Positions 1 to 64,000 of a stretch of 64,000 nucleotides of DNA are shown here, in pieces; position 1 is the first letter of the stretch; the number at the start of each line of letters is the position of its first letter. A program made the position numbers and the translations under genes. Under the pieces are notes generated by a model that did no database searches, had not been told where the DNA came from, and worked only from the letters and a program-made list of their open reading frames with translations. The DNA is from Candidatus Anstonellales archaeon (GTDB taxonomy: Archaea > Micrarchaeota > Micrarchaeia > Anstonellales > J096), in NCBI GenBank assembly GCA_038896535.1, contig JAWACY010000001.1:198397-262396 (forward strand), given 5' to 3'.

Positions 1-286
1 CCAAAAATAACAAACGACCCAAACAATCGGCCAATGATCAACCATCAAATGCAACCATCAAAAGGCGAACACTAACCAAGCAGCTAAAACAAAAACAAAA
101 AACAAGCAAATAAACAAAGCCAAGATTTGTTATAATGGGTATTGTTATACTGACTTTATAATGGCAGTATTGTTATAATAGGTATTAATTTATGTCATGG
201 CATGTTCAAATGTGTGCGAAAGCAAAAATGCAAAGATAGAAAAAAGAAGGAAAAGTTTAAATTATCTAATAATCATATATTATTTC

Positions 287-598
287 ATGGCAGAAGAGGT
301 TTTTTTTATACCTTCAAGTAAATATGCAAAGGCAAAGGCATTATTAGAGCAAAATCCTTATGAAGAACAAAGTTTTTCAAGAGTTGGCTATAAAATCAGA
401 GAAGCAAAATCAATAGGCTTGAATGCAGATGGATACTTTTTATATATAAAGGCAAGCGACGATTTTATTAAATTTGCAAGAGATAAACTTAAGGAGGTTT
501 TAGGAAGTATTGATAAAGACATGCTTGAAAAGGCAAAGCAAGAGATAGAAAAAGAAGAGCAAGATGCGATATCTGGATTTGGTTCATTATTTGGATGA
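287..598 (+). CDS. Hypothetical ~104-aa protein with a K/E-rich linker and a C-terminal GFGSLFG tail resembling the ribosomal P-stalk (aP1/aP0) factor-binding tail. The ORF-track start at 197 is probably too far upstream; MAEEV at 287 is likelier.
   Basis: ORF 197..598 with an internal ATG at 287 preceded by AT-rich TATA-like sequence. The C-terminal ...EKEEQDAISGFGSLFG matches the conserved stalk-tail pattern [G][FL][GS][AS]LFG. The N-terminal ~70 aa does not resemble the L12 dimerisation domain. Confidence 0.45.
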   Translation: MAEEVFFIPSSKYAKAKALLEQNPYEEQSFSRVGYKIREAKSIGLNADGYFLYIKASDDFIKFARDKLKEVLGSIDKDMLEKAKQEIEKEEQDAISGFGSLFG

Positions 599-602
599 GC
601 AC

Positions 603-1109
603 ATGGCAATAAAAAGCAGAGGCATTCCATCAAAAGAGGCTTTCTGGCTGCCAGCATTTTATAGCAATGATATAAGGCAGTTTCAAGATGAAAACGAGAA
701 TTTGACAAGGAGCATATGGAAGTTAGATGAAATATTGAATTTTATATTCCCAAGAAAATATCAAGAAACTTATTATAATGTTGCTTTAGCATTTATGAAT
801 TATCTTTTCTCTTTTTACGGCCATGTTGAATCAAAGCAGATAGCAGAATTTGTTAAGAACAATAAAATATCAAAAGCAACATTCTACAACAGGGTTTTAC
901 CAAGGTTAAAAAGGCTTGGGCTTATAAGAATAAGGAGAGAAACAGAATTAGGAGCAAATAAAAAGTATAGACGCATGAGGATAGAGATAAGCAAGACATT
1001 TGGCAATTACTTGTTAAAAATTGCGAATAGCTGGCTGGCTCATGTTGATGATATAAAAGAGCAAAGGCAAATGAATGCAAAAAAAGAACAAGCTGATCAG
1101 GGCCTGTAG
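603..1109 (+). CDS. Hypothetical protein, probably a winged-helix DNA-binding protein. I take the start at MAIKSRG; the last ~10 nt overlap tRNA-Val.
   Basis: Long ORF with an ATG at 603 immediately after the upstream stop. Basic residues and a plausible wHTH segment (ISKATFYNRVLPRLKRLGLIRI). No family recognised. Confidence 0.4.
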   Translation: MAIKSRGIPSKEAFWLPAFYSNDIRQFQDENENLTRSIWKLDEILNFIFPRKYQETYYNVALAFMNYLFSFYGHVESKQIAEFVKNNKISKATFYNRVLPRLKRLGLIRIRRETELGANKKYRRMRIEISKTFGNYLLKIANSWLAHVDDIKEQRQMNAKKEQADQGL

Positions 1110-1172
1110 TCGAGGGGCTAAGACGCCTCCTTCACACGGAGGAGATCCCAGGTTCAAATCCTGGCAGGCCCA
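1100..1172 (+). tRNA. tRNA-Val (anticodon CAC)
   Basis: Cloverleaf by eye: acceptor GGGCCTG/CAGGCCC, anticodon stem CCTCC/GGAGG with loop TTCACAC, T-arm CCAGG-TTCAAAT-CCTGG, discriminator A. Confidence 0.85.
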
Positions 1173-1174
1173 TA

Positions 1175-2062
1175 CTAAATTTTCTTTATTTTTGCTATGA
1201 AAAACCCCTCGCTATTAACATGCCATGGATATATCCTTTTCACATAATCACTGCATATAAATCCATGCTCCCCTTTTTCGCATTTTACTGGCAATGAAAA
1301 ATGCATTGGCTTGGCATTTTCCCTTTTCTCAATTAGAGAATCTATAACGCCCTCATTCTCTTCTGTTGTTATTGTGCATGTACTATAAACAAGCTCGCCA
1401 TTTGTTTTCAGCGCATCAAAACAGGATAATATCATTGCCTTTTGTATTCTTGCCATTGCCTTAACATGTCTTTCATTTGCCCTTCTTATTGCATAAAGAG
1501 AGCTGCCAAAACTTGAGCATGGCGCATCAAGTAATATATTATCAAAGTAATTATTGTTGAATGGCAAATGCCTCGAATCAGCTTTTATTATGCAAGTATT
1601 CATAACTCCAAGCCTGTCAAGGTTAGAAACAAGCAATGATATTCTTTCATAAGTTTTTTCTATTGAATATATGCCTGCCTTATTCTCCTTTATTGCAGCT
1701 ATTTGGCTTGTTTTGCTTCCTGGCGAAGATGCAGCATCAAGAAAAATTCCCATGTAATTATTAAATGCTAATACTGGCATCATTGAGCTGAAACTTTGTG
1801 GGTGTATGAAGCCAAGAAAATATGACAATGTTTTTCCTATTTTTTCCTTTCCTTTATACAAAAATCCATACTTATAAGATGTTTTTTCATAATCAAAATC
1901 TGCAATATCAAAAAATTCCTTTATACTCGTTTTTATTGTATTAACCCTAAAATATGTTCCCTGCTCTAACAATGAAGTTATAAAATGCACAGCATCAAAG
2001 CCAAACCTTTCTGCTAATGATGAGAAGAAATTACTAAATTTCAATTCTTTCAGATATTTCAC
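1175..2062 (-). CDS. NOL1/NOP2/Sun-family RNA cytosine-C5 methyltransferase (tRNA/rRNA m5C MTase)
   Basis: SAM-binding DAASSPGSKT, catalytic DAPCSSFG (motif IV Cys) and YSTCT (motif VI Cys), which are hallmarks of the NSUN/RsmB/Trm4 family. Confidence 0.85.
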   Translation of the reverse strand: MKYLKELKFSNFFSSLAERFGFDAVHFITSLLEQGTYFRVNTIKTSIKEFFDIADFDYEKTSYKYGFLYKGKEKIGKTLSYFLGFIHPQSFSSMMPVLAFNNYMGIFLDAASSPGSKTSQIAAIKENKAGIYSIEKTYERISLLVSNLDRLGVMNTCIIKADSRHLPFNNNYFDNILLDAPCSSFGSSLYAIRRANERHVKAMARIQKAMILSCFDALKTNGELVYSTCTITTEENEGVIDSLIEKRENAKPMHFSLPVKCEKGEHGFICSDYVKRIYPWHVNSEGFFIAKIKKI

Positions 2063-3272
2063 CCGCTATATTTGTATTCATAATTTCATCTATTTTTTCA
2101 TGCCTTTTTTCTCTTTTCATTGCCCATGACAACTTAACAAATGCAGTTTCTGGGGTCATGTCATTAATATTGCCTCTAACCCCTATTTCTTGTAATTCTC
2201 TACCAGTGCTATAAACATTCATATTCACTCTCCCATATATCGTTTGTGTTGTCATGTAAATAAATATGCCAGAGTCGATAAGCTCTTTAAGCACTTTTTT
2301 GAGCGATGTTGAAATATGGCCAAGCCCTGCGCCTGCAATTACTATGCCATCATAATCAGATAATTTCTTCAAGAATGATTCTTTCATTCCAGGATAATAA
2401 TAAATAAGAGCAACATTATCATTAAACCCATTATGCAATTCAAGCTTTTCATGTTTTATTGGTTGCAATAGCCATTTGGCATAGTTGCTTTTATAATCAA
2501 CTTCAGCTAGATGGCTTATATTTATGCTTTTAAATGCATCCCTTCTGCTTGAATGCATTTTTCTAACCTTTGTTCCTCTGTGCAAATAGCATAATGTATC
2601 ATTCAATGAAGCATGCATGCATATACATGCTTCTCCAAAATCGAGTTTTGAAGCATAAACTGCATTCAATAAATTTAACTTATTATCACTGCTCGGCCTA
2701 TCAGAACTTCTCTGAGCACCAACTAGGATTAGGGGCTTATTAAGTCTTAATGCAAAAGATAATGCGGCTGAAGTGTAATGCATTGTATCAGTGCCATGTA
2801 AGAGGATAATGCCTTCATAATCCTTCATATAATCATAAACACTTTCTGCTATGCTTTCCCAATGCCATGGCTGCATATCCTCGCTGAATATGTTAAAAAG
2901 CTGGTATACATCAACATCTTTAAGTTCAAACTGGTCTTTAAGCTCCTTTGCAGTTATTTTTGGGTAAACTGCTCCTGTATTGTAATCGACCTTTGACGCT
3001 ATTGTACCACCTATGCCTATTATAGCAATATCATTTTTCTCTTCCATTTTTTTCTCATGCTCTTTTTCTTCTTTCACTTGTTCATCAATATCAATTAATT
3101 CAATTATGTCTAAATCAGATTTTTTTATCCCTATGTTATAGCCATTGCTAAGTTTTATTACATATATACCTTCATATGGGGATTGCAGCATTATTCCCTC
3201 TATGTTTTTTCCTTTCCATCTTGCCTTTATTTTCTTCACAAAACATATTATGCAAAAAGTTTTAAAGTACAT
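2034..3272 (-). CDS. gatD: Glu-tRNA(Gln) amidotransferase subunit D (GatD, asparaginase-like)
   Basis: Asparaginase-family motifs IGGTIAS and HGTDTM. The N-terminal GatD-specific domain (GKNIEGIMLQSPYEGIYVIKLSNGYNIGI) resembles GatD N-termini. Length ~410 aa. Confidence 0.8.
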   Translation of the reverse strand: MYFKTFCIICFVKKIKARWKGKNIEGIMLQSPYEGIYVIKLSNGYNIGIKKSDLDIIELIDIDEQVKEEKEHEKKMEEKNDIAIIGIGGTIASKVDYNTGAVYPKITAKELKDQFELKDVDVYQLFNIFSEDMQPWHWESIAESVYDYMKDYEGIILLHGTDTMHYTSAALSFALRLNKPLILVGAQRSSDRPSSDNKLNLLNAVYASKLDFGEACICMHASLNDTLCYLHRGTKVRKMHSSRRDAFKSINISHLAEVDYKSNYAKWLLQPIKHEKLELHNGFNDNVALIYYYPGMKESFLKKLSDYDGIVIAGAGLGHISTSLKKVLKELIDSGIFIYMTTQTIYGRVNMNVYSTGRELQEIGVRGNINDMTPETAFVKLSWAMKREKRHEKIDEIMNTNIAGEISERIEI

Positions 3273-3287
3273 TACTAATTTAGTAAT

Positions 3288-4028
3288 ATGGAAATATATG
3301 AATTAATGCCAAAAAAGGAGCGCAATCCATTATCAGTTGATTTTATAAAAGAAAACGCAGATTTGATGAAGAAACTTGGCATTGATAAAACCCCTGAAAA
3401 ACTGTCAGAAGACCTTAAAGGAATTTTGTCGAGACTCAGCACAGCCCTTGTGGAATTAAATAATATTGATAAGGAAACTGAGTTATTTATTCATGCGATT
3501 GCAAGGCAGAAAGTAATTAATCAAACAAACCTGAATAAGATAAGCAAAAAATACAAGAATTTAGTATATGCATTATCATATCTAATATCTATGAAAAAAG
3601 AATCAGATTTTTATGTGGCAACAAATTTTTCGTCTGATATTATAAGAAAATTGGCTGATAGGGACATAAACAGCTTGGAAGATTTAATTATATTAACATT
3701 AGATTTGAAAAATGATAAAGCTGTTAGGGAAGCTATCAAAAAAATGGCTGGCCTTGATGAAGTTCCATCTCTTAAAAACTTCTCTCGCCTACTGACCAAT
3801 AGTGACCAAATAACGCAGCACATTTTTGTCAAGTATTTATTACCATCAATAATTTCTTGCGCTGTTAGTAATGAAGAAATAGAAAAAATACTCGATGCAC
3901 TTAAAACAATAGCAACTGCTAAAATGAGCCATAAAGAGTTTTATAACTCATTTAACAATATAAGGCTTATGCTTTATATGTTTGGTTATAGTAATATTGC
4001 AATTGATTATTTAAGGTGCTTTGAATGA
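3288..4028 (+). CDS. Hypothetical alpha-helical protein; first gene of a three-gene overlapping operon
   Basis: 246-aa ORF whose stop overlaps the next start (ATGA at 4025). No recognisable motif. Confidence 0.5.
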   Translation: MEIYELMPKKERNPLSVDFIKENADLMKKLGIDKTPEKLSEDLKGILSRLSTALVELNNIDKETELFIHAIARQKVINQTNLNKISKKYKNLVYALSYLISMKKESDFYVATNFSSDIIRKLADRDINSLEDLIILTLDLKNDKAVREAIKKMAGLDEVPSLKNFSRLLTNSDQITQHIFVKYLLPSIISCAVSNEEIEKILDALKTIATAKMSHKEFYNSFNNIRLMLYMFGYSNIAIDYLRCFE

Positions 4029-5164
4029 GCTTTTCATTGAGGATCAAGAATTTATTTGGAGCACAAGAACTTTTTGAAGGCGTTGTTAATGAGAATGCAT
4101 TTTTGTTCTTAAACTCCAGCAGAAATAGGAAGCAAGATGAACTTATAGATATTGCATTAAAGGGAGATGTGGTTGCAATATTTATGTCAAGTTTACTGAT
4201 AGATTTTTTTAGAGAAACTGAACCAGCATGTAAGAGCGATACATACGATGTTTATTTTTTTGATAAAACAAAAAATGAAAGCATAAACGCATATGGGCAA
4301 AATAAGGCGATATATAAAATAATAAAAAAAGGAAATGTTGCATTAAAAGAAGACTCTTTGATCAAAGACCCAAAAGTTTTTGAGGGCGATTATAAAATAT
4401 ATGTTGGCAATGATAGCTTTACACAATCATTGATTGGACAAGAAATTGATGAGCATATATCAATAGCAAGAATAATAAAGGCAGAAATAGAAGGAGAAGC
4501 CTATGCATGGAAGAAGAAACAAGAAAAGTTAGCACAAAATCCATTGATTGCATTGGCACAAGCGATGAATATGTATGGAGAAAAATGCTTTATAATGAAA
4601 AATGGGACAATATACCAAAGCCCAGAAATAGTGTTTAATGAGCAATCCATGCCGGATAAAAAAAGCTTGGATTTAATGTTTTTATATTCATTCATAAAAG
4701 AACTGAAAGATGCCTTCGCTTATTATATGTCATATGAAGGGAGAGCATTGAAATTAATTAAGAATAGCATAGCTTATACGCATTATTTTAATAAAGAAGT
4801 CATAGTGCCACAAACAATGATACATAAAGAATGGAAAGAAGATATTGATTATACAAGAATTGATGACATAGCAATTACAAAGCTTTCAAATTGGCTTTTG
4901 TCTAATGATAAAAAAGAAATATTTTTAACATATTCTGACAAATCATATTATCTTAATGAGCATTTTAATATGAACTTAAGAGAAATTTCATTAGAAAAAA
5001 AACAAGCAAGCGATGTAAAAGTTAATTTCACAAAGACAAAGGATGAGTATGCATTGCTTTATAAAATAGGCAGTTGGCGTTATGATTTGTTTCCTATTGT
5101 TTATAAAGAGTTTTATGCAATAGCAGATTTTGAAGAAAAATTCGGTTATATGCTTGAGCCGTGA
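4025..5164 (+). CDS. Hypothetical protein, 379 aa
   Basis: Long ORF translationally coupled to its neighbours on both sides. No motif recognised. Confidence 0.5.
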   Translation: MSFSLRIKNLFGAQELFEGVVNENAFLFLNSSRNRKQDELIDIALKGDVVAIFMSSLLIDFFRETEPACKSDTYDVYFFDKTKNESINAYGQNKAIYKIIKKGNVALKEDSLIKDPKVFEGDYKIYVGNDSFTQSLIGQEIDEHISIARIIKAEIEGEAYAWKKKQEKLAQNPLIALAQAMNMYGEKCFIMKNGTIYQSPEIVFNEQSMPDKKSLDLMFLYSFIKELKDAFAYYMSYEGRALKLIKNSIAYTHYFNKEVIVPQTMIHKEWKEDIDYTRIDDIAITKLSNWLLSNDKKEIFLTYSDKSYYLNEHFNMNLREISLEKKQASDVKVNFTKTKDEYALLYKIGSWRYDLFPIVYKEFYAIADFEEKFGYMLEP

Positions 5165-5168
5165 TATC

Positions 5169-5849
5169 ATGAAAAAACTCAAAGCAGAAATTGCTGGAGA
5201 ACTCATAATGGCAGAAAAGCCAGGAGAAGCAATGAGAAAATGGAGGGAAGTATTTGAAATAAGTCAAACAGAGCTTTCAAATTATCTTAATATTTCTCCA
5301 TCAACAATAAGCGATTATGAAAGCGGGAGAAGAAAAAATCCAGGGATAAAAGTAATAAAGAGATTTGTTGATGCACTTTTTGATATAGATATGTCAAGAG
5401 GAGGCAAAATAATAAAGAAATTACAAGAAGGCGAGACAAGCCATGAGGAATACTTTGAAGTCAGAGAGTTTTCAAAAGCAGTCCCATTACAAGATTTTGT
5501 CTCTATAATACAGGGGAAAGTAATAACAAATGAGCAGTTGATAAAGAATATAAATATACATGGCTTTGTTATACTGCACAGCATAAAAGTTATGCTGGAA
5601 ATGCCGCAAGAGATGTTTAAATTACTCAATATACATGCAATGGATAAAGTCTTTGTATTTTTAGATGTTAGCACTGGCAGAAGTCCATTAATAGTTATAA
5701 GAATTGCTCCAAACAAACCAAAAGCAGTTGTACTTCACAATCTTGATAAAGTTGATGACTTAGCGAAAAAAATATCTGAAAGAGAGAAAATACCAATAAT
5801 AACTTCTAAAATGCCAATACAAGAAATGCTGAAAAAATTAATATTTTAA
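5169..5849 (+). CDS. HTH (XRE-type) transcriptional regulator with a C-terminal uncharacterised domain, of the archaeal COG1395-like architecture
   Basis: N-terminal MRKWREVFEISQTELSNYLNISPSTISDYESGRR is a classic XRE/Cro HTH_3 motif. I take the start at MKKLKAEIAG (ATG 5169), just after the upstream stop at 5164. Confidence 0.6.
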   Translation: MKKLKAEIAGELIMAEKPGEAMRKWREVFEISQTELSNYLNISPSTISDYESGRRKNPGIKVIKRFVDALFDIDMSRGGKIIKKLQEGETSHEEYFEVREFSKAVPLQDFVSIIQGKVITNEQLIKNINIHGFVILHSIKVMLEMPQEMFKLLNIHAMDKVFVFLDVSTGRSPLIVIRIAPNKPKAVVLHNLDKVDDLAKKISEREKIPIITSKMPIQEMLKKLIF

Positions 5850-5997
5850 ATTTCCCTTATTTTTGATTTTTTATTTTGCATTATATGAGGTAATAATTAA
5901 TGCAGCAAATAGCCATAATAGCAGATTTTTAAATACCGTCAAGTTTTTAAATATTGCCATCGAAATGCCTAAATAAATAATAAAGAGGTTGAGAACA

Positions 5998-6276
5998 ATG
6001 GGAGAAAGAGTAAGTAAGGAAAGAGTAAATAGAAAAGATGGGTATCTATATTTTGTAGGCAAAGATGGCTATGTTTGGGAAGTGCCTGCAAAGCACAACC
6101 CATCAGGCAGAAAAAGCAGAGTTGGGACAGAGAAGATTGCAAAGGCCCCTGGTTATCTCTATTATGTAGGAACAGATGGGTATGTATATAGAGCAAAGAT
6201 GAACAGAGGGGGCAAGAAAGGGGCAAGAAGAAAGAGAAGAGCAAAGAAGGCAAAAGCAAAGAAGAGAAAGAGATAA
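5998..6276 (+). CDS. Small basic protein with two internal repeats (KDGYLYFVGKDGYVWEV and PGYLYYVGTDGYVYRAK) and a Lys/Arg-rich tail; probable nucleic-acid-binding protein
   Basis: ORF with a GAGGT Shine-Dalgarno-like element ~8 nt before the ATG at 5998. Internal duplication is visible in the translation. The C-terminal GKKGARRKRRAKKAKAKKRKR is extremely basic. Confidence 0.5.
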   Translation: MGERVSKERVNRKDGYLYFVGKDGYVWEVPAKHNPSGRKSRVGTEKIAKAPGYLYYVGTDGYVYRAKMNRGGKKGARRKRRAKKAKAKKRKR

Positions 6277-6424
6277 AAAAACCTTTTGTTTTCTTAAATT
6301 TATTGTTTTTTTATTTCTTTTATTTGTTTTATCTATTTATTGTTCCATTGAGAAGCAGCCTTGAGAAGCAGCCATTTATTTAAAAAGATTTTTGCATAAT
6401 AACCTTACTTATAAGAGTGATAAT

Positions 6425-6670
6425 ATGGCAAATGTTGTTATGATTATGAATGTGAATATAAGCGAGCAGGATAAAATAGATAGCATAGCAGAAGAAATAA
6501 AGAAAAAGCTGAATGTTAGTGATATAAAAAAAGAGGATATAGGCTTTGGCATAAAAAGGCTTAAAATAGCTGTAATGCTAGATGATGAAAAAGGGAGTGA
6601 TGTTGAGCAAATACTCTATGATATTGATGGCATATCTTCTGTTGAAACAATAAGCGTAACAAGAGTATAA
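6425..6670 (+). CDS. Elongation factor 1-beta (aEF-1B)
   Basis: IGFGIKRLKIAVMLDDEKG and ISSVETISVTRV match the archaeal EF1B guanine-nucleotide-exchange fold, and the size fits at ~82 aa from MANVV. It sits immediately upstream of aEF-2. Confidence 0.8.
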   Translation: MANVVMIMNVNISEQDKIDSIAEEIKKKLNVSDIKKEDIGFGIKRLKIAVMLDDEKGSDVEQILYDIDGISSVETISVTRV

Positions 6671-6694
6671 AGGTTTTAATCGAAGGTTGGGATT

Positions 6695-8896
6695 ATGGTA
6701 AGAAAAGAAGCAGTTGTAGAAGATGTAGTAAAAATAATGGAGAACCTTGATTTTGTTAGAAATATGGCAATAGTTGCGCATGTAGACCATGGAAAAACAA
6801 CTTTAAGTGATAGCCTTGTTGCTAGGTCAGGATTAATAAGCAAAGAACTTGCAGGGCAACAAAGAGTGCTTGATTATGACATACAAGAGCAGAAGAGGGG
6901 AATAACAATAAAAGCAGCAAATATAAGCTTAGGCTTTACTTATGAAGGCAAGGATTATTTAATAAACTTAATAGATACACCAGGCCATGTTGATTTTGGC
7001 GGGCATGTTACAAGAGCTATGCGTGCTGTTGATGGTGTTGTTCTTGTTGTAGATGCAGTTGAAGGCATTATGCCTCAAACAGAAACTGTTTTAAGACAGG
7101 CATTAAAAGAAAGAGCGAAGCCAGTGCTTTTCATAAATAAAGTTGATAGGCTTATAAATGAGCTTAAGCTCTCACAGCAGCAGATAATGGAGAAGCTTAT
7201 TAAGATCATTGCTGGAGTTAATAAAATAATAGAAGCAAACGCACCTGAACAATTTAAAAAAGATTGGCAAGTATCTGTTGAAAATGGCAAAGTTGCAATA
7301 GGATCAGCATTCAATAAATGGGCACTCAGCATTAATAGTATGAAGAAAACAGGCATAAATTTCTCAAAAGTTTATGAGCTGGTATCAAATAATAAAATGA
7401 GTGAATTGAGCGAACTTTCTCCTGTTGATGAAGTTGTGCTTGAAATGGCAGTTAAAAACTTGCCAAATCCAAAGCAAGCACAGGCATATAGAATTCCTGT
7501 TCTATGGCACGGAAACATTGAAAGCGATGAAGGAAAGGCAATGCTTTTATGTAATGCAAATGCTCCAACAATAGGTGTTGTTTTTGGAGTAGTCTATGAC
7601 GAACATGCTGGCGAGGTAGCTGTTGTAAGGCTTTTTTCTGGAACAATAAGGAAAGGAGATAATTTATATGTTGCATCAAAACTTGCTTATAATAGAGTGC
7701 AGCAGGTTGCTATTTATATGGGCCCAGATAGGATACAAGCTGAAAAAATAACCGCTGGCAATATAGGGGCTGTTGTTGGGCTTAAGGACGTTTATGTTGG
7801 AGAAACAATAAGTTCAATGCCTATAGAGCCATTTGAACAAATAAAGCATTATTCAGAACCAGTAGTTACAAAAAGCATAGAAGCGGCAAATCCGAAAGAT
7901 TTAGGAAAATTAATAGAAGTTTTAAGAGGACTTGCAAAAGAAGACCCAACATTAAGGGTAGAGCTAAATCAAGAGACAGGAGAACACTTAATAAGCGGTA
8001 TGGGAGAGTTACACTTAGAAATTATTGAATATAAAATAAGAGAAGAAAAAGGCGTTGCAATAAAAACAAGCCCGCCAATTGTTGTTTATAGAGAAACACT
8101 TGCCTCTAAAGAAGGGCCTGTAATAGAAGGAAAAAGTCCAAACAAGCATAACAAGCTTTATATAAAAGTTGAAAAACTTAATGATAATATTGTTAAGGCA
8201 CTTGATAATGCAGAAATCCCTGAAGGAAGAATAAAAGGAAAAGTTCCACAACAGCTTGTTGAAAAGCTTGTCTCTCTTGGCATGGACAGAGATGAAGCAA
8301 AAGGGCTTTGGGATGTTTATAATAAAAACTTTCTTATTGATGCAACAAAAGGAGTGCAATACTTAAATGAAGTGCAAGAACTTATAGTACAAGGTTTTGA
8401 AGAAGCAATGTCCAAAGGGCCTTTATCACAAGAAAAGGTTGCTGGCATAAAAGTTGTGCTTGTTGATGCAACCTTGCATGAAGATAATGTACACAGAGGG
8501 CCTGCACAAATATTACCAGCAGTAAAAAGGCCTATATATGCCTCAATGTTAAAGGCAAATGTACAATTGCTTGAACCAAAACAGAAAATATTAGTACAAG
8601 TCCCACAAGATTATGCTAGTGCCGTGCTTAATTTGATGAATGGGAAAAGGGCAAAACTATTATCTCTTGAACAGGAAGGAGATATGGCAACAATAAATGT
8701 TATTGTTCCAGTTGCAGAAACATTTGGCTTGAGCAATGAATTAAGAGGCGTTAGTCAAGGAAGAGCAATTTGGTATAGTGAATATTATGGGTATGAGCCA
8801 TTACCAAGAGAATTACAGGATAAAGTTGTTTATTCAATCAGAGATAGAAAAGGCCTGCCAAAAGAACCGCCAAAAGCAGAAGAATTTATGGAATGA
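6695..8896 (+). CDS. fusA: Elongation factor 2 (aEF-2)
   Basis: G-domain motifs AHVDHGKTTLSD, DTPGHVDF and NKVDR. Length 733 aa, with the C-terminal diphthamide-region architecture. Confidence 0.95.
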   Translation: MVRKEAVVEDVVKIMENLDFVRNMAIVAHVDHGKTTLSDSLVARSGLISKELAGQQRVLDYDIQEQKRGITIKAANISLGFTYEGKDYLINLIDTPGHVDFGGHVTRAMRAVDGVVLVVDAVEGIMPQTETVLRQALKERAKPVLFINKVDRLINELKLSQQQIMEKLIKIIAGVNKIIEANAPEQFKKDWQVSVENGKVAIGSAFNKWALSINSMKKTGINFSKVYELVSNNKMSELSELSPVDEVVLEMAVKNLPNPKQAQAYRIPVLWHGNIESDEGKAMLLCNANAPTIGVVFGVVYDEHAGEVAVVRLFSGTIRKGDNLYVASKLAYNRVQQVAIYMGPDRIQAEKITAGNIGAVVGLKDVYVGETISSMPIEPFEQIKHYSEPVVTKSIEAANPKDLGKLIEVLRGLAKEDPTLRVELNQETGEHLISGMGELHLEIIEYKIREEKGVAIKTSPPIVVYRETLASKEGPVIEGKSPNKHNKLYIKVEKLNDNIVKALDNAEIPEGRIKGKVPQQLVEKLVSLGMDRDEAKGLWDVYNKNFLIDATKGVQYLNEVQELIVQGFEEAMSKGPLSQEKVAGIKVVLVDATLHEDNVHRGPAQILPAVKRPIYASMLKANVQLLEPKQKILVQVPQDYASAVLNLMNGKRAKLLSLEQEGDMATINVIVPVAETFGLSNELRGVSQGRAIWYSEYYGYEPLPRELQDKVVYSIRDRKGLPKEPPKAEEFME

Positions 8897-8947
8897 TATT
8901 GAATAAAGACAAAAAATAAAAATAAATACATACATTTTTTATTTATA

Positions 8948-9032
8948 GCAGGGGTCGCCAAGCCTGGTCAACGGCGCAGGACTTAAGATCCTGTCCCATA
9001 TGGGTTCGTGGGTTCAAATCCCACCCCCTGCA
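8948..9032 (+). tRNA. tRNA-Leu (anticodon TAA), type II with a long variable arm
   Basis: Acceptor GCAGGGG/CCCCTGC, anticodon stem CAGGA/TCCTG with loop CTTAAGA, variable arm CCCAT..ATGGG, T-arm GTGGG-TTCAAAT-CCCAC, discriminator A. Confidence 0.85.
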
Positions 9033-9116
9033 CATATAAGCGAGTTAGGAGTTAGCCGATATAAGCAAAACCTTCGAGCGAAGCGAGAAGAGGATTTGAA
9101 GCCAAAGGGTTCAAAT

Positions 9117-9278
9117 GTAAAAAGGCAAATTAACTTATACACACGCCTTCTTACAATCATCCCGCCCCCATTATTCCCTGTGGTAAGAAGGCAAATTAAC
9201 TTATACACACGCCTTCTTACAATCATCCCGGTAAGAAGGCAAATTAACTTATATATGCGCCTTCTTACAATCTTCCAA
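9117..9278. repeat. Array of three ~48-nt hairpin repeat units (10-bp stem GTAAGAAGGC/GCCTTCTTAC, 18-nt loop) with a conserved 18-nt linker (CCCCCATTATTCCCTGTG) between units 1 and 2; downstream of tRNA-Leu
   Basis: The unit gtaagaaggcaaattaacttatacacacgccttcttacaatcatcccg is present three times (the first has one stem mismatch, gtaaaaaggc). A near-identical two-unit copy lies at 16391..16497, right after tRNA-Thr. Confidence 0.8.
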
Positions 9279-9472
9279 CCTCTATTATAAGCTTTGTTTG
9301 GTTTTGGTAATTGAATTTATATATAATATATGCCTTCTTGTCATTCACTAAATTAATCTAAGTTATGTCTTAATCATGTAATATTAAATCATGTGATATT
9401 GATAAGGGGCTGGAGTGTTATTAAACTAAGTATTGAACTAACTACAATATTACAATATAAACAAATTATAAT

Positions 9473-10201
9473 TTAGGGTTTTCGTTTTGATATTTTATAA
9501 AGCCCAGTTGCTATTACTGGCCCTATTAATAGCAAGAATGTATATAAATTGGCCCTTGATACAAATGATAGTAATATATCATTCTTGACATCATAAAATA
9601 CCTTTAATGCTTCTCCAACAAAATCTGGTGGGGCTTTAACTGATATTTCATTTGCTATACTTGAAGTAACATTATCAATTATTCCATTAATAATTAGGGT
9701 ATAAACAAACATCAATAAAATTGCTATGATGCCAAATAAAAGCATGCTTTCATTTCTTGCATAAACAAAAACAAAGAATACATAAGCAAGATATAAGACA
9801 ATTGTTATTCCATAAATTATGCCGAGCATTGGCTTTATATTTTCTATTATAGCATCTAAAGGTTTTAGTATTTCATTTGCAGCAAGTTTTGATATAACCT
9901 CTATTAAATCTGGTATTGTTTTTACGCTCCCATTTAAGACACTATCGCATGCTGGTTTTAGAAATTCTAATTCTTGTGGAAAGCTATTTTGTGCTTGGCA
10001 CACTGTTTTTACTTGATCAATGCTAATTTGGGAGGCATTAATTTTTGTGTAGTATATAAAGGAAAGCTCTGAATTTATTTTTTGTGCAAAAACAGCCTTT
10101 GTGTTTTCATACTCGCTTATGAATATAAAAAGGAATATTGAGAAAAACAGCAATAACAAAATTAATATTGATAATGGCACATACATTATTGTTTTTATCA
10201 T
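9473..10201 (-). CDS. Hypothetical integral membrane protein
   Basis: 242-aa ORF with N-terminal and several internal hydrophobic helices. Confidence 0.45.
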   Translation of the reverse strand: MIKTIMYVPLSILILLLLFFSIFLFIFISEYENTKAVFAQKINSELSFIYYTKINASQISIDQVKTVCQAQNSFPQELEFLKPACDSVLNGSVKTIPDLIEVISKLAANEILKPLDAIIENIKPMLGIIYGITIVLYLAYVFFVFVYARNESMLLFGIIAILLMFVYTLIINGIIDNVTSSIANEISVKAPPDFVGEALKVFYDVKNDILLSFVSRANLYTFLLLIGPVIATGLYKISKRKP

Positions 10202-10250
10202 AATTCAATATATTAGTAAGAATTAAAAATTTTTCTTTTGATTAGGTTTT

Positions 10251-10991
10251 ATGGGGAACATACAGAAAAGGGTTTTCGTTCTTTTCATATTGGCTATAGC
10301 GTTATTCGCATTGTTTTTCTCTATTGGCGTTGGTGGCACAACTAGTAGCAAAACAGATCAGCAGCAAGATAAAACAACTCAACAGCAAGATAAAGCAGTT
10401 GAGCAAAACAAAACAAATGAAAGCAAAGCAATTAAATTGAAGTGTGACCCATCTTCTTATACTACAATGAGCGCCAGAATTAAATGTTTTCTATCTTTAT
10501 CAGATGAGGATGTAAAAAATGTTAATTATACTCCTGAAGAATGCATATTAAAACAATCTGAAACTGATAAAAATAAATGCATAGAGAAATACAGACTTTT
10601 CCAAACGTGCAGGCCAAAGCCAAGCACAGATAAAGAAAGGGAAAAATGCATATTGCCAAAATTAAATATATCTGGTAGTGTAAGACAAGAAGTGGAAATG
10701 TGCAAAAGCCAGCAGAGGCAGGATTTAATAAATATATGCATGTCAAAAATAAGAGAAAAAGTGCTTGATATGGTTAAATTTAGGGTTTACAACCTTGTTT
10801 ATAAAGCACAAGAGCTTAAAGGCCTTGGCGTGCCAGAAGATAAAGTTATATCAATACTTGAAAAGGTAAATAATGCAAAAATAGCTCTTGAAAAAGCCAA
10901 CTCAAATGATGAGAGAATAGCAATACTTGAGGGTTTAAAAGCAGATTGGCAGGCCTTTTCAGATGATGCTAAAAATTATGTAAAGAGGTGA
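10251..10991 (+). CDS. Hypothetical secreted or anchored Cys-rich protein
   Basis: N-terminal hydrophobic signal anchor (VFVLFILAIALFALFFSIGVGG) and multiple spaced Cys residues typical of disulfide-rich extracellular proteins. Confidence 0.45.
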   Translation: MGNIQKRVFVLFILAIALFALFFSIGVGGTTSSKTDQQQDKTTQQQDKAVEQNKTNESKAIKLKCDPSSYTTMSARIKCFLSLSDEDVKNVNYTPEECILKQSETDKNKCIEKYRLFQTCRPKPSTDKEREKCILPKLNISGSVRQEVEMCKSQQRQDLINICMSKIREKVLDMVKFRVYNLVYKAQELKGLGVPEDKVISILEKVNNAKIALEKANSNDERIAILEGLKADWQAFSDDAKNYVKR

Positions 10992-10995
10992 TTGA

Positions 10996-11265
10996 ATGAA
11001 AGCAGCAATTTTTATTATTTTAATTTCTTTAATGCTCATCTTCGGATGCACACAGCAGCAGGCCAAACAAGAAATTGGAAAAGAAAATAATAAAAGCATT
11101 AGCAATGTATCAAACCAATCTTTGAATCAAACTATAAATCAAAGCCAGCAAGAAACAGGGCAAAAAGAGCAAGTTAGTGGAGAAAATTTAACAGAAGAAG
11201 AGTTAAACGATTTGTTCAATACTGACATAGATAAGGCTATAGAAGAAATTAATATAACTGGTTAA
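10996..11265 (+). CDS. Small secreted Q/N/S-rich protein with a lipobox-like N-terminus
   Basis: Signal peptide ending LIFGCTQQ, then a low-complexity Q/N/S-rich region. Start coupled to the upstream stop. Confidence 0.4.
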   Translation: MKAAIFIILISLMLIFGCTQQQAKQEIGKENNKSISNVSNQSLNQTINQSQQETGQKEQVSGENLTEEELNDLFNTDIDKAIEEINITG

Positions 11266-11311
11266 TATAACTGGTTGATTTATTTTTGTTAATCACATTT
11301 AATGTGATATT

Positions 11312-12217
11312 ATGCATGCAGAAGTAAAAAAAATTTTAGAAGACATCAAGAGCATTAAGATACAGGGGGCTAGGAATATAGCGAAAGCAGTTTTAAATGC
11401 AATAAAAATAGAGGTAGCACATTCAAAATCAGTTAAAGAGTTAATGGCTAATATAGTTGAGATAAGAAATATATTAATGCAAACAAGAAAAACTGAGCCA
11501 ATGGCAAGAAATTTAATTGAGGTTTCAACAAGGCATTTATTGAGCTATGCTTCTTTATCTGATAAAGAGGCTATAAAAAAACTTTTAGAGGATTCTGATA
11601 AAATAATTCAAGAACTTGACAAATATTATAATAAGATGCTTGAATATGGAGCAGAGCACATCCCTGATGGAGCTGTTATTATAACAATATGCCATTCCTC
11701 CTCTGTTGTTGGAGTTTTGAAAAAAGCAAAAGAGATGGGTAAAGAGATAAATGTCATAAATTGTGAAACAAGGCCATTATTCCAAGGCAGAATAACGGCC
11801 AGAGAACTTGTTAATGCAGGAATAAAAGTAACACACATAATAGATAGCGAAGCAGCAGTATTTATAAAAAAATGTGATTCTGCATTGGTTGGGGCTGATG
11901 CAATAGACGTTGAAGGGAACTTATACAATAAAGTCGGCACAAGGATGCTAGCAGAACTTTGTTATAATTATAATGTTTCATTCCATCCAATTTCAGAGCT
12001 GTTAAAATATGACCCAAAAACATTATTTGGAAAATTAGAGCCAATTGAATATAGAAGCCCAGATGAAATATGGCAGGGCTATCCAGATGGCATTAAAATT
12101 TTAAATCCAGCATTTGACTATGTTCCAGCAGAGCTTATTAAATCATATATAACAGAAGAGGGCATTTTACACCCGCATGAGATAAAGCATGAATTTGAGA
12201 AAAAATATAAATTGTAA
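11312..12217 (+). CDS. Ribose-1,5-bisphosphate isomerase (eIF-2B alpha/beta/delta family, e2b2-like)
   Basis: eIF2B-family fold motifs (HSSSVVGVL, GADAIDVEGNLYNKVGT). It sits next to AMP phosphorylase, as in the archaeal AMP/nucleoside salvage pathway. Confidence 0.75.
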   Translation: MHAEVKKILEDIKSIKIQGARNIAKAVLNAIKIEVAHSKSVKELMANIVEIRNILMQTRKTEPMARNLIEVSTRHLLSYASLSDKEAIKKLLEDSDKIIQELDKYYNKMLEYGAEHIPDGAVIITICHSSSVVGVLKKAKEMGKEINVINCETRPLFQGRITARELVNAGIKVTHIIDSEAAVFIKKCDSALVGADAIDVEGNLYNKVGTRMLAELCYNYNVSFHPISELLKYDPKTLFGKLEPIEYRSPDEIWQGYPDGIKILNPAFDYVPAELIKSYITEEGILHPHEIKHEFEKKYKL

Positions 12218-12224
12218 TATTTCT

Positions 12225-13805
12225 TTAAATTTTTGTTAATAAAAGTTTTTCCATAGATATTGGGGACATTGTTTCAAATGATTTTAATGCTAATGTAAGC
12301 CTTTCCTCATTATGGCTATAAATTGTCATTATTTTATCTCCTTTTTTTACAACATCGCCTTTTGCTTTCCATAAATAAATGCCAGCCCCTTTATCCATTG
12401 GAGCGCCAGCAATTCTTGCTATTCTTGATATGCCCTTATTGTCAATATGCTCTATTCTGCCATCTTTTTCAGCTATTATATCTATGCTTACATCGCCAAT
12501 TTTTATATCTTCTGACTTAATGTTAGGATTTCCCCCCTGCGCTTCTATTATCTCTTTCATCTTTTTTAATGCCTTACCTGAATTTAATATACTTTCTGCC
12601 ATAGCAATGCCTTCCCCAAGTTTTGCTTTACCGCAAAGTTCAAGCAAAGTGCCAGCAATAAGAATTGCTTTTTCTTTTAAATCTGTTGGTCCTTTGCCTT
12701 CAAGGACTGAAAGCACATCTCTTGCTTCAAGCGCAGGACCAATACCATTGCCAATAGGTTCTGAGCCATCAGTAATAATGACAGCAGTATTAATGCCCAA
12801 TCTTGTTGCAACGGTTTTAAATTTTTCCCCCATTGTTCTTCCCTCTTCTATATCTTCAACCTTTGCACCTCTCCCAATAGGTATGTCTATGATCAAATGT
12901 TTTGAACCAACTGCTTTTTTCTTAGCTAATATGCTTGCCATCATAACGCCTAATGGATCAAGCCTTAATGGCCTTCTTATTGCTATCATTTTATCATCTG
13001 CTGGAGCTATGTTAACGCCGCCTCCCCATACTATTGCGCCACCAACTTTTTTTGTTATTCTCTCCAGTTCTTCTAAGCTAAATTCAACAGGAGCAAGAAC
13101 CTCCATTGTATCAGCTGTTCCAGCAGGGGATGTTATTGCTCTGCTGCTTGTTTTTGGCATTAATGCCCCAGCAGCAGCTATTATTGGCACAACAACCATA
13201 GTTGTTCTGTTTGCAGCTACCCCGCCAATACAATGTTTATCAACAACATATTTTGAATCAAATGATATTTGCCCACCGCTTGAAACCATACCTTCTATTA
13301 AGCCTATAATTTCATCATCATCAAGCCCTCTTATTTGTGCAGCAACAAGAAAAGCAGCTATTTCTGGTTCTGCAAGTTTATTGTCAACGATATCTCTTAC
13401 ATATGCTTTGAGTTCAGCATCAGATAATTTTGCCCCATTTATCTTTTTTATTATTCCTTCAATGCTTGTTGGAATTGGCATATGCCTTATTTCAAGTAAA
13501 TCCCCATCCTTTATGTCTATTGCTTTCCTCACTTCTTCAAATATACCAACAAAGCCCCTGGCAATAACGCTTTGAGAAACATCAACAATTGCTACTGCTT
13601 CTTTATCTCCTTTTTTTACTATAACTCTATTCCCTGGATATATGCTCATCTCTCTTGATTCCTGCTCATTTAATACTATAATATTTTTTCCAGCTTCAAT
13701 ATCAAATACCTTTGCCTGTACAATATAAAGTTTTTCTGCATAAACCTTTATCTCTTTGCTTGTTTTTAATGAAATATCAACACTATCGTAATGACCTTTT
13801 ACCAA
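12225..13805 (-). CDS. deoA: AMP phosphorylase (thymidine-phosphorylase family with an N-terminal extension)
   Basis: Length 526 aa. Pyrimidine-nucleoside-phosphorylase core (CIGGVAANRTT, glycine-rich phosphate loop) plus the ~80-aa N-terminal domain typical of archaeal AMP phosphorylase. Confidence 0.9.
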   Translation of the reverse strand: MVKGHYDSVDISLKTSKEIKVYAEKLYIVQAKVFDIEAGKNIIVLNEQESREMSIYPGNRVIVKKGDKEAVAIVDVSQSVIARGFVGIFEEVRKAIDIKDGDLLEIRHMPIPTSIEGIIKKINGAKLSDAELKAYVRDIVDNKLAEPEIAAFLVAAQIRGLDDDEIIGLIEGMVSSGGQISFDSKYVVDKHCIGGVAANRTTMVVVPIIAAAGALMPKTSSRAITSPAGTADTMEVLAPVEFSLEELERITKKVGGAIVWGGGVNIAPADDKMIAIRRPLRLDPLGVMMASILAKKKAVGSKHLIIDIPIGRGAKVEDIEEGRTMGEKFKTVATRLGINTAVIITDGSEPIGNGIGPALEARDVLSVLEGKGPTDLKEKAILIAGTLLELCGKAKLGEGIAMAESILNSGKALKKMKEIIEAQGGNPNIKSEDIKIGDVSIDIIAEKDGRIEHIDNKGISRIARIAGAPMDKGAGIYLWKAKGDVVKKGDKIMTIYSHNEERLTLALKSFETMSPISMEKLLLTKI

Positions 13806-13855
13806 TTTACCACCTTATTTTCCTCATTAATAATCGATACTCGTATTTTTAAATT

Positions 13856-14497
13856 TTATTTTTCTCTTATTTCTGCATCTTTTATTATTAGCTCCCCCCA
13901 GTCCTTATGCCATTTTATCTCTTTTTTAAGAATGATAATTCTTGAGTTGAAGAATGGCGCATCAAGAACAGCTGTTTCAGCTTCGCCACCCTCAAAAAAT
14001 GGATGTATAAATTCATTTTTTATATCTTTAAATTGCTTGCCAAGGCAATTTTTATCTAAGCCATATGCAGAAACTTTAACAACTAAAATTTCCATATCTT
14101 CATATGCTTGCAATAATGAGAACCTTTTCCATAAAGGACAGAATGCTGGCACATGCAATTTTTCACTTATATAATCTATTCTTTGCTTTTGGTATTCGCT
14201 CTCAACTGCACCAGAGCATATTGCATCAAACTCAAGTTCTTCTTTTAATTTTTTTAAGCACGTTAACATTTCTGATACTTCCCTTTCTTTTATACCAGAA
14301 ACATAAAACATGTAATGATGCATACCCAATGCCTTTGCCTGTAATTTTGTCAGATTAAGATTTTCGCTATGCAGCATATAGCTATGTTTCCTTTTTGGCA
14401 TGAATGTGACTAATATTGTTTCATAACCATTTGATTCCATCAAATGCGCAGCAAGTGTTGAATCTTTACCGCCAGTAAATAAACAAGCGACCCTCAT
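13856..14497 (-). CDS. PP-loop ATP pyrophosphatase of the MJ0570/DUF71 family (diphthine-ammonia ligase-like)
   Basis: N-terminal CLFTGGKDS PP-loop (SGGKDS-type). Size and conservation pattern fit Dph6-like ATP-binding domains. Confidence 0.65.
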   Translation of the reverse strand: MRVACLFTGGKDSTLAAHLMESNGYETILVTFMPKRKHSYMLHSENLNLTKLQAKALGMHHYMFYVSGIKEREVSEMLTCLKKLKEELEFDAICSGAVESEYQKQRIDYISEKLHVPAFCPLWKRFSLLQAYEDMEILVVKVSAYGLDKNCLGKQFKDIKNEFIHPFFEGGEAETAVLDAPFFNSRIIILKKEIKWHKDWGELIIKDAEIREK

Positions 14498-15501
14498 GCT
14501 CTCTTCTTTTTATATTTTCCATATTGCTTGCTGAATTTTTTGATTATTAAAAATGCAACCAGTATTAAAATAATAATTAATAAGGCAACCGCAATAATAT
14601 AAAGTGTAAAATTATTCTGTTCTTTTTTTGTCTGCTCTGGTTTTTCTTCTACAAAAGGCTCTGTTTTGCTTTCATTTGCAATTTCTTTTGTTTCATTTTT
14701 CTGTTCCTTAATTACTTCCTCAGCCTTTTTTATCTTTGTTATATTTATTTCTAAACTAAATATTGCATTGTCTTTTAAGGCATAAATATTGTTATCCCAG
14801 CTTTCTAATGATGTTATATTTTCATAAGAACTTACTATATAAGAGCAATCGCTTTTATTATAAACATTAAGAGTTCCATTATAAAGGCCCAATATATAAA
14901 GGTCATTAACTGCTATCTGTGTTGCATTTATACTGCAAAATGTTTTTCTTTCCAGATCAAATGGTATTATAATAAGATTATTTAATTTTTTATTATCAAG
15001 AAAATAAAACGCATCTGATACAGAACCATGGATAAAAGAGCCATGCTCCCCATATTTTGTTTTTACATATCCGTTAAATGATAATGTTGCGTTATATATT
15101 GATATTACTCCATAACTGTCTGCTGCAAGTATTGTATTATTTTTAGCCAGCATGACATTTTTACCATAATCATTAGCATATGTTGTTGGATTGAATAAAC
15201 CAATAATTTTAGATGGAGTTGAGTAATAAATATAAGTCCTATTATTATAATTTGTTTCGACAACGTCAAGAGCTTTTAAATTTTCTATCGTTACATCAAA
15301 GCTTTTTTCATTATCTTTAACATATATTTTCCCATCCCTGTTATTTATGAAATAGAATGTTTTGTCAAAAACCCTGAATTTTTCTAATTCCCTAAATTGT
15401 ATATCGCTTATTTTTTTATAGCTTACATTAATTGCTATCTCTTCATTTTGCCCAAACATTAAAAAGCACAGGAATAAAATTATGAATAATCTATTTATCA
15501 T
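14494..15501 (-). CDS. Hypothetical surface protein with an N-terminal signal peptide and a C-terminal transmembrane anchor plus basic tail
   Basis: N-terminal hydrophobic leader, a long predicted beta-rich ectodomain with many N-x-S/T sequons, and C-terminal LYIIAVALLIIILILVAFLIIKKFSKQYGKYKKKRA. Confidence 0.5.
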   Translation of the reverse strand: MINRLFIILFLCFLMFGQNEEIAINVSYKKISDIQFRELEKFRVFDKTFYFINNRDGKIYVKDNEKSFDVTIENLKALDVVETNYNNRTYIYYSTPSKIIGLFNPTTYANDYGKNVMLAKNNTILAADSYGVISIYNATLSFNGYVKTKYGEHGSFIHGSVSDAFYFLDNKKLNNLIIIPFDLERKTFCSINATQIAVNDLYILGLYNGTLNVYNKSDCSYIVSSYENITSLESWDNNIYALKDNAIFSLEINITKIKKAEEVIKEQKNETKEIANESKTEPFVEEKPEQTKKEQNNFTLYIIAVALLIIILILVAFLIIKKFSKQYGKYKKKRA

Positions 15502-16297
15502 TTTTTTCTACCCCTCTTATTATTCTATTAAGTTTTTTATATATGGCAGGAGATGAAACAAAAACATTGTTGTCTTTTTCATTAAACATACTTCTAATTT
15601 TGCATCCAGCATTTTTTGCTATTAATAAAGCAGCAGAAACATCCCAAGGCTTTACATCTATGCCAATAAAAGCATTAAATCTGCCAGAAGCAACATAACA
15701 TATTTCAAGTGCAGCACTACCAAATTTTCTTATATCCCTGGTTTTATATTTTAACACGCTTAATAAGTTTATGAACCTTCTTATACTTTTATCGTTATTA
15801 CTATGACATGTGCCAAGAAATGCCCTTTTTATTTCATCATTATATGATGGTTTTATTATTTTTCCATTCAAATATGAAAATCCATTGTTCTTTGCATAAA
15901 ACATCTCATTTAGTATTGGGTTATAAACAACTGCACATATTGTATCTTTTCTGTATTTAAGAGCAATTGAGACATTAAAAAATGGAACATGATGCACAAA
16001 ATTTGCTGTTCCGTCTAATGGGTCTATTACCCACAAATAATCCTTATCAATGTAATGAGCTCCAGATTCTTCTGCCAATATGCTATGCCTTGGAAAATAT
16101 TTTTTTATCTCTTTTTTTATTATCTGCTCAGATTCCTTATCCGCTTTTGTTACTATATCTCTTATGCCCTTTTCTTCTTCTTTTACATGCATGTCGAAAT
16201 ATTTCTTTAATAAATCCCCGGCCTTTCTTGCTATTATTTTAGCTCTTTCTAAATACTCCATATATGATAAATGAAAATGGTTTTTAAAATCTTTCAA
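15491..16297 (-). CDS. suhB: Inositol monophosphatase / fructose-1,6-bisphosphatase family protein
   Basis: Metal-binding motifs EE..GxxD and WVIDPLDGTANF, which are diagnostic of IMPase/FBPase IV. Confidence 0.85.
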   Translation of the reverse strand: MKDFKNHFHLSYMEYLERAKIIARKAGDLLKKYFDMHVKEEEKGIRDIVTKADKESEQIIKKEIKKYFPRHSILAEESGAHYIDKDYLWVIDPLDGTANFVHHVPFFNVSIALKYRKDTICAVVYNPILNEMFYAKNNGFSYLNGKIIKPSYNDEIKRAFLGTCHSNNDKSIRRFINLLSVLKYKTRDIRKFGSAALEICYVASGRFNAFIGIDVKPWDVSAALLIAKNAGCKIRSMFNEKDNNVFVSSPAIYKKLNRIIRGVEKNDK

Positions 16298-16315
16298 TGC
16301 AAAGAAATTTTATAT

Positions 16316-16388
16316 GCCTCAGTAGCTCAGCTGGAAGAGCGACCGCCTTGTAAGCGGTAGGTCGGGGGTTCAAATCCCTCCTGGGGCT
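16316..16388 (+). tRNA. tRNA-Thr (anticodon TGT)
   Basis: Acceptor GCCTCAG/CTGGGGC (one G-U pair), anticodon stem ACCGC/GCGGT with loop CTTGTAA, T-arm GGGGG-TTCAAAT-CCCTC, discriminator T. Confidence 0.85.
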
Positions 16389-16390
16389 CT

Positions 16391-16497
16391 GGGTAAGAAG
16401 GCAAATTAACTTATACACACGCCTTCTTACAAACATCCCGCCCCTATTATTCCCTGTGGTAAGAAGGCACTAACCCTATTACACACGCCTTCTTACA
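16391..16497. repeat. Second copy of the tRNA-flanking hairpin repeat element: two units separated by the conserved CCCCTATTATTCCCTGTG linker, starting 3 nt after tRNA-Thr
   Basis: gtaagaaggcaaattaacttatacacacgccttcttacaaacatcccg, then the linker, then gtaagaaggcactaaccctattacacacgccttcttacaaatatctg. It is near-identical to the 9117..9230 copy. Confidence 0.8.
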
Positions 16498-16551
16498 AAT
16501 ATCTGATTCATGTTATTGGATTCTTAAGTGAGGCAAAATCTTTATGGGCAG

Positions 16552-17697
16552 TTATTGTTCAATGTAAGATAAAAGGATAGTAGCACTAACTGCATCTGGT
16601 CCGTTATTTAATAAAATAATGAAATCATTGTTATTTAATTCACATATTGTAGTAAAATAAGCAGCATTTTTTATGCTACAATTTTTATAAACAAATACGC
16701 CTCTAGCACTTGTTTCTTTAAACTTCTCATAATTTTTTTCATCTAAAATGTATAATGTTATTGGTTTACTAGCATTTATTGATATTTTATAATTTCCATC
16801 TTCTGAAGAGCATTTTTTATAAGAATAATAATAAAAAGGCGGCATTAAAATTGTTTCATTAATATCATTTACATAAACTTGGTATGTTATTTTTTCATAC
16901 ATAATATCATTTGTATCATTGCTGTGCTCATACCCAAGTATATGCCCTATTTCATGTTTTGCAATTTTCTCTATTGTTTTTGGGCTATAAAATTGATAGC
17001 GGTCATAACATTTGTTGTCGCCCAATCCGATATCTATTAATACACCACCAACCTCTGCCTCCCCAATTTTTTCTTCTGATATTTCTTTGAACCACTTTAA
17101 AATTATTGTTTCATTATTTCTCTCATTTGTTTCATAAAAGCTTATGCCTGTTTTTGCGCTCCAATAATCAAATGCATTTTTTATAGCATTTTTGTATGAC
17201 TCCCTTAGATCATTAGAGAGTGATTGTGGTAAATCATTTATATAATATGATATTTTATCAAAAACAAGAACTGCAGTAGAATTTTCTAAAATTCCATTTT
17301 TACTTATACCAATTATTTTTATATTATAAAGCCCTGGTTCATATAAAATAAGTTTATCCCTTTCATCTTCTGGAAGTGTTAAATCTTTGTTTAAATTTAT
17401 TGTTCTGTTTTCTATTATTGAATGATCTTTCAACCTTTGTATTTCTATATAACATTTTATATTTTCATCTTGCATATCATAGCACGAGTATTCCAAATTT
17501 AGAAAGAGGGGCGGTTTACTTTCATTTTTCATTACTTTTATCCAAATAGCATTATATGAAATTGTCTTGTTTTCTTCATGCACAGCAGTTGTTTGTTCTT
17601 CATTAATATTTTTTTCTGTAACATTAGAAAAGCATCCAGAAAAAAATAAGCAAAAAGCAAAAATTATAAGGCATTTTTTCATAAATTCATTTATCAT
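16552..17697 (-). CDS. Secreted matrixin-like (metzincin, M10-like) zinc metallopeptidase, probable lipoprotein
   Basis: HEIGHILGYEHSNDTNDIMY matches the HExxHxxGxxH zinc site plus the Met-turn. N-terminal signal peptide with the lipobox-like FSGC. Confidence 0.7.
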   Translation of the reverse strand: MINEFMKKCLIIFAFCLFFSGCFSNVTEKNINEEQTTAVHEENKTISYNAIWIKVMKNESKPPLFLNLEYSCYDMQDENIKCYIEIQRLKDHSIIENRTINLNKDLTLPEDERDKLILYEPGLYNIKIIGISKNGILENSTAVLVFDKISYYINDLPQSLSNDLRESYKNAIKNAFDYWSAKTGISFYETNERNNETIILKWFKEISEEKIGEAEVGGVLIDIGLGDNKCYDRYQFYSPKTIEKIAKHEIGHILGYEHSNDTNDIMYEKITYQVYVNDINETILMPPFYYYSYKKCSSEDGNYKISINASKPITLYILDEKNYEKFKETSARGVFVYKNCSIKNAAYFTTICELNNNDFIILLNNGPDAVSATILLSYIEQ

Positions 17698-17712
17698 TGG
17701 TATTTAAAATTA

Positions 17713-18204
17713 TTAGTCAAATCTGAAATTTACTATGCCAAGAAATGTTATGGCATTGTTTTCTTTTACTGCATACACCAAGCCCTTTTTCATCATTAAA
17801 GCCTTTGTTATATCATTTTTAGCTGTTTTTGCACTTATATATTCACTATCTTTTATTACTCTCATTAAATAAGCAGTTCTGTCTTTTCCTTGCCTAAAAC
17901 CCTTTTTTCCAACCAGTAAATAAGTATTGCCCTCATTATCAATGGTTTCTCTTGCTATATAGCCATTATCTCTTAAATATTTGAAAACTTCATACGTATG
18001 TCTATTTTTTTCTATATAATCTTTTACCTCATCTATGCCCTTTATTTCGTTCTTTATTTCTTCCTTATCTATGAGTCCATTTTCAAGAGCATAGAATAAC
18101 TCAAATTCTGTTAATAAGAGTTTTTCTCCTTGTTTTAAGCCTATCCCAACATTATAAACTTTTTCATATTTGACTCTATTTCTATTTATATCAAGGCTTT
18201 GCAT
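17713..18204 (-). CDS. tRNA-splicing endonuclease (EndA) family protein, possibly a non-catalytic or structural paralogue
   Basis: By-eye collinearity with M. jannaschii EndA (LTEFELFYALENGLI ~ LSLVEALYLINLGWL; YEVFKYLRDNGYI ~ YLVYKDLRTRGYI; C-terminal block). Tyr and Lys of the catalytic triad appear conserved, but the His position reads Arg/Thr (DRTAYLMRV vs EHSVYLVKV). Confidence 0.5.
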   Translation of the reverse strand: MQSLDINRNRVKYEKVYNVGIGLKQGEKLLLTEFELFYALENGLIDKEEIKNEIKGIDEVKDYIEKNRHTYEVFKYLRDNGYIARETIDNEGNTYLLVGKKGFRQGKDRTAYLMRVIKDSEYISAKTAKNDITKALMMKKGLVYAVKENNAITFLGIVNFRFD

Positions 18205-18252
18205 ATATAAATAATAAAAAGGAATTAAAAAATTATAACACCTTATAATATT

Positions 18253-19320
18253 ATGCAGTTATGCTTTATATGCAAGCAAAGATTTAGGCTTCCATTTCAA
18301 GAAGGTTGCTGCTCAATATGCAGAGATAATAGTATGGTTTTTGCGTATAATATAAAAAATAGCATTATCAATAAGCCAGAAGGAGCAAGAACCTTTTATA
18401 TTAAAGGCATAAATACAAAAAGACTTACTGAATGCATGCTTAATGAAGAGGTTTTTTTTAATTTCTCTATTGGGCAGAGTATAAAATCTTGGATGAATGC
18501 ATATGCACTGCAAAAGATAAAAGAAAAAACAGGGCTTGAACCAAAAACAAGAAACCCAGATGTTTATTATCTAATATCTTTTCCAGATGGATTGGTTGGT
18601 TTTGAATATGGAGACGTTTTTATATATGGCAAATACAACAAATTAAAGTCCGGGATTAGCCAAAAAAGATGGAAAAAATATGAAAAATCAGTTGAGTCAA
18701 TAATTGGAGAAATTGCTCTTAACTATTTTCAGGCAGGTGCATATTATTTACATTGCTCTGGCAGAGAAGATGTTGATGTCATGAATTTTGGTTATAGGCC
18801 ATTTGTAATAGAATTAAAAAGCGCAAAAAAACGCTGGCTTGATTTAAAGGCATTAGAAGAAAAGATAAATAAAAGTGAAGAAGTTAAAGTAATTATAAAC
18901 GGCTATGTTAGAGACAATTTTGTGAAGCTCGTTAGCAATAGCCATTTTGATAAAGTATATAAGGCATATATTTATCCAGCATTAACAGAAGAAGAAAAAG
19001 AAAAATTAAAAAATATAAAAGACCTAGTAATAAATCAGAAAACTCCAAAAAGAGTGCTCTCAAGGAGGGCAGACAAATTGAGAAAAAGAAAAATATATTC
19101 AATTGATTTTGATGAAGATAATGCCATGATCATTAAAGCTGAAGCAGGAACTTATATAAAAGAGTTTATAAGCGGCGATGATGGCAGGACAAGCCCAAGC
19201 ATTTCAAGTATTATAGGAAAGCAAGCCTATTGCAAACAGCTGTTAGTGAATGAAATAAAAAGCGATTTTCTTGATTTTGTTTTTGAAAAATCTAATAAAT
19301 ATAACTATTTGGCCATGTGA
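18253..19320 (+). CDS. pus10: tRNA pseudouridine synthase Pus10 (Psi54/Psi55)
   Basis: N-terminal Zn-binding CxxC...CCxxC, and the Pus10 catalytic motif GREDVDVMNFGYRPFVIEL (the GREDVD..GRPF signature with the catalytic Asp). Confidence 0.8.
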   Translation: MQLCFICKQRFRLPFQEGCCSICRDNSMVFAYNIKNSIINKPEGARTFYIKGINTKRLTECMLNEEVFFNFSIGQSIKSWMNAYALQKIKEKTGLEPKTRNPDVYYLISFPDGLVGFEYGDVFIYGKYNKLKSGISQKRWKKYEKSVESIIGEIALNYFQAGAYYLHCSGREDVDVMNFGYRPFVIELKSAKKRWLDLKALEEKINKSEEVKVIINGYVRDNFVKLVSNSHFDKVYKAYIYPALTEEEKEKLKNIKDLVINQKTPKRVLSRRADKLRKRKIYSIDFDEDNAMIIKAEAGTYIKEFISGDDGRTSPSISSIIGKQAYCKQLLVNEIKSDFLDFVFEKSNKYNYLAM

Positions 19321-19357
19321 TGTTAATGGCAATAAAATAGCTTTAATTATCTATTGT

Positions 19358-20614
19358 CTATCTAGTGTCTAAATACATAACTTTTATGAAATATGCTATT
19401 ATTGCGAGTATTGCAATGCCTATAATAATTAAGAGTGTTTTTACTATATCTATTTGTTGCACTATTTCTTCCTTTATTTCAGTTCTCCCTTGCTCGTATG
19501 TTATATCGGCATTTACCACTCTCTTGTTTCCTGCTTTATCATATAGTTCTAATATAAATGAGTTTTTATCTTTCAGGCCGATAAGTTTTACAAAATATTC
19601 ATTTTTTTTCAGGCTAACAGGCATTTCCAGGCCATTCAGATATGCTTTAACGCCAGCAATGCCAGATGCAAACCTGCCTTCATCAGAAACAAAGAATTTT
19701 GCACTTAAGCTGCCATCCTCCAAGCTTTTTTCGATAAAAAGACCAGCAAGCCTTGGAGCATGAATATCAATGTAATAATTTAATCCCTTTTCTGTATCAA
19801 CATTTAATTTTATCTCATTACCAGCAGTGTATAAAAATGCTTCATAAGTGCCTGAGAATATTGGTATTATCAGCATTTCTCCATTTGAGCTATAGCTCTT
19901 TCCATCTATTGTTATGTTAAAAGGCAGCGGATTCTCATAATCATCAAAGACTCTTGCAGGCATATTAACCTTTCTGAATGATATGACTATTGATGATCCG
20001 TTATCTATCGTTGTGTTAAAATACTTCTTTATTCCCTTGTCTCTTAATATAGCATATCCATCTATATTCCCTGCAGGCAGGGTCAAATAAAGGCCTGCAT
20101 CGCTAATATTGAATTCATGGCCACTAGAAAATACTATGCTAGCATTTGTCTCTTTATCCTCTTCAAAAACTTTTATTGGCACGGTATAAGAATCAACCTT
20201 TATTAGCGTTACATCGGAGATATTTTTTAAATCGATTTTTGTGCTCCAGTTTTTGCCAAGAAGAGAATAATAAACAGTTATTATACAATCAAGCTTTTCT
20301 TCATTCTCTTCATTGTTTGATACAAAAAATGTTAATTTACCATCACTGCCAGTTTTTCTCGTTGTTGTTTCAACATAAATTGGTTGGAAACTTCCATTTA
20401 TGTATCTGCCTATTGTTGTGCTCTGCTGGTAATAAAGCTTTGCCTCTACATTTGCTGCAGCAATGAAGTTGTTGTCTACAAATTGTATCTTTATTTCTTC
20501 TTTGAATTTTGGCTTGCATAAATTGGCTGAAAATGCAAGGTTAAAAATTAATATTAATAGAAAAAGCAGTGTAAAATACCTTTTATTGATGACTCTATTA
20601 TTTTTCAGCATCAT
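19358..20614 (-). CDS. Hypothetical surface protein with a signal peptide and a C-terminal transmembrane anchor
   Basis: N-terminal hydrophobic leader ([20 protein letters not shown]) and a C-terminal TM ([22 protein letters not shown]); the intervening ~340-aa ectodomain is beta-rich. Confidence 0.5.
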
Positions 20615-22991
20615 GTTCTACACCACTATTAAAAGCTATGGCAACAGATGCTATCTCATCATCTTTTAATTTCATAAGCCTGACCCCATGGCTATTTCTC
20701 CCATATTCTGGTATATTTTCGCACTTAATATTTATAACCATTCCCTTTTTGCTTGTTATTATTAAATTATCACTTTTCTTTACATTCCCTGAGCAAAATA
20801 CAACATTTTCATTTTCGCCCTTTAATTTTATATTTATTATCCCAGACCCTCCTCTTTTCTGTAATCTATAGTCATTGATATCTGTAAATCTTCCATAACC
20901 TGATGAGGTTATTGTTAATACGCTTTTTTCTGTTATGCTTGATATGCTTATTGCATTATCCCCATTTCCTATTTTTATTGCCCTTACCCCAATTGCTGTT
21001 CTCCCGCTCTCTCTTAAATCAGATGCCTTGAATAATATTGCTTTACCCTTTTTTGTTGCTACAAGCAAAGGCTCATTATTATTTATTGTAACATCAGCAA
21101 GCGAGTCGTTTTGTTTAAATGTTATTGCTCTTATTCCATTTACCCTTATATTAGAAAAAGCATCTGCTTCAACCTTTTTTGCGATGCCCATTTTTGTAAG
21201 CATCACTACACTCTGGCCCGGCTTTAATACAATTGCTCTCAACAATTTTTCATCACTTTCAAGTTTTATCAAATTTCCTATAAAAATGCCTTTTGCATAT
21301 CTGCTTTCTATTGGTATTTCAGAGACATTCAAGCTATAAACTTTGCCCCTATCAGTGAAAACAAGGACTTTTTCATTGCTCATGGCATTTAACATTGCTA
21401 ATATATCCTGTTCATGAGATGATATTCTTATTCCAACCCCGCCTCTGTGCTGTTCTTTTATCTCAGCAGGATTGACTCTTTTTATATACCCCTGATTTGT
21501 TATTATGACAAGGCTTTCTTCTAAATACTCTTTTGTTTCAATGCCATGCTCTAATATTTGGGTTCTTCTATTAATAGAATAATTATTTTTTATCTCCTCT
21601 ATCTCTTGTTTTATTATATTATCTATTTTTTCACTTGATGCCAATATGTCTTTGCATTCTTTAACATATCTTTCTGTTTCAAGCATCTCTTTTTTTATCG
21701 CCTCTCTTTCTAATGAAGCAAGCCTTTGTAATTTTATATCAAGTATTGCATCTGCTTGTTTTTCATCTATTCCATATGCCTTCATAAGCTCTTTTTTTGC
21801 TGTGCTGGCATTATCAGATTCTTTTATTATTTTTATAGCCCTATCTATATCAGATATTGCCATAACTATGCCTTTTAACATATGTAATTTTTCTTCTGCT
21901 TTTTTTAATCTGAATGCTGTCCTCCTTGTTATTACCTGCCTTCTAAAATCAATGAAATAATCAAGCATCTCCTCAAGCGTTAAAAGTCTTGGCCTGCCAT
22001 TTACAAGAGCAATGTTTATTGCATAATAATTTGTTTTAAGTGAAGTTGTTTCATAAAGTTTTTGTAAAACAATTTCTGGTTTATAACCCCTTTTTACTTT
22101 TATTTCTATTAAAAGGCCTTTCTTATCGCTCCTATCATGTAAATCGGCTATACCATCAACGCTGCCATTTTTAACAGCATTCACTATTTCTTCTATGATT
22201 TTTGTCTTACTTACTTTGTATGGGATTTCAGTAATCTTTATCATATCTCCATCAATTTCAGCTTTTGCCATTAAAACTATCTTTCCTTTTCCACTAGCAT
22301 AAAGTTGCCTTATTCCTTCATTGCTTTGTATAATGCCCCCAGTAGGAAAATCAGGCCCTTTTATATACTCTAAAGCATTTGGTTGCTTATTCAATTTTGC
22401 TATTAATGCATTACAAACTTCTGCTAAATTGTGGGGCGGTATTTCAGAAACCATTGCTACAGCTATGCCAGAACTGCCATTTATTAGCAATTGCGGTATT
22501 TTTGATGGCAAAACAACTGGCTCTTTTGTTGTATTATCAAAATTCGGTCTAAAATCAACAACATCCTCTTCTATGTCTGCAAGCATTTCTTCTGCAATTT
22601 TTGATAATCTTACTTCTGTATACCTCATAGCTGCTGGGGGGTCATTATCTATGCTCCCAAAATTTCCTTGCCCGTCTATTAATGGATAAGCCATAGAGAA
22701 ATCCTGTGCCATTCTAACAAGTGCTTCATACAATGCAGCATCTCCATGCGGGTGGTAATGGCCAAGAGCATGGCCAACAACTCTGGCACTTTTTATGTAT
22801 GGCCTGTTATGGTAATTGTTAAGTTCTTTCATTGAATACAAAATTCTTCTATGCACTGGCTTTAGCCCATCTCTTATATCTGGCAAAGCCCTTGCGACAA
22901 TAATGCTCATTGCATAGCTTATATAACTTTTTTTCAGTTCATCTTCAACATTTACCATATGTTCATATGTCAAGTTCTCCCTCCAAAGCAT
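20598..22991 (-). CDS. gyrA: DNA gyrase subunit A
   Basis: N-terminal [29 protein letters not shown] with the active-site Tyr region (AAMRYTE), and a C-terminal beta-pinwheel repeat region. 797 aa. Confidence 0.95.
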
Positions 22992-24918
22992 ATGTTTCTA
23001 TGAATGTCTTTCTTTTCTCTACATCTTCCCCCATTAATATTGAAAAAAGTTCATCTGCTATCTCAGCATCCTTTATTGTTACTTTATCAATTATTCTTTT
23101 TTCTGGCTGCATTGTTGTTTCCCATAATTGTTCTGGATTCATTTCTCCAAGGCCCTTATATCTTTGTATATTGCAATTTCCAATTTTATTTACTATGTTT
23201 TCTTTTTCTTCTTCTGAATATGCATAGTATATTGCCTTTCCTTTTGTTATCTTATAGAGTGGGGGATGTGCTATGTATATATGGCCATTTTCTATTAAAG
23301 GCCTCATATACCTAAAAAAGAACGTAAGAAGCAAGGTTTTTATGTGGTTCCCATCAACATCAGCATCAGTCATGATTATGATTTTTCCATATCTTAATTT
23401 ACTTATATCAAATTCCTCCTTTATGCCAGTGCCAATAGCTGTTATCAATGCCCTTATTTCTTCATTACTCAAAACCTTTATCCTGTTTGCTTTTTCAACA
23501 TTTATGACTTTTCCTTTTAATGGCATTATTGCTTGAAATTCTCTTGCTCTTGCCTGCTTTGCACTGCCACCAGCGCTTTCTCCTTCGACAATAAATAGCT
23601 CTGCTTTCTCAACATTTTTCTCAATACAATCAGCAAGCTTTCCAGGAAGCATGCTTGTTTCAAAGACACTTTTCCTCCTAACTGTTTCCTTTGCTTTTCT
23701 TGCTGCCTCTCTTGCTTCCATCGCTGATATTACTTTTTTCATTATTATTTTTGCATCTTCTCCATGCCTCTCAAGCCATTCTTGGAATTTGTCATAAAAA
23801 ATTCTTTCAACAATGCCCTTTATTTCATTATTGCCCAGCTTTGTTTTTGTTTGCCCTTCAAATTGCGGGGATGGTATTCTAACATGCAAGACGGCAGCAA
23901 GCCCTTCAAGCACATCCTCGCCAGAAACCTTTTGGCTCTGGCCATTTTTTCTCATATACTCATTTATGCCTCTTGTTAAAGCTGCCTTAAATCCTATTAC
24001 ATGAGTTCCCCCTTCTTCATTTCTTATTGTATTTGTAAATGCATGTATTGAATCATAAAATGTTTCATTGTATTGCAATGCTATTTCTATTGCAACGTTT
24101 CCTGCAATAGCATCATTCTCTTCTGATTTAATATATGCTATATTTTCATGTATTGGTTTTTTTGCCTCATTAATTGCCTTAACGAAATCTATAAGGCCGT
24201 TGTTAAATAAATATTTTTCCATCTCCCCATTGAATATAAATGTTATTGAAAGTCCAGGATTAAGGTAGGCTATTTCTTTTAATCTTGTTCTTATAATTGA
24301 GCTGTCCCATTGCTCATCGCCAAATATCTCTTTATCAGGCACAAACTTAACTATTGTTCCTGTTTCTGAATTTTCTGTTTTTCCTATCTCCTCAACCTGG
24401 CTCAATACATTGCCCTTTGAGTATTTTTGTCTATATATTTTATTATTTCTTTTTACGATAACTTCCATTTCTTGCGATAAGGCACATACAACGCTAATAC
24501 CAACACCATGTAAGCCGCCAGAGACTTTATAAGCAGTTTTTTCAAATTTTCCTCCTGCATGCAGCATTGTAACAACAGTTTCTAAAGTGCTTTTTCCTGT
24601 TTCTGGATGTGTTTCAACTGGAATGCCTCTTCCATCATCGCTTATTATTGCAGCATTTCCCTGTATTTCTACAATAATATTTTTGCAATAGCCAGCCATT
24701 GCTTCATCGACACTGTTATCTATAACCTCCCATAAAAGGTGGTGCATGCCCTTTTTTCCAGTATCTCCTATATACATTGCTGGCCTTAATCTTACGCCCT
24801 CAAGCCCTTTCAATACTTTAATATCCTTCGCCGTGTATTCATTATTTTCCAAAATACCACCTACATAGCAATATAAGAAAAAAACATTGTTATTCTTGTT
24901 ATTAATATTAATTATCAA
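22963..24918 (-). CDS. gyrB: DNA gyrase subunit B
   Basis: GHKL ATPase motifs ([23 protein letters not shown]), Toprim [10 protein letters not shown], and the DVDGNHI motif. 651 aa, immediately upstream of gyrA. Confidence 0.95.
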
Positions 24919-25021
24919 TATTTTTATTTATTTTTATCATTTTACTCATATTTTTATTTTGCTCATATTTTTCATAACACAAAATATCATAGCCGTATCA
25001 TCGCCATATAATAGCCAATCA

Positions 25022-27289
25022 TCACGCCAACATATTCTTTGCTTGTTCAGCATTTTTGCTTAATTCTTCAATAACTTCTTTTTTAGCTATTATTAATATT
25101 GTTTTATCACCAACCTTTTTTATAACCATGCTATTGCTTAATCCCTCTGCATTTAATGCCTCTGTTCCAATAAAGTCAATTTCTTCTTTTATCAACGCAG
25201 CAAGATTTTTCATTAAACTTTTCTTTTCTTGCTTTATATAAGATGCAATAATGTTCTTATCTTTTAAAACTATGATTGCTGAAACCTTATCTTTTTTATC
25301 TTTGTACAAATGCTCTATATAGATATCTGCTTTCTGCTCTTCTGTCAATTTTCTTTTTACAAGCATTACTCCCTCTATTGAACTGAATTTTTCTGGATGT
25401 TCTTTAATGTATTCTTTTGCTGCCCAGAAGCGCCATTCTATTGGTATAGCAACAAGCGCATCAAGAGGGAGTTGATCAACTTTTTCTATTTTTTCATTTA
25501 TATAATCAAGCCATTCTCTTCTTTTTTGTTTTGCCAGTTCGACCTTTTGACTTACAGATGCTGATATGCTATTAACAGCATTTATATAACCGACTATTTT
25601 GTCTCTAACCTCTTTTTGGTTTGGATTGCTGTAAATTTCTTTCTTTATTGCATCAATTGGTATTGATAACAATTGCGACATTTGCTGGCCAACATCCATC
25701 TCCATTTCTGCAGCCTTATCAAGTGCTTTTTTTGTTTTTTCTATATTATCACTCAATGTTTGCCATAGCTTCAAGTTTTTATTCTGGGTTGGAGCCTCAA
25801 CTGCTTCGTCATACTCTTTTCCAGAGAGAAGCCTTTTAATCCTATCTATAAATGACAGACTGAGGAATAATAGGCCTGCAGCATAACCAGCAGTATTAAT
25901 TATTATCAATGGATCTTGCGTTACCAATGTTATTAAACTATTTAATGATAATTTTTGCATAGAAATTGGCGACATTATATAAATATCAAGAACATAGCTG
26001 GCAATTAATAATATTGAACCAATAGCCATATCAGTTGTCCATGTTAATGAAGCAAAACCAAAAGCCCTTCTTAATGAGTATATGATTGGTTTTCTTTGCC
26101 TTATAAGAGATATGAGCCTTAATATATAAGCAGCAAGTTCAAGTATAATAATTAGTATAAATGCAAAAATCCATATAATGATGCCAAGACTTAACTTTGT
26201 CATGTTTGTTGCCTGAAATGCTGGCATGTAAATTGTGTTAAGATTATTAACAAGTCCTTCAATATTTGATATGTCTATAAAAACAAGCCTTACTTCTGCT
26301 TTAACGTCATTCCATATCTCATATTGTATTATATCCCTTGATAATGCTCCAATAGCATAATATAAAATATAAATTTTTGCGTCGTTTGTAAACCTTATGT
26401 CGCTATAATCAAGCCTAATTGGATTTGTCCCTGCTCTCCTTATTGCAGTGCTTAAGACATAATCTTTTATGTTTGAATCAATTCTTGGGTCTATTGTTTC
26501 TCTCATACTAACTTCTATTGTATTAGTCCCAATATTGCTGCCAGTTATAGAAGTGATGACAAATGCTTTATGCCTTACTACATTTGCTGTGCCAACATAT
26601 TTTGTTAAATTGCCAAGTTCATATGAGAATGAGCAGAATTTTGCATCTTTTATTAATGGATGCTCTTCCATCTCTTTCAATATAAACTGTAATGTTGTGA
26701 TCCTTGAGGAGATATCTTTTGATGTATCGCCCGGCTTTAATGCCTGGCTTAATAGAAGCAATGCTCTTAATTGCTCATCTCTCTGCCTGAGCAAGTTTGA
26801 GTAATCATATAACATTAATCCATATTTTTGTTCTTTACATGCTTTAGAAAGGCATGAGTTCTCGCAACTTTTTTCATCATTACATAATAATGGCTCAAAT
26901 AAAGATTTGCATGAAACATCCTCCTTTATTAAGTTTTCATTTATTGCTATTATCTCATTTTTTAGTTTTGCTGTCTCGTTTTCATCTATCAATATGCTTT
27001 TAGGATTAACTTCTATAACATCCGGGTATAGATAAATTTTCCTGTTAATGAATAATGTTGAATTACCGGCATTTGTTTTTGTTTCTGTATAATATATATT
27101 GTATATATCTGGCACTCCATTTTCATCAATATCTGATGATGAAATGCTTGATAATGGCATATTTTCTTGTAAGTTTTTTTCAACTCTAAATATGCAACCA
27201 TTAAGAAATAACAAAAATGCTAATAAAAATAAAAACAAAAACCTTGCTTTATTATCAATGAAATGCATAAATTGTTTTTTGTGTAGCAT
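25022..27289 (-). CDS. Large hypothetical membrane protein (755 aa): N-terminal signal anchor, ~330-aa ectodomain, central polytopic TM block, ~270-aa C-terminal cytoplasmic domain
   Basis: Hydrophobic segments near residues 15-35 and 365-470. No catalytic motif recognised. Confidence 0.5.
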   Translation of the reverse strand: MLHKKQFMHFIDNKARFLFLFLLAFLLFLNGCIFRVEKNLQENMPLSSISSSDIDENGVPDIYNIYYTETKTNAGNSTLFINRKIYLYPDVIEVNPKSILIDENETAKLKNEIIAINENLIKEDVSCKSLFEPLLCNDEKSCENSCLSKACKEQKYGLMLYDYSNLLRQRDEQLRALLLLSQALKPGDTSKDISSRITTLQFILKEMEEHPLIKDAKFCSFSYELGNLTKYVGTANVVRHKAFVITSITGSNIGTNTIEVSMRETIDPRIDSNIKDYVLSTAIRRAGTNPIRLDYSDIRFTNDAKIYILYYAIGALSRDIIQYEIWNDVKAEVRLVFIDISNIEGLVNNLNTIYMPAFQATNMTKLSLGIIIWIFAFILIIILELAAYILRLISLIRQRKPIIYSLRRAFGFASLTWTTDMAIGSILLIASYVLDIYIMSPISMQKLSLNSLITLVTQDPLIIINTAGYAAGLLFLSLSFIDRIKRLLSGKEYDEAVEAPTQNKNLKLWQTLSDNIEKTKKALDKAAEMEMDVGQQMSQLLSIPIDAIKKEIYSNPNQKEVRDKIVGYINAVNSISASVSQKVELAKQKRREWLDYINEKIEKVDQLPLDALVAIPIEWRFWAAKEYIKEHPEKFSSIEGVMLVKRKLTEEQKADIYIEHLYKDKKDKVSAIIVLKDKNIIASYIKQEKKSLMKNLAALIKEEIDFIGTEALNAEGLSNSMVIKKVGDKTILIIAKKEVIEELSKNAEQAKNMLA

Positions 27290-27344
27290 TTAAAAATATT
27301 AACTTCTCTTGCTTTTTATTGCTTTTTTTGTTTTTTCATAGCCA

Positions 27345-27875
27345 TTAAAAAGTGTCCTTTCCAGTTAATTTTGAATACATTATTTGTTCTCTTATTTTAG
27401 ATAAGTAATTTAATACAGAACTGTGCTTGCTGCCATTAAGAATTTTCATTATTGCTTCTTTTGCATATGTCATAGTGTAGTATGGTGCTATTATGCTTAT
27501 ACTATGTCCATAAACAGCGATTAAACAATCAGCTGAGCTTTCTATCTCTTTTTTTATTCTCCCCATCTTTCCTATTACCCTTCCTTTCAGCCTTTTTATG
27601 CAGTTTTCTGTATTGCAAAAATCTCTTAAATCTATTGACTCAAACGCATTTTCATTTGATAAAAGCTTATAAGCTTGTTCTTTGCTAAAGCCTTTTGCAA
27701 TTGCTTTTATTACTGGCATAGCAAAAAATACATTTTCAGCATTGCCCTTTATATGAATAACATTATCAGAAAATTCTATAATAATATTAAGCTTTTTCTC
27801 CAGCTCTTCTTTCTCTTTTTTTATCAATTCAAGCCTTTTAAAGCTTACTTTTATTGTCTCAGCGCTTTCTTCCAT
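27345..27875 (-). CDS. KH-domain RNA-binding protein (archaeal Dim2/Pno1-like, two KH modules)
   Basis: GXXG KH signature in RVIGKMGRIKKEIE. Size (~176 aa) and two-KH layout are typical of aDim2. Confidence 0.65.
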   Translation of the reverse strand: MEESAETIKVSFKRLELIKKEKEELEKKLNIIIEFSDNVIHIKGNAENVFFAMPVIKAIAKGFSKEQAYKLLSNENAFESIDLRDFCNTENCIKRLKGRVIGKMGRIKKEIESSADCLIAVYGHSISIIAPYYTMTYAKEAIMKILNGSKHSSVLNYLSKIREQIMYSKLTGKDTF

Positions 27876-28640
27876 TTAGGCCCCACCAATATTGCCATTA
27901 TTTTTATTATTTTCTATTATTAATTTTAATATGCCGGCATTTGTCTCGTCAGTTTCATCCTTTATAAGTTTTTTAGCAAGTTGTTTAATATCCTCATTTT
28001 CTTTTAACAAAAACAATGCATTCAAGCATATTCTCCTGACTTTCTTGTCCCAATCAGACGCAAGGAACTTAAATAAATCAAGTACTTCCTTTTTGTTAAT
28101 AAATCCTTGTAAAACATTCAGAGCCATGTATTGTGATTCACCGAATTCAAATTTAGCTATATTAAAGATTTCATTAAAATACATTTCTTTTATCTCATCT
28201 GACATATGTGAGATTAATAAAATAAATTCATAAGCATGCTCCTTTGCAAGGCCTTTTAACAAGTTTTTTGTCATTTCTTTTATTTTGCTATTATCATCTT
28301 CCCCTTTTAAAAGCCTTTCAAAAGCTATGCTTAGCTCAACTTGCTCAGCAAGAAGCTTTATTGTTTTTAATATGCATTCATTGCATTCAGCCTTTATGTA
28401 AAGAGCCATTGTATAATAGCATAAGGTTGCCTTAGAAATGTTTATTAATGGCTTTAGTTCCTTATTCTTTAGATACCTCTCCAATATTCTTGGCGTTAAC
28501 ATTATATGGTTTTTTATAATACTAATAGCTTCATCATACTTTCCATCTTTAACTCTATTTATTGCCATCCAGTATAGCTTATCAACATTTTCTTCATGCA
28601 ATACATCCATAACATCCCAGGATTTTTTCTTCTCAGCCAT
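27876..28640 (-). CDS. Hypothetical alpha-helical repeat (HEAT/ARM-like) protein
   Basis: 254-aa ORF translationally coupled (stop/start abutting) to the KH-protein gene. Amphipathic helix periodicity; no catalytic motif. Confidence 0.45.
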   Translation of the reverse strand: MAEKKKSWDVMDVLHEENVDKLYWMAINRVKDGKYDEAISIIKNHIMLTPRILERYLKNKELKPLINISKATLCYYTMALYIKAECNECILKTIKLLAEQVELSIAFERLLKGEDDNSKIKEMTKNLLKGLAKEHAYEFILLISHMSDEIKEMYFNEIFNIAKFEFGESQYMALNVLQGFINKKEVLDLFKFLASDWDKKVRRICLNALFLLKENEDIKQLAKKLIKDETDETNAGILKLIIENNKNNGNIGGA

Positions 28641-28689
28641 TCAACCACTCTTCAATGCTTTATTCTTTGCTCAATTACACCTTCTATCA

Positions 28690-28915
28690 CATGTTCGATC
28701 ACATCTTCGATCATTTTTCGATTTTTAATAATACTTATTTTAATAATACTTAAAATTAATACTTAATAATGTTTAATAATATAATAATATTAATAATACG
28801 GTAGGATTTTAATAATATGATTATGATTTTTTACTTAATTTTTTTACTTAATTTTAAAATTTTTTACCCAATTTAATTTTAATTTTACCAGTAATTTTAA
28901 TTTTACCAATTAATT
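28690..28915. repeat. AT-rich low-complexity intergenic tract with short direct repeats (taataatact, tttttacttaatt x2, taattttaattttacca x2); probably a promoter region for the flanking divergent genes
   Basis: Visible tandem and interspersed short repeats. No ORF, no RNA structure recognised. Confidence 0.4.
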
Positions 28916-29314
28916 TTAATTTATTATAAATAAATTGCTATCTTTTATTTCACAAAGGAAATAAGCTATGCCATTATATCTTATTATATAAAAACCATTT
29001 TTTATGCCATATAAATTCATTTTTCTTAGATCCATGGCTTTATTTTCACATAATAATAAAAGGGCATCTCTGCTTATATCCAATGTTTTAATATTATTTA
29101 TCTCTTTGTACTGCCTAAATACAGGCAAAAATGCTGGAGTTGGCATATAACTTTTATTTATTATACAAATGCCTTTTTGCAAAGCTTGATGCTGCATAAG
29201 TTCTTTTGATGCAATAAAAGTGCAACCAGCCTTTTTATATGTATAAAAATTTTTTTCTCTTATATTATTTATAAATTGGGCCATTTCATTTTTGATTATT
29301 TCATTTCTTGCCAT
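28916..29314 (-). CDS. Hypothetical protein, 132 aa
   Basis: ORF between the AT-rich tract and tRNA-Gly. No motif recognised. Confidence 0.35.
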   Translation of the reverse strand: MARNEIIKNEMAQFINNIREKNFYTYKKAGCTFIASKELMQHQALQKGICIINKSYMPTPAFLPVFRQYKEINNIKTLDISRDALLLLCENKAMDLRKMNLYGIKNGFYIIRYNGIAYFLCEIKDSNLFIIN

Positions 29315-29404
29315 TATTATGCTGAATGCTATAAATATTTAAAAAATGTAACTACACAAAATACACAAAATTAAAAAGGTTAAAAAAGATAAAAAAAGAA
29401 AAAA

Positions 29405-29476
29405 GCGGTCGTAGTCTAGTGGTTAGGATGTAGGCCTTCCAAGCCTGAGACCCGGGTTCAAATCCCGGCGACCGCA
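29405..29476 (+). tRNA. tRNA-Gly (anticodon TCC)
   Basis: Acceptor GCGGTCG/CGACCGC, anticodon stem TAGGC/GCCTG with loop CTTCCAA, T-arm CCGGG-TTCAAAT-CCCGG, discriminator A. Confidence 0.85.
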
Positions 29477-29580
29477 ATTAATCTTACAACTAATTTTAGG
29501 CATATTAATTAATTTAATTAATCCATATTGTTATAATATTGTTATAATTACTATAATTAAATGATTGAATGACCGAAAAG

Positions 29581-29653
29581 TTTATAAATAAGTTATGACA
29601 TTTAATTATTATACTGTTTATTGTTTTACAAAATTAATATTTGAGGTGAAAAA
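29581..29653 (+). promoter_or_regulatory. Putative archaeal promoter (TATA-like TTTATAAATA) and Shine-Dalgarno GAGGTGA upstream of tfb
   Basis: tttataaata at 29581 in an AT-rich context; gaggtga 5-11 nt upstream of the ATG at 29654. Confidence 0.35.
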
Positions 29654-30649
29654 ATGCCACTAAATAAAACAATAAAAAAAGGAAAAAATGTAGTTGCTAG
29701 TAAAAAGAAGCAGGAAAATGCAGAAGAAGGGATACATGTAAAAGTAGTGAAGAAATGCCCAGAATGTGGGAGCAATGATATAGTAAGAGATTACACAAGA
29801 GGGGAGATGATTTGCAGGAATTGCGGGCTCGTTATAGCAGAAAACCTAGAAGATTTTGGCCCAGAATGGAGAAGCTTTGATACAGAGCAAAAGGCAAAAA
29901 GAGCAAGAGGTGGATCTCCAGTAACATTAATGAAGCCCCATAAGGGACTTGTTACTGAAATAGACCAATATAATAAAGATATAAGGGGCGCAAGAATAGA
30001 TGTAAAGCAGCAAGCACAATTGCACAGGCTTAGAAAATGGCATAGACGTGTTTCAGTAGCAACAAGCTTTGAAAAAAATCTGGCCATTGCACTTTCAGAA
30101 CTTGATAGAGTTGGTTCAACATTAGGCTTACCAAATAATGTTAAAGAGGCAGCAGCAAATCTGTATAGGAAAGCAGTAAAGCAAGAGCTTATAAGAGGAA
30201 GGCTTATTGAAAGCATTGTTGCAGCAATAATATATTCAATATGCAGAATACATGGAATACCAAGAACATTGGAAGAGATAAGTAAAGCAAGCGGGATAGA
30301 GAAAAAAGAAATAGGCAGGGCTTACAGATTTTTGAAAAAAGAGCTAGATATAAATATTCCATTGACAGATCCCAGCAATTATGTGCCAAAATTCGCTTCT
30401 GCACTTGGGCTAAGTCCTAAAGTCCAGGAAGAAGCAGTAAAGCTTATTAAGAAGTCATTGAAAAAAGGCCTTATATCTGGTAGAGGCCCAACTGGTGTTG
30501 CAGCAGCAGCAATATACATAGCAGCAGCTGAGCAAGGAGAGAGAAAAACACAAAAAGAGGTTGCTGAAGTAGCAGGAGTTACAGAAGTGACAATAAGAAA
30601 TAGGTATAGAGAGCTTAAAAAAGAACTTGGCCTTAAAATAAATCTTTAA
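29654..30649 (+). CDS. tfb: Transcription initiation factor IIB (TFB)
   Basis: N-terminal Zn-ribbon CPECGS...CRNCG, a B-reader/linker region, and two cyclin-fold repeats. 331 aa. Confidence 0.95.
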   Translation: MPLNKTIKKGKNVVASKKKQENAEEGIHVKVVKKCPECGSNDIVRDYTRGEMICRNCGLVIAENLEDFGPEWRSFDTEQKAKRARGGSPVTLMKPHKGLVTEIDQYNKDIRGARIDVKQQAQLHRLRKWHRRVSVATSFEKNLAIALSELDRVGSTLGLPNNVKEAAANLYRKAVKQELIRGRLIESIVAAIIYSICRIHGIPRTLEEISKASGIEKKEIGRAYRFLKKELDINIPLTDPSNYVPKFASALGLSPKVQEEAVKLIKKSLKKGLISGRGPTGVAAAAIYIAAAEQGERKTQKEVAEVAGVTEVTIRNRYRELKKELGLKINL

Positions 30650-30697
30650 TCTTTTCTTTTTTTAGCCATACATTAGCATAAGTTAGAGAAGCGTAAA

Positions 30698-31333
30698 ATG
30701 CAAGAAATGCATGAAATAAATAACTTGTTAATTTATAAAAAGCTTAAAAGATTCTATGGCAGCAGGCATGATTGGTGGCCTTGGGGCAATTCCATATTCA
30801 TGCCAGTTTCAGCAATATTAACACAAGCCACGAGCTGGAAAAATGTAGAGAAAGCAGTAAGAAACTTAAAAAGCAATAACCTTGATAGTATTGTTAAATT
30901 GCTTTCTATTGGTGAAAAAAAGCTTGCTGAACTAATAAAGCCAGCAGGATTTTACAGACAAAAGGCAAAGAGATTAAGGGCTTTATTGCAACTATTACAT
31001 AAGCATAAGAGAATAACAAGAAAAAAGCTTTTATCATTAAATGGCATAGGTAAAGAAACGGCTGACAGCATATTATTGTATTATTTTAACAGGCCATATT
31101 TCGTAATTGATGCCTATACAAAAAGGTTTCATAAGAGGTTAACTGGAAAAGATGAAAAAGAATATGATAAGCTTGCTTCAATATACGGGAAAGGATTAAG
31201 CGTTAGGCAAATGAAAGAGATGCATGCCCTTATTGTGGAACATTCAAAACATGTTTGTAAAAAGAAACCAGATTGTATGGCATGTCCTTTAAAAGATATA
31301 TGCCATTACTTTATATATGAAAAAAGAGCATGA
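30698..31333 (+). CDS. HhH-GPD superfamily base-excision DNA glycosylase (endonuclease III-like, with a 4Fe-4S cluster loop)
   Basis: Helix-hairpin-helix LNGIGKETADSILLY and the C-terminal Cys cluster C-x7-C-x2-C-x5-C (HVCKKKPDCMACPLKDICHY). Confidence 0.75.
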   Translation: MQEMHEINNLLIYKKLKRFYGSRHDWWPWGNSIFMPVSAILTQATSWKNVEKAVRNLKSNNLDSIVKLLSIGEKKLAELIKPAGFYRQKAKRLRALLQLLHKHKRITRKKLLSLNGIGKETADSILLYYFNRPYFVIDAYTKRFHKRLTGKDEKEYDKLASIYGKGLSVRQMKEMHALIVEHSKHVCKKKPDCMACPLKDICHYFIYEKRA

Positions 31334-32525
31334 AAAAATTTTTACAACGCAGCCCATATTTGAGCCATCTGAATTGCCAGCCTTTAAAGAGAAACAGTTT
31401 GATTCTATTTCTTTATTACCTGAGCAAAAAAGCCCTTCAACTATTTCACAATTTTTAGATTTTATAGAGTCATTGCTACCAATGCTTTTATTCCTTGGCA
31501 TTTCATTAAGCAAAAGCGATATAGAAAGGCTTTTTGCACTTGCTAATAAACCAGATAGCATGGAAAAAATAAGAGACATGGAGGAAATAGCAAAAAGCTT
31601 ACCAGAAAATTTTGATATAAGGGCAAAGGCATTAAAGCTTGCAGCAATGTCAATAATGGAATTTTGCCATACTTATGGATGTTTGCCAGAAGCAAAAAAG
31701 CTTGCTTATGATTGGGAAAAGGAAAAAATGGCAAAGCGTGCTAAAATGGAAGATATCCCAGCAAGTTTGCCATCTTTACAAGATTTGGTAAAAGAAAAAG
31801 AATTAAAATTAGAGAAAAATGTTTATCTAACAAGATTTGTTTATATGATATCAAAGACAGTTGAGGAAAAAAATAAAGAAAAGGCTTATATGGATTTATT
31901 AACTGCAATAAATGCAAATAAAGAATTAAGCAGGATAGCAACAAACGCAATAATAGAGGAGGAGATAAAAAAAGGAAATTTCCAAGCAGCAGAGCAAATA
32001 ATAAAGAAAGCAGATTCATTTGGCGTAGGTTACGATTTTACTATAACGTTAAAAAATGATATAAGAGGAGTAGAAGAAGAGAAAAAAGAAAAAGAAGAAA
32101 GCATAAAAAGAGAAAAGAAAGAAGAGCAGGAAAAACAAGAAAAAGAACGTGATATTAAAATAGAGGGCAGCGATTACCAAATATTGATAAAACATGACAT
32201 GATAAAAGAGGCAATGGAAGAAAATAAATTGGCTGATATTAAGTTTGACATAAGCAAGGATATGCAAGAATTGATAATAAGAATTTTTTTATCTGGCAAC
32301 ATTGTTGCTAATTTTTCTGGTGATGGCATATATTTTGTTATTGAAAAAGAAGATAGCTCAGTTTTAAAAATAGTGGCGAATGAAACATTTAAACTTGATT
32401 ATGGTAATTATAAATTAATTGGCCCATTTGATATTATATTAGAATCAAGATATGGGCACATATTATATAAAGTTAAAGAACAAGTTATTGTCCATTTGAC
32501 TGTAAAAAGAAAAATGCAAGCATAA
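31317..32525 (+). CDS. Hypothetical protein with a K/E-rich coiled-coil centre
   Basis: 402-aa ORF overlapping the 3' end of the preceding gene. Low-complexity EEEKKEKEE region. No motif. Confidence 0.45.
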   Translation: MKKEHEKIFTTQPIFEPSELPAFKEKQFDSISLLPEQKSPSTISQFLDFIESLLPMLLFLGISLSKSDIERLFALANKPDSMEKIRDMEEIAKSLPENFDIRAKALKLAAMSIMEFCHTYGCLPEAKKLAYDWEKEKMAKRAKMEDIPASLPSLQDLVKEKELKLEKNVYLTRFVYMISKTVEEKNKEKAYMDLLTAINANKELSRIATNAIIEEEIKKGNFQAAEQIIKKADSFGVGYDFTITLKNDIRGVEEEKKEKEESIKREKKEEQEKQEKERDIKIEGSDYQILIKHDMIKEAMEENKLADIKFDISKDMQELIIRIFLSGNIVANFSGDGIYFVIEKEDSSVLKIVANETFKLDYGNYKLIGPFDIILESRYGHILYKVKEQVIVHLTVKRKMQA

Positions 32526-32549
32526 AAAATTTTCTATTTAATATATATT

Positions 32550-34571
32550 ATGCATGCTCTAGATTTTGAATCATTTTTTGACAGATTTTTTTCAAATGCT
32601 TATATAAATCATGTAAAGCTACTAATGGCTAATTTTCCAAAGAAAAAAAGCTTGAACATTGATTGGCATGATATTGAAAGATATGATCAAATAATTGCAG
32701 ATGAGATATTAAAAAATCCTGAGCAGGCAATAGAAGGGGCAAAGGCAGCTTTAAGAAATTTTGCTGAATTTTCAAGATATGGAAATGTTCCAAATCCAAG
32801 GTTTTATAACTTGCCCCAAACATCGAGCTTTTTTATAGAGAGCATAGGCTCAAAGCACATAAATCAATTAATATCATTTAAAGGGCTTGTATCAAGAAGG
32901 GGGGAAGCATTAAATAAAGCAAGGATTCTTTTTTATAAATGTTCAAATTGTGAGGAGATCTTTAAAATCATAGTAGATGAAAATTTTGTTAAACCAAACA
33001 AATGTAAAAAATGCAATAAAGGCAGTTTAAGGCAAATGACAGAGAGAAGCAGCTTTATTGATTATCAAAGAATAGAAGTGCAGGACCTTCTTGAAAGGGT
33101 AATGCCAGGAACTCAAGCAGCTAAAATATATTGCATAGTAGAAGATGATCTTGTTAATTACGTAGTCCCAGGGGATAATGTTGAAATAACAGGCGTATTA
33201 AAAATAAATCAATCAAGGGCTGGCAATAACCTTTTTAGCAATTATGTTGAAGTTGTGCATATAAATAAACTTAAGAAGGAATTTGAAGAGCTTGATATAA
33301 CAAATGAAGATAGAGAAAAAATACATAATTTTGCTAAATCGCAAGATGTTACAAATGAAATAGCACAGCTTATAGCCCCCGATATATATGGTTATGATGA
33401 AATAAAAATTGCATTAGCATTACAGCTTTTTGGTGGGACTAAAGATAAAGTTTCTCCAGCAGGTATGCAATTAAGAGATAATATACATGTATTACTTATA
33501 GGCGATCCAGGCATAGCAAAAACGAAATTTTTACAAGAAGTGTGCAGCATTGCTCCAAAAAGTATATATGTAAGCGGAAAAGGTGTTAGTGGAGCAGGTT
33601 TAACGGCAACAGCAGAAAAGGATGAGTTATCTGGTGGTGGATGGACATTAAAAGCAGGGGCTTTAGTATTAGCAAGCGGAGGCATAGCAGCAATAGATGA
33701 ATTTGATAAAATAGACGATACTGACAGAGCAGCATTGCACGAAGTAATGGAAAGCGGAAAAATAAGCATGGCAAAAGCTGGAATTGTTGCAACGTTCAAA
33801 GCTAAAACATCAATATTGGCAGCAGCAAATCCAAAGCTTGGCAGGTTTATTGACTCTAAAAATATAACCGAGCAATTTAATATACCGCCATCCCTATTAA
33901 CAAGATTCGATTTAATATTTCCAATAAGAGATATATCAAGTGAAGAAAAAGATAGAAAGCTGGCAAGACATATTCTGAATTTGCATTTACAATCAAAAAA
34001 TGAAAGCGACGAGCAAATAAAAGAAAAGAAAATATTCATAAGGAAATATATCGCCTATGCCAGAACACACATAAACCCAAGGCTTACAAAGGAAGCAATG
34101 GAAGAATTAGAAAACTTTTATACAGAAATGAGAAGGGCAGGGGAAAAAACTGGCACTGTAGCAATAACACCAAGATATCTTGAAGGCATTATAAGAATTG
34201 CAGAAGCACATGCGAAAATGAGATTGAGCCATAGAGTCGAGCTGAGAGATGTTGAAGTGGCAATAAAGCTTATGAAGAAAATGCTTTATGAGATAATGAC
34301 AGATAAGGAAACTGGTGTGCTTGATGTTGATATCATACATTCTGGAGTAAGTGCAAAACAGAGAGATTTAATGAACTTTGTTATATCAATAATACAAAAA
34401 TTACAAAAGGAATATGATAGTGTAGAAAGAAGAATGGTCATAGAAGAAGCAAGGCATTTAAGGCCAGATGTTGATGAGAACAAAATAAATGAAATAATAG
34501 AGAAGGCAAAAAAAGAAGGCCTTTTATATGAGCCCGGCCATGGTTTAATAAAGATTATTGAGACGGATTAA
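32550..34571 (+). CDS. mcm: MCM replicative helicase
   Basis: Zn finger CSNCEE..CKKCNKGS, Walker A GDPGIAKTKFL, Walker B/arginine-finger region (DEFDKIDD, ANP..GRF), and a C-terminal wH. 673 aa. Confidence 0.95.
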   Translation: MHALDFESFFDRFFSNAYINHVKLLMANFPKKKSLNIDWHDIERYDQIIADEILKNPEQAIEGAKAALRNFAEFSRYGNVPNPRFYNLPQTSSFFIESIGSKHINQLISFKGLVSRRGEALNKARILFYKCSNCEEIFKIIVDENFVKPNKCKKCNKGSLRQMTERSSFIDYQRIEVQDLLERVMPGTQAAKIYCIVEDDLVNYVVPGDNVEITGVLKINQSRAGNNLFSNYVEVVHINKLKKEFEELDITNEDREKIHNFAKSQDVTNEIAQLIAPDIYGYDEIKIALALQLFGGTKDKVSPAGMQLRDNIHVLLIGDPGIAKTKFLQEVCSIAPKSIYVSGKGVSGAGLTATAEKDELSGGGWTLKAGALVLASGGIAAIDEFDKIDDTDRAALHEVMESGKISMAKAGIVATFKAKTSILAAANPKLGRFIDSKNITEQFNIPPSLLTRFDLIFPIRDISSEEKDRKLARHILNLHLQSKNESDEQIKEKKIFIRKYIAYARTHINPRLTKEAMEELENFYTEMRRAGEKTGTVAITPRYLEGIIRIAEAHAKMRLSHRVELRDVEVAIKLMKKMLYEIMTDKETGVLDVDIIHSGVSAKQRDLMNFVISIIQKLQKEYDSVERRMVIEEARHLRPDVDENKINEIIEKAKKEGLLYEPGHGLIKIIETD

Positions 34572-34612
34572 TAGAAATATAATGGGATATGAATAGGGAG
34601 TAGAGTGGTTAA

Positions 34613-35407
34613 ATGGTTGTATTGGAACATTTCTTTAAATATGCATTTGTCATAATAATATCATATTTACTTGCAATAGCAACTTTATCAAATCAAAGTC
34701 AACCATTGCAACAATTGCCTCCAAATGAGGAAGTTGCAATAACAAGTTTTATTTTCTTTCTTATTGGTGCTTTGCTTATTTTCATAGCAATAAAATATCT
34801 GAATGTCGGTTTTTTGCTGAACATTTTTGAATTTATTCTTTTATTTTTCTCTTCATATGTTATTGCATATGCTCTGCTTCAAAATTATGGCCTTGCTTTA
34901 ATAGCAGCAATAGCAACAACATTTTTAAGGGCGCTTAGATTTATCTCAATGAATAACGCTGCATTAATAACAAGTATTGGCGGCGCTTTAATAATAGGTG
35001 TAATTTTTCCAATATTTCCCCTAATAATTTTTGCCTTTTTGCTTGTTTTGTATGACATATTCGCTGTATTCATATCTGGCCACATGATAGAGCTGGCGCA
35101 TATAGCAAAAAAGCAAGAAGCAGCAATGGCAATAGAGACAAAGCAGATAAAAAAAATTGGCAGGAAAAAAGCAATATTATCTATCATTATGGGGACTGGT
35201 GATTTTGTATTGCCCTCAGCAATTGCTATAAGCTCTATTCAACAATCAATGCCTTTAAGCTTGTATATGCTTCTTGCTGGTTTAATTGGCTATTGGTTTG
35301 TCATGCTTGTACTTTATAAACTAAAAAGGCCTTTGCCTGCCCTGCCATTTATACTTTTCCCGCAATTTATCATATTTTTGTTGTATTTTTTGGGTTTTAG
35401 TATATAA
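34613..35407 (+). CDS. Presenilin/signal-peptide-peptidase family intramembrane aspartyl protease (A22-like, archaeal PSH-type)
   Basis: Polytopic membrane protein with the YD motif (LVLYDIFAVF), the GxGD motif (IMGTGDFVLP) and the PAL motif (RPLPALPFIL), all within TM helices and in the canonical order. Confidence 0.55.
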   Translation: MVVLEHFFKYAFVIIISYLLAIATLSNQSQPLQQLPPNEEVAITSFIFFLIGALLIFIAIKYLNVGFLLNIFEFILLFFSSYVIAYALLQNYGLALIAAIATTFLRALRFISMNNAALITSIGGALIIGVIFPIFPLIIFAFLLVLYDIFAVFISGHMIELAHIAKKQEAAMAIETKQIKKIGRKKAILSIIMGTGDFVLPSAIAISSIQQSMPLSLYMLLAGLIGYWFVMLVLYKLKRPLPALPFILFPQFIIFLLYFLGFSI

Positions 35408-35481
35408 TTTATAAATCTTTATAGCAATAAATTTTATATATAGCATTTAATATAGTTATTAATGTTTGAGTAAATGCTTTA

Positions 35482-38400
35482 ATGGTTGGTCATATGGGGA
35501 ATAAAAATTTTATGTATGGCATAAAACATGGCATAAAGCATTGCCCAAATATTTTTTTAATTGCGCTTTTGATTATAATATTAACAAATATTTCGTTTTC
35601 ACTTAACTTCATATCAACAATAGAAAAAAAAGGCAATGAAATAGAGATAACATTTTATCCATATAAAATTCAAGAACTTCCATATCAATCAAACCCAAGG
35701 CAGACAACAATACAGATATTGCCATACAACCAAGCTGATATAGAAAGCTTTACTTATTATGTTGAAATAATAAATGCTTCTGGCTCAGTAATATCTTCTT
35801 TTTCAGATTCACAACTCAAAACTTCTATGAAAAGGGGCACAATAAATTTTAATAATGCAAACATACAGGGAGTTATATTTACAATACCTAGCCCTGCTTT
35901 AAATCAGGAATGTGCAATTGTAAAATTAAGTATAGCCGGCATAATAGAAGAAAACAATGCCAGAAATTCATTTGATGAAAAAAGACAAGAAGTGATATGT
36001 GAAAAATCATACCCCCTGGCTTTTAGACAAGGCCTTTCTGATTTATTAACTGCTATTAATTCAAATGCTGGAGTGTGTTACTCAATATTATTCATTTTTG
36101 TTTTTGCTGCTGCTGCATATTATGCTAGATTTGGAAGTACAATAATATCATTATATGATGTTGTAAGTCCGAAAGTATTCAAACTTAAAGAGCCGATATA
36201 TTCTTTAATGAGTGTTTCTCCAAGAGGAGAAATAGCAAAAAAGCTTGAAGAAGCAGATAGAAAAGTAAGAGCCGCTCTATATAAAGATTATGAAGAAAAG
36301 CTCAAACAAGCAGGGATAAATGAAGGAAAGCAATTAAGTTCTTCTGTATTTGAGAAACATCTATTAACTGATAAAAAGTATAAGGAGATAATTGAAGAGA
36401 TAAAAAAGAACATTGATACAGGAGAAAAAATCATAGAACGGTCTAATTTTTCAAAAGAGGAAAAAAAACTCCTCCGAACATATTTAATATTATTGATGCT
36501 TGAACAGATAAAAAGTCCATTTGCTCCAGCAAGCGGCGTAGCAAGGCCAGAAGCAAAAAGAGTTGCGGCTGTTTTGAGGCCTTTTAAATATGTTGGCAAA
36601 ATTAAAGAGGTTAAGTATATTGGAAAACCATTAAATTGGCTTGCTTTGCCGTTGGTGTTAACATCAAAACAAATAGCATCATCTGCTTATACTATTTCAA
36701 AAGCGCCAAGAGCAGTTATAGAATATTTTGGCTTGGGTGAAGCTGCCAGACAAGCAAGAAAAGCAATTATTGAGAAAGAAATAGAGCCAAAAGGCGAAAA
36801 AGAGAAAAGAATGCGCAATATCATAGAACTATTAGCAGGCCCAGAAAAGAAGCATAACATCATTGACATAGCTGTATTTAACAAAATGCCTTCAGAAATA
36901 GAGGATCATTTAAGAAGAGGGCTTGCTGTTCAAGCTATTGAAATAGCCCTTGATAAAAACAGAGAGTTAAAGACAGCATTTAGAGAAATGCAAGAAGAAC
37001 TTGCTAATTTTAAAAGCAGCAAGGACATAACAAACAAAATAAATTCAATAATTGAAAGATTTGGGTCAGATAAAGATAGGGAAAATTTAAAGCTTATAAT
37101 TGAGATCATTAAGGCAGAAAACAGTTATGGAATGCTTGAACTGTTTAATAAATTTTTAGATAAGAATAATATAGATGATCAGATAAAGGGAAAGATAAAT
37201 GACATAATAAAATTGAAGGACAAAGGGATTACAAATATTGAATTAAACATTTTATTTAGCGATTTTATATCAAGAGATTTGCACGATTTTTCTGTTAGGC
37301 AAAGGCTTATAGGACCATATGGAGATGAATCAAGAGATAAAAATAAAAAAACTAAAGACGCCCTTTTTTATCTATTTTTGAACCACCTATATAATGAGTT
37401 TATATTTTTATTTGATAAGCAGCAGTTATCAAACCTTGATGAAGGAGCATTTATTTTATGCGCAAAAATAGCAGCACGCATGGCTTCATATGAAGCTATA
37501 AAGGCGATATACGGGCATGCAGAGAAAGCAGAAATAATTGCTAATTTCTATTCAGCATTAAAAGGAAAGCTTGAAAAAGGGGATAAAGAGCAAAAAGCAC
37601 TGGCAGCATTAATTGACATTGAAATAATTAAGAGAAGAGCAGAGCAAGCAGAAGAGCATTATAAAAACATAGTTGATTATGCAGATAGGATTAAAGAGAG
37701 ACTTAATATTGATATTAAGGGAAAGCTTTATGATTACATTTTTTCACATGAAAAAGAATTTTCTATTCCAGATGAAATGGCTAGGCCTGCATATATAGGG
37801 TTCAGGCCACAAAAAATAACAAATGAGGATATAGAATTCATTAATAAAGCAAGCATTAATATGCTTCCAGTTTATTTAACTGAAAAATACTACAAATTTA
37901 ACATATCGCTTTTAAATGAAATTACAAATTCATTAAGAGGGGCAATATCAGAAGTCGGCGTTTTTAAAGAAAGGTTTTCATCTAATGTATTGAGTTTAAC
38001 ACTCCAGACATTACTTGAAGAAAGGTCTGACAGGCTTTTGGGCTCTGGCATAGATGAGTTAAGAATGAAAAAAGACCTTTTATTGGGCTACATAATTTAT
38101 ATAAGCGAGAGGTATGACATTAGAGATAATGAAGGCATATATAAAAAACTGGAGGAAATTTCTAAAAACGGAATATCTGAAACAGAACTTGAAATAGCAA
38201 GTAAAAGAGGATTTTTGATAGGAAAAACAAAAGACAATGAAGTAATATTAATACCAACAGCAAGCGTTATGAACAAAGTTTTAATATCAGAGAAAGAAAA
38301 GAACAGTTTTCTTGGTTTTAGTGATAACACTAAAGAGAGGATAATGTCGAAATTAGAAAGGATAAAAGAAAATCCATTACTGTTCCTTGAGAGATTATCA

Positions 38401-40404
38401 ACATTTTATATAACCATAAGCGGAATTGAAGAGTATTATATACTAACAAATGATGGCGGTGTGCCAAAGTTAAATAGTTTAAAGCCTTCAGAAGCTTATA
38501 TAGACAGTGAAACAAAGGAAAGAATAGAGAATGTATTAAAAGCATTAGAGCAAAAATTAGGGCAAAAAATGCAATTAACTGATTTATTCAATGCAGATGT
38601 TAATAAATTTAATGATTATATAAAACAATTACAGAAAAATGGCTTATCAGAACTAGACATTTTCAAGCTTGCTTATTCATATTATAAGCATAAAAAAGAA
38701 ATTAATGAAAGGATATATCTTGGCGATATAGATGTTTTTAGAAATCCACAAGATTATAATTTAATAATAGGAACAAAAGAAGAAATAAAACAAAAGCTCA
38801 TTCAACTAAAACAGCTCTCTCCTTTGTTTGAGGCTCTATCACCCGGAGCAGAAAATATAGAAAGTATAAAAGCAACAAAGTTCAAATTCAAAAATGCAAT
38901 GCAGGAACTTTTTGAAGGTTTCATAAATACTCCTTTATCTATTTATCAAGCCCTACATCCATTTGAGGGCATAGAATATATGCCTTATATTAACGCCATG
39001 AACTTTTACAGAGTTGAAGAAATAAAGGAATTGGCAAAGCGTACTGGAGATATAGATAAGGAAAATTTCAAAGAAGCAATAAAGCTTTATGAAGAGCATT
39101 TTAATTCAATGGGTTTCTTCCTTGACAGGAGTGCAAATAATGTTGTAGCTTCATATTTAGATGATGAGCATACAAAATATGCAATAGCCAAACATTATAG
39201 AGGAAGCATATTTGTTCCAGCAGGATTTTTAACTGGAAAAGAAGGAGTTATAAATATAAATAAATCAATGTATATAGATGCTCCACTTTTGGGGCTTTAT
39301 TCCCCAATATTCTCTATAGCAACAAGATTAGCAGAACCAAAGATAAAATTACTTGCTTTAGTAAATCAAGCGCTTTATAGGCCTAGATATTATAATACAG
39401 GTTATGATATATCTCATGATTATGACGAAAATCTGCGTGAATACTTAGAGAAAAAATATAATATGAGAGAACAGGAAATTAAATTTTTGGGCCATATAAG
39501 AAATGTTTCTGGTAATTATTTTAATTATACAGCAGAAACAACTGCTATAAGGCATGCAGCAGCACTAAGACATGCAATATCACTTGGAGCTGGCTATTCA
39601 GTTCCTCTTGCCACAGCTTTATTTGGGGCTATGTTTGGGCCAGTAGGTTTAATGTTAACTGAAAGCGCAAGGTTAATGACTTCTTCATTTTATGGCACTA
39701 AATATAGCTATCTTGATAAATTTTTAATGAGGTTAAACAAAGATGAATTAAATTCATACATAACATTGAATGACCTTTATTATAGAGCAGCATTGCATCA
39801 AGAACAATTGCAATGGTATAAAAGAGGCATAGCTTCTGCTTATGGGCCGATAGGAGCAGTTTTAGGTTATGGTTACTACTCATATATGACAGGCCAGCTA
39901 AGGCCAGAACCAGCACTCATAAGGAGCTATGCCAGATGGATGCAAAGATATGAGAATAAGCCATTTGATATAAATGCATATCAAATAGCATTAAATCTTG
40001 GCAATTACAGGCTTGCTGATACTGATATGCTTGAAGCAGCTGAAAAAACAGCAGCAATTAAAGAATGGGGGAAGCTTGAATGGAATAAACTTGCTTATAC
40101 ATTTATTTTTCCTTCATTAATAGTGAATTTTGCAATTGAAAACATGGCACATTATGGAAAAGGCCTATATAAAGAAGGAAAAGCAAGAGGCTTAAAAGCT
40201 GCTGGTAAGAAAGTAGCTAAGGACATATCCGCTGTTTCAGCTACAACATTATTATTATATCTAAGTCCAGCAGCTGCTGTTGTTGTCCCCTCATATATAT
40301 TAAAACATTCTTTGGCAAGCATTAGAGCAATATGTCCAAATTGTAAGAGAGAAAGGCAAAAAAATGTCGAATGTCCATATTGTGGTTATGTAGGATTTGT
40401 TTAA
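35482..40404 (+). CDS. Giant hypothetical protein (1640 aa): N-terminal signal anchor, very large mostly alpha-helical body, C-terminal cluster of TM helices and a terminal CxxC..CxxC zinc ribbon
   Basis: Single uninterrupted ORF. N-terminal hydrophobic IFLIALLIIILTNISF. C-terminal hydrophobic segments from ~residue 1300, ending CPNCKRERQKNVECPYCGYVGFV. Confidence 0.6.
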   Translation: MVGHMGNKNFMYGIKHGIKHCPNIFLIALLIIILTNISFSLNFISTIEKKGNEIEITFYPYKIQELPYQSNPRQTTIQILPYNQADIESFTYYVEIINASGSVISSFSDSQLKTSMKRGTINFNNANIQGVIFTIPSPALNQECAIVKLSIAGIIEENNARNSFDEKRQEVICEKSYPLAFRQGLSDLLTAINSNAGVCYSILFIFVFAAAAYYARFGSTIISLYDVVSPKVFKLKEPIYSLMSVSPRGEIAKKLEEADRKVRAALYKDYEEKLKQAGINEGKQLSSSVFEKHLLTDKKYKEIIEEIKKNIDTGEKIIERSNFSKEEKKLLRTYLILLMLEQIKSPFAPASGVARPEAKRVAAVLRPFKYVGKIKEVKYIGKPLNWLALPLVLTSKQIASSAYTISKAPRAVIEYFGLGEAARQARKAIIEKEIEPKGEKEKRMRNIIELLAGPEKKHNIIDIAVFNKMPSEIEDHLRRGLAVQAIEIALDKNRELKTAFREMQEELANFKSSKDITNKINSIIERFGSDKDRENLKLIIEIIKAENSYGMLELFNKFLDKNNIDDQIKGKINDIIKLKDKGITNIELNILFSDFISRDLHDFSVRQRLIGPYGDESRDKNKKTKDALFYLFLNHLYNEFIFLFDKQQLSNLDEGAFILCAKIAARMASYEAIKAIYGHAEKAEIIANFYSALKGKLEKGDKEQKALAALIDIEIIKRRAEQAEEHYKNIVDYADRIKERLNIDIKGKLYDYIFSHEKEFSIPDEMARPAYIGFRPQKITNEDIEFINKASINMLPVYLTEKYYKFNISLLNEITNSLRGAISEVGVFKERFSSNVLSLTLQTLLEERSDRLLGSGIDELRMKKDLLLGYIIYISERYDIRDNEGIYKKLEEISKNGISETELEIASKRGFLIGKTKDNEVILIPTASVMNKVLISEKEKNSFLGFSDNTKERIMSKLERIKENPLLFLERLSTFYITISGIEEYYILTNDGGVPKLNSLKPSEAYIDSETKERIENVLKALEQKLGQKMQLTDLFNADVNKFNDYIKQLQKNGLSELDIFKLAYSYYKHKKEINERIYLGDIDVFRNPQDYNLIIGTKEEIKQKLIQLKQLSPLFEALSPGAENIESIKATKFKFKNAMQELFEGFINTPLSIYQALHPFEGIEYMPYINAMNFYRVEEIKELAKRTGDIDKENFKEAIKLYEEHFNSMGFFLDRSANNVVASYLDDEHTKYAIAKHYRGSIFVPAGFLTGKEGVININKSMYIDAPLLGLYSPIFSIATRLAEPKIKLLALVNQALYRPRYYNTGYDISHDYDENLREYLEKKYNMREQEIKFLGHIRNVSGNYFNYTAETTAIRHAAALRHAISLGAGYSVPLATALFGAMFGPVGLMLTESARLMTSSFYGTKYSYLDKFLMRLNKDELNSYITLNDLYYRAALHQEQLQWYKRGIASAYGPIGAVLGYGYYSYMTGQLRPEPALIRSYARWMQRYENKPFDINAYQIALNLGNYRLADTDMLEAAEKTAAIKEWGKLEWNKLAYTFIFPSLIVNFAIENMAHYGKGLYKEGKARGLKAAGKKVAKDISAVSATTLLLYLSPAAAVVVPSYILKHSLASIRAICPNCKRERQKNVECPYCGYVGFV

Positions 40405-40460
40405 TTCATTATTCCTATCAGTTAGTCTTATCAAATAGCAAATAGATAATTATAAATTTT

Positions 40461-40862
40461 TTATAAATCCTGTATTCTATAAGGTGATAAGATCTTTTCT
40501 GCTTTTCTCTTTTTATTGACTGATAAAGATATAAGCGTATTTATGCCATCTCTACTTACTACATAGAGGTTCTTTATATTAATTTTATTTTTTGCAAGTA
40601 ATTCAGTAATCTTTGAAAGTTCTCCTGGCCTATCTTTCAATTTTATCATTATTGAATCTTCACTCATTACATTAAAGCCATTCTTTTTCAAAACCTGCAT
40701 TGCCTTTTTAAAATCTTTAACTGTCATTGATATAATTGCTTTTTTTCCTACTGTATGGCCAACAATATTCTCTATGTTTATTTTCTCTTTCCCCATTATA
40801 TAACTTATGTCATTAAGCAAACCTATCCTGTCGTTCTCAACTAATACTATTGTTTTTACCAT
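40461..40862 (-). CDS. ACT-domain protein (tandem ACT, small-molecule-binding regulator)
   Basis: Two beta-alpha-beta-beta-alpha-beta modules (IVLVENDRIGLLNDISYIM..., IMIKLKDRPGELSKITELL...) typical of ACT. Confidence 0.55.
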   Translation of the reverse strand: MVKTIVLVENDRIGLLNDISYIMGKEKINIENIVGHTVGKKAIISMTVKDFKKAMQVLKKNGFNVMSEDSIMIKLKDRPGELSKITELLAKNKINIKNLYVVSRDGINTLISLSVNKKRKAEKILSPYRIQDL

Positions 40863-40925
40863 TCTAACCCCCTATATTTATTTTTGCATAATATTTAATA
40901 ATATTTGCTTAATTATATGAGCCTT

Positions 40926-41465
40926 TTATATAAGGCCTTTGCTTGATAAAAGGCCAAGCGCTGCCTTTACTTCTCCATCAAGTGTTAATCTGGCACTGTT
41001 TAATACTGCATCAACAATATCAGCAGCATTGTATATATCTATGCCATAAACTGCCATATACCTAGCTCTATTTCTATAATCCCTGTCTAATACATATGCC
41101 TTTGCACTTTCTATTGGTATGCTGTCTCTTTTTGCTATTCTGTTTGCTCTTACTTCAAGAGGGGCATGTAAGAAAATTTTTAAATCTGCTTCAACATTCC
41201 ATATAGCAAGCCAGCTAGCCATTATGACATTTTGCTCCTTTGAAAACTGCTCCCTTATTTTTTCATCAAATAGCCTATCTACCCTGAAATCCTTTTGTGC
41301 TATTGATTCATATTCTGCCAGACTCATTTTTAATTGGGCAGCAATATCCTTAAATGAAGGAACCATTAATTTTACATCTAAGCCCCTATCCTTAATTGCG
41401 CTATGCAGTGCCTTTGCAAAAACAGTCTTTCCAGAACCAGCAAGGCCGGATATAGCAACTTTCAT
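40926..41465 (-). CDS. cmk: Cytidylate kinase, archaeal type
   Basis: P-loop ISGLAGSGKT, ~180 aa, and a LID region with RD..R residues, characteristic of archaeal CMP kinases. Confidence 0.85.
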   Translation of the reverse strand: MKVAISGLAGSGKTVFAKALHSAIKDRGLDVKLMVPSFKDIAAQLKMSLAEYESIAQKDFRVDRLFDEKIREQFSKEQNVIMASWLAIWNVEADLKIFLHAPLEVRANRIAKRDSIPIESAKAYVLDRDYRNRARYMAVYGIDIYNAADIVDAVLNSARLTLDGEVKAALGLLSSKGLI

Positions 41466-41495
41466 GAATATAAATGTAGGGCTTTATTTAAAAAC

Positions 41496-43064
41496 TTAAT
41501 GATTTGATTCAAAAAAGGCTTTGTTATAAGCATCTACGAATGCATTGATGCTTGCTTTTATTATATCTCTATCAACTGCTCTGCCAAAATATACTTTTCC
41601 ATTCTCATGTTCAAGCTTGATAAAAACTTCTCCCTCTGTATCTGTGCCTGAACCTATTGCATCTATTCTGAATTTAACAAGCTTTAAATCAGGTAGTTTT
41701 TTTAATGCCTTTTTTATTGCATCGATTGCTGCGTCTATGGGCCCCGTACCAATCCCGCTTGCTTCGTATATTTTTCCATTAAATAATAATTCCACTCTTG
41801 CTATTGGTTTTATATTATTGCCAGTCGTTACTAAAAATTCTTTTAATTCAAGCCCCCCTTGCTTTGTTTTTCCAGTTATGTTCTCTACAATGCTTAAAAC
41901 ATCTCTCTCTGTTATTGCATTGCCTTTATCAGCATATTCCTTTATCTTTCTCATTACAATTGCAAGTTCATTTTCATCCAGCATTACGCCGTATTTTTCA
42001 ACTATTGCTCTTATTGCATGAGCCCCAGAATGTTTTCCAATTATTATCGTTCTTTTATTGCCAACAAGCTCTGGTGAATATGGCTCATATGTTAATGCAT
42101 TGCCCATAACGCCATGTACATGTATTCCAGATTCATGAGAAAATGCATTTCTACCAACAACCGGAGCATTTGGCGGTATTGATATGCCAATATATTTTTC
42201 AACTATTTCGCTTACCCCCATTAGCATGTTTAGCTTTACTGTTTTTATGCCATAAAATGCATATAGGGATATAGCAACTTGTTCAAGAGAAGCATTTCCC
42301 CCCCTTTCTCCTATTCCATTTACTGTGCAATGCACTTGCATTGCCCCAGCTTCTACCCCTGCAAGAGAATTTGCAACAGCAAGGCCAAAATCATTATGAC
42401 AATGCATGCTTATCGGTTTTTTTATGTGCTTTCTTATATTGCTTATAAGCTCAAATGTTGCTCTTGGAGTCATGACCCCTACTGTATCTGGAACATTTAT
42501 TTTATCTGCTCCGGCATCACAAGCACTTTTATAAACATCTAACAAATAATCCAGCTCAGTTCTTGTTGCATCTTCACAAGAGAATTCACATTTTAATCCA
42601 AGTTCTTTTATGTGCTCAACTGCTTCCATTGCCTTTTTCTTTATCTCTTCTTTGCTCATTTTTAGCTTATACTCTCTGTGTAGCTTGCTAGTGCCTATAA
42701 ATGTATGTATCCATTTAACATTTGTTTTTGCAGCTTTATCTATATCTTGCTTCAATGCTCTTGTTAATGCCATAACATCACATTTAGTTGTTTCTGCAAT
42801 TTCTTTGACTGCATTGAATTCCCCCTCTGAGACAGATGGAAAACCTGCCTCAATGACATTAACCCCAAGTTTTTCGAGCCAATGTGCGATATCAAGCTTT
42901 TCATCTTTTGTTAATGATGCCCCCGGAGTCTGCTCCCCATCTCTAAGTGTTGTGTCTAATATTAAAACCTTGCCGGGCAAGTTTAAATGTTTTTTTGTAT
43001 CTTTTACATAATCACTTATAGCTATCTTGTTTCCTTCCCCTCTTTTCTTGTTCATAAATACCAC
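41496..43064 (-). CDS. leuA: 2-isopropylmalate synthase / (R)-citramalate synthase family (LeuA/CimA)
   Basis: TTLRDGEQ and HCHNDFGLAVANSLAG metal/substrate motifs, plus a C-terminal LeuA-dimer regulatory domain. 522 aa. Confidence 0.9.
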   Translation of the reverse strand: MVFMNKKRGEGNKIAISDYVKDTKKHLNLPGKVLILDTTLRDGEQTPGASLTKDEKLDIAHWLEKLGVNVIEAGFPSVSEGEFNAVKEIAETTKCDVMALTRALKQDIDKAAKTNVKWIHTFIGTSKLHREYKLKMSKEEIKKKAMEAVEHIKELGLKCEFSCEDATRTELDYLLDVYKSACDAGADKINVPDTVGVMTPRATFELISNIRKHIKKPISMHCHNDFGLAVANSLAGVEAGAMQVHCTVNGIGERGGNASLEQVAISLYAFYGIKTVKLNMLMGVSEIVEKYIGISIPPNAPVVGRNAFSHESGIHVHGVMGNALTYEPYSPELVGNKRTIIIGKHSGAHAIRAIVEKYGVMLDENELAIVMRKIKEYADKGNAITERDVLSIVENITGKTKQGGLELKEFLVTTGNNIKPIARVELLFNGKIYEASGIGTGPIDAAIDAIKKALKKLPDLKLVKFRIDAIGSGTDTEGEVFIKLEHENGKVYFGRAVDRDIIKASINAFVDAYNKAFFESNH

Positions 43065-43065
43065 C

Positions 43066-43707
43066 TCATTTACAATTTATTTTTTCTTTTATGCTTGCTT
43101 CATTCAATAAAGTGTCAAATTTTTTATCATCTATTATTAATGTAGGAGCGCTTGTTATATTATAATATGATACGATAACATTCAAAGGTGATAATCCCTT
43201 TACATCTATTGGAAAAGCAAAAACTGCTGCATTATCGCATTTTTCCCTTATTACATCAAGCACATTTCCCTGCACTTTACATTCCGGGCAATCCTTGAAT
43301 GCAACATAAAAAAATAGTATATTACTTAAATTTTGTTGACAAACCTCTTTATATTCCCTTGTTAATAGATAAAGCTTAAAATTTGTTAAATAATATAGAT
43401 TTCTTAATTCATTCGGGCTTATTAAAATGTTAATATTCTGGTCTTCAAGAGTGTTTCTAATCTTATTTGTTTCCTGCCATAACTCATAAACGGCGCTTTT
43501 TAATGCAACGCAATTTGCCTTATTTTTTGTGCTTTGTATGAAAAGGATTGTTGTTGAACTGCTGTCTATTGCAATATTGAGCTCATTTATTGTATCCCTT
43601 ATTTTATTTGTCCTATCTACCTCTATGTAGTAGCCTATGCCTATCGATATAATAAATAATATGAGCGCAACAGCAGCCCCTTTCCAATAAATGCTTTTAT
43701 CTACCAT
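43066..43707 (-). CDS. Membrane-anchored protein with a CxxC motif (possible thioredoxin-like/DsbA-like thiol-disulfide oxidoreductase)
   Basis: N-terminal TM (ALILFIISIGIGYYI). AFKDCPECK CxxC in the C-terminal half. Start overlaps the upstream GT2 stop, so probably co-transcribed. Confidence 0.35.
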   Translation of the reverse strand: MVDKSIYWKGAAVALILFIISIGIGYYIEVDRTNKIRDTINELNIAIDSSSTTILFIQSTKNKANCVALKSAVYELWQETNKIRNTLEDQNINILISPNELRNLYYLTNFKLYLLTREYKEVCQQNLSNILFFYVAFKDCPECKVQGNVLDVIREKCDNAAVFAFPIDVKGLSPLNVIVSYYNITSAPTLIIDDKKFDTLLNEASIKEKINCK

Positions 43708-45014
43708 TTGTAATCAGCCCTGCCAAGTTCTTGAAAAAAGCTTAAAAAATAAGCAAAGCTTATAAAGAGGCTATAAAGTATTGTTGCTAAGAATATAGTT
43801 ATAAAATCGAAAATTGTTATATTGTTTGCAGTTATTTTTTTACTTAAATATGCAACAAGGAAAAAAGGCAGCATAAAAACAATGGCTATATACAATGCAG
43901 AACTGCTTAAGATTGGCAAGGATTCTATGACAATGCCAATGTTAGATAATATACTGTAAAATAAAAAGAGCAAGCCCCAGAAAAACTGCTTTATTAAAAT
44001 TATGCTTGTTGCCATAATAACAGTTATAGCAGCAAATTCAGCAGTCAAGCTGAAAGGCAGCATAAATGTGCCGAAATCACCATATTTAGGATTAAAAAGC
44101 ATATAATGGTATTTTTTTAAATTCACAAGCTTTCCTCTATACCATCTCAATCTCTGCCTTAACAAACCTTTTACTGTTTCAGGAACTTCTGTATAAACAA
44201 CTGCATCTAAGGCATATTCTATTTTGTAATGGTATTTCCTTAACCTCCAGCCCATCTCTAAATCTTCTGTAATGTTGTTTTCATCAAAAAGGCCTATTTT
44301 ATCAAACACGCTTTTTTTAAACAATGTCATTGGCCCAGGAGTGACAAAAATTATGTTAAAATATTTACCTATTAATGCATAAAGACCAAAACCAATGGCA
44401 TATTCTAAGTCTTGGAATTTTTTTATTAATTTGTCTGGCCTTTCAACCTTTATAAGAACAGCAACTGCACCAACATCTTTATTATTGAATTTTTTTACAG
44501 CATTTATTAATGCATCCTTATCTAAATATGTATCTGAATCAATGCATGCTATGATCTCATTTTTTGCTGCTTTTATGCCAGTATTTAATGCCTTTGCCTT
44601 TCCTTGATTTTTACCCATTTCTATTACTTTTATGCCCATGTTTTTTGCTATCTTTACACTATCATCTGTTGAACCATCATCTACATATATTATTTCTTTT
44701 TTTGTTGGATAATAAGCATTTTTTATTGATTCTATGCATCTCTTTAGTGTTTTACCAGCATTATAGCCAGGCACTATTATTGATATTGGCTCATAGTTTT
44801 TGTTCAATCTTTCTTTTTCATTACTTATGCTGAGATAACCGACAATAAATACACATGTTAAAACAAGCAAAAAGAAGTTTGGCACAAGCATGACCCAGAA
44901 ATAACCAATACTCTCAATAGCAACCCAGAAAATTGATAATAGCAATATAAAGCCAATAAGAGCAATTGTCCTATATTTTACTTTATCCATATTTATTTTA
45001 TCAATATTGTGCAT
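43701..45014 (-). CDS. Family-2 glycosyltransferase, processive membrane-embedded synthase type (PgaC/NodC/chitin- or cellulose-synthase-like)
   Basis: GT-A motifs YVDDGSTDDS, DSDTY (DxD) and the processivity motif QRLRW (QxxRW). N-terminal and C-terminal TM helix bundles flank the catalytic domain. 437 aa. Confidence 0.8.
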   Translation of the reverse strand: MHNIDKINMDKVKYRTIALIGFILLLSIFWVAIESIGYFWVMLVPNFFLLVLTCVFIVGYLSISNEKERLNKNYEPISIIVPGYNAGKTLKRCIESIKNAYYPTKKEIIYVDDGSTDDSVKIAKNMGIKVIEMGKNQGKAKALNTGIKAAKNEIIACIDSDTYLDKDALINAVKKFNNKDVGAVAVLIKVERPDKLIKKFQDLEYAIGFGLYALIGKYFNIIFVTPGPMTLFKKSVFDKIGLFDENNITEDLEMGWRLRKYHYKIEYALDAVVYTEVPETVKGLLRQRLRWYRGKLVNLKKYHYMLFNPKYGDFGTFMLPFSLTAEFAAITVIMATSIILIKQFFWGLLFLFYSILSNIGIVIESLPILSSSALYIAIVFMLPFFLVAYLSKKITANNITIFDFITIFLATILYSLFISFAYFLSFFQELGRADYKW

Positions 45015-45064
45015 GTTTTCTTTTTAACGTAAGATTATTAAAAAGCTTTCTCTAAAATTGTTTA

Positions 45065-47233
45065 ATGGAAACAACATCATTTTCCTATCCCGCTGGATTT
45101 AATGAACCTACAAGCCAGCTATATCAATCATTTGATCCAAATAATAAAGACGATATAGAAAGAGAAAAAAAAGCAGCTAAGGATTATCCACTTATTCCAT
45201 CTTTAATGTTATCATTTTTGCCTGTTGTTGGGCCAGTAATAGATCTTATAAAGGCGTTAGAAGAAGGCAAATATTTGGAAGCATCTATGTATGCTGGTTT
45301 TCTTGTATCAGATTTATTTTTAGTTGGTTATGCTGCTAAATTACCCTTTAAATTTGCTATAAGATATTTGACTATTGATCAGATTGCTGATATATTTAGA
45401 CTTGGTTATAAAGCAATAAAAAAATTGAAGGAAGCAGGCAAAGCAGTTCCAAAAGAACTAGAGAGATTCTATAAATATTTACATGATCTCGGGGATATAA
45501 TTGCTGAAATGAAACAAGAGGGGGCAATGAGCCAAAAATTAAAAGAATACAGACGTGTTCTGGAAGAGATAAGAGGGGCTATTAAAATGCGGATAAAAGA
45601 AATGGGCCTTTATCATTATTTTGAAGCAAGAAGATTAGAAAAAGAAAAATTCTTAGAGAGCTTAAGAACATATATCGAACAAGAAATAAAAATTGGCGGT
45701 AATATATTAAAAGCATTGAAAGGCGACCAGAGAATAAGTGGTTATGCATTATTACTTGATAAAAGTGGTATGTGGAAATTAAATATGCTGTTGGGTAAGG
45801 CAGGGGGCGATATTGCTTTAGGTTTATATAATAGAGCTATTAAGGAAACAATAAAAGAGTTTGGGGAACTAATAAAAAAGGCAGAGATAAGTGAGGAAGA
45901 TATTTTGATAATTTATAAACCAGCAGGCGGAGATGAGTTTTATTTACATTTTTTATCAACAGATCCTTCAAAAGCAGAAAAAGCAGCAGCACTATTTGTT
46001 GAATTAGTAAAGGAAAAAATCCAAAAGGGAATAATAGAATTAGAAGCTTTGTTGCCACCTGGTTTAGCACATCAGTTAAAACAAAGTATTAATGAAATGC
46101 TAAATGGCTTAGCCTGGCATGGAAAGAGAGTTAATATTGAACCAAAGGGCAATGTAATAAAATTTTTTTCACCACATGGAGAGATAAGTGGCATACCAGA
46201 ATACCTTGGTGAAGTTGAATTTGAAAAATTGAGATCTAACCTGCCTGAAAAGATTGCTGACTTTTTTGATGGTTTTAGAAGGGCATTAAAAAGCGTAAAA
46301 GAAACAGTTCCATTGAATGTAGTTGATGTAGAAAAAGCGGTAAAAGCTTTGAAAGAAGGGAGTGCAAAGCTCATCAGGTTTGAGTTAATAATACCAAGTA
46401 AATTTTCACGACATTTTGATGCCTTAACAAGAGCAGCAGAGAAGGGCTATAGCGTTACATTTAATAGGGCTGGTCCAAGTGTTTTTAATTTACTTGGCCA
46501 TGATGTTACTGATACGATAAGGGATTTATATATTAAATCATTAAAGGAAGCTGCCAAGGAAATTGGTGTAGATATAGAAATTAGTGCAATAGATGGAAAA
46601 GGCCCATTTACCCTACTTGTTAAACTGTCTGATGAAAAAAAATTAAATGAATTAATGGAAAGAGCCAGAAGAATATTTGAAAGCTATGAAAATATTTCTC
46701 GTTATAGATTTAGGTTATCACAAGAAGCAGTCAGTAGGTTTGAAGATTTAAGCAGTCCAATAAAAAAGGTATATGAAGAAATAAACAAAGTCTCATCAGA
46801 AAATCCTACAATAAAGAGGCGAATAAATGAATGGACAACAAGATTGGGAGTACGTGAAAATGAAGCCTTAGAAAGGATGTTTAATACTTCATTAATTCTT
46901 ATTAAAACCCATTATGATAAATTTAGTAATTTAATAGGCCGTATGAATATTCCATATGAATTGAAAAAAGCAATAAAAGAGTTTGCAGAAGATAAAAGGG
47001 CAAGAAGCCTTGAAGATTTTTCTAGTATTCTAGAAAAGTACAAGCAAACAGGCGAATTTATTAGGTTGTTATTCACAAGAGAAGTTTCATTGCTACTTTT
47101 GGAGTTTTTATATAACCCAGAAAGATTTAGTGAAAAAGAAAAACAACCAAAACAACCAAAAACATTGGGTAGGGGTGATTTTGGGCAGCCAACTACTGAA
47201 TATATGCCACCCCCAGAAAGGTTGAAAAAATAA
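45065..47233 (+). CDS. GGDEF (diguanylate-cyclase-like nucleotidyl cyclase) domain protein with a long C-terminal uncharacterised region
   Basis: Residues ~225-300 are collinear with the GGDEF consensus: ALLLDKSGMWKLNMLLGKAGGDIAL (cf. LLLDIDHFKxINDxyGHxxGDxVL) and IIYKPAGGDEFYLHF (cf. RYGGEEFavll). The I-site RxxD is degenerate (SEED). Confidence 0.6.
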   Translation: METTSFSYPAGFNEPTSQLYQSFDPNNKDDIEREKKAAKDYPLIPSLMLSFLPVVGPVIDLIKALEEGKYLEASMYAGFLVSDLFLVGYAAKLPFKFAIRYLTIDQIADIFRLGYKAIKKLKEAGKAVPKELERFYKYLHDLGDIIAEMKQEGAMSQKLKEYRRVLEEIRGAIKMRIKEMGLYHYFEARRLEKEKFLESLRTYIEQEIKIGGNILKALKGDQRISGYALLLDKSGMWKLNMLLGKAGGDIALGLYNRAIKETIKEFGELIKKAEISEEDILIIYKPAGGDEFYLHFLSTDPSKAEKAAALFVELVKEKIQKGIIELEALLPPGLAHQLKQSINEMLNGLAWHGKRVNIEPKGNVIKFFSPHGEISGIPEYLGEVEFEKLRSNLPEKIADFFDGFRRALKSVKETVPLNVVDVEKAVKALKEGSAKLIRFELIIPSKFSRHFDALTRAAEKGYSVTFNRAGPSVFNLLGHDVTDTIRDLYIKSLKEAAKEIGVDIEISAIDGKGPFTLLVKLSDEKKLNELMERARRIFESYENISRYRFRLSQEAVSRFEDLSSPIKKVYEEINKVSSENPTIKRRINEWTTRLGVRENEALERMFNTSLILIKTHYDKFSNLIGRMNIPYELKKAIKEFAEDKRARSLEDFSSILEKYKQTGEFIRLLFTREVSLLLLEFLYNPERFSEKEKQPKQPKTLGRGDFGQPTTEYMPPPERLKK

Positions 47234-47244
47234 TATAAAATTTG

Positions 47245-48120
47245 TTAATTAACTTCACACATAATGAAATTACCAAATCTTACTATTTTAACATTTCCAC
47301 CAAGTTCTTTAATTCTTTTATAATCATTTTGCCTTCTTTTTTTATCTAGGATATGTGCTATCTCAAATGCTTTTTTCAACTCCTCATTGTTTAGGCAGGG
47401 ATTAAATTTCTGTTCTTCAAGCCCATCCAGCCCATCTAAATTTTTTGTTAATCTAGAGATGAACAACTCAAATAATTTTGTTGCATATCCAGTTATGTAA
47501 TATTTTGATATCCAATTAGCTATTATCCTTGCAGTTTCTCTTTCATTTTTATCCTTTATACTTTCAACCATATCATTTATTTCATCTGGATGTTTACCGT
47601 TTAAATCTTGGCTCTCATAAATTCTGTAAGCAACAAATAGAATATTATAATAGCCAGCACTCTTTATTTTTTCTTTAAATTCTAATAACCATTCAAATTC
47701 TTTAACCAAAGAGTTAATTTTTCCAATCACTTGTTTTTTACTTTCTTCTTTGCCTGATTTTTCTAATTTGTATAGTAATTCTTTTACTTTTATCTCAAGA
47801 GCAGCTATAATACTTAAATCTTTATCATCTACTAATTTTGATACGTTGTTTAGTAAATTTTCTTTTAAATGTCCATAATTATCTAAGTCCAATTTTTCAA
47901 ATATCTTTTCAAGTGCCATTCTTATATTGGCAGAGAATAACTTTATTTTTCCCTCCTTCTCATGTCCTTCGTAATCCCAGTAAAAGAACAAATAATGGAG
48001 TTTATTCTCTATAAATTCTAAATCTCTATTTAAAAAATCACTAATAAAAGGCGGCAGTTCTAAGCCCAGCAATTTATCTGGATAATCTGGTGGGTTAATG
48101 TTTCTTATGTTGGCTTCCAT
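47245..48120 (-). CDS. Hypothetical alpha-helical protein, 291 aa, convergent with the GGDEF gene
   Basis: ORF with no recognisable motif. 11-nt gap to the GGDEF gene stop on the opposite strand. Confidence 0.45.
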   Translation of the reverse strand: MEANIRNINPPDYPDKLLGLELPPFISDFLNRDLEFIENKLHYLFFYWDYEGHEKEGKIKLFSANIRMALEKIFEKLDLDNYGHLKENLLNNVSKLVDDKDLSIIAALEIKVKELLYKLEKSGKEESKKQVIGKINSLVKEFEWLLEFKEKIKSAGYYNILFVAYRIYESQDLNGKHPDEINDMVESIKDKNERETARIIANWISKYYITGYATKLFELFISRLTKNLDGLDGLEEQKFNPCLNNEELKKAFEIAHILDKKRRQNDYKRIKELGGNVKIVRFGNFIMCEVN

Positions 48121-48246
48121 ATTAATATATTGGTAGAAACATTTTTATATTATTACTACTGATAAAAATTTATGATTTAACTTTAATTTTAATTAGTCGA
48201 AATGTCGTGGGGATTATTTTTATATCTTTACATTTATTAATTCAGC

Positions 48247-49410
48247 ATGAGAAGAGTTGCTATAATAGGGGCAGGCATATCAAAGTTTGGCGAGAGATGG
48301 GACAAAGGATTAAGAGACCTTGCTCTTGAAGCTGGTATTTCTGCCTTAGAAGATGCTGGAATAAAAGGCGAGCAGATAGATGCTGGTTATGTTGGGAATA
48401 TGGCTGGAGGAGCATTTGCTGGGCAGGAACACATCGGCAGTTTGTTAGCAGATTACTTGGGTTTGAATCCAATACCAATTACAAGGGTTGAAGCAGCATG
48501 TGCATCTGGGGGCGTTGCATTGAGACAGGGTTATTTAGCAGTAGCATCAGGATTGCATGACATAGTTATTGTTGGTGGCGTTGAGAAAATGACAGATTTA
48601 TCAACAGAGCAAACAGCTGAAATACTTGGCAGTGCAGGTGATCAAGAATGGGAACTTTTTATGGGAGCAACATTTCCAGCAATATATGCAATGATGGCAA
48701 GGGCATACATGCATAAATTTAATGCCAAGCAAGAGCATTTAGCAGCAGTTGCAGTTAAAAACCATAGGCATGCAAAGAATGTTCCTTATGCACATTTTAG
48801 AAATGAGATAACAATTGAAGATGTCTTAAAATCAAAAGAAGTCAGTTACCCTTTAAAAGTGCTTGACTGCTCCCCAATAACAGACGGGGCAGCAGCTTTA
48901 GTATTGTGCCCTTATGACATGGCATCAAGCTTTACAAAAAAGCCAGTAGAAATAATAGCCAGCGCACAAGCAACTGATACAATAGGATTGCATTCAAGGC
49001 AGAGCTTTTATGAGATAAGAGCTACAAAAATAGCAAGCGAAAAAGCATATAAGCAAGCAAAAATAAGACCAAAAGATATAAATGTTGCAGAAGTGCATGA
49101 TTGCTTTACAATTGCAGAGATCATGGCAATAGAGGATTTAGGATTTTTTGAAAAGGGGCAAGGTTATAAAGCTGCGTATGAGGGCATAAGTAGTATAGAC
49201 GGGGAAATGCCAATAAATACAAGCGGCGGTTTAAAAGCAGCTGGCCATCCTGTAGGAGCAACAGGCATAAAGCAAGCAGTTGAAATAACACTGCAATTGC
49301 AAAAAAGGGCTGACGGAAGGCAGGTAAAAAATGCAGAGATAGGGCTTTGCCATAATGTTGGAGGCTCTGGTGGAACTGCTGTTGTGCATATAATGAAATC
49401 TGCATATTAA
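48247..49410 (+). CDS. Thiolase (acetyl-CoA C-acetyltransferase, archaeal type)
   Basis: N-terminal VAIIGAGISKFGE, active-site Cys region (EAACASGG) and C-terminal GHPVGATG / NVGGSGG blocks typical of archaeal thiolases. 387 aa. Confidence 0.9.
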   Translation: MRRVAIIGAGISKFGERWDKGLRDLALEAGISALEDAGIKGEQIDAGYVGNMAGGAFAGQEHIGSLLADYLGLNPIPITRVEAACASGGVALRQGYLAVASGLHDIVIVGGVEKMTDLSTEQTAEILGSAGDQEWELFMGATFPAIYAMMARAYMHKFNAKQEHLAAVAVKNHRHAKNVPYAHFRNEITIEDVLKSKEVSYPLKVLDCSPITDGAAALVLCPYDMASSFTKKPVEIIASAQATDTIGLHSRQSFYEIRATKIASEKAYKQAKIRPKDINVAEVHDCFTIAEIMAIEDLGFFEKGQGYKAAYEGISSIDGEMPINTSGGLKAAGHPVGATGIKQAVEITLQLQKRADGRQVKNAEIGLCHNVGGSGGTAVVHIMKSAY

Positions 49411-49540
49411 TAAAATCATGTATACTTGCTAATTTTTATTTCCTTTTTTTATAGGAAGAGTAATGGCATTAATGATTTAAGTAAATTAGTGGGTAAACAT
49501 ATAAGTAAAAATTAAAAATTGAAGACACAATATTAATATT

Positions 49541-50581
49541 ATGGACAACAATAAAACATGCATAAAAAGGAAAATTAAACAATTCATAAAGCATGTTGCA
49601 TTGTCATCATTATTATTTTTTGCTGGTTATGAATTAGGCAATATAAACAATGCAAATAAAATAAATAATATAAATGTCTTCAATAATTATAAGCCAAGAG
49701 CAAGCTTATTAGATAGTAATAAATGCAATTTTTTGAGTAAATTCTTTTTGCCAATTTCTAATTATGGCTATGCATGTATTGAACATGAAGTGATGAATAA
49801 TATAAAAAGTTTATTATCAAGCAAATATTATAATAATTTTGATTATTATGCAAATTATCACATATCCCTATTAGAATCACTTGAGATGAAAGAAATAAAG
49901 GCTTTGCAAGAAGTCAATGGCATTGAGTTTTTTGCAAGATATGATATTTTTACGTTAAAAACAGCTTATTATTACTTAAAAAATGGCAATAAAGACAAAA
50001 AGCCAGTGATTTTAACGGCAACATCAAAATATGATAATAATGCATTTATATCAACAGGCGAGTTAATAGGAAGCATAAGAAAAAAGTATAAAAACGATTT
50101 TTTAATAATGCCTGTTGAGGTAAATTCAAAAGAGGATTTGCTGAATAAACTAAAATTATTGACAGAAAAAATAGGCAAAATAAGCATTCTCATAATATCA
50201 GCACATGGCCTTGTTGATGGTAGAGGAATACAGCTTGGGATTGATGAAAATGGAAATAATTTATTTTTCACTATGTATGATGAATATGAGATGACTGAGA
50301 TGAAGAAATATTTATTGTATAAAAACATGCCGGCAATAGTATTAATATCTTGTTATGCCGGCATAAAAAATGGTTTTGCTGAAATGCTGGCAAAAAAAAC
50401 AAACGCTATTGTTATAGCAGCAGTTTCATATGTTTATGCCCCAGCAACGTTATTTATAAATGACAATGAGCATGGTTATGAAATTTATGGCTTTCCAGAG
50501 GAGGAAGATGATAGGTTAAGTGATTTATCATTTTATAAAGGCGAAAACTTCTGGAGGTTAAAAAGAGTAATAGTGCCATGA
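49541..50581 (+). CDS. Membrane-anchored clan-CD cysteine peptidase-like protein (caspase/legumain/CHAT-type His-Cys dyad)
   Basis: N-terminal TM (VALSSLLFFAGY). Hydrophobic strand + HG (ISILIISAHG), then ~55 aa later hydrophobic strand + Cys (PAIVLISCYAG). This is the canonical clan-CD arrangement. Confidence 0.5.
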   Translation: MDNNKTCIKRKIKQFIKHVALSSLLFFAGYELGNINNANKINNINVFNNYKPRASLLDSNKCNFLSKFFLPISNYGYACIEHEVMNNIKSLLSSKYYNNFDYYANYHISLLESLEMKEIKALQEVNGIEFFARYDIFTLKTAYYYLKNGNKDKKPVILTATSKYDNNAFISTGELIGSIRKKYKNDFLIMPVEVNSKEDLLNKLKLLTEKIGKISILIISAHGLVDGRGIQLGIDENGNNLFFTMYDEYEMTEMKKYLLYKNMPAIVLISCYAGIKNGFAEMLAKKTNAIVIAAVSYVYAPATLFINDNEHGYEIYGFPEEEDDRLSDLSFYKGENFWRLKRVIVP

Positions 50582-50644
50582 ATAAATATGAAAAAATAAA
50601 TATGAAAAATAAGATGGAAAATAAAAGAGCTTATCAAGATAAGC

Positions 50645-51124
50645 TTACCAAGGAACTTTTTTTAGACCCATTTTGTGCGCTATAACATTAGCATACTTAT
50701 GAATGAAAAATGTCAATATTAAAACCAATGCAAAAATGAATGGCTCAAAAACATAATAATAAATATTGACGAAAAGCATTGAACAAAATATAAATAATAT
50801 GTTATCAAGCCAAAATTCATTCCCTTCTTTTATACCAAGCCTTCTTTTTATTAAACTGCCAAACAAATCACCAAATATAGCTCCAATTGTTGATATTAAA
50901 CCTATGATAAATGATATGTTAAAATTATAGGGCGCATAAAAAGATATGATATATGAAACTATTACTCCAGAAGAGAATGCACTCAAAAGGCCCAGCAGCG
51001 TTTTATTGTTGCCGAATAATTTTATATTAAGCAATTTATCTATTGGTAGTTCTCCTCCAATAAAAACAGGCATTGCATTTGCAACATATGCAGGCAAAAT
51101 AAAAATGATATTTTCAATTTTCAT
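50645..51124 (-). CDS. carS: CDP-archaeol synthase
   Basis: Collinear with A. fulgidus CarS: FILPAYVANAMPVFIGGELPID, FGDLFGSLIKRRLGIKEGNEF, C-terminal AHKMGLKKVPW. ~159 aa, polytopic. Confidence 0.85.
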   Translation of the reverse strand: MKIENIIFILPAYVANAMPVFIGGELPIDKLLNIKLFGNNKTLLGLLSAFSSGVIVSYIISFYAPYNFNISFIIGLISTIGAIFGDLFGSLIKRRLGIKEGNEFWLDNILFIFCSMLFVNIYYYVFEPFIFALVLILTFFIHKYANVIAHKMGLKKVPW

Positions 51125-52035
51125 TTAAATTTCAGCCCTTGGAAATTGTTTATAAAAGATGATATAAAGCTGCTTGATTCTGAAAAAATTAAAGAACTCT
51201 GGCCTGCCCTTACTTTTATATTACATACTCCATCATCACTGCTCAAGTTAGCTAGTTCTTTTGCTTTCTTTATAGCATCTTCTTTCATACCAAGGGCATC
51301 AACAAGGCCATAAGATTTTGCCTGCCTTCCAGACATTATTCTGCCATCTGCTATTGATAAAAGCCTTTCTCTTGTTATTTTTCCTTTTCTCCCCTCTAAT
51401 ATCACATCAAGGAATTCATTATAACTTTCATTCAATAATTGCTCAACAATTGCCCTTTCATCATCGCTTAAGCCAGAAAAAAAGCTCCCCATTGATTTAT
51501 ATTTACCAGTTGTTACTGCAGTTATATTTACCCCAATTTTCTCGAGCAGCTGCCTTGCATCAGCAAATAAGGCTATTACACCAATACTTCCTGTTAATGT
51601 ATTTGGATCAGCAATTATATAATTACTGCCAGTTGCTATGTAATAACCACCACTTGCAGCTACTTCACTTAAATAAGCGACAACTGGAATTTTTGATTCT
51701 TTTATGCTCTCTCTTATTATTCTTGAACCAACAACACTGCCACCAGGAGAATTAATGACAACAACAAGTGCTTTGACATTTGGTTTTGTTTTTTCAACAT
51801 TTTTTATTGTTGATGCAATATCCTCAGCATTAGGCATGCCCTCTGCAAAAATTGAATTTGGCACCCTTTCCATAGTTATTTCCCCATTTATCTCTATTAA
51901 GCCAACGCATGGAGATAAGATTGTGGTTAAATCAGATAGGAATACAGCAATGACAATAATAGCAAATATAGCAATAATGATTATAAGTTTTGGATTTATG
52001 TTATCTTGCTGCTTTCGCCATACGTTCAATTTCAT
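51121..52035 (-). CDS. sppA: Signal peptide peptidase SppA (S49, 36K type)
   Basis: S49 motifs VVINSPGGSVVGS and AASGGYYIA with catalytic Ser; the GSIGV block. N-terminal TM. Confidence 0.85.
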   Translation of the reverse strand: MKLNVWRKQQDNINPKLIIIIAIFAIIVIAVFLSDLTTILSPCVGLIEINGEITMERVPNSIFAEGMPNAEDIASTIKNVEKTKPNVKALVVVINSPGGSVVGSRIIRESIKESKIPVVAYLSEVAASGGYYIATGSNYIIADPNTLTGSIGVIALFADARQLLEKIGVNITAVTTGKYKSMGSFFSGLSDDERAIVEQLLNESYNEFLDVILEGRKGKITRERLLSIADGRIMSGRQAKSYGLVDALGMKEDAIKKAKELANLSSDDGVCNIKVRAGQSSLIFSESSSFISSFINNFQGLKFK

Positions 52036-52603
52036 CTTTCTTCCTCACAGCAAAGCTATTTTGAGCATCATTATTAGCAGCAGCAATAATCTCATCGGCA
52101 ATGCATTCTGACAATGGCTTTTTATTGTTGAATGATTTCATAAGACTTGCTAATGCCATATGTCTTAAAGCAACATCTACCCTTCTTGTTGCAGATATAT
52201 CAACAGATATTTGATATCTAACACCGCCGACCTGCACTCTTGTTATATCTTCTCTTGGAGCAGCGTTTTCAATTGCTGTTATAAAAACTTGTACAGGATT
52301 CTTGCCAGTCTTTTTTTCAATAATTGATAGTGCATTTTCAACTATTTTTATGACTCTAAGTTTTTTTCCTTGCAGTCTGCCATGTGTCCTTATTACTTTC
52401 CCGCTTATTTTCTCACCTGTGCCTCCCCTCATAAATTTATTTATAAATCTCTCTATTATGTTTATTTTTGTTTTTGCAAACTGCTTATTTGCATGCTTTG
52501 CAAATGAATGTGGTATAACAACAGGATTTATTGAGATGACTTGTTCAATGCTCTTGTCTGAAAATGTTATGTTATCAAAACCCCATTTGTTAAATAATTT
52601 CAT
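52001..52603 (-). CDS. rps7: 30S ribosomal protein S7
   Basis: Archaeal S7 signature blocks (FINKFMRGGTGEK, ENAAPREDITR, VGGVRYQISVDIS). Confidence 0.95.
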   Translation of the reverse strand: MKLFNKWGFDNITFSDKSIEQVISINPVVIPHSFAKHANKQFAKTKINIIERFINKFMRGGTGEKISGKVIRTHGRLQGKKLRVIKIVENALSIIEKKTGKNPVQVFITAIENAAPREDITRVQVGGVRYQISVDISATRRVDVALRHMALASLMKSFNNKKPLSECIADEIIAAANNDAQNSFAVRKKDEIERMAKAAR

Positions 52604-52618
52604 ATTATCCAGCCCCCA

Positions 52619-53056
52619 TTACCTCTTTGGTTTCTCTTTCTTGCCATGCCTTAATGCTTGTAGATCAACGTTATTAACCTTTATTACTTTATACCTAACT
52701 CCTGGAATTGAACCCATCTGCCCTCTTTGGCTTCCACCAAGGCCAGCAACTATTACCTCATCATGTTCATTTATGTAAGTTATTGCTTTATCCCTGACAG
52801 CATGTGCAGTTATTATTTTTCCATTCTTTTTCAATTGCACTTTAACACATTTTACAAGTCCAGAATGTGGCTGTTTTTGTTCTAGCACAACCTTTTCAAG
52901 TACTATGCCAGAAGCCATAGGTGCGCCTTCCAATGGGTCATATATCCTCCTTAACTTAAGCTTTTTTGCTTTCCATTTTTTGCTCAACCATTTTTGCTTT
53001 TTCCTTTTTCTTAATAAATTCCTTCCAGCAAATTCTCCGTTAGTTCCTTTTCCCAT
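52619..53056 (-). CDS. rps12: 30S ribosomal protein S12
   Basis: Archaeal S12/eS23-type blocks (PHSGLVKCVKVQLKKNGKIITAH, GGSQRGQMGSIPGVRYKV). Immediately upstream of S7. Confidence 0.95.
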   Translation of the reverse strand: MGKGTNGEFAGRNLLRKRKKQKWLSKKWKAKKLKLRRIYDPLEGAPMASGIVLEKVVLEQKQPHSGLVKCVKVQLKKNGKIITAHAVRDKAITYINEHDEVIVAGLGGSQRGQMGSIPGVRYKVIKVNNVDLQALRHGKKEKPKR

Positions 53057-53229
53057 TTCCTCACCATCTTATATTTCCTCACCATCTTATTTTCCCATTT
53101 ATTTTTTTATTTATTTTTATATTTAATTGACAAAATATGAATTGATAAACCAATAAGTTATTGTATAGAAAATTATTTAAATGTATATTTGAATGAAAAA
53201 AATAAAAAAACTTTCTATATAAACAACAT

Positions 53230-53415
53230 ATGGATGAATTAGATGAATTTTATAGTGCAAATTCTGAGATAAGGTATATAACAATAGAACTCATGAAGAT
53301 AAGTGCTAGAAGAAAACAGCCATTTAGCGTAATTGCCAGAGAATTTGTAAAAAATGCAAAAATGCTACAATTTCTGATAAAAAAGAGTGCTAAGAAAAAG
53401 AAGGCAGGAAGTTAA
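53230..53415 (+). CDS. Small hypothetical protein (61 aa), possibly co-transcribed with the downstream membrane protein
   Basis: Short ORF whose stop abuts the next start at 53416; its reality is uncertain. Confidence 0.3.
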   Translation: MDELDEFYSANSEIRYITIELMKISARRKQPFSVIAREFVKNAKMLQFLIKKSAKKKKAGS

Positions 53416-55119
53416 ATGGACAAAATAGAAACAGCATTAAAATTTAGTCAATATGCATCTATATTTGGCAACACAAGATTGCTCATAATTGCATTTATTT
53501 TTATAAGTATAATAACGCTATTCTTATTTTATATATTAACAAATGATTTCGGCAAAGCTTTTAGCATTGTGCTTTATTTAATATTTTTGCCTTCTATTGC
53601 ATTCGTTTCTTTTTGGAAAATCATATTCAGAAAATATTTACTGAGCCATGCTATAATGCTTGTTATAGCTTATTCTTTCATTGTTTTTGTTATTTTTGTA
53701 ATATCAGTAATAATGAATTATAGGTTTAATGAAACAGCGACTTTTATCATGCCAGTTGTTTTTATTGCTTCTTTGGCAATTGCTTTTGTATTGACAAACA
53801 GCAAGAAAGATAGTTTTATAACAGCAATAATATTGACGAGCTTTGTTGGTTTTTCCTTTTTTAATTATCTGAGTCTTTCTTATAGGCAGGTTTTAAAAGA
53901 AATGTTTTTATCATCTCTATTTGTCTTTTTTATGGCCTTTATATCTCTAAAGCTTATTGATGCTCCATTCAAAAAGAAGTATGGGGTATCTGCTATAACA
54001 ATAGTTTCAAGCTTTTTATCTGGTTGGTTTTATGGTAATGAATCCCTTGAGAAAATGCTTGAAAGAATAGGGCAGAAAGTAAAAATAAAGGTAGTTTCTT
54101 TAAGGTTTGATTTAAAAGAAGGAAAAAAGAAAAATGTTTTTTATGCAATATTGCCATATTTCCATTTCGGCCCATTTGCAAATATTGGGAGCAGCAAGTT
54201 TCCATCAATAGCAAAGCATTATTTTAATAATGTCATTGTTTTTCATGGCACTTCAACGCATGAGCTGAATCTTGTTGATTATGATCAAAACAGGAATGTA
54301 TTAAAAGCAGTCGAAAATGCTAATTATAGAGAAGTAAAGAACGTATATATTGATAAGACATTTTATGGGGATGCAACAGCAGACCTTTTAAGTTTTGATG
54401 GGAATGCAATAGTTTTTCTTTCAAGGGCACCGAAAATAACAGAAGATATTGCATATGAAGCTGGCCTGTTATTGATGGAAAAGCTAAAAAAAGAGTTTAA
54501 TGATGCCTACATTGTTGATAGGCATGATTCACCAGCCAGCAAGATTACAACATTCTCAGTGTTTTCAGAAGAGTTTTATGACTATATAAATGCAGTAGAG
54601 CAATTAAAAAATAAAAAAGGCGTTAAGCCAAAAATAGGTTTTTGCTCCTCTCATTTAACTGCTCCAGAAGTTGATGAAGGTGGTTTGTCAGTATTATACA
54701 TAAAAGCAAATAAAGAAATAGTAATAATAAGCATAGATTCAAATGGCATATCATTGCAGGCAAGTAATTATATAAATGGCGTATGCCAAAAACTTGGTAT
54801 AGAGCCAATCATATGCACTACAGATAGTCATGGTAAAAATGTAATTGAAAATATTGTAAATGATTATAAAATTAATAACAAGGATAAAGAGATAATTAGG
54901 CAGTGTATATTAAATGCAAAAGAAAGCGCATTTAAAAGCGAGGCAAGAGTTTATTTATCAAGCCAAGACCTGAAATTAAACATAATAGGAAAGACAAACA
55001 TAGAGGACTTTATAGCTACAATTAATGCGACTTGGGCAATATTAAAATATATATTGCCATTGAGCTTCATCTTAACGCTCATTGGCCTGTTTTTCATATT
55101 AGGGGCAGTAAGTTTTTAG
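53416..55119 (+). CDS. Hypothetical polytopic membrane protein with a large C-terminal soluble domain (DUF2070-like architecture)
   Basis: About 6 N-terminal TM helices followed by a ~370-aa domain and a final C-terminal TM. 567 aa. Confidence 0.5.
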   Translation: MDKIETALKFSQYASIFGNTRLLIIAFIFISIITLFLFYILTNDFGKAFSIVLYLIFLPSIAFVSFWKIIFRKYLLSHAIMLVIAYSFIVFVIFVISVIMNYRFNETATFIMPVVFIASLAIAFVLTNSKKDSFITAIILTSFVGFSFFNYLSLSYRQVLKEMFLSSLFVFFMAFISLKLIDAPFKKKYGVSAITIVSSFLSGWFYGNESLEKMLERIGQKVKIKVVSLRFDLKEGKKKNVFYAILPYFHFGPFANIGSSKFPSIAKHYFNNVIVFHGTSTHELNLVDYDQNRNVLKAVENANYREVKNVYIDKTFYGDATADLLSFDGNAIVFLSRAPKITEDIAYEAGLLLMEKLKKEFNDAYIVDRHDSPASKITTFSVFSEEFYDYINAVEQLKNKKGVKPKIGFCSSHLTAPEVDEGGLSVLYIKANKEIVIISIDSNGISLQASNYINGVCQKLGIEPIICTTDSHGKNVIENIVNDYKINNKDKEIIRQCILNAKESAFKSEARVYLSSQDLKLNIIGKTNIEDFIATINATWAILKYILPLSFILTLIGLFFILGAVSF

Positions 55120-55161
55120 GACTTAGCTTTTATCTTATTTATCCTTTTTAGCTTATATTAA

Positions 55162-55512
55162 TCATATTTTCTTTATTCTTACAATGCCATTCTCATTGTA
55201 TATCTCCACCATCCCATTTAACGGCATTTCTATATCAACATTGCATGGAAATTCATTTTCTTTAATTGTAAAATCTTTTATTTCAGTTAATAATTGCATT
55301 GTTCTCTTACTTCCAATGCCTGATAAACATATTTCCTCAGCTCTCATCATAAGCCTTGATTTATCATAAATAGACATTTTGTGTTGCAATGCATTTTTAT
55401 AATTGCTATTCATTTCAAATATAGCAGCAGCAGTTATGGCAAAAGCTGCTATTGAGATGAGCATTAATAAAGAAAATTCAGTACTCAACTGCGCTAGCTT
55501 GTGCTTTGGCAT
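55162..55512 (-). CDS. Archaeal type IV pilin-like protein (class III signal peptide)
   Basis: N-terminal HKLA|QLSTEF followed by a hydrophobic helix, matching the prepilin peptidase (PibD/FlaK) site [KR][GA]|Q with Glu at +5. Confidence 0.6.
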   Translation of the reverse strand: MPKHKLAQLSTEFSLLMLISIAAFAITAAAIFEMNSNYKNALQHKMSIYDKSRLMMRAEEICLSGIGSKRTMQLLTEIKDFTIKENEFPCNVDIEMPLNGMVEIYNENGIVRIKKI

Positions 55513-55766
55513 TTCCCTTCAACACACTTCTCTCCTTGCTGGCAATCAAAATCTGTCATGCATGTGCTATTTATGTTAGAAGTTATTTGTGCTACCTTAT
55601 TTTCAAATGTGCTAGATGCCTGTTTTGCTCCAGAAAAAAGATTGCTAGCAACAATTGCTATTATTGCCACAATGATGACAAGCAATATTACCATCTCTGC
55701 AGAGAGCTGAGCTTTTTTACTTGCCTTTATTTTTTCCCTTCCCCTATTAATTTTTGCCAGTTGCAT
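55494..55766 (-). CDS. Archaeal type IV pilin-like protein (class III signal peptide)
   Basis: KKA|QLSAEMVILLVIIVAIIAIVA: class III signal with Gln +1 and Glu +5. C-terminal Cys-containing globular part. Confidence 0.6.
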   Translation of the reverse strand: MQLAKINRGREKIKASKKAQLSAEMVILLVIIVAIIAIVASNLFSGAKQASSTFENKVAQITSNINSTCMTDFDCQQGEKCVEGKCQSTS

Positions 55767-55788
55767 AAATAAATTTGCGTAAAAACAA

Positions 55789-56286
55789 TTAAAAAGATTT
55801 CATTATGTTGCAAAAACTACCTTTGTAATGACCAATAAAAAACAATCTTTTATTTTTATCCTTTATTACAATGTCTGCAACATCCTTATTTTCTGTAACT
55901 ATATCAGTTATTTTTTCAGCCATTCTTATATCATTGACGTTTTCTATTCTAATTGCAAGAAAGTTTTTATCCAATTCATCAATTATGTGCCCATCAATTA
56001 TATTCTCATGAAAAGGCGGTAATAAAACTGCCCTTGCGTGTATCTTTTGCAATGCTTTTGCATAATTTATATTGCTTGTCTCAACCTGTACATGTATAAA
56101 GCGCGTCAGGGCATCATAAACATCAAAATTTTTCATCTTTCCATTTTTAAGATCAATATCTATAACATGCAAAAGCTTTATGCCTTTCAAGGACTTTATT
56201 TTGTTTATGCTACCAAAATGTTTTAGTGTTTCTCCCTCTAAAAAGAATTCTTTGTCTTTTAAATACACTAAAAGCCCCTTTATCAA
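55789..56286 (-). CDS. Hypothetical protein, 165 aa
   Basis: ORF with no confident family assignment; start overlaps the apgM stop. Confidence 0.4.
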   Translation of the reverse strand: MIKGLLVYLKDKEFFLEGETLKHFGSINKIKSLKGIKLLHVIDIDLKNGKMKNFDVYDALTRFIHVQVETSNINYAKALQKIHARAVLLPPFHENIIDGHIIDELDKNFLAIRIENVNDIRMAEKITDIVTENKDVADIVIKDKNKRLFFIGHYKGSFCNIMKSF

Positions 56287-57449
56287 GAGCCCACCTTTTT
56301 TGATTTATTTATCCAGTCTTTAACAAAATTTATGAGTTCGTGCTTTTCAATACTTTGCAAGCTTCCTTTTGATGCTTCTATTTCATTGAATGCCTTTGTT
56401 TCATCTTTTCCTATACTTTGTCCATAAGCAGTTATTATTGCTCCATGCGCGCTATGCCTTTTTAATTGCCATGGAGTAGCATGGTCACCAGTTATTATAA
56501 TTGCATCAAATTCATTTGAAATATGCTTTATTAATTCCCTATCTATTTTTTCATATGCTTTTATTTTTCCTTCTTCATTGCCATCATGTCCAAAATTATC
56601 TGCTGCTTTAACATGTATAAATACTATATCATTCATCTCTTTTGCCTTTATTGCCTCTCTTGCCTTTTCATAATAATTGCTTTTTATATCTCCAGTAGCA
56701 TTTTTTATGTTTTTTGCTTTCATGCCAACAAATCTTGCTATGCCTTTATAAAGTGCCCCTCCAGCAATCATCTCAGCATTTAATCCATGTTTATCATAAA
56801 AGTTTTGCTCTTCTTTGAACATGCCAGGCCCTCTTAATAAAAGAGCATTTGCCTTTTCATTTTGAAGCCTTCCCATTATTATGTTAACTGCTTTATTAAC
56901 AATGTCTGCTGTCTTTTTTGCTTGCTTGTTTAAAGGCATGCACTTCAGCAATTTCATTCCATCTTTCCCAGGATCTGTTGGCGAGATGTCTTTACTCAGG
57001 CCCTTGCCTTTTATCACTAAAACTCCCCTATGCTCAGTGCTGGCTTTAAATTGTATTTCATAACCATCTATGCTGAATGTTCCAATTTTTTTCTCAAGCT
57101 TTTTTGCATCTTCTGTTTTTATTCTTCCAGCCCTTCTATCTATAACAATATTGTTATCAACAATTGCAAAATTTGTCCTGAAAGCAAGGTCACCATGCTT
57201 AAGTTTTATATCAAGGCCAAGTGCTTCTAATGGGCCTCTGCCTATGTAATTTTTTTCGTCATAACCAAATATATAAAGATGGGCAATATCACTTCCAGGC
57301 ACTAGGCCTTTTCCTATGCTATAGAAAATGCCCTGCCTGCCTTTCTTTGCTATTTCATCTAAATACGGCACATGTGCTTTTTCCAAGGGGCTATTTCCTG
57401 GAATATTGCCAAGGCCATCAATGATAATAAGTGCTGCTTTCATATGCAA
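56283..57449 (-). CDS. apgM: 2,3-bisphosphoglycerate-independent phosphoglycerate mutase, archaeal type
   Basis: N-terminal ALIIIDGLGN, metal-binding blocks (GDHATP, HSAHG). 388 aa, typical ApgM. Confidence 0.9.
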   Translation of the reverse strand: MHMKAALIIIDGLGNIPGNSPLEKAHVPYLDEIAKKGRQGIFYSIGKGLVPGSDIAHLYIFGYDEKNYIGRGPLEALGLDIKLKHGDLAFRTNFAIVDNNIVIDRRAGRIKTEDAKKLEKKIGTFSIDGYEIQFKASTEHRGVLVIKGKGLSKDISPTDPGKDGMKLLKCMPLNKQAKKTADIVNKAVNIIMGRLQNEKANALLLRGPGMFKEEQNFYDKHGLNAEMIAGGALYKGIARFVGMKAKNIKNATGDIKSNYYEKAREAIKAKEMNDIVFIHVKAADNFGHDGNEEGKIKAYEKIDRELIKHISNEFDAIIITGDHATPWQLKRHSAHGAIITAYGQSIGKDETKAFNEIEASKGSLQSIEKHELINFVKDWINKSKKVGS

Positions 57450-57491
57450 TTTTTGTTGAATAATTTTAAAAAGGTTGTTTTATATAAAATT

Positions 57492-58145
57492 ATGGCAAGG
57501 GCAATAAAAAATGAAGATAAAAGCAAAAGCATTGCAGTAATAACTAAAGGATATGGCCATGGTAATACTGAAAAATCTGCTCTTGATTCAGCATTAAGGC
57601 AAGCAGGGATATGTGATTTTAATTTAATACCATTAACATCTATTTTGCCATTTGACTGCTATATTTATCATGTTGATTTAAGGAATTTGCTTTATACGAA
57701 CGCATGCCTTGATGTATACGGAGTTTGTTTAAATGGCATTATATCAATATATGTCGGAAAAGGCAAGGCAAGTGCCGGCCTAGCAATGTCTGTAAATGAT
57801 TATTGTCCATTTATTATTGAAGCGCATGCACAGAATGTGGCTAAATGCTATGACATGTTGCAAACTGGAGCAAGCGAAATGCTTGAAAACAGGCTTTCTA
57901 GCTGGCCTTTTTTCCTGAAAAAACATGAGATAGAAGAAGAAAAAAAGAAAACAAAATATTTTGTAGTAAGCGCTGGCTCAAGAAAGCATAAATTCACTGC
58001 TTGTGTTTCTGCTTTGCTATTTATACAAAATAAACAATTGTTAAATTTAATAAGAAATGCAGAAGAAAAAGATAGGAAATTTGTTTGTGCAACACCATCA
58101 AAGCAAGATGGAAGAAATAAAATTATTAATTTATTAAAAAGATAG
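57492..58145 (+). CDS. pdaD: Pyruvoyl-dependent arginine decarboxylase
   Basis: GYGHGNTEKSALDSALRQAGICDFNLIPLTSILP aligns to the PdaD self-cleavage/active-site region (..NAGIGNVNLIRISSIMP). I take the start at MARAIK (ATG 57492), not the upstream in-frame ATG that overlaps apgM. Confidence 0.75.
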   Translation: MARAIKNEDKSKSIAVITKGYGHGNTEKSALDSALRQAGICDFNLIPLTSILPFDCYIYHVDLRNLLYTNACLDVYGVCLNGIISIYVGKGKASAGLAMSVNDYCPFIIEAHAQNVAKCYDMLQTGASEMLENRLSSWPFFLKKHEIEEEKKKTKYFVVSAGSRKHKFTACVSALLFIQNKQLLNLIRNAEEKDRKFVCATPSKQDGRNKIINLLKR

Positions 58146-58217
58146 CCCCCGCCGGGATTTGAACCCGGGCCTCAGGCTCCGCAGGCCTGCGTTCAGTCCA
58201 AGCTAAACTACGAGGGC
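58144..58217 (-). tRNA. tRNA-Arg (anticodon GCG)
   Basis: Reverse complement folds: acceptor GCCCTCG/CGGGGGC (one G-U), anticodon stem CAGGC/GCCTG with loop CTGCGGA, T-arm CCGGG-TTCAAAT-CCCGG, discriminator T. Confidence 0.8.
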
Positions 58218-58515
58218 TTTGGCCCTGTTTAATATGTTAATATGAATATAATTATTCTTAATTTTTACTCTTGTTTATGTATTCTTGTTTATGTGTTTAT
58301 ATCTACTTTACATATTTTTTCTGTCTTTAATAGTGCTTTTTAATAAGTGCTGGGATGATATTTAGAATGATATTTAAGGAGTAAAATGTTAATGCGAGAT
58401 ATCTGCAAGGATATCATGCAAGATTAGAATAATTAAAATAAAAAGATTAAAATAAAAAAAGAAATAAAAAATAAAAACCAGTTATTTTTTTAATGCTTAT
58501 CTATGCTATGTTCTT

Positions 58516-58806
58516 TTACTTTTTTGCAAGAATGATCTCTATTGCAGAGACCCTGCTTACTTTCCCATCTTCGCTTGTTAATTCTTCTGTCCCTATTTTC
58601 ACATCCTTTACTTCCACATTTGGCAGATATTTGTTCCTTAAAACTTCTGCAACTGTTATGGCCTTTGCTGTTAGCTTGCCCCTTGCCTTTATATAAACTT
58701 CTTTTGATCCCTGATTAAATTGTGTAAGGGCAGCCAACACATAGCCCATTGCAGCTTTTTTCCCTACATATATCACGTTGTCATCCTTTTTTTGCTGTTC
58801 AGTCAT
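58516..58806 (-). CDS. albA: Chromatin protein Alba
   Basis: VIYVGKKAAMGYVLAALTQF, IKARGKLTAKAITVAEVLRN and RVSAIEIIL are near-canonical Alba/Sso10b blocks. Start taken at MTEQQ. Confidence 0.9.
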   Translation of the reverse strand: MTEQQKKDDNVIYVGKKAAMGYVLAALTQFNQGSKEVYIKARGKLTAKAITVAEVLRNKYLPNVEVKDVKIGTEELTSEDGKVSRVSAIEIILAKK

Positions 58807-58906
58807 TTTTTCACCCCTGTTTTCGCTCTTAATTATTATTATCAGAAACATTTAAAAACCAATAAATAGCCGCAAGAAATAAAATAACTGCAATAAATAA
58901 TTGGTG

Positions 58907-58979
58907 CGCCCTGGGGAGGACTTGAACCTCCGACCTACCGGTTAACAGCCGGTCGCTCTACCAACTGAGCTACCAGGGC
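58907..58979 (-). tRNA. tRNA-Asn (anticodon GTT)
   Basis: Reverse complement: acceptor GCCCTGG/CCAGGGC, anticodon stem ACCGG/CCGGT with loop CTGTTAA, T-arm GGAGG-TTCAAGT-CCTCC, discriminator G. Confidence 0.85.
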
Positions 58980-59090
58980 ATAGGGATTTTAGATAAAATT
59001 AAAGTAAATTATAAAGAAAAATATTTTTAATACATTATTCATTACATATTCATTACATTATTCCTTACATTAATCATTGTTTTTTATTTT

Positions 59091-59750
59091 TTATCTTCTC
59101 TTTAATATATTGCCTTTTTTTCTTCTCGCATTTTTCTTATTCCACTTTTTATTCTTATTAATTTTATCTTTATTAACTTTAGCCTGCTTTAATTTTTTCA
59201 TTCTTTTTTTAACTCCATCAATTTTTGCTTTCTCCACTTTATTTTTATTCTTGCTTTTATTTGCTAACCCAGATGAAAGCGCCTTTCTGTATTTATCTAT
59301 AACACTTTCATCTATGAGTTCAAGCCTTGTTTTGTGCAAAGGGCATAAGAAATTGTAGTCCATTGCAAGTTCAAATTTTATTGGATTATCTATTGAACAT
59401 TTTTTGCAGTAATAATATTCTCCTTCTATAAGTAAATTTTGCAAATAAGCTATTCTTGTACTTATTTTTTTGTTAAACCAGTTGATGACTCTTTCAGGAG
59501 AGAAAACCCAAGAGTAGTAATACCAACCAGTCTCTTTATCCTTAGTTCTTTCATAATCAAGAATACCTGCTTGGTTTAATTTATTCAAAACTGCGCGCAC
59601 ATCACTAACTTTTACTTTTAAATACTGCGCTATTCTTTCATCATCCCCGGTTTTTTCCAATAATCTTAATATTTTAAATATACTTTGCCCGCCTATATTC
59701 TCAAGCTCTTCTTTTAGTTGTTTATTTTGCATTATTTTATTTAGGCTCAT
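59091..59750 (-). CDS. tfe: Transcription factor E (TFE alpha, TFIIE-alpha homologue) with a K-rich C-terminal tail
   Basis: N-terminal winged helix (IFKILRLLEKTGDDERIAQYLKVKVSDVRAVLNKL) followed by the Zn ribbon CKKCS...CPLH. Confidence 0.7.
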   Translation of the reverse strand: MSLNKIMQNKQLKEELENIGGQSIFKILRLLEKTGDDERIAQYLKVKVSDVRAVLNKLNQAGILDYERTKDKETGWYYYSWVFSPERVINWFNKKISTRIAYLQNLLIEGEYYYCKKCSIDNPIKFELAMDYNFLCPLHKTRLELIDESVIDKYRKALSSGLANKSKNKNKVEKAKIDGVKKRMKKLKQAKVNKDKINKNKKWNKKNARRKKGNILKRR

Positions 59751-59761
59751 GCTCCCACCAA

Positions 59762-60445
59762 TTATTTGCCAAACCTCCTCTCCCTTTTTGTATAATCATC
59801 AAGGGCAAGCAATAAATCTTCTTTCTCAAATTCAGGCCATAATTTATCTGAAAAAAATAACTCACTATAAGCAGATTGCCATAATAGATAACCAGATAAC
59901 CTCTTCTCCCCCCCAGTTCTTATAATTAAATCAGCCGGGGTTTTTACCATTAAATTTTTTTCTATATCTCCCTCTTCTATAAAATCTATTTTCTGTTTTT
60001 GTTTTATTGCATTGTTTATTGCATTTATTATCTCATATCTCCCACCATAAGCAAGCAGAATATTTAACTTGTAAGGCCCATTATTATTTGTTACGTCCAT
60101 TAATTCAAGACATTTTTTTTCAATATGATTTGGTAATTTTTCAAGCATACCATGAAAAGATATTTTAACCTGCTCTTTTCTTTTGTCATCGCTTTTTTTG
60201 TATTCATTTATTATTTTGTCTAAAGTTGCCCCCAATAAAGTCCATATTGTTTCTTTCTCTTTTTCATCTCTATTAAAATTTTCTGTGCTAAATCCCCATA
60301 AGGTCATTTCTTTTACATCAGTATCTTTTACCCATTCGACAACATCTCTTATTTTTTCAATGCCTATTTTGTATGCTTCTTCTATTGTTAAGCCATTTCT
60401 TTTAGCAAATCTTCTATTGCCATCAGGAATGATTGCTACGTGCAT
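59762..60445 (-). CDS. uppS: cis-Prenyltransferase (undecaprenyl/dehydrodolichyl diphosphate synthase family)
   Basis: HVAIIPDGNRRFA and IRTGGEKRLSGYLLWQSAYSELFF are UPPS signature blocks. Start taken at MHVAII. Confidence 0.9.
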   Translation of the reverse strand: MHVAIIPDGNRRFAKRNGLTIEEAYKIGIEKIRDVVEWVKDTDVKEMTLWGFSTENFNRDEKEKETIWTLLGATLDKIINEYKKSDDKRKEQVKISFHGMLEKLPNHIEKKCLELMDVTNNNGPYKLNILLAYGGRYEIINAINNAIKQKQKIDFIEEGDIEKNLMVKTPADLIIRTGGEKRLSGYLLWQSAYSELFFSDKLWPEFEKEDLLLALDDYTKRERRFGK

Positions 60446-60572
60446 GTTAATAATATTATAATACAAAATGCTTTTAAATGTGCTTTTAAATTTTATAAAA
60501 AAATAAAGATTCATTAAAAATTTATTATGCAGATAATCATGATTTTTAAATCCTTATAACCATAATTTAATT

Positions 60573-62315
60573 ATGCAAGACATTTCATTGCAAAGAAAAA
60601 GCCCTTTTGTTATGTCATTTATTGGCAAAGGCGGCAGTGGAAAAACCACATTAGTAAAGGCAACATCAAAATTTTTTGCAAGCCAAGCGTTAGAAAAAAA
60701 GGACAATGCCAATAATGGCATTTTAGTTTTTGATTTAGATAGCAGCAATAAACATTTAAGAAATTTTAATCAAAAGGGCATTTTAACAGTTCCTTTATAT
60801 AAAAAGAGGGATATTGCAAGAGCATGGGAGAAATATGTTTTAGGAAAAAAAGATGCCATAATGCTTTTTGATTTTCCTGCTTCATTTACTGACGGTATTT
60901 ATTATAGAATATTAGAGCAATCTGATTTAATAGCGCTTGTTTTGAACCCACTTAAGTCAGTTATAGAAGCAAATATAGAATGGCTTGGTTTTATATTAAG
61001 AAACGGGCTTAGTGAGAAGTGTGTAATTATTTATAACAAAGCAGGAACAGTAAAAACAAAGGACCAGAAAGAAGGAATATTAATGATGGAAAAAATTGAG
61101 AAAGAGCTTGGCATAGGAAATAAAATTGTTTTTTTCCCATACACAGAAAAAATAAAATGGTTTAATGGAAATTTTAACCAGAGCATTAATCAAGCATTGC
61201 ATGATCTTGCTCAAATCATAGAGCAGCAGAAAAAATTTGATGTAGAAAGATATAGCCTAGCCATAACAGACATGAACGGCGATAAGAATAATGATGCGTT
61301 TATGTCAGAAAAACAACAACAGCAAAAGCAAAATCAACAAGAACAACAAAGTCAACAAGAACAACAAAGGCATGCTAAAATATTCCCATATAGCATTGTT
61401 TCTCTGGCTTTAATGTTTTTTTTGAGTACGCCATCTTATTTAAGCAAAAATGCTGAAGTAAAGGAGGAACAAAGACAGACAATAATTTTAAATGAAATAT
61501 CAGCAAAACTTGAAGAAACGCGAGATAATGACTATGATGGAATGCAATATATAAGATTTTTATATTCTATAATAGATAAGAGGCAAAAGCAGTTAGTAGA
61601 TGCATTCATAAATAAGAAAGCATTTAAATATAGAATACAGGCTGGCGATGCATTAGAGCATTTTGCTCAATGGGCATTTCAGAGATATAGCGGGTTTTTG
61701 TCTTTAGATAGTTATGAAGCCATAACAAGCTATTATAAATTTTATGAGGAATTAAAGAAAGCAAATAACGGCGTTGATATATTGAAAGCAGGCAGCATAC
61801 TTGTTGTCCCAGCATATAATTGGGAAAGAAGCCAATATTATGAAAGAGTCTTATCTTTTCTTTTTTTCCTTGATAGATATATTGATAGAGCAAGAATAAC
61901 CGGGGTTTTTGGAGAAAAAAGGAAAAAATCAGAACATCTTGGCATTGACATAGCATCAAGAGAAGCAGCAATGATAAGAGCAATAAAATCTGGCATTGTT
62001 TATAATGCTGGCTATTCAACAGATTATGGTTTTTTCGTTGATATACTTGTTTCAGAGAACAATGAAAATTATATAATGCGCTATGCTCATCTTGCAAAAA
62101 GGCCAAAAATAAAAAGAGGGCAGAGAATAAGAGAAGGAAATATAATAGGGTTTATGGGCAAAACCGGAAAAGCATTTGGCACGCATTTGCATTTAGAATT
62201 TTTAGTATTTTCAGATAATAAAGAGCTTGTGCCAGTTGATGCTATTCAAAAGATTTTTGAAATCTTAGAGAATAAGAAAGCATTTATAATGTCAAACATT
62301 GCAAAAAATGATTAA
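60573..62315 (+). CDS. Fusion protein: N-terminal ParA/MinD-type deviant-Walker-A ATPase, Q-rich linker and a single TM, C-terminal M23 (LytM) metallopeptidase domain
   Basis: FIGKGGSGKTT (KGGxGKT deviant Walker A) and the downstream Asp motifs. QQQQKQNQQEQQSQQEQQ linker. TM at IFPYSIVSLALMFFLS. M23 motifs HLGIDIA, NAGYSTDYG, MRYAHL and GTHLHLEF (the HxxxD and HxH zinc ligands). Confidence 0.7.
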   Translation: MQDISLQRKSPFVMSFIGKGGSGKTTLVKATSKFFASQALEKKDNANNGILVFDLDSSNKHLRNFNQKGILTVPLYKKRDIARAWEKYVLGKKDAIMLFDFPASFTDGIYYRILEQSDLIALVLNPLKSVIEANIEWLGFILRNGLSEKCVIIYNKAGTVKTKDQKEGILMMEKIEKELGIGNKIVFFPYTEKIKWFNGNFNQSINQALHDLAQIIEQQKKFDVERYSLAITDMNGDKNNDAFMSEKQQQQKQNQQEQQSQQEQQRHAKIFPYSIVSLALMFFLSTPSYLSKNAEVKEEQRQTIILNEISAKLEETRDNDYDGMQYIRFLYSIIDKRQKQLVDAFINKKAFKYRIQAGDALEHFAQWAFQRYSGFLSLDSYEAITSYYKFYEELKKANNGVDILKAGSILVVPAYNWERSQYYERVLSFLFFLDRYIDRARITGVFGEKRKKSEHLGIDIASREAAMIRAIKSGIVYNAGYSTDYGFFVDILVSENNENYIMRYAHLAKRPKIKRGQRIREGNIIGFMGKTGKAFGTHLHLEFLVFSDNKELVPVDAIQKIFEILENKKAFIMSNIAKND

Positions 62316-62380
62316 AATATATCAGCATATGAAATGGCAAATTGAATAGATTTTTATTTTTTCCTTTATATAATGTTTTA

Positions 62381-62454
62381 GCCGCAGTAGCTCAGCCCGG
62401 TAGAGCACCCGGCTGAAGACCGGGGTGTCGGTGGTTCAAATCCGCCCTGCGGCA
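62381..62454 (+). tRNA. tRNA-Phe (anticodon GAA)
   Basis: Acceptor GCCGCAG/CTGCGGC, anticodon stem CCCGG/CCGGG with loop CTGAAGA, T-arm GGTGG-TTCAAAT-CCGCC, discriminator A. Confidence 0.85.
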
Positions 62455-62480
62455 AATTAAAAATAAAATAGAGTGATGAC

Positions 62481-63458
62481 ATGGAAATTATGCTGTTTTT
62501 ATCATCTCTTGTTATTGCATTCATAATTTCCTTTTTAAGCACAGGTATATTGATAAAATGGCAGCAAGATAAAAAAATGCTTGTTAGGGATATGCATAAG
62601 CCAGGAAATTGGCTTGTTCCAGGTATTGGCGGGCCTGCAATACTTGTTGGGTTTATTTTTGGCACGATATTCTTGATAAGCCTTTTCATATTAAATTCAA
62701 AGCCATTCGATTACCACTATATTTTTGCTGCTTTATTATGCATAACAGTCTTATCTTATATGGGCATTGTTGATGATTTATTTCAACTTCCATCTTATTG
62801 GAAATTTTTTCTCCCTGCAATAGCATCAATAGCTTTAGTCGGAGTAATGATAATTTCAAAGCAAACAATGATGTTAATACCTTTCATAGGCACCTATGAT
62901 TTTGGCATGCTATATCCTTTATTATTAATACCAGTTGGCATAATAGTAGCTTCAAACTTTACAAATATGCTGGCTGGTTTTAATGGCATTGAAAGTGGTA
63001 TGGGCATTATCGCATTTATCTCTCTTTGCATTATATCATTTTTATTAAACAAGGAAGGCGTTGCAGCTATAAGTTTTCCAATGCTTGGTTCATTGCTTGC
63101 ATTTTTCTTATTCAATAAATATCCATCAAAAATATTTCCAGGGGATAGCGGAACGTATTTAATAGGCGGGGCAATAGCTTCAGCAGTTATAATAGGTAAT
63201 ATAGAGGGTTTTGGTGCTATAATAATGATCCCATATGCTGTTGATGCTGTTATTAAAGCAATAAATAAGTTTCCAAAATCATTTGCAGATTATGCAAATG
63301 GAAAACTTTATGCTCCTAAGAAAAAGATAAGGGGCTTGGTTGATCTTTTCCTCATGCTTATTGGTGGAGCAAAAGAGAAAAATATAACAATATTTTTCAT
63401 GCTTGTTGAGGCATTATTTTCAATATTGGCAATTATAATATATACGCACATTATATGA
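62481..63458 (+). CDS. GT4-family UDP-HexNAc:polyprenol-phosphate HexNAc-1-phosphate transferase (MraY/WecA/AglH family)
   Basis: Polytopic membrane protein with the catalytic DDxxD-type motif MGIVDDLFQLP plus the NxxNxxDGIDGL-like NMLAGFNGIESG block. Confidence 0.7.
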   Translation: MEIMLFLSSLVIAFIISFLSTGILIKWQQDKKMLVRDMHKPGNWLVPGIGGPAILVGFIFGTIFLISLFILNSKPFDYHYIFAALLCITVLSYMGIVDDLFQLPSYWKFFLPAIASIALVGVMIISKQTMMLIPFIGTYDFGMLYPLLLIPVGIIVASNFTNMLAGFNGIESGMGIIAFISLCIISFLLNKEGVAAISFPMLGSLLAFFLFNKYPSKIFPGDSGTYLIGGAIASAVIIGNIEGFGAIIMIPYAVDAVIKAINKFPKSFADYANGKLYAPKKKIRGLVDLFLMLIGGAKEKNITIFFMLVEALFSILAIIIYTHII

Positions 63459-63462
63459 GAAA

Positions 63463-64000
63463 TCATTGGCTGAGCCTTCTTTTTATTGTTTTTAAGCTCA
63501 TAAATGAATCTCTTTCAAGCTCTTCTATTTTTTGCACAACAAGTTTTTTCTCTTCTTCGAGTTTTGGTATTATATTGTATTCAAGGGCATTGACCCTCCT
63601 CTTTGTTTTTTCTATTTCTTTTAGCAGTTTTTTAACAACACTTTCTATTTCTGCTGTTTTTACAAGATATTCTAAAATTTTTATATACAAGTTAGATGTT
63701 TCATCAACTAAAGGAGATATGTGCTCTGGTTTTTTTATTTCATTTATATTAAAATTAAACACCATAAGCTTCACCCCCATGATGTTTTTTGTCTCTGTTT
63801 TTAGGTTATAATCTAACTTTATGCCAGATGCAAATGCCCTTAATTCTATTTCACTTGTTTCAGATAAAGAAAAGTAAAGAAGCTTATAAGCATGTTTTAG
63901 CATTTCATTAAGCATTTTTCTCATGTCTTTTGCTTTTTTCAATACTTTAAATAGCTCTATTATCAATGCATCCCTTTTTTTCTTTAATAGCCCATGCCCC
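63463..64000 (-). CDS. atpD: A-type (V-type) ATP synthase subunit D, 5'-truncated by the window edge
   Basis: C-terminal coiled-coil RRVNALEYNIIPKLEE. The reading frame stays open upstream of the TTG at 63966 to the window end (..GHGLLKKKRDALIIELF), matching the AtpD N-terminal helix. Confidence 0.65.
   Translation of the reverse strand, partial: GHGLLKKKRDALIIELFKVLKKAKDMRKMLNEMLKHAYKLLYFSLSETSEIELRAFASGIKLDYNLKTETKNIMGVKLMVFNFNINEIKKPEHISPLVDETSNLYIKILEYLVKTAEIESVVKKLLKEIEKTKRRVNALEYNIIPKLEEEKKLVVQKIEELERDSFMSLKTIKRRLSQ

Follow-up and report, generated by a model that had tools for sequence, protein, structure and literature searches.

A bitopic Micrarchaeota protein joining a MinD/ParA-class ATPase to a LysM-like module and an M23 peptidase domain

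The window analysed here, a stretch of 64,000 nucleotides from a Candidatus Anstonellales archaeon (contig JAWACY010000001.1), encodes a bitopic membrane protein composed of a deviant-Walker-A ATPase, a floppy linker, one transmembrane (TM) segment, a stalk, a LysM-like module and an M23 domain (Table 1). The combination of ATPase, LysM-like module and M23 domain in one protein is real, conserved and very rare, and is apparently undescribed. How archaeal envelopes are opened and remodelled in growth, division and contact is largely unexplained, and the same holds for the physical contact of DPANN archaea with other cells. The protein would give a tiny symbiont-type archaeon a direct link between an ATP-dependent positioning switch in the cytoplasm and an apparently catalytically competent peptidase outside the cell. 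We tentatively favour, at somewhat short of an even chance, a reading in which a tethered LysM-M23 hydrolase is directed to its site of action by a module for ATP-dependent dimerisation and positioning, its most likely substrate being the glycosylated envelope of the cell itself.

Table 1. Features of the gene, its product and its neighbours (coordinates within the window)
Feature	Residues	Coordinates	Strand	Basis
TFE-alpha (TFIIE_alpha), member of the conserved TFE-UppS-X block		59091..59750	-	Pfam; synteny
cis-Prenyltransferase (UppS-type polyprenyl diphosphate synthase), divergent, conserved neighbour		59762..60514	-	Pfam, NCBIfam
Complete ORF: MinD-like ATPase, linker, TM, stalk, LysM-like module, M23 peptidase		60573..62315	+	ORF listing
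Cytoplasmic MinD/ParA-class ATPase core (predicted)	~12-215	60606..61217	+	Family profile vs PDB MinD; Pfam/NCBIfam
Deviant Walker A FIGKGGSGKTT; signature Lys K19, P-loop Lys K24	16-26	60618..60650	+	Invariant residues
Switch I / Walker A' ILVFDLDSSNK; D54, D56	50-60	60720..60752	+	Invariance; aligns with MinD 'DxD' (4v03)
Walker B / switch II IMLFDFPAS; D100, P102	96-104	60858..60884	+	Invariance; aligns with MinD 'DSPAG'
Variable low-complexity cytoplasmic linker	216-267	61218..61373	+	Orthologue comparison
Q/E-rich run in linker	~246-265	61308-61367	+	Sequence
In-frame 18-bp imperfect tandem repeat coding the Q-rich run		61329-61369	+	DNA repeat analysis
Single predicted TM segment, AKIFPYSIVSLALMFFLSTPS	268-288	61374..61436	+	Kyte-Doolittle peak
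Extracytoplasmic juxtamembrane stalk, variable (predicted)	289-344	61437..61604	+	Model, orthologue comparison
LysM-like β-α-α-β module; signature WAFQR, aa 367-371	345-415	61605..61817	+	AF2, Foldseek, weak Pfam
Connector helix from LysM-like module to M23	416-450	61818..61922	+	Model: helix aa 423-434
M23 (LytM-type) zinc endopeptidase domain (predicted); H455-x3-D459, H506, H538-x-H540	451-548	61923..62216	+	Pfam, PDB, Foldseek
C-terminal helix after M23	549-580	62217..62312	+	Model: helix aa 557-579
GT4 polyprenyl-phosphate HexNAc-1-P transferase (AglH/WecA/MraY superfamily), downstream		62481..63458	+	Pfam, PDB

The gene, its orthologues and its neighbourhood

The ORF starts with ATG and encodes 580 residues plus a stop, in agreement with the preliminary description. 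An identical database protein (P0001), encoded on a 419-kb contig, is annotated as 'M23 family metallopeptidase [Candidatus Anstonellales archaeon]'. The order of ATPase, Q-rich linker, TM segment and M23 domain that had been proposed for this ORF was confirmed by profiles, hydrophobicity and orthologues. The LysM-like module, the synteny with uppS, and the rarity and fast evolution of the family are absent from the preliminary description.

The same fusion was found in other archaeal genomes: the architecture is shared by six orthologues with 25-52% identity, found in Micrarchaeota assemblies made independently of one another, one of which is a separate Logan assembly. In a set of 1.84 billion representative proteins the family has six members; it occurs in 3 of 185,579 species genomes and is very scarce even among Micrarchaeota. 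The rate of evolution of the protein is roughly double that of the housekeeping proteins encoded next to it. No close bacterial donor was detectable, the nearest sequences outside the family scoring ~55 bits. The architecture was invented within a small group of Micrarchaeota, is specific to that lineage, has been inherited vertically and evolves fast.

The preliminary description had allowed for two genes joined by a frameshift or an assembly error in the Q-rich repeat. Such an artefact, or an ATPase that is a functionless relic, would fit the weak recognisability of the window N-domain on its own and the coding of the Q-rich region by a DNA tandem repeat. Moreover, in three members the TM is preceded by an internal Met and, after it, a segment resembling a signal peptide, which suggests an ancestral two-gene state, and the orthologue at L009 is annotated as two genes. 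However, the L009 split results from a 10-N scaffold gap, and the repeat unit of 18 bp is a multiple of 3, leaving the repeat in frame. The architecture is continuous in five other orthologues (25-52% identity) that lack the Q-repeat and come from independent assemblies, and the key residues of Walker A, switch I and Walker B do not vary within the family. An artefact or decaying fusion is effectively refuted by this conserved continuous architecture and the invariant ATPase motifs, and we assign it a negligible chance.

The gene lies divergently next to uppS in all five observable loci (the window, L002, L003/L004, L008 and L009). The neighbour matched Pfam Prenyltransf with E=1e-66 and NCBIfam uppS with 201.7 bits (cut-off 109.55). 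UppS provides the polyprenyl-phosphate carrier for envelope glycans. The block formed with the TFE gene is kept despite downstream rearrangement. Adjacency to the downstream GT4 gene, in the same order, is restricted to the window and L008. This gene matched Pfam Glycos_transf_4 (E=1e-34) and, as its best PDB match, DPAGT1 (6.9e-12), and reached just 57 bits against the NCBIfam MraY_archaea cut-off of 450. No association of the family with viral contigs or defence systems was found, and neither a toxin or immunity partner near the gene nor linked adhesin or pilus genes were detected.

ATPase domain, membrane tether and ectodomain

As judged from profiles and motifs, the N-terminal domain is a member of the MinD/ParA (SIMIBI) superfamily in which all nucleotide-binding and hydrolysis motifs are conserved. 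The segment GKGGSGKTT (aa 18-26) agrees with the deviant Walker A pattern xKGGxxK[ST], and G18, K19, G20, G21, G23 and K24 are invariant in the five full-length members. K19, K24, D54, D56, D100, P102 and N155 are invariant across the ATPase domains of the family. A family profile of five members (A4) matched MinD 4v03 in the PDB with E=8e-16 over profile positions 12-187; further matches were archaeal MinD (1ion, 1hyq, 1g3q), then ArsA/Get3, FlhG and Soj. Pfam CbiA was matched by four of the five members (4.9e-12) and NCBIfam ParA_partition by all five, and Pfam AAA_31 and NCBIfam BcsQ, minD_bact and minD_arch were also among the matches. The window copy has the most divergent ATPase domain in the family and is weakly recognisable alone: ParA_partition gave E=8e-5 with the full protein and 1.8e-5 with the isolated N-domain, Pfam CbiA gave no match, and no MinD model matched at E<0.01.

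The domain stays under every curated NCBIfam subfamily cut-off. The best matches to the MinD equivalogs TIGR01968 (minD_bact) and TIGR01969 (minD_arch), E=1e-8 and 1e-7 in three of five members, were far below their cut-offs. The C-terminal amphipathic membrane-targeting helix of MinD was not found, its place being taken by the low-complexity linker and the hydrophobic TM segment, and no Min partners of MinC/MinE type are encoded in the gene neighbourhood. An ABC-type identity was not supported, with ABC_tran matches that cover the P-loop only at E of at least 0.004.

The linker is 14-52 residues long among the orthologues, with a mean pairwise identity of 12.5%. The Q-rich linker noted earlier is indeed present as the product of the in-frame repeat and is confined to the window copy (Q-repeat in 0 of 5 other orthologues). 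Likewise, the hydrophobicity scan supported the single TM segment that had been proposed. It is the sole hydrophobic peak of the window protein, with a marginal Kyte-Doolittle value of 1.51, and each orthologue has one peak at the same position (1.57-1.93). The position of the segment is conserved but its sequence is not (20% identity). The stalk that follows varies from 31 to 56 residues with a mean identity of 17%, and the first ~30 residues of the ectodomain model have low pLDDT (36-44).

The positive-inside rule does not decide the orientation of the protein. Because the ATPase needs ATP, it should be cytoplasmic, and the LysM-M23 half would therefore face outward (N-in/C-out), between the membrane and the S-layer. 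The ectodomains contain fewer N-glycosylation sequons than expected (1 versus 5.5, P~0.02) and the cytoplasmic halves a normal number (8 versus 9.5 expected), a pattern that may lend weak support to the outside location.

In AF2 models, the first ectodomain module adopts an E-H-H-E topology (pLDDT ~84-95) with helices longer than those of canonical LysM. The top Foldseek matches in the PDB were all LysM domains (6q40, prob 0.97; 4xcm, 0.95; 8rhf; 4uz2), as weak matches with E of at least 0.049, TM-scores of at most 0.51 and none at E<0.001. Pfam LysM (PF01476) matched two of six members weakly, below its gathering score (best E=0.004), and did not match the window copy. The module has a mean identity of 38%, and W367, A368, F369, Q370, R371 and N398 are invariant in the family. 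The predicted fold thus suggests a LysM-like module, an assignment that lies below significance thresholds. The connector has a mean identity of 36%, with R419, Y423, L427 and R450 invariant.

The M23 domain is the most conserved part of the protein (43% mean identity). Pfam Peptidase_M23 (PF01551) matched aa 454-544 with E=2.5e-19 and 69.7 bits, above the cut-off of 28.7. In a phmmer search of the PDB, lysostaphin was matched (4.5e-10) with its motifs aligned: H455 and D459 correspond to HxxxD, H506 to the catalytic His (YxHL), and H538 and H540 to HxH. All five catalytic or zinc-binding residues are invariant in the family. The zinc ligands are therefore intact, as had been claimed, and not degenerate. 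Foldseek recovered the M23 fold in LytM, lysostaphin, EnpA, ShyA, DipM and EnvC (prob 1.0; target-normalised TM-score 0.65-0.78), and AF2 pLDDT over this part is mostly 87-96, dipping to 62-78 at the N-terminal edge. From its residues, the domain looks catalytically competent as a zinc endopeptidase. The earlier remark that M23 peptidases are uncommon in archaea agrees with the literature, in which M23 entries are 97% bacterial (PMC9662197) and one survey found M23-type peptidoglycan hydrolases in only 10 archaeal genomes (PMC12352652). The C-terminal helix is present in all orthologues and is prolonged by polybasic tails in P0006 and P0007.

The best NCBIfam M23-family matches were ShyC (4.9e-17), MepM and ShyA, and the top Foldseek match was ShyA (6ue4). 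All three stay far below the cut-offs of the murein DD-endopeptidase equivalogs (ShyC 61.9 versus 700, MepM 42.9 versus 341, ShyA 41.2 versus 700). The ShyA match bears on allosteric gating across the membrane, in which, similar to FtsEX-EnvC, a cytoplasmic ATP cycle would act through the TM helices to open an auto-inhibited (ShyA-like 'closed') LysM-M23 unit. The ectodomain model is compact (pTM 0.82), its top match is the closed, LysM-occluded ShyA over 162 aligned columns, more than the M23 core alone, and the ATPase keeps its catalytic motifs without exception. ABC and MinD-type ATPases are both ATP-sandwich dimers, which also counts in favour of gating. However, the ShyA match has an rmsd of 9.6 Å, and a shared domain arrangement is thus not really established. 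A floppy, hypervariable tether of low complexity or low pLDDT on each side of a single TM would be a poor force transmitter, and the ATPase class, TM number and M23 status are unlike those of FtsEX-EnvC. We consider gating of this kind distinctly unlikely.

Candidate functions

In the positioning mechanism that we tentatively favour, the N-domain would probably form an ATP-sandwich dimer through the signature lysine K19, by analogy with MinD/ParA/Soj/NifH-type proteins. Since both tethers are hypervariable and flexible, the ATP cycle most likely transmits no force across the membrane. It would probably control dimerisation, clustering and placement, the target being perhaps the division plane or some other site marked from the cytoplasm, and placement would set the site and timing of cleavage by the tethered hydrolase. 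A GlcNAc-type glycan would be held by the LysM-like module, and the M23 domain would cleave a peptide bond close by. Of the possible substrates, the cell's own glycosylated envelope (the S-layer glycoprotein or its anchors) is the most likely, since it would have to be opened locally in growth, division or the formation of contact sites. Positioning is preferred over force transmission in view of the identities of the linker (12.5%) and stalk (17%) compared with those of the M23 domain (43%) and LysM-like module (38%).

Several observations argue for the cell's own envelope as the substrate, including the lasting attachment of the protein to the membrane, the vertical inheritance of the gene as part of a housekeeping block (TFE-UppS-X) at 5/5 observable loci, the adjoining uppS with an AglH-like GT4 gene next door in two genomes, and the lack of any link to viral contigs or defence systems. 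It is also consistent with the proteinaceous S-layer reported for Micrarchaeota (bioRxiv 10.1101/2021.04.28.441871). On the other hand, rarity even within Micrarchaeota would be odd for a core function in division or growth, the roughly twofold rate of evolution is no less to be expected of an interaction or arms-race protein than of a housekeeping one, and the adjacency to uppS may reflect ancestral gene order retained among related genomes. To our knowledge, all characterised LysM+M23 enzymes act on murein, and we know of no M23 enzyme that processes S-layer proteins; both points count against an own-envelope substrate. The mechanism as a whole is weakened by the marginal TM of the window copy with its indecisive positive-inside rule, by a LysM assignment under significance thresholds and by the divergence of the window ATPase domain.

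The main rival holds that the tethered LysM-M23 unit is a true peptidoglycan endopeptidase that damages or lyses touched bacteria in scavenging, predation or competition, with the ATPase gathering the enzyme where the cells touch. In its build the ectodomain resembles bacterial murein DD-endopeptidases (ShyC, MepM and ShyA in NCBIfam, ShyA in Foldseek), with a LysM-like module upstream of an M23 domain whose catalytic residues are all intact. The pI of the ectodomains is high (8.8-10.3), polybasic tails with net charges of +27 and +41 occur in two orthologues, and evolution is fast relative to the neighbours, all of which would suit an attack on murein. There are precedents: bacteria are killed by M23 hydrolases from archaea (PMC12352652), and 'vampiristic' DPANN have been proposed to carry genes for peptidoglycan degradation (PMC9723730). 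However, the gene belongs to a vertically inherited housekeeping block and not to a patchy, horizontally acquired island, has no toxin or immunity partner nearby and shows no detectable close bacterial donor. The weaponised hydrolases known to us are secreted or injected, not anchored beneath the producer's S-layer by a stalk of ~30-55 residues. Moreover, the archaea known or presumed to host Micrarchaeota either have no wall or have an S-layer (PMC12892359). Overall, an attack on bacterial murein appears unlikely, though it deserves serious weight.

Fast evolution and lineage restriction are also typical of host-interaction proteins, and the enzyme might cut surface (glyco)proteins of a host archaeon at the attachment site, where the ATPase would concentrate it. 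The membrane tether would suit tight cell-cell contacts, and the LysM-like module could bind GlcNAc-containing N-glycans. The variable host dependency of this DPANN lineage fits such a role (PMC12892359). In contrast, no adhesin or pilus genes are linked to the gene, and the cell's own S-layer poses the same steric problem as for murein attack. We know of no M23 enzyme directed against archaeal surface proteins, which counts against this role. Anstonellales are, furthermore, described as comparatively metabolically capable and less host-dependent (PMC12892359). We give a function at the host interface a small chance.

A bolder and very improbable reading is that these Micrarchaeota make an as yet undescribed envelope polymer, a peptide-containing glycan assembled on a polyprenyl-phosphate carrier, with UppS and the MraY/AglH-superfamily GT4 in the pathway, and that the protein is the autolysin dedicated to this polymer, brought to the division site by its built-in MinD-type switch. 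If so, it would be a one-polypeptide answer to what bacteria do with MinCDE/FtsZ and FtsEX-EnvC, and wall biology of a murein-like kind would be known for the first time from DPANN archaea.

The protein offers a compact handle, tractable by experiment, on the spatial control of archaeal envelope hydrolysis, on contact-dependent killing of bacteria or on the breaching of host envelopes. Should the hydrolase be governed by the ATP state, cell-wall hydrolases would have a new type of control that differs from FtsEX. With so few members, all in a handful of uncultivated Micrarchaeota, the family is of limited general importance unless the mechanism proves new.

Comparison with known systems

BY-kinases and polysaccharide co-polymerases (Wzc; CapA-CapB) likewise couple a MinD/ParA-related P-loop domain through the membrane to an extracytoplasmic envelope-polymer domain. 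CapA1/CapB1 4jlv was matched with E=4.5e-4 (profile versus PDB), and TIGR01007 (eps_fam) matched one of five members (9.3e-6). Unlike these systems, the present protein has the opposite domain order and a peptidase outside, and lacks the PCP domain and the two TMs; no C-terminal Tyr cluster of the BY-kinase type follows the ATPase core in the family sequences. SpoIIQ (NCBIfam match, E=1.4e-5) and SpoIVFA of Bacillus also combine a single-pass anchor with an extracytoplasmic LytM/M23-fold domain. They are degenerate, non-catalytic LytM interaction scaffolds with short cytoplasmic tails and no ATPase.

MepM/YebA of E. coli and ShyA/ShyC of Vibrio cholerae likewise place a LysM-type module N-terminal to an intact, extracytoplasmic M23 domain, and MepM is also anchored in the membrane by an N-terminal TM. 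The archaeal protein differs in lacking the Csd3-type middle domain, in having a ~270-residue cytoplasmic MinD-like ATPase ahead of the TM, and in belonging to an archaeon without known murein.

FtsEX-EnvC (and FtsEX-PcsB/CwlO/RipC) shares the concept of a cytoplasmic ATP-sandwich-dimer ATPase coupled across the membrane to a LytM/M23-fold domain, and EnvC was among the Foldseek matches (6tpi, 8tzl, 4bh5). However, the ATPase is of the MinD/ParA (SIMIBI) class here and ABC in FtsE. Each chain has one TM, whereas FtsX has four and a structured periplasmic domain; the M23 residues are intact, whereas EnvC is a degenerate amidase activator; and one polypeptide takes the place of three. No Pfam match to the EnvC coiled coil was found in the window protein, and the hypervariable linker and stalk argue against rigid force transmission. 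The likeness to FtsEX-EnvC drawn in the preliminary description thus holds as a loose functional analogy, realised in a single polypeptide, and fails in ATPase class, TM number, M23 status and the variability of the tethers; its account of the anatomy and of the scarcity of M23 in archaea stands.

Secreted archaeal M23 hydrolases ('Woldo', Halogranum salarium; PMC12352652) also combine a bacterial-type catalytic M23 domain with a module of cell-wall-binding type, and they show that functional M23 murein hydrolases can occur in archaea. They consist of M23 and PG_binding_1, are patchily distributed and were recently acquired from bacteria (PMC12352652). The present protein is instead membrane-tethered, fused to an ATPase, LysM-like-bearing and vertically inherited, and has no close bacterial relative.

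With the positioning ATPases MinD, FlhG, BcsQ, MipZ and Soj, the protein shares the deviant Walker A, the switch I DxD and the Walker B D-x-P-[AG]. BcsQ is a precedent for a MinD/ParA-type ATPase that places an envelope-polymer machine. The present protein differs from all of these in its covalent TM anchor, which continues into a ~290-residue extracellular enzyme, and it widens the MinD/ParA ATPase repertoire to a covalently membrane-spanning form.

A single reading frame and its relatives

The fusion protein is encoded by one ORF with an ATG start (60573-62315, + strand, 580 aa), confirming the preliminary description, and a contig of 419 kb in public data encodes an identical protein under the name 'M23 family metallopeptidase [Candidatus Anstonellales archaeon]'. 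At ~31% GC, the window is an unremarkable piece of archaeal chromosome. It carries genes for Alba, TFE-alpha, EF-2, MCM, gyrase A/B, A-type ATP synthase subunit D and CDP-archaeol synthase, together with seven tRNAs. The gyrase A and B genes (20598-24918, - strand) are of bacterial type in this DPANN genome.

A profile of all regions but M23, run against 1.84 billion representative proteins, returned 11 matches only. The family members among them are listed in the table; the remaining five of the 11 were weak matches (E~1e-4) to MinD/CpaE/FlhG-like ATPases. The fragment P0005 was considered as a stand-alone ectodomain following a separate 199-aa gene at its locus, L009, and this reading was rejected. 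The split is a 10-N scaffold gap: the 'gene' before the gap encodes a KGGxGK ATPase, the TM segment and ectodomain lie beyond it, and the locus is the sixth full-length family member. The preliminary description had raised a frameshift or assembly error in the Q-rich repeat as an alternative. This explanation fails, because all five other orthologues lack the repeat and keep the ATPase-M23 fusion, the split at L009 is a gap, and P0007 was recovered a second time from an independent Logan assembly. The repeat itself, an imperfect DNA repeat with an 18-bp unit that encodes the Q/E-rich run of the linker, stays in frame.

Family members, protein regions and other features of the window
Feature	Position	Strand	Length	Mean pairwise identity	Remark
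P0001			580 aa		full length, window protein
P0002			522 aa		full length
P0006			754 aa		full length
P0007			691 aa		full length
P0004			293 aa		fragment; its cluster contains full-length P0013 (560 aa)
P0005			249 aa		fragment in protein record
ATPase core			201-329 aa	28%	
Low-complexity linker	aa 216-267		14-52 aa	12.5%	directly after ATPase core
TM segment	aa 268-288		19-25 aa	20%	sole hydrophobic peak, Kyte-Doolittle 1.51
Stalk	aa 289-344		31-56 aa	17%	variable
LysM-like module	aa 345-415		69-74 aa	38%	family signature WAFQR
Connector			35-37 aa	36%	
M23			98-102 aa	43%	
tRNA-Phe	62381-62454	+			directly downstream of fusion gene
tRNA-Asn	58906-58979	-			few kb upstream of fusion gene
tRNA-Arg	58143-58218	-			few kb upstream of fusion gene
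Large ORF	35482-40404	+	1640 aa		no Pfam match
Large ORF	25022-27289	-	755 aa		no Pfam match
Large ORF	45065-47233	+	722 aa		no Pfam match
Large ORF	19358-20614	-	418 aa		no Pfam match

The family is rare. Scanning one genome for each of 185,579 prokaryotic species with a sequence pattern gave three loci, two labelled Candidatus Micrarchaeota archaeon and one (L007) labelled Methanobacteriota archaeon. The WAFQR pattern had no match in metagenome contigs, and no family member was found in the viral contigs scanned. A search with the full-length alignment of five members added none and retrieved just bacterial EnvC-like M23 proteins at ~55 bits. Metagenome contigs scanned with P0013 yielded a single contig, L010, which at 516-3453 carries a bacterial/CPR-type EnvC-like coiled-coil M23 protein directly upstream of a MurC-like ligase. 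This protein was retrieved via its M23 domain only and is not a family member.

Domains on either side of the membrane

The ATPase had been called from the motif FIGKGGSGKTT. Taken by itself, the N-domain of the window copy is barely recognisable: NCBIfam ParA_partition matches with only E=8e-5, Pfam CbiA/ParA does not match, and phmmer against the PDB gives matches at the P-loop level only. Its identity was tested through the family, using a profile built from five orthologous N-domains. This profile matches the MinD structure 4v03 with E=8e-16 over profile positions 12-187, and also the archaeal MinDs 1ion, 1hyq and 1g3q, followed by ArsA/Get3, FlhG, Soj and NifH. Among the individual N-domains, four of five are matched by Pfam CbiA (best 4.9e-12) and AAA_31, all five by ParA_partition (best 2.6e-12, below the curated cut-off), and three of five by BcsQ, minD_bact and minD_arch of NCBIfam, all below curated cut-offs. 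The deviant Walker A residues G18, K19, G20, G21, G23 and K24, including the signature lysine, are invariant, as are D54 and D56 of switch I, D100 and P102 of Walker B/switch II, and N155. Owing to these matches and invariant residues, we place the N-domain in the MinD/ParA superfamily; it looks enzymatically intact and lies outside MinD proper and outside any curated subfamily. A BY-kinase reading was rejected, as a Tyr cluster is lacking and eps_fam matches one member only, and weakly.

At the other end, Pfam Peptidase_M23 matches aa 454-544 with 69.7 bits against a cut-off of 28.7 (E=2.5e-19). Residue-by-residue alignment with lysostaphin identifies H455-x3-D459 as the HxxxD zinc motif, H506 as the catalytic 'YxHL' histidine and H538-x-H540 as HxH, and all five residues are invariant across every family member, so the intact zinc ligands noted before are borne out. 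The AlphaFold2 model of aa 289-580 (pLDDT 83.7, pTM 0.82) matches LytM, lysostaphin, EnpA, DipM, ShyA and EnvC with probability 1.0. On all counts of sequence and fold, the M23 domain is predicted to be a catalytically competent endopeptidase, in contrast to the degenerate LytM factors EnvC, NlpD and SpoIIQ.

The Q-rich linker and single TM segment were also seen as described, and each orthologue has exactly one hydrophobic peak at the same place, scoring 1.57-1.93. Between the TM segment and M23 lies a module absent from the preliminary description. It is modelled as β-α-α-β with a pLDDT of ~84-95, and LysM domains account for all of its best structural matches: Mg1LysM (6q40, probability 0.97), the Thermus thermophilus NlpC/P60 protein 4xcm (0.95), MltD, 4uz2 and Kbp, none with E<0.001. 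Pfam LysM matches weakly in two of six members (best E=0.004). We assign the module as LysM-like with moderate confidence. The extracytoplasmic half is thus predicted to have the LysM+M23 build of bacterial murein endopeptidases. Among curated models it matches ShyC, MepM and ShyA best, and ShyA is also the top fold match.

We infer an N-in/C-out topology, with the LysM-M23 half outside, because the ATPase must be cytoplasmic. The positive-inside rule did not decide between the orientations. N-glycosylation sequons (N-x-S/T) in the family ectodomains (aa 289-580 in the window protein) number 1 against 5.5 expected from shuffling (P~0.02, a small sample), and the cytoplasmic halves show no depletion (8 observed, 9.5 expected). 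The depletion, a weak effect, gives a weak independent hint of an outside location, and may reflect selection against glycosylation of an exported enzyme. The R/K/H-rich, extremely basic C-terminal tails that follow M23 in P0006 (aa ~700-754, L002) and P0007 (aa ~640-691, L003) bring the ectodomain net charge to +27 and +41, respectively; the window copy has no tail. Such tails would be odd on an extracellular enzyme unless they bind an anionic surface.

An internal Met followed by a polar/basic stretch and a hydrophobic segment is present in P0006 (aa ~341-406, L002 8001-10265), in P0002 (aa 233-258, L001), where it reads MKKKANRLKAVMYALSASLLLLLPPA, and in the window protein (aa 244-288, 61302-61436). 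In P0006, a Tat-like motif, GITRRQFIEG, precedes the TM segment. The arrangement looks like a fossil signal peptide, which suggests that the fusion arose when a minD-like gene was joined to a downstream gene for a secreted LysM-M23 protein. An internal start giving a free ectodomain is conceivable.

Neighbouring genes and rate of evolution

A gene for a UppS-type cis-prenyltransferase divergently adjoins the fusion gene in all five loci with a visible upstream side (window, L002, L003/L004, L008 and L009). TFE-alpha lies beyond it in the four of four that reach that far; L009 stops inside uppS. UppS provides the polyprenyl-phosphate carrier for envelope glycans. This neighbourhood hints at a role in the envelope, though it could be inherited gene order. 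As listed, the window UppS ORF (59762-60514, - strand) has 23 codons ahead of the 'MHVAIIPDGNRR' start conserved among its orthologues, and the L009 UppS begins MLPNHVAFIPDGNRRW. The true start is probably M24, which would lengthen the divergent intergenic region from 58 bp to ~127 bp.

Downstream, the window and L008 share the order tRNA-Phe, a GT4 of the AglH/WecA/MraY superfamily and ATP synthase D, whereas L001, L002 and L003 carry phosphoglycerate mutase, with dCTP deaminase ahead of it in L002 and L003. This synteny break coincides with the position of tRNA-Phe. The GT4 neighbour was considered as a true MraY of pseudomurein synthesis, which its score does not support (57 bits against a cut-off of 450); its closest solved relative is dolichyl-P GlcNAc-1-P transferase. 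Further upstream, the ORF of a pyruvoyl-dependent arginine decarboxylase (57372-58145, + strand) overlaps phosphoglycerate mutase (56283-57449, - strand) by ~78 bp at its 5' end; its true start is probably further downstream, as the Pfam match begins only at aa 55. Three of the four large Pfam-less ORFs have a signal-like hydrophobic N-terminus, and the 418-aa ORF also carries, at its C-terminus, the kind of TM anchor that is typical of surface proteins in archaea. The four are possibly envelope or S-layer components and hence conceivable substrates or partners.

For UppS, TFE and phosphoglycerate mutase, identity is 47-53% between the window genome and the others and 64-70% between L002 and L003; in the same comparisons, the fusion protein shows 25-34% and 30%. 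From these values, the gene is old in the lineage, has been passed on vertically and evolves at roughly twice the rate of the housekeeping genes around it. The regions of the protein differ in how well they are conserved (see table).

Proposed working and comparison with known systems

The domain layout, the intact motifs in both halves and the maintenance of the fusion are established. ATPases of the MinD/ParA/Soj/NifH type form ATP-sandwich dimers via the signature lysine. Given this class of ATPase and the flexible, hypervariable tethers flanking the single TM segment on both sides, our preferred model is that the ATP cycle would control dimerisation, clustering and placement of the protein; FtsEX-like transmission of force across the membrane is less likely. 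A glycan of the GlcNAc type would be bound by the tethered LysM-like module, close to the peptide bond that M23 would cut.

The substrate is the least certain part of this proposal. We rank first the archaeon's own glycosylated envelope, because the tether is permanent, the gene is inherited vertically within a housekeeping block beside uppS, and nothing mobile, viral or defence-related is associated with it: PHROGs and BFVD show generic M23 lysin similarity only and PADLOC nothing meaningful, so a phage or defence origin was rejected. A proteinaceous S-layer has been reported for Micrarchaeota (bioRxiv 10.1101/2021.04.28.441871). The main rival is an attack on bacterial murein upon contact, which is favoured by the murein hydrolase-like build of the ectodomain, the basic ectodomains and polybasic tails, and the fast evolution of the protein. 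It also has precedents: M23 hydrolases from archaea kill bacteria (PMC12352652), and genes for peptidoglycan degradation have been proposed in DPANN (PMC9723730). A role at the interface with a host archaeon is a further rival. That the protein is the self-positioning autolysin of an undiscovered glycopeptide wall polymer strikes us as highly improbable.

No description of a MinD/ParA-TM-LysM-M23 polypeptide was found in the searchable literature, and the non-M23 profile and five-member alignment searches revealed no other proteins with this domain combination. The parts, a MinD/ParA ATPase, a LysM-like module and an M23 peptidase, are all of known kinds. Together they make a novel domain architecture, which is real, conserved and limited to a handful of uncultivated Micrarchaeota. 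Its nearest whole-system analogues are FtsEX-EnvC, MepM/ShyA, SpoIIQ/SpoIVFA and the BY-kinase/PCP proteins. The likeness to FtsEX-EnvC, drawn in the preliminary description, holds for the idea; the ATPase class and TM organisation differ, and the LytM domain there is non-catalytic, whereas M23 here is predicted to be catalytic. MepM and ShyA share the build of the ectodomain but have no ATPase. SpoIIQ and SpoIVFA are bitopic like the fusion protein, but their LytM domains are degenerate. BY-kinase/PCP proteins likewise couple a MinD-like domain with an extracytoplasmic one, with the order reversed.
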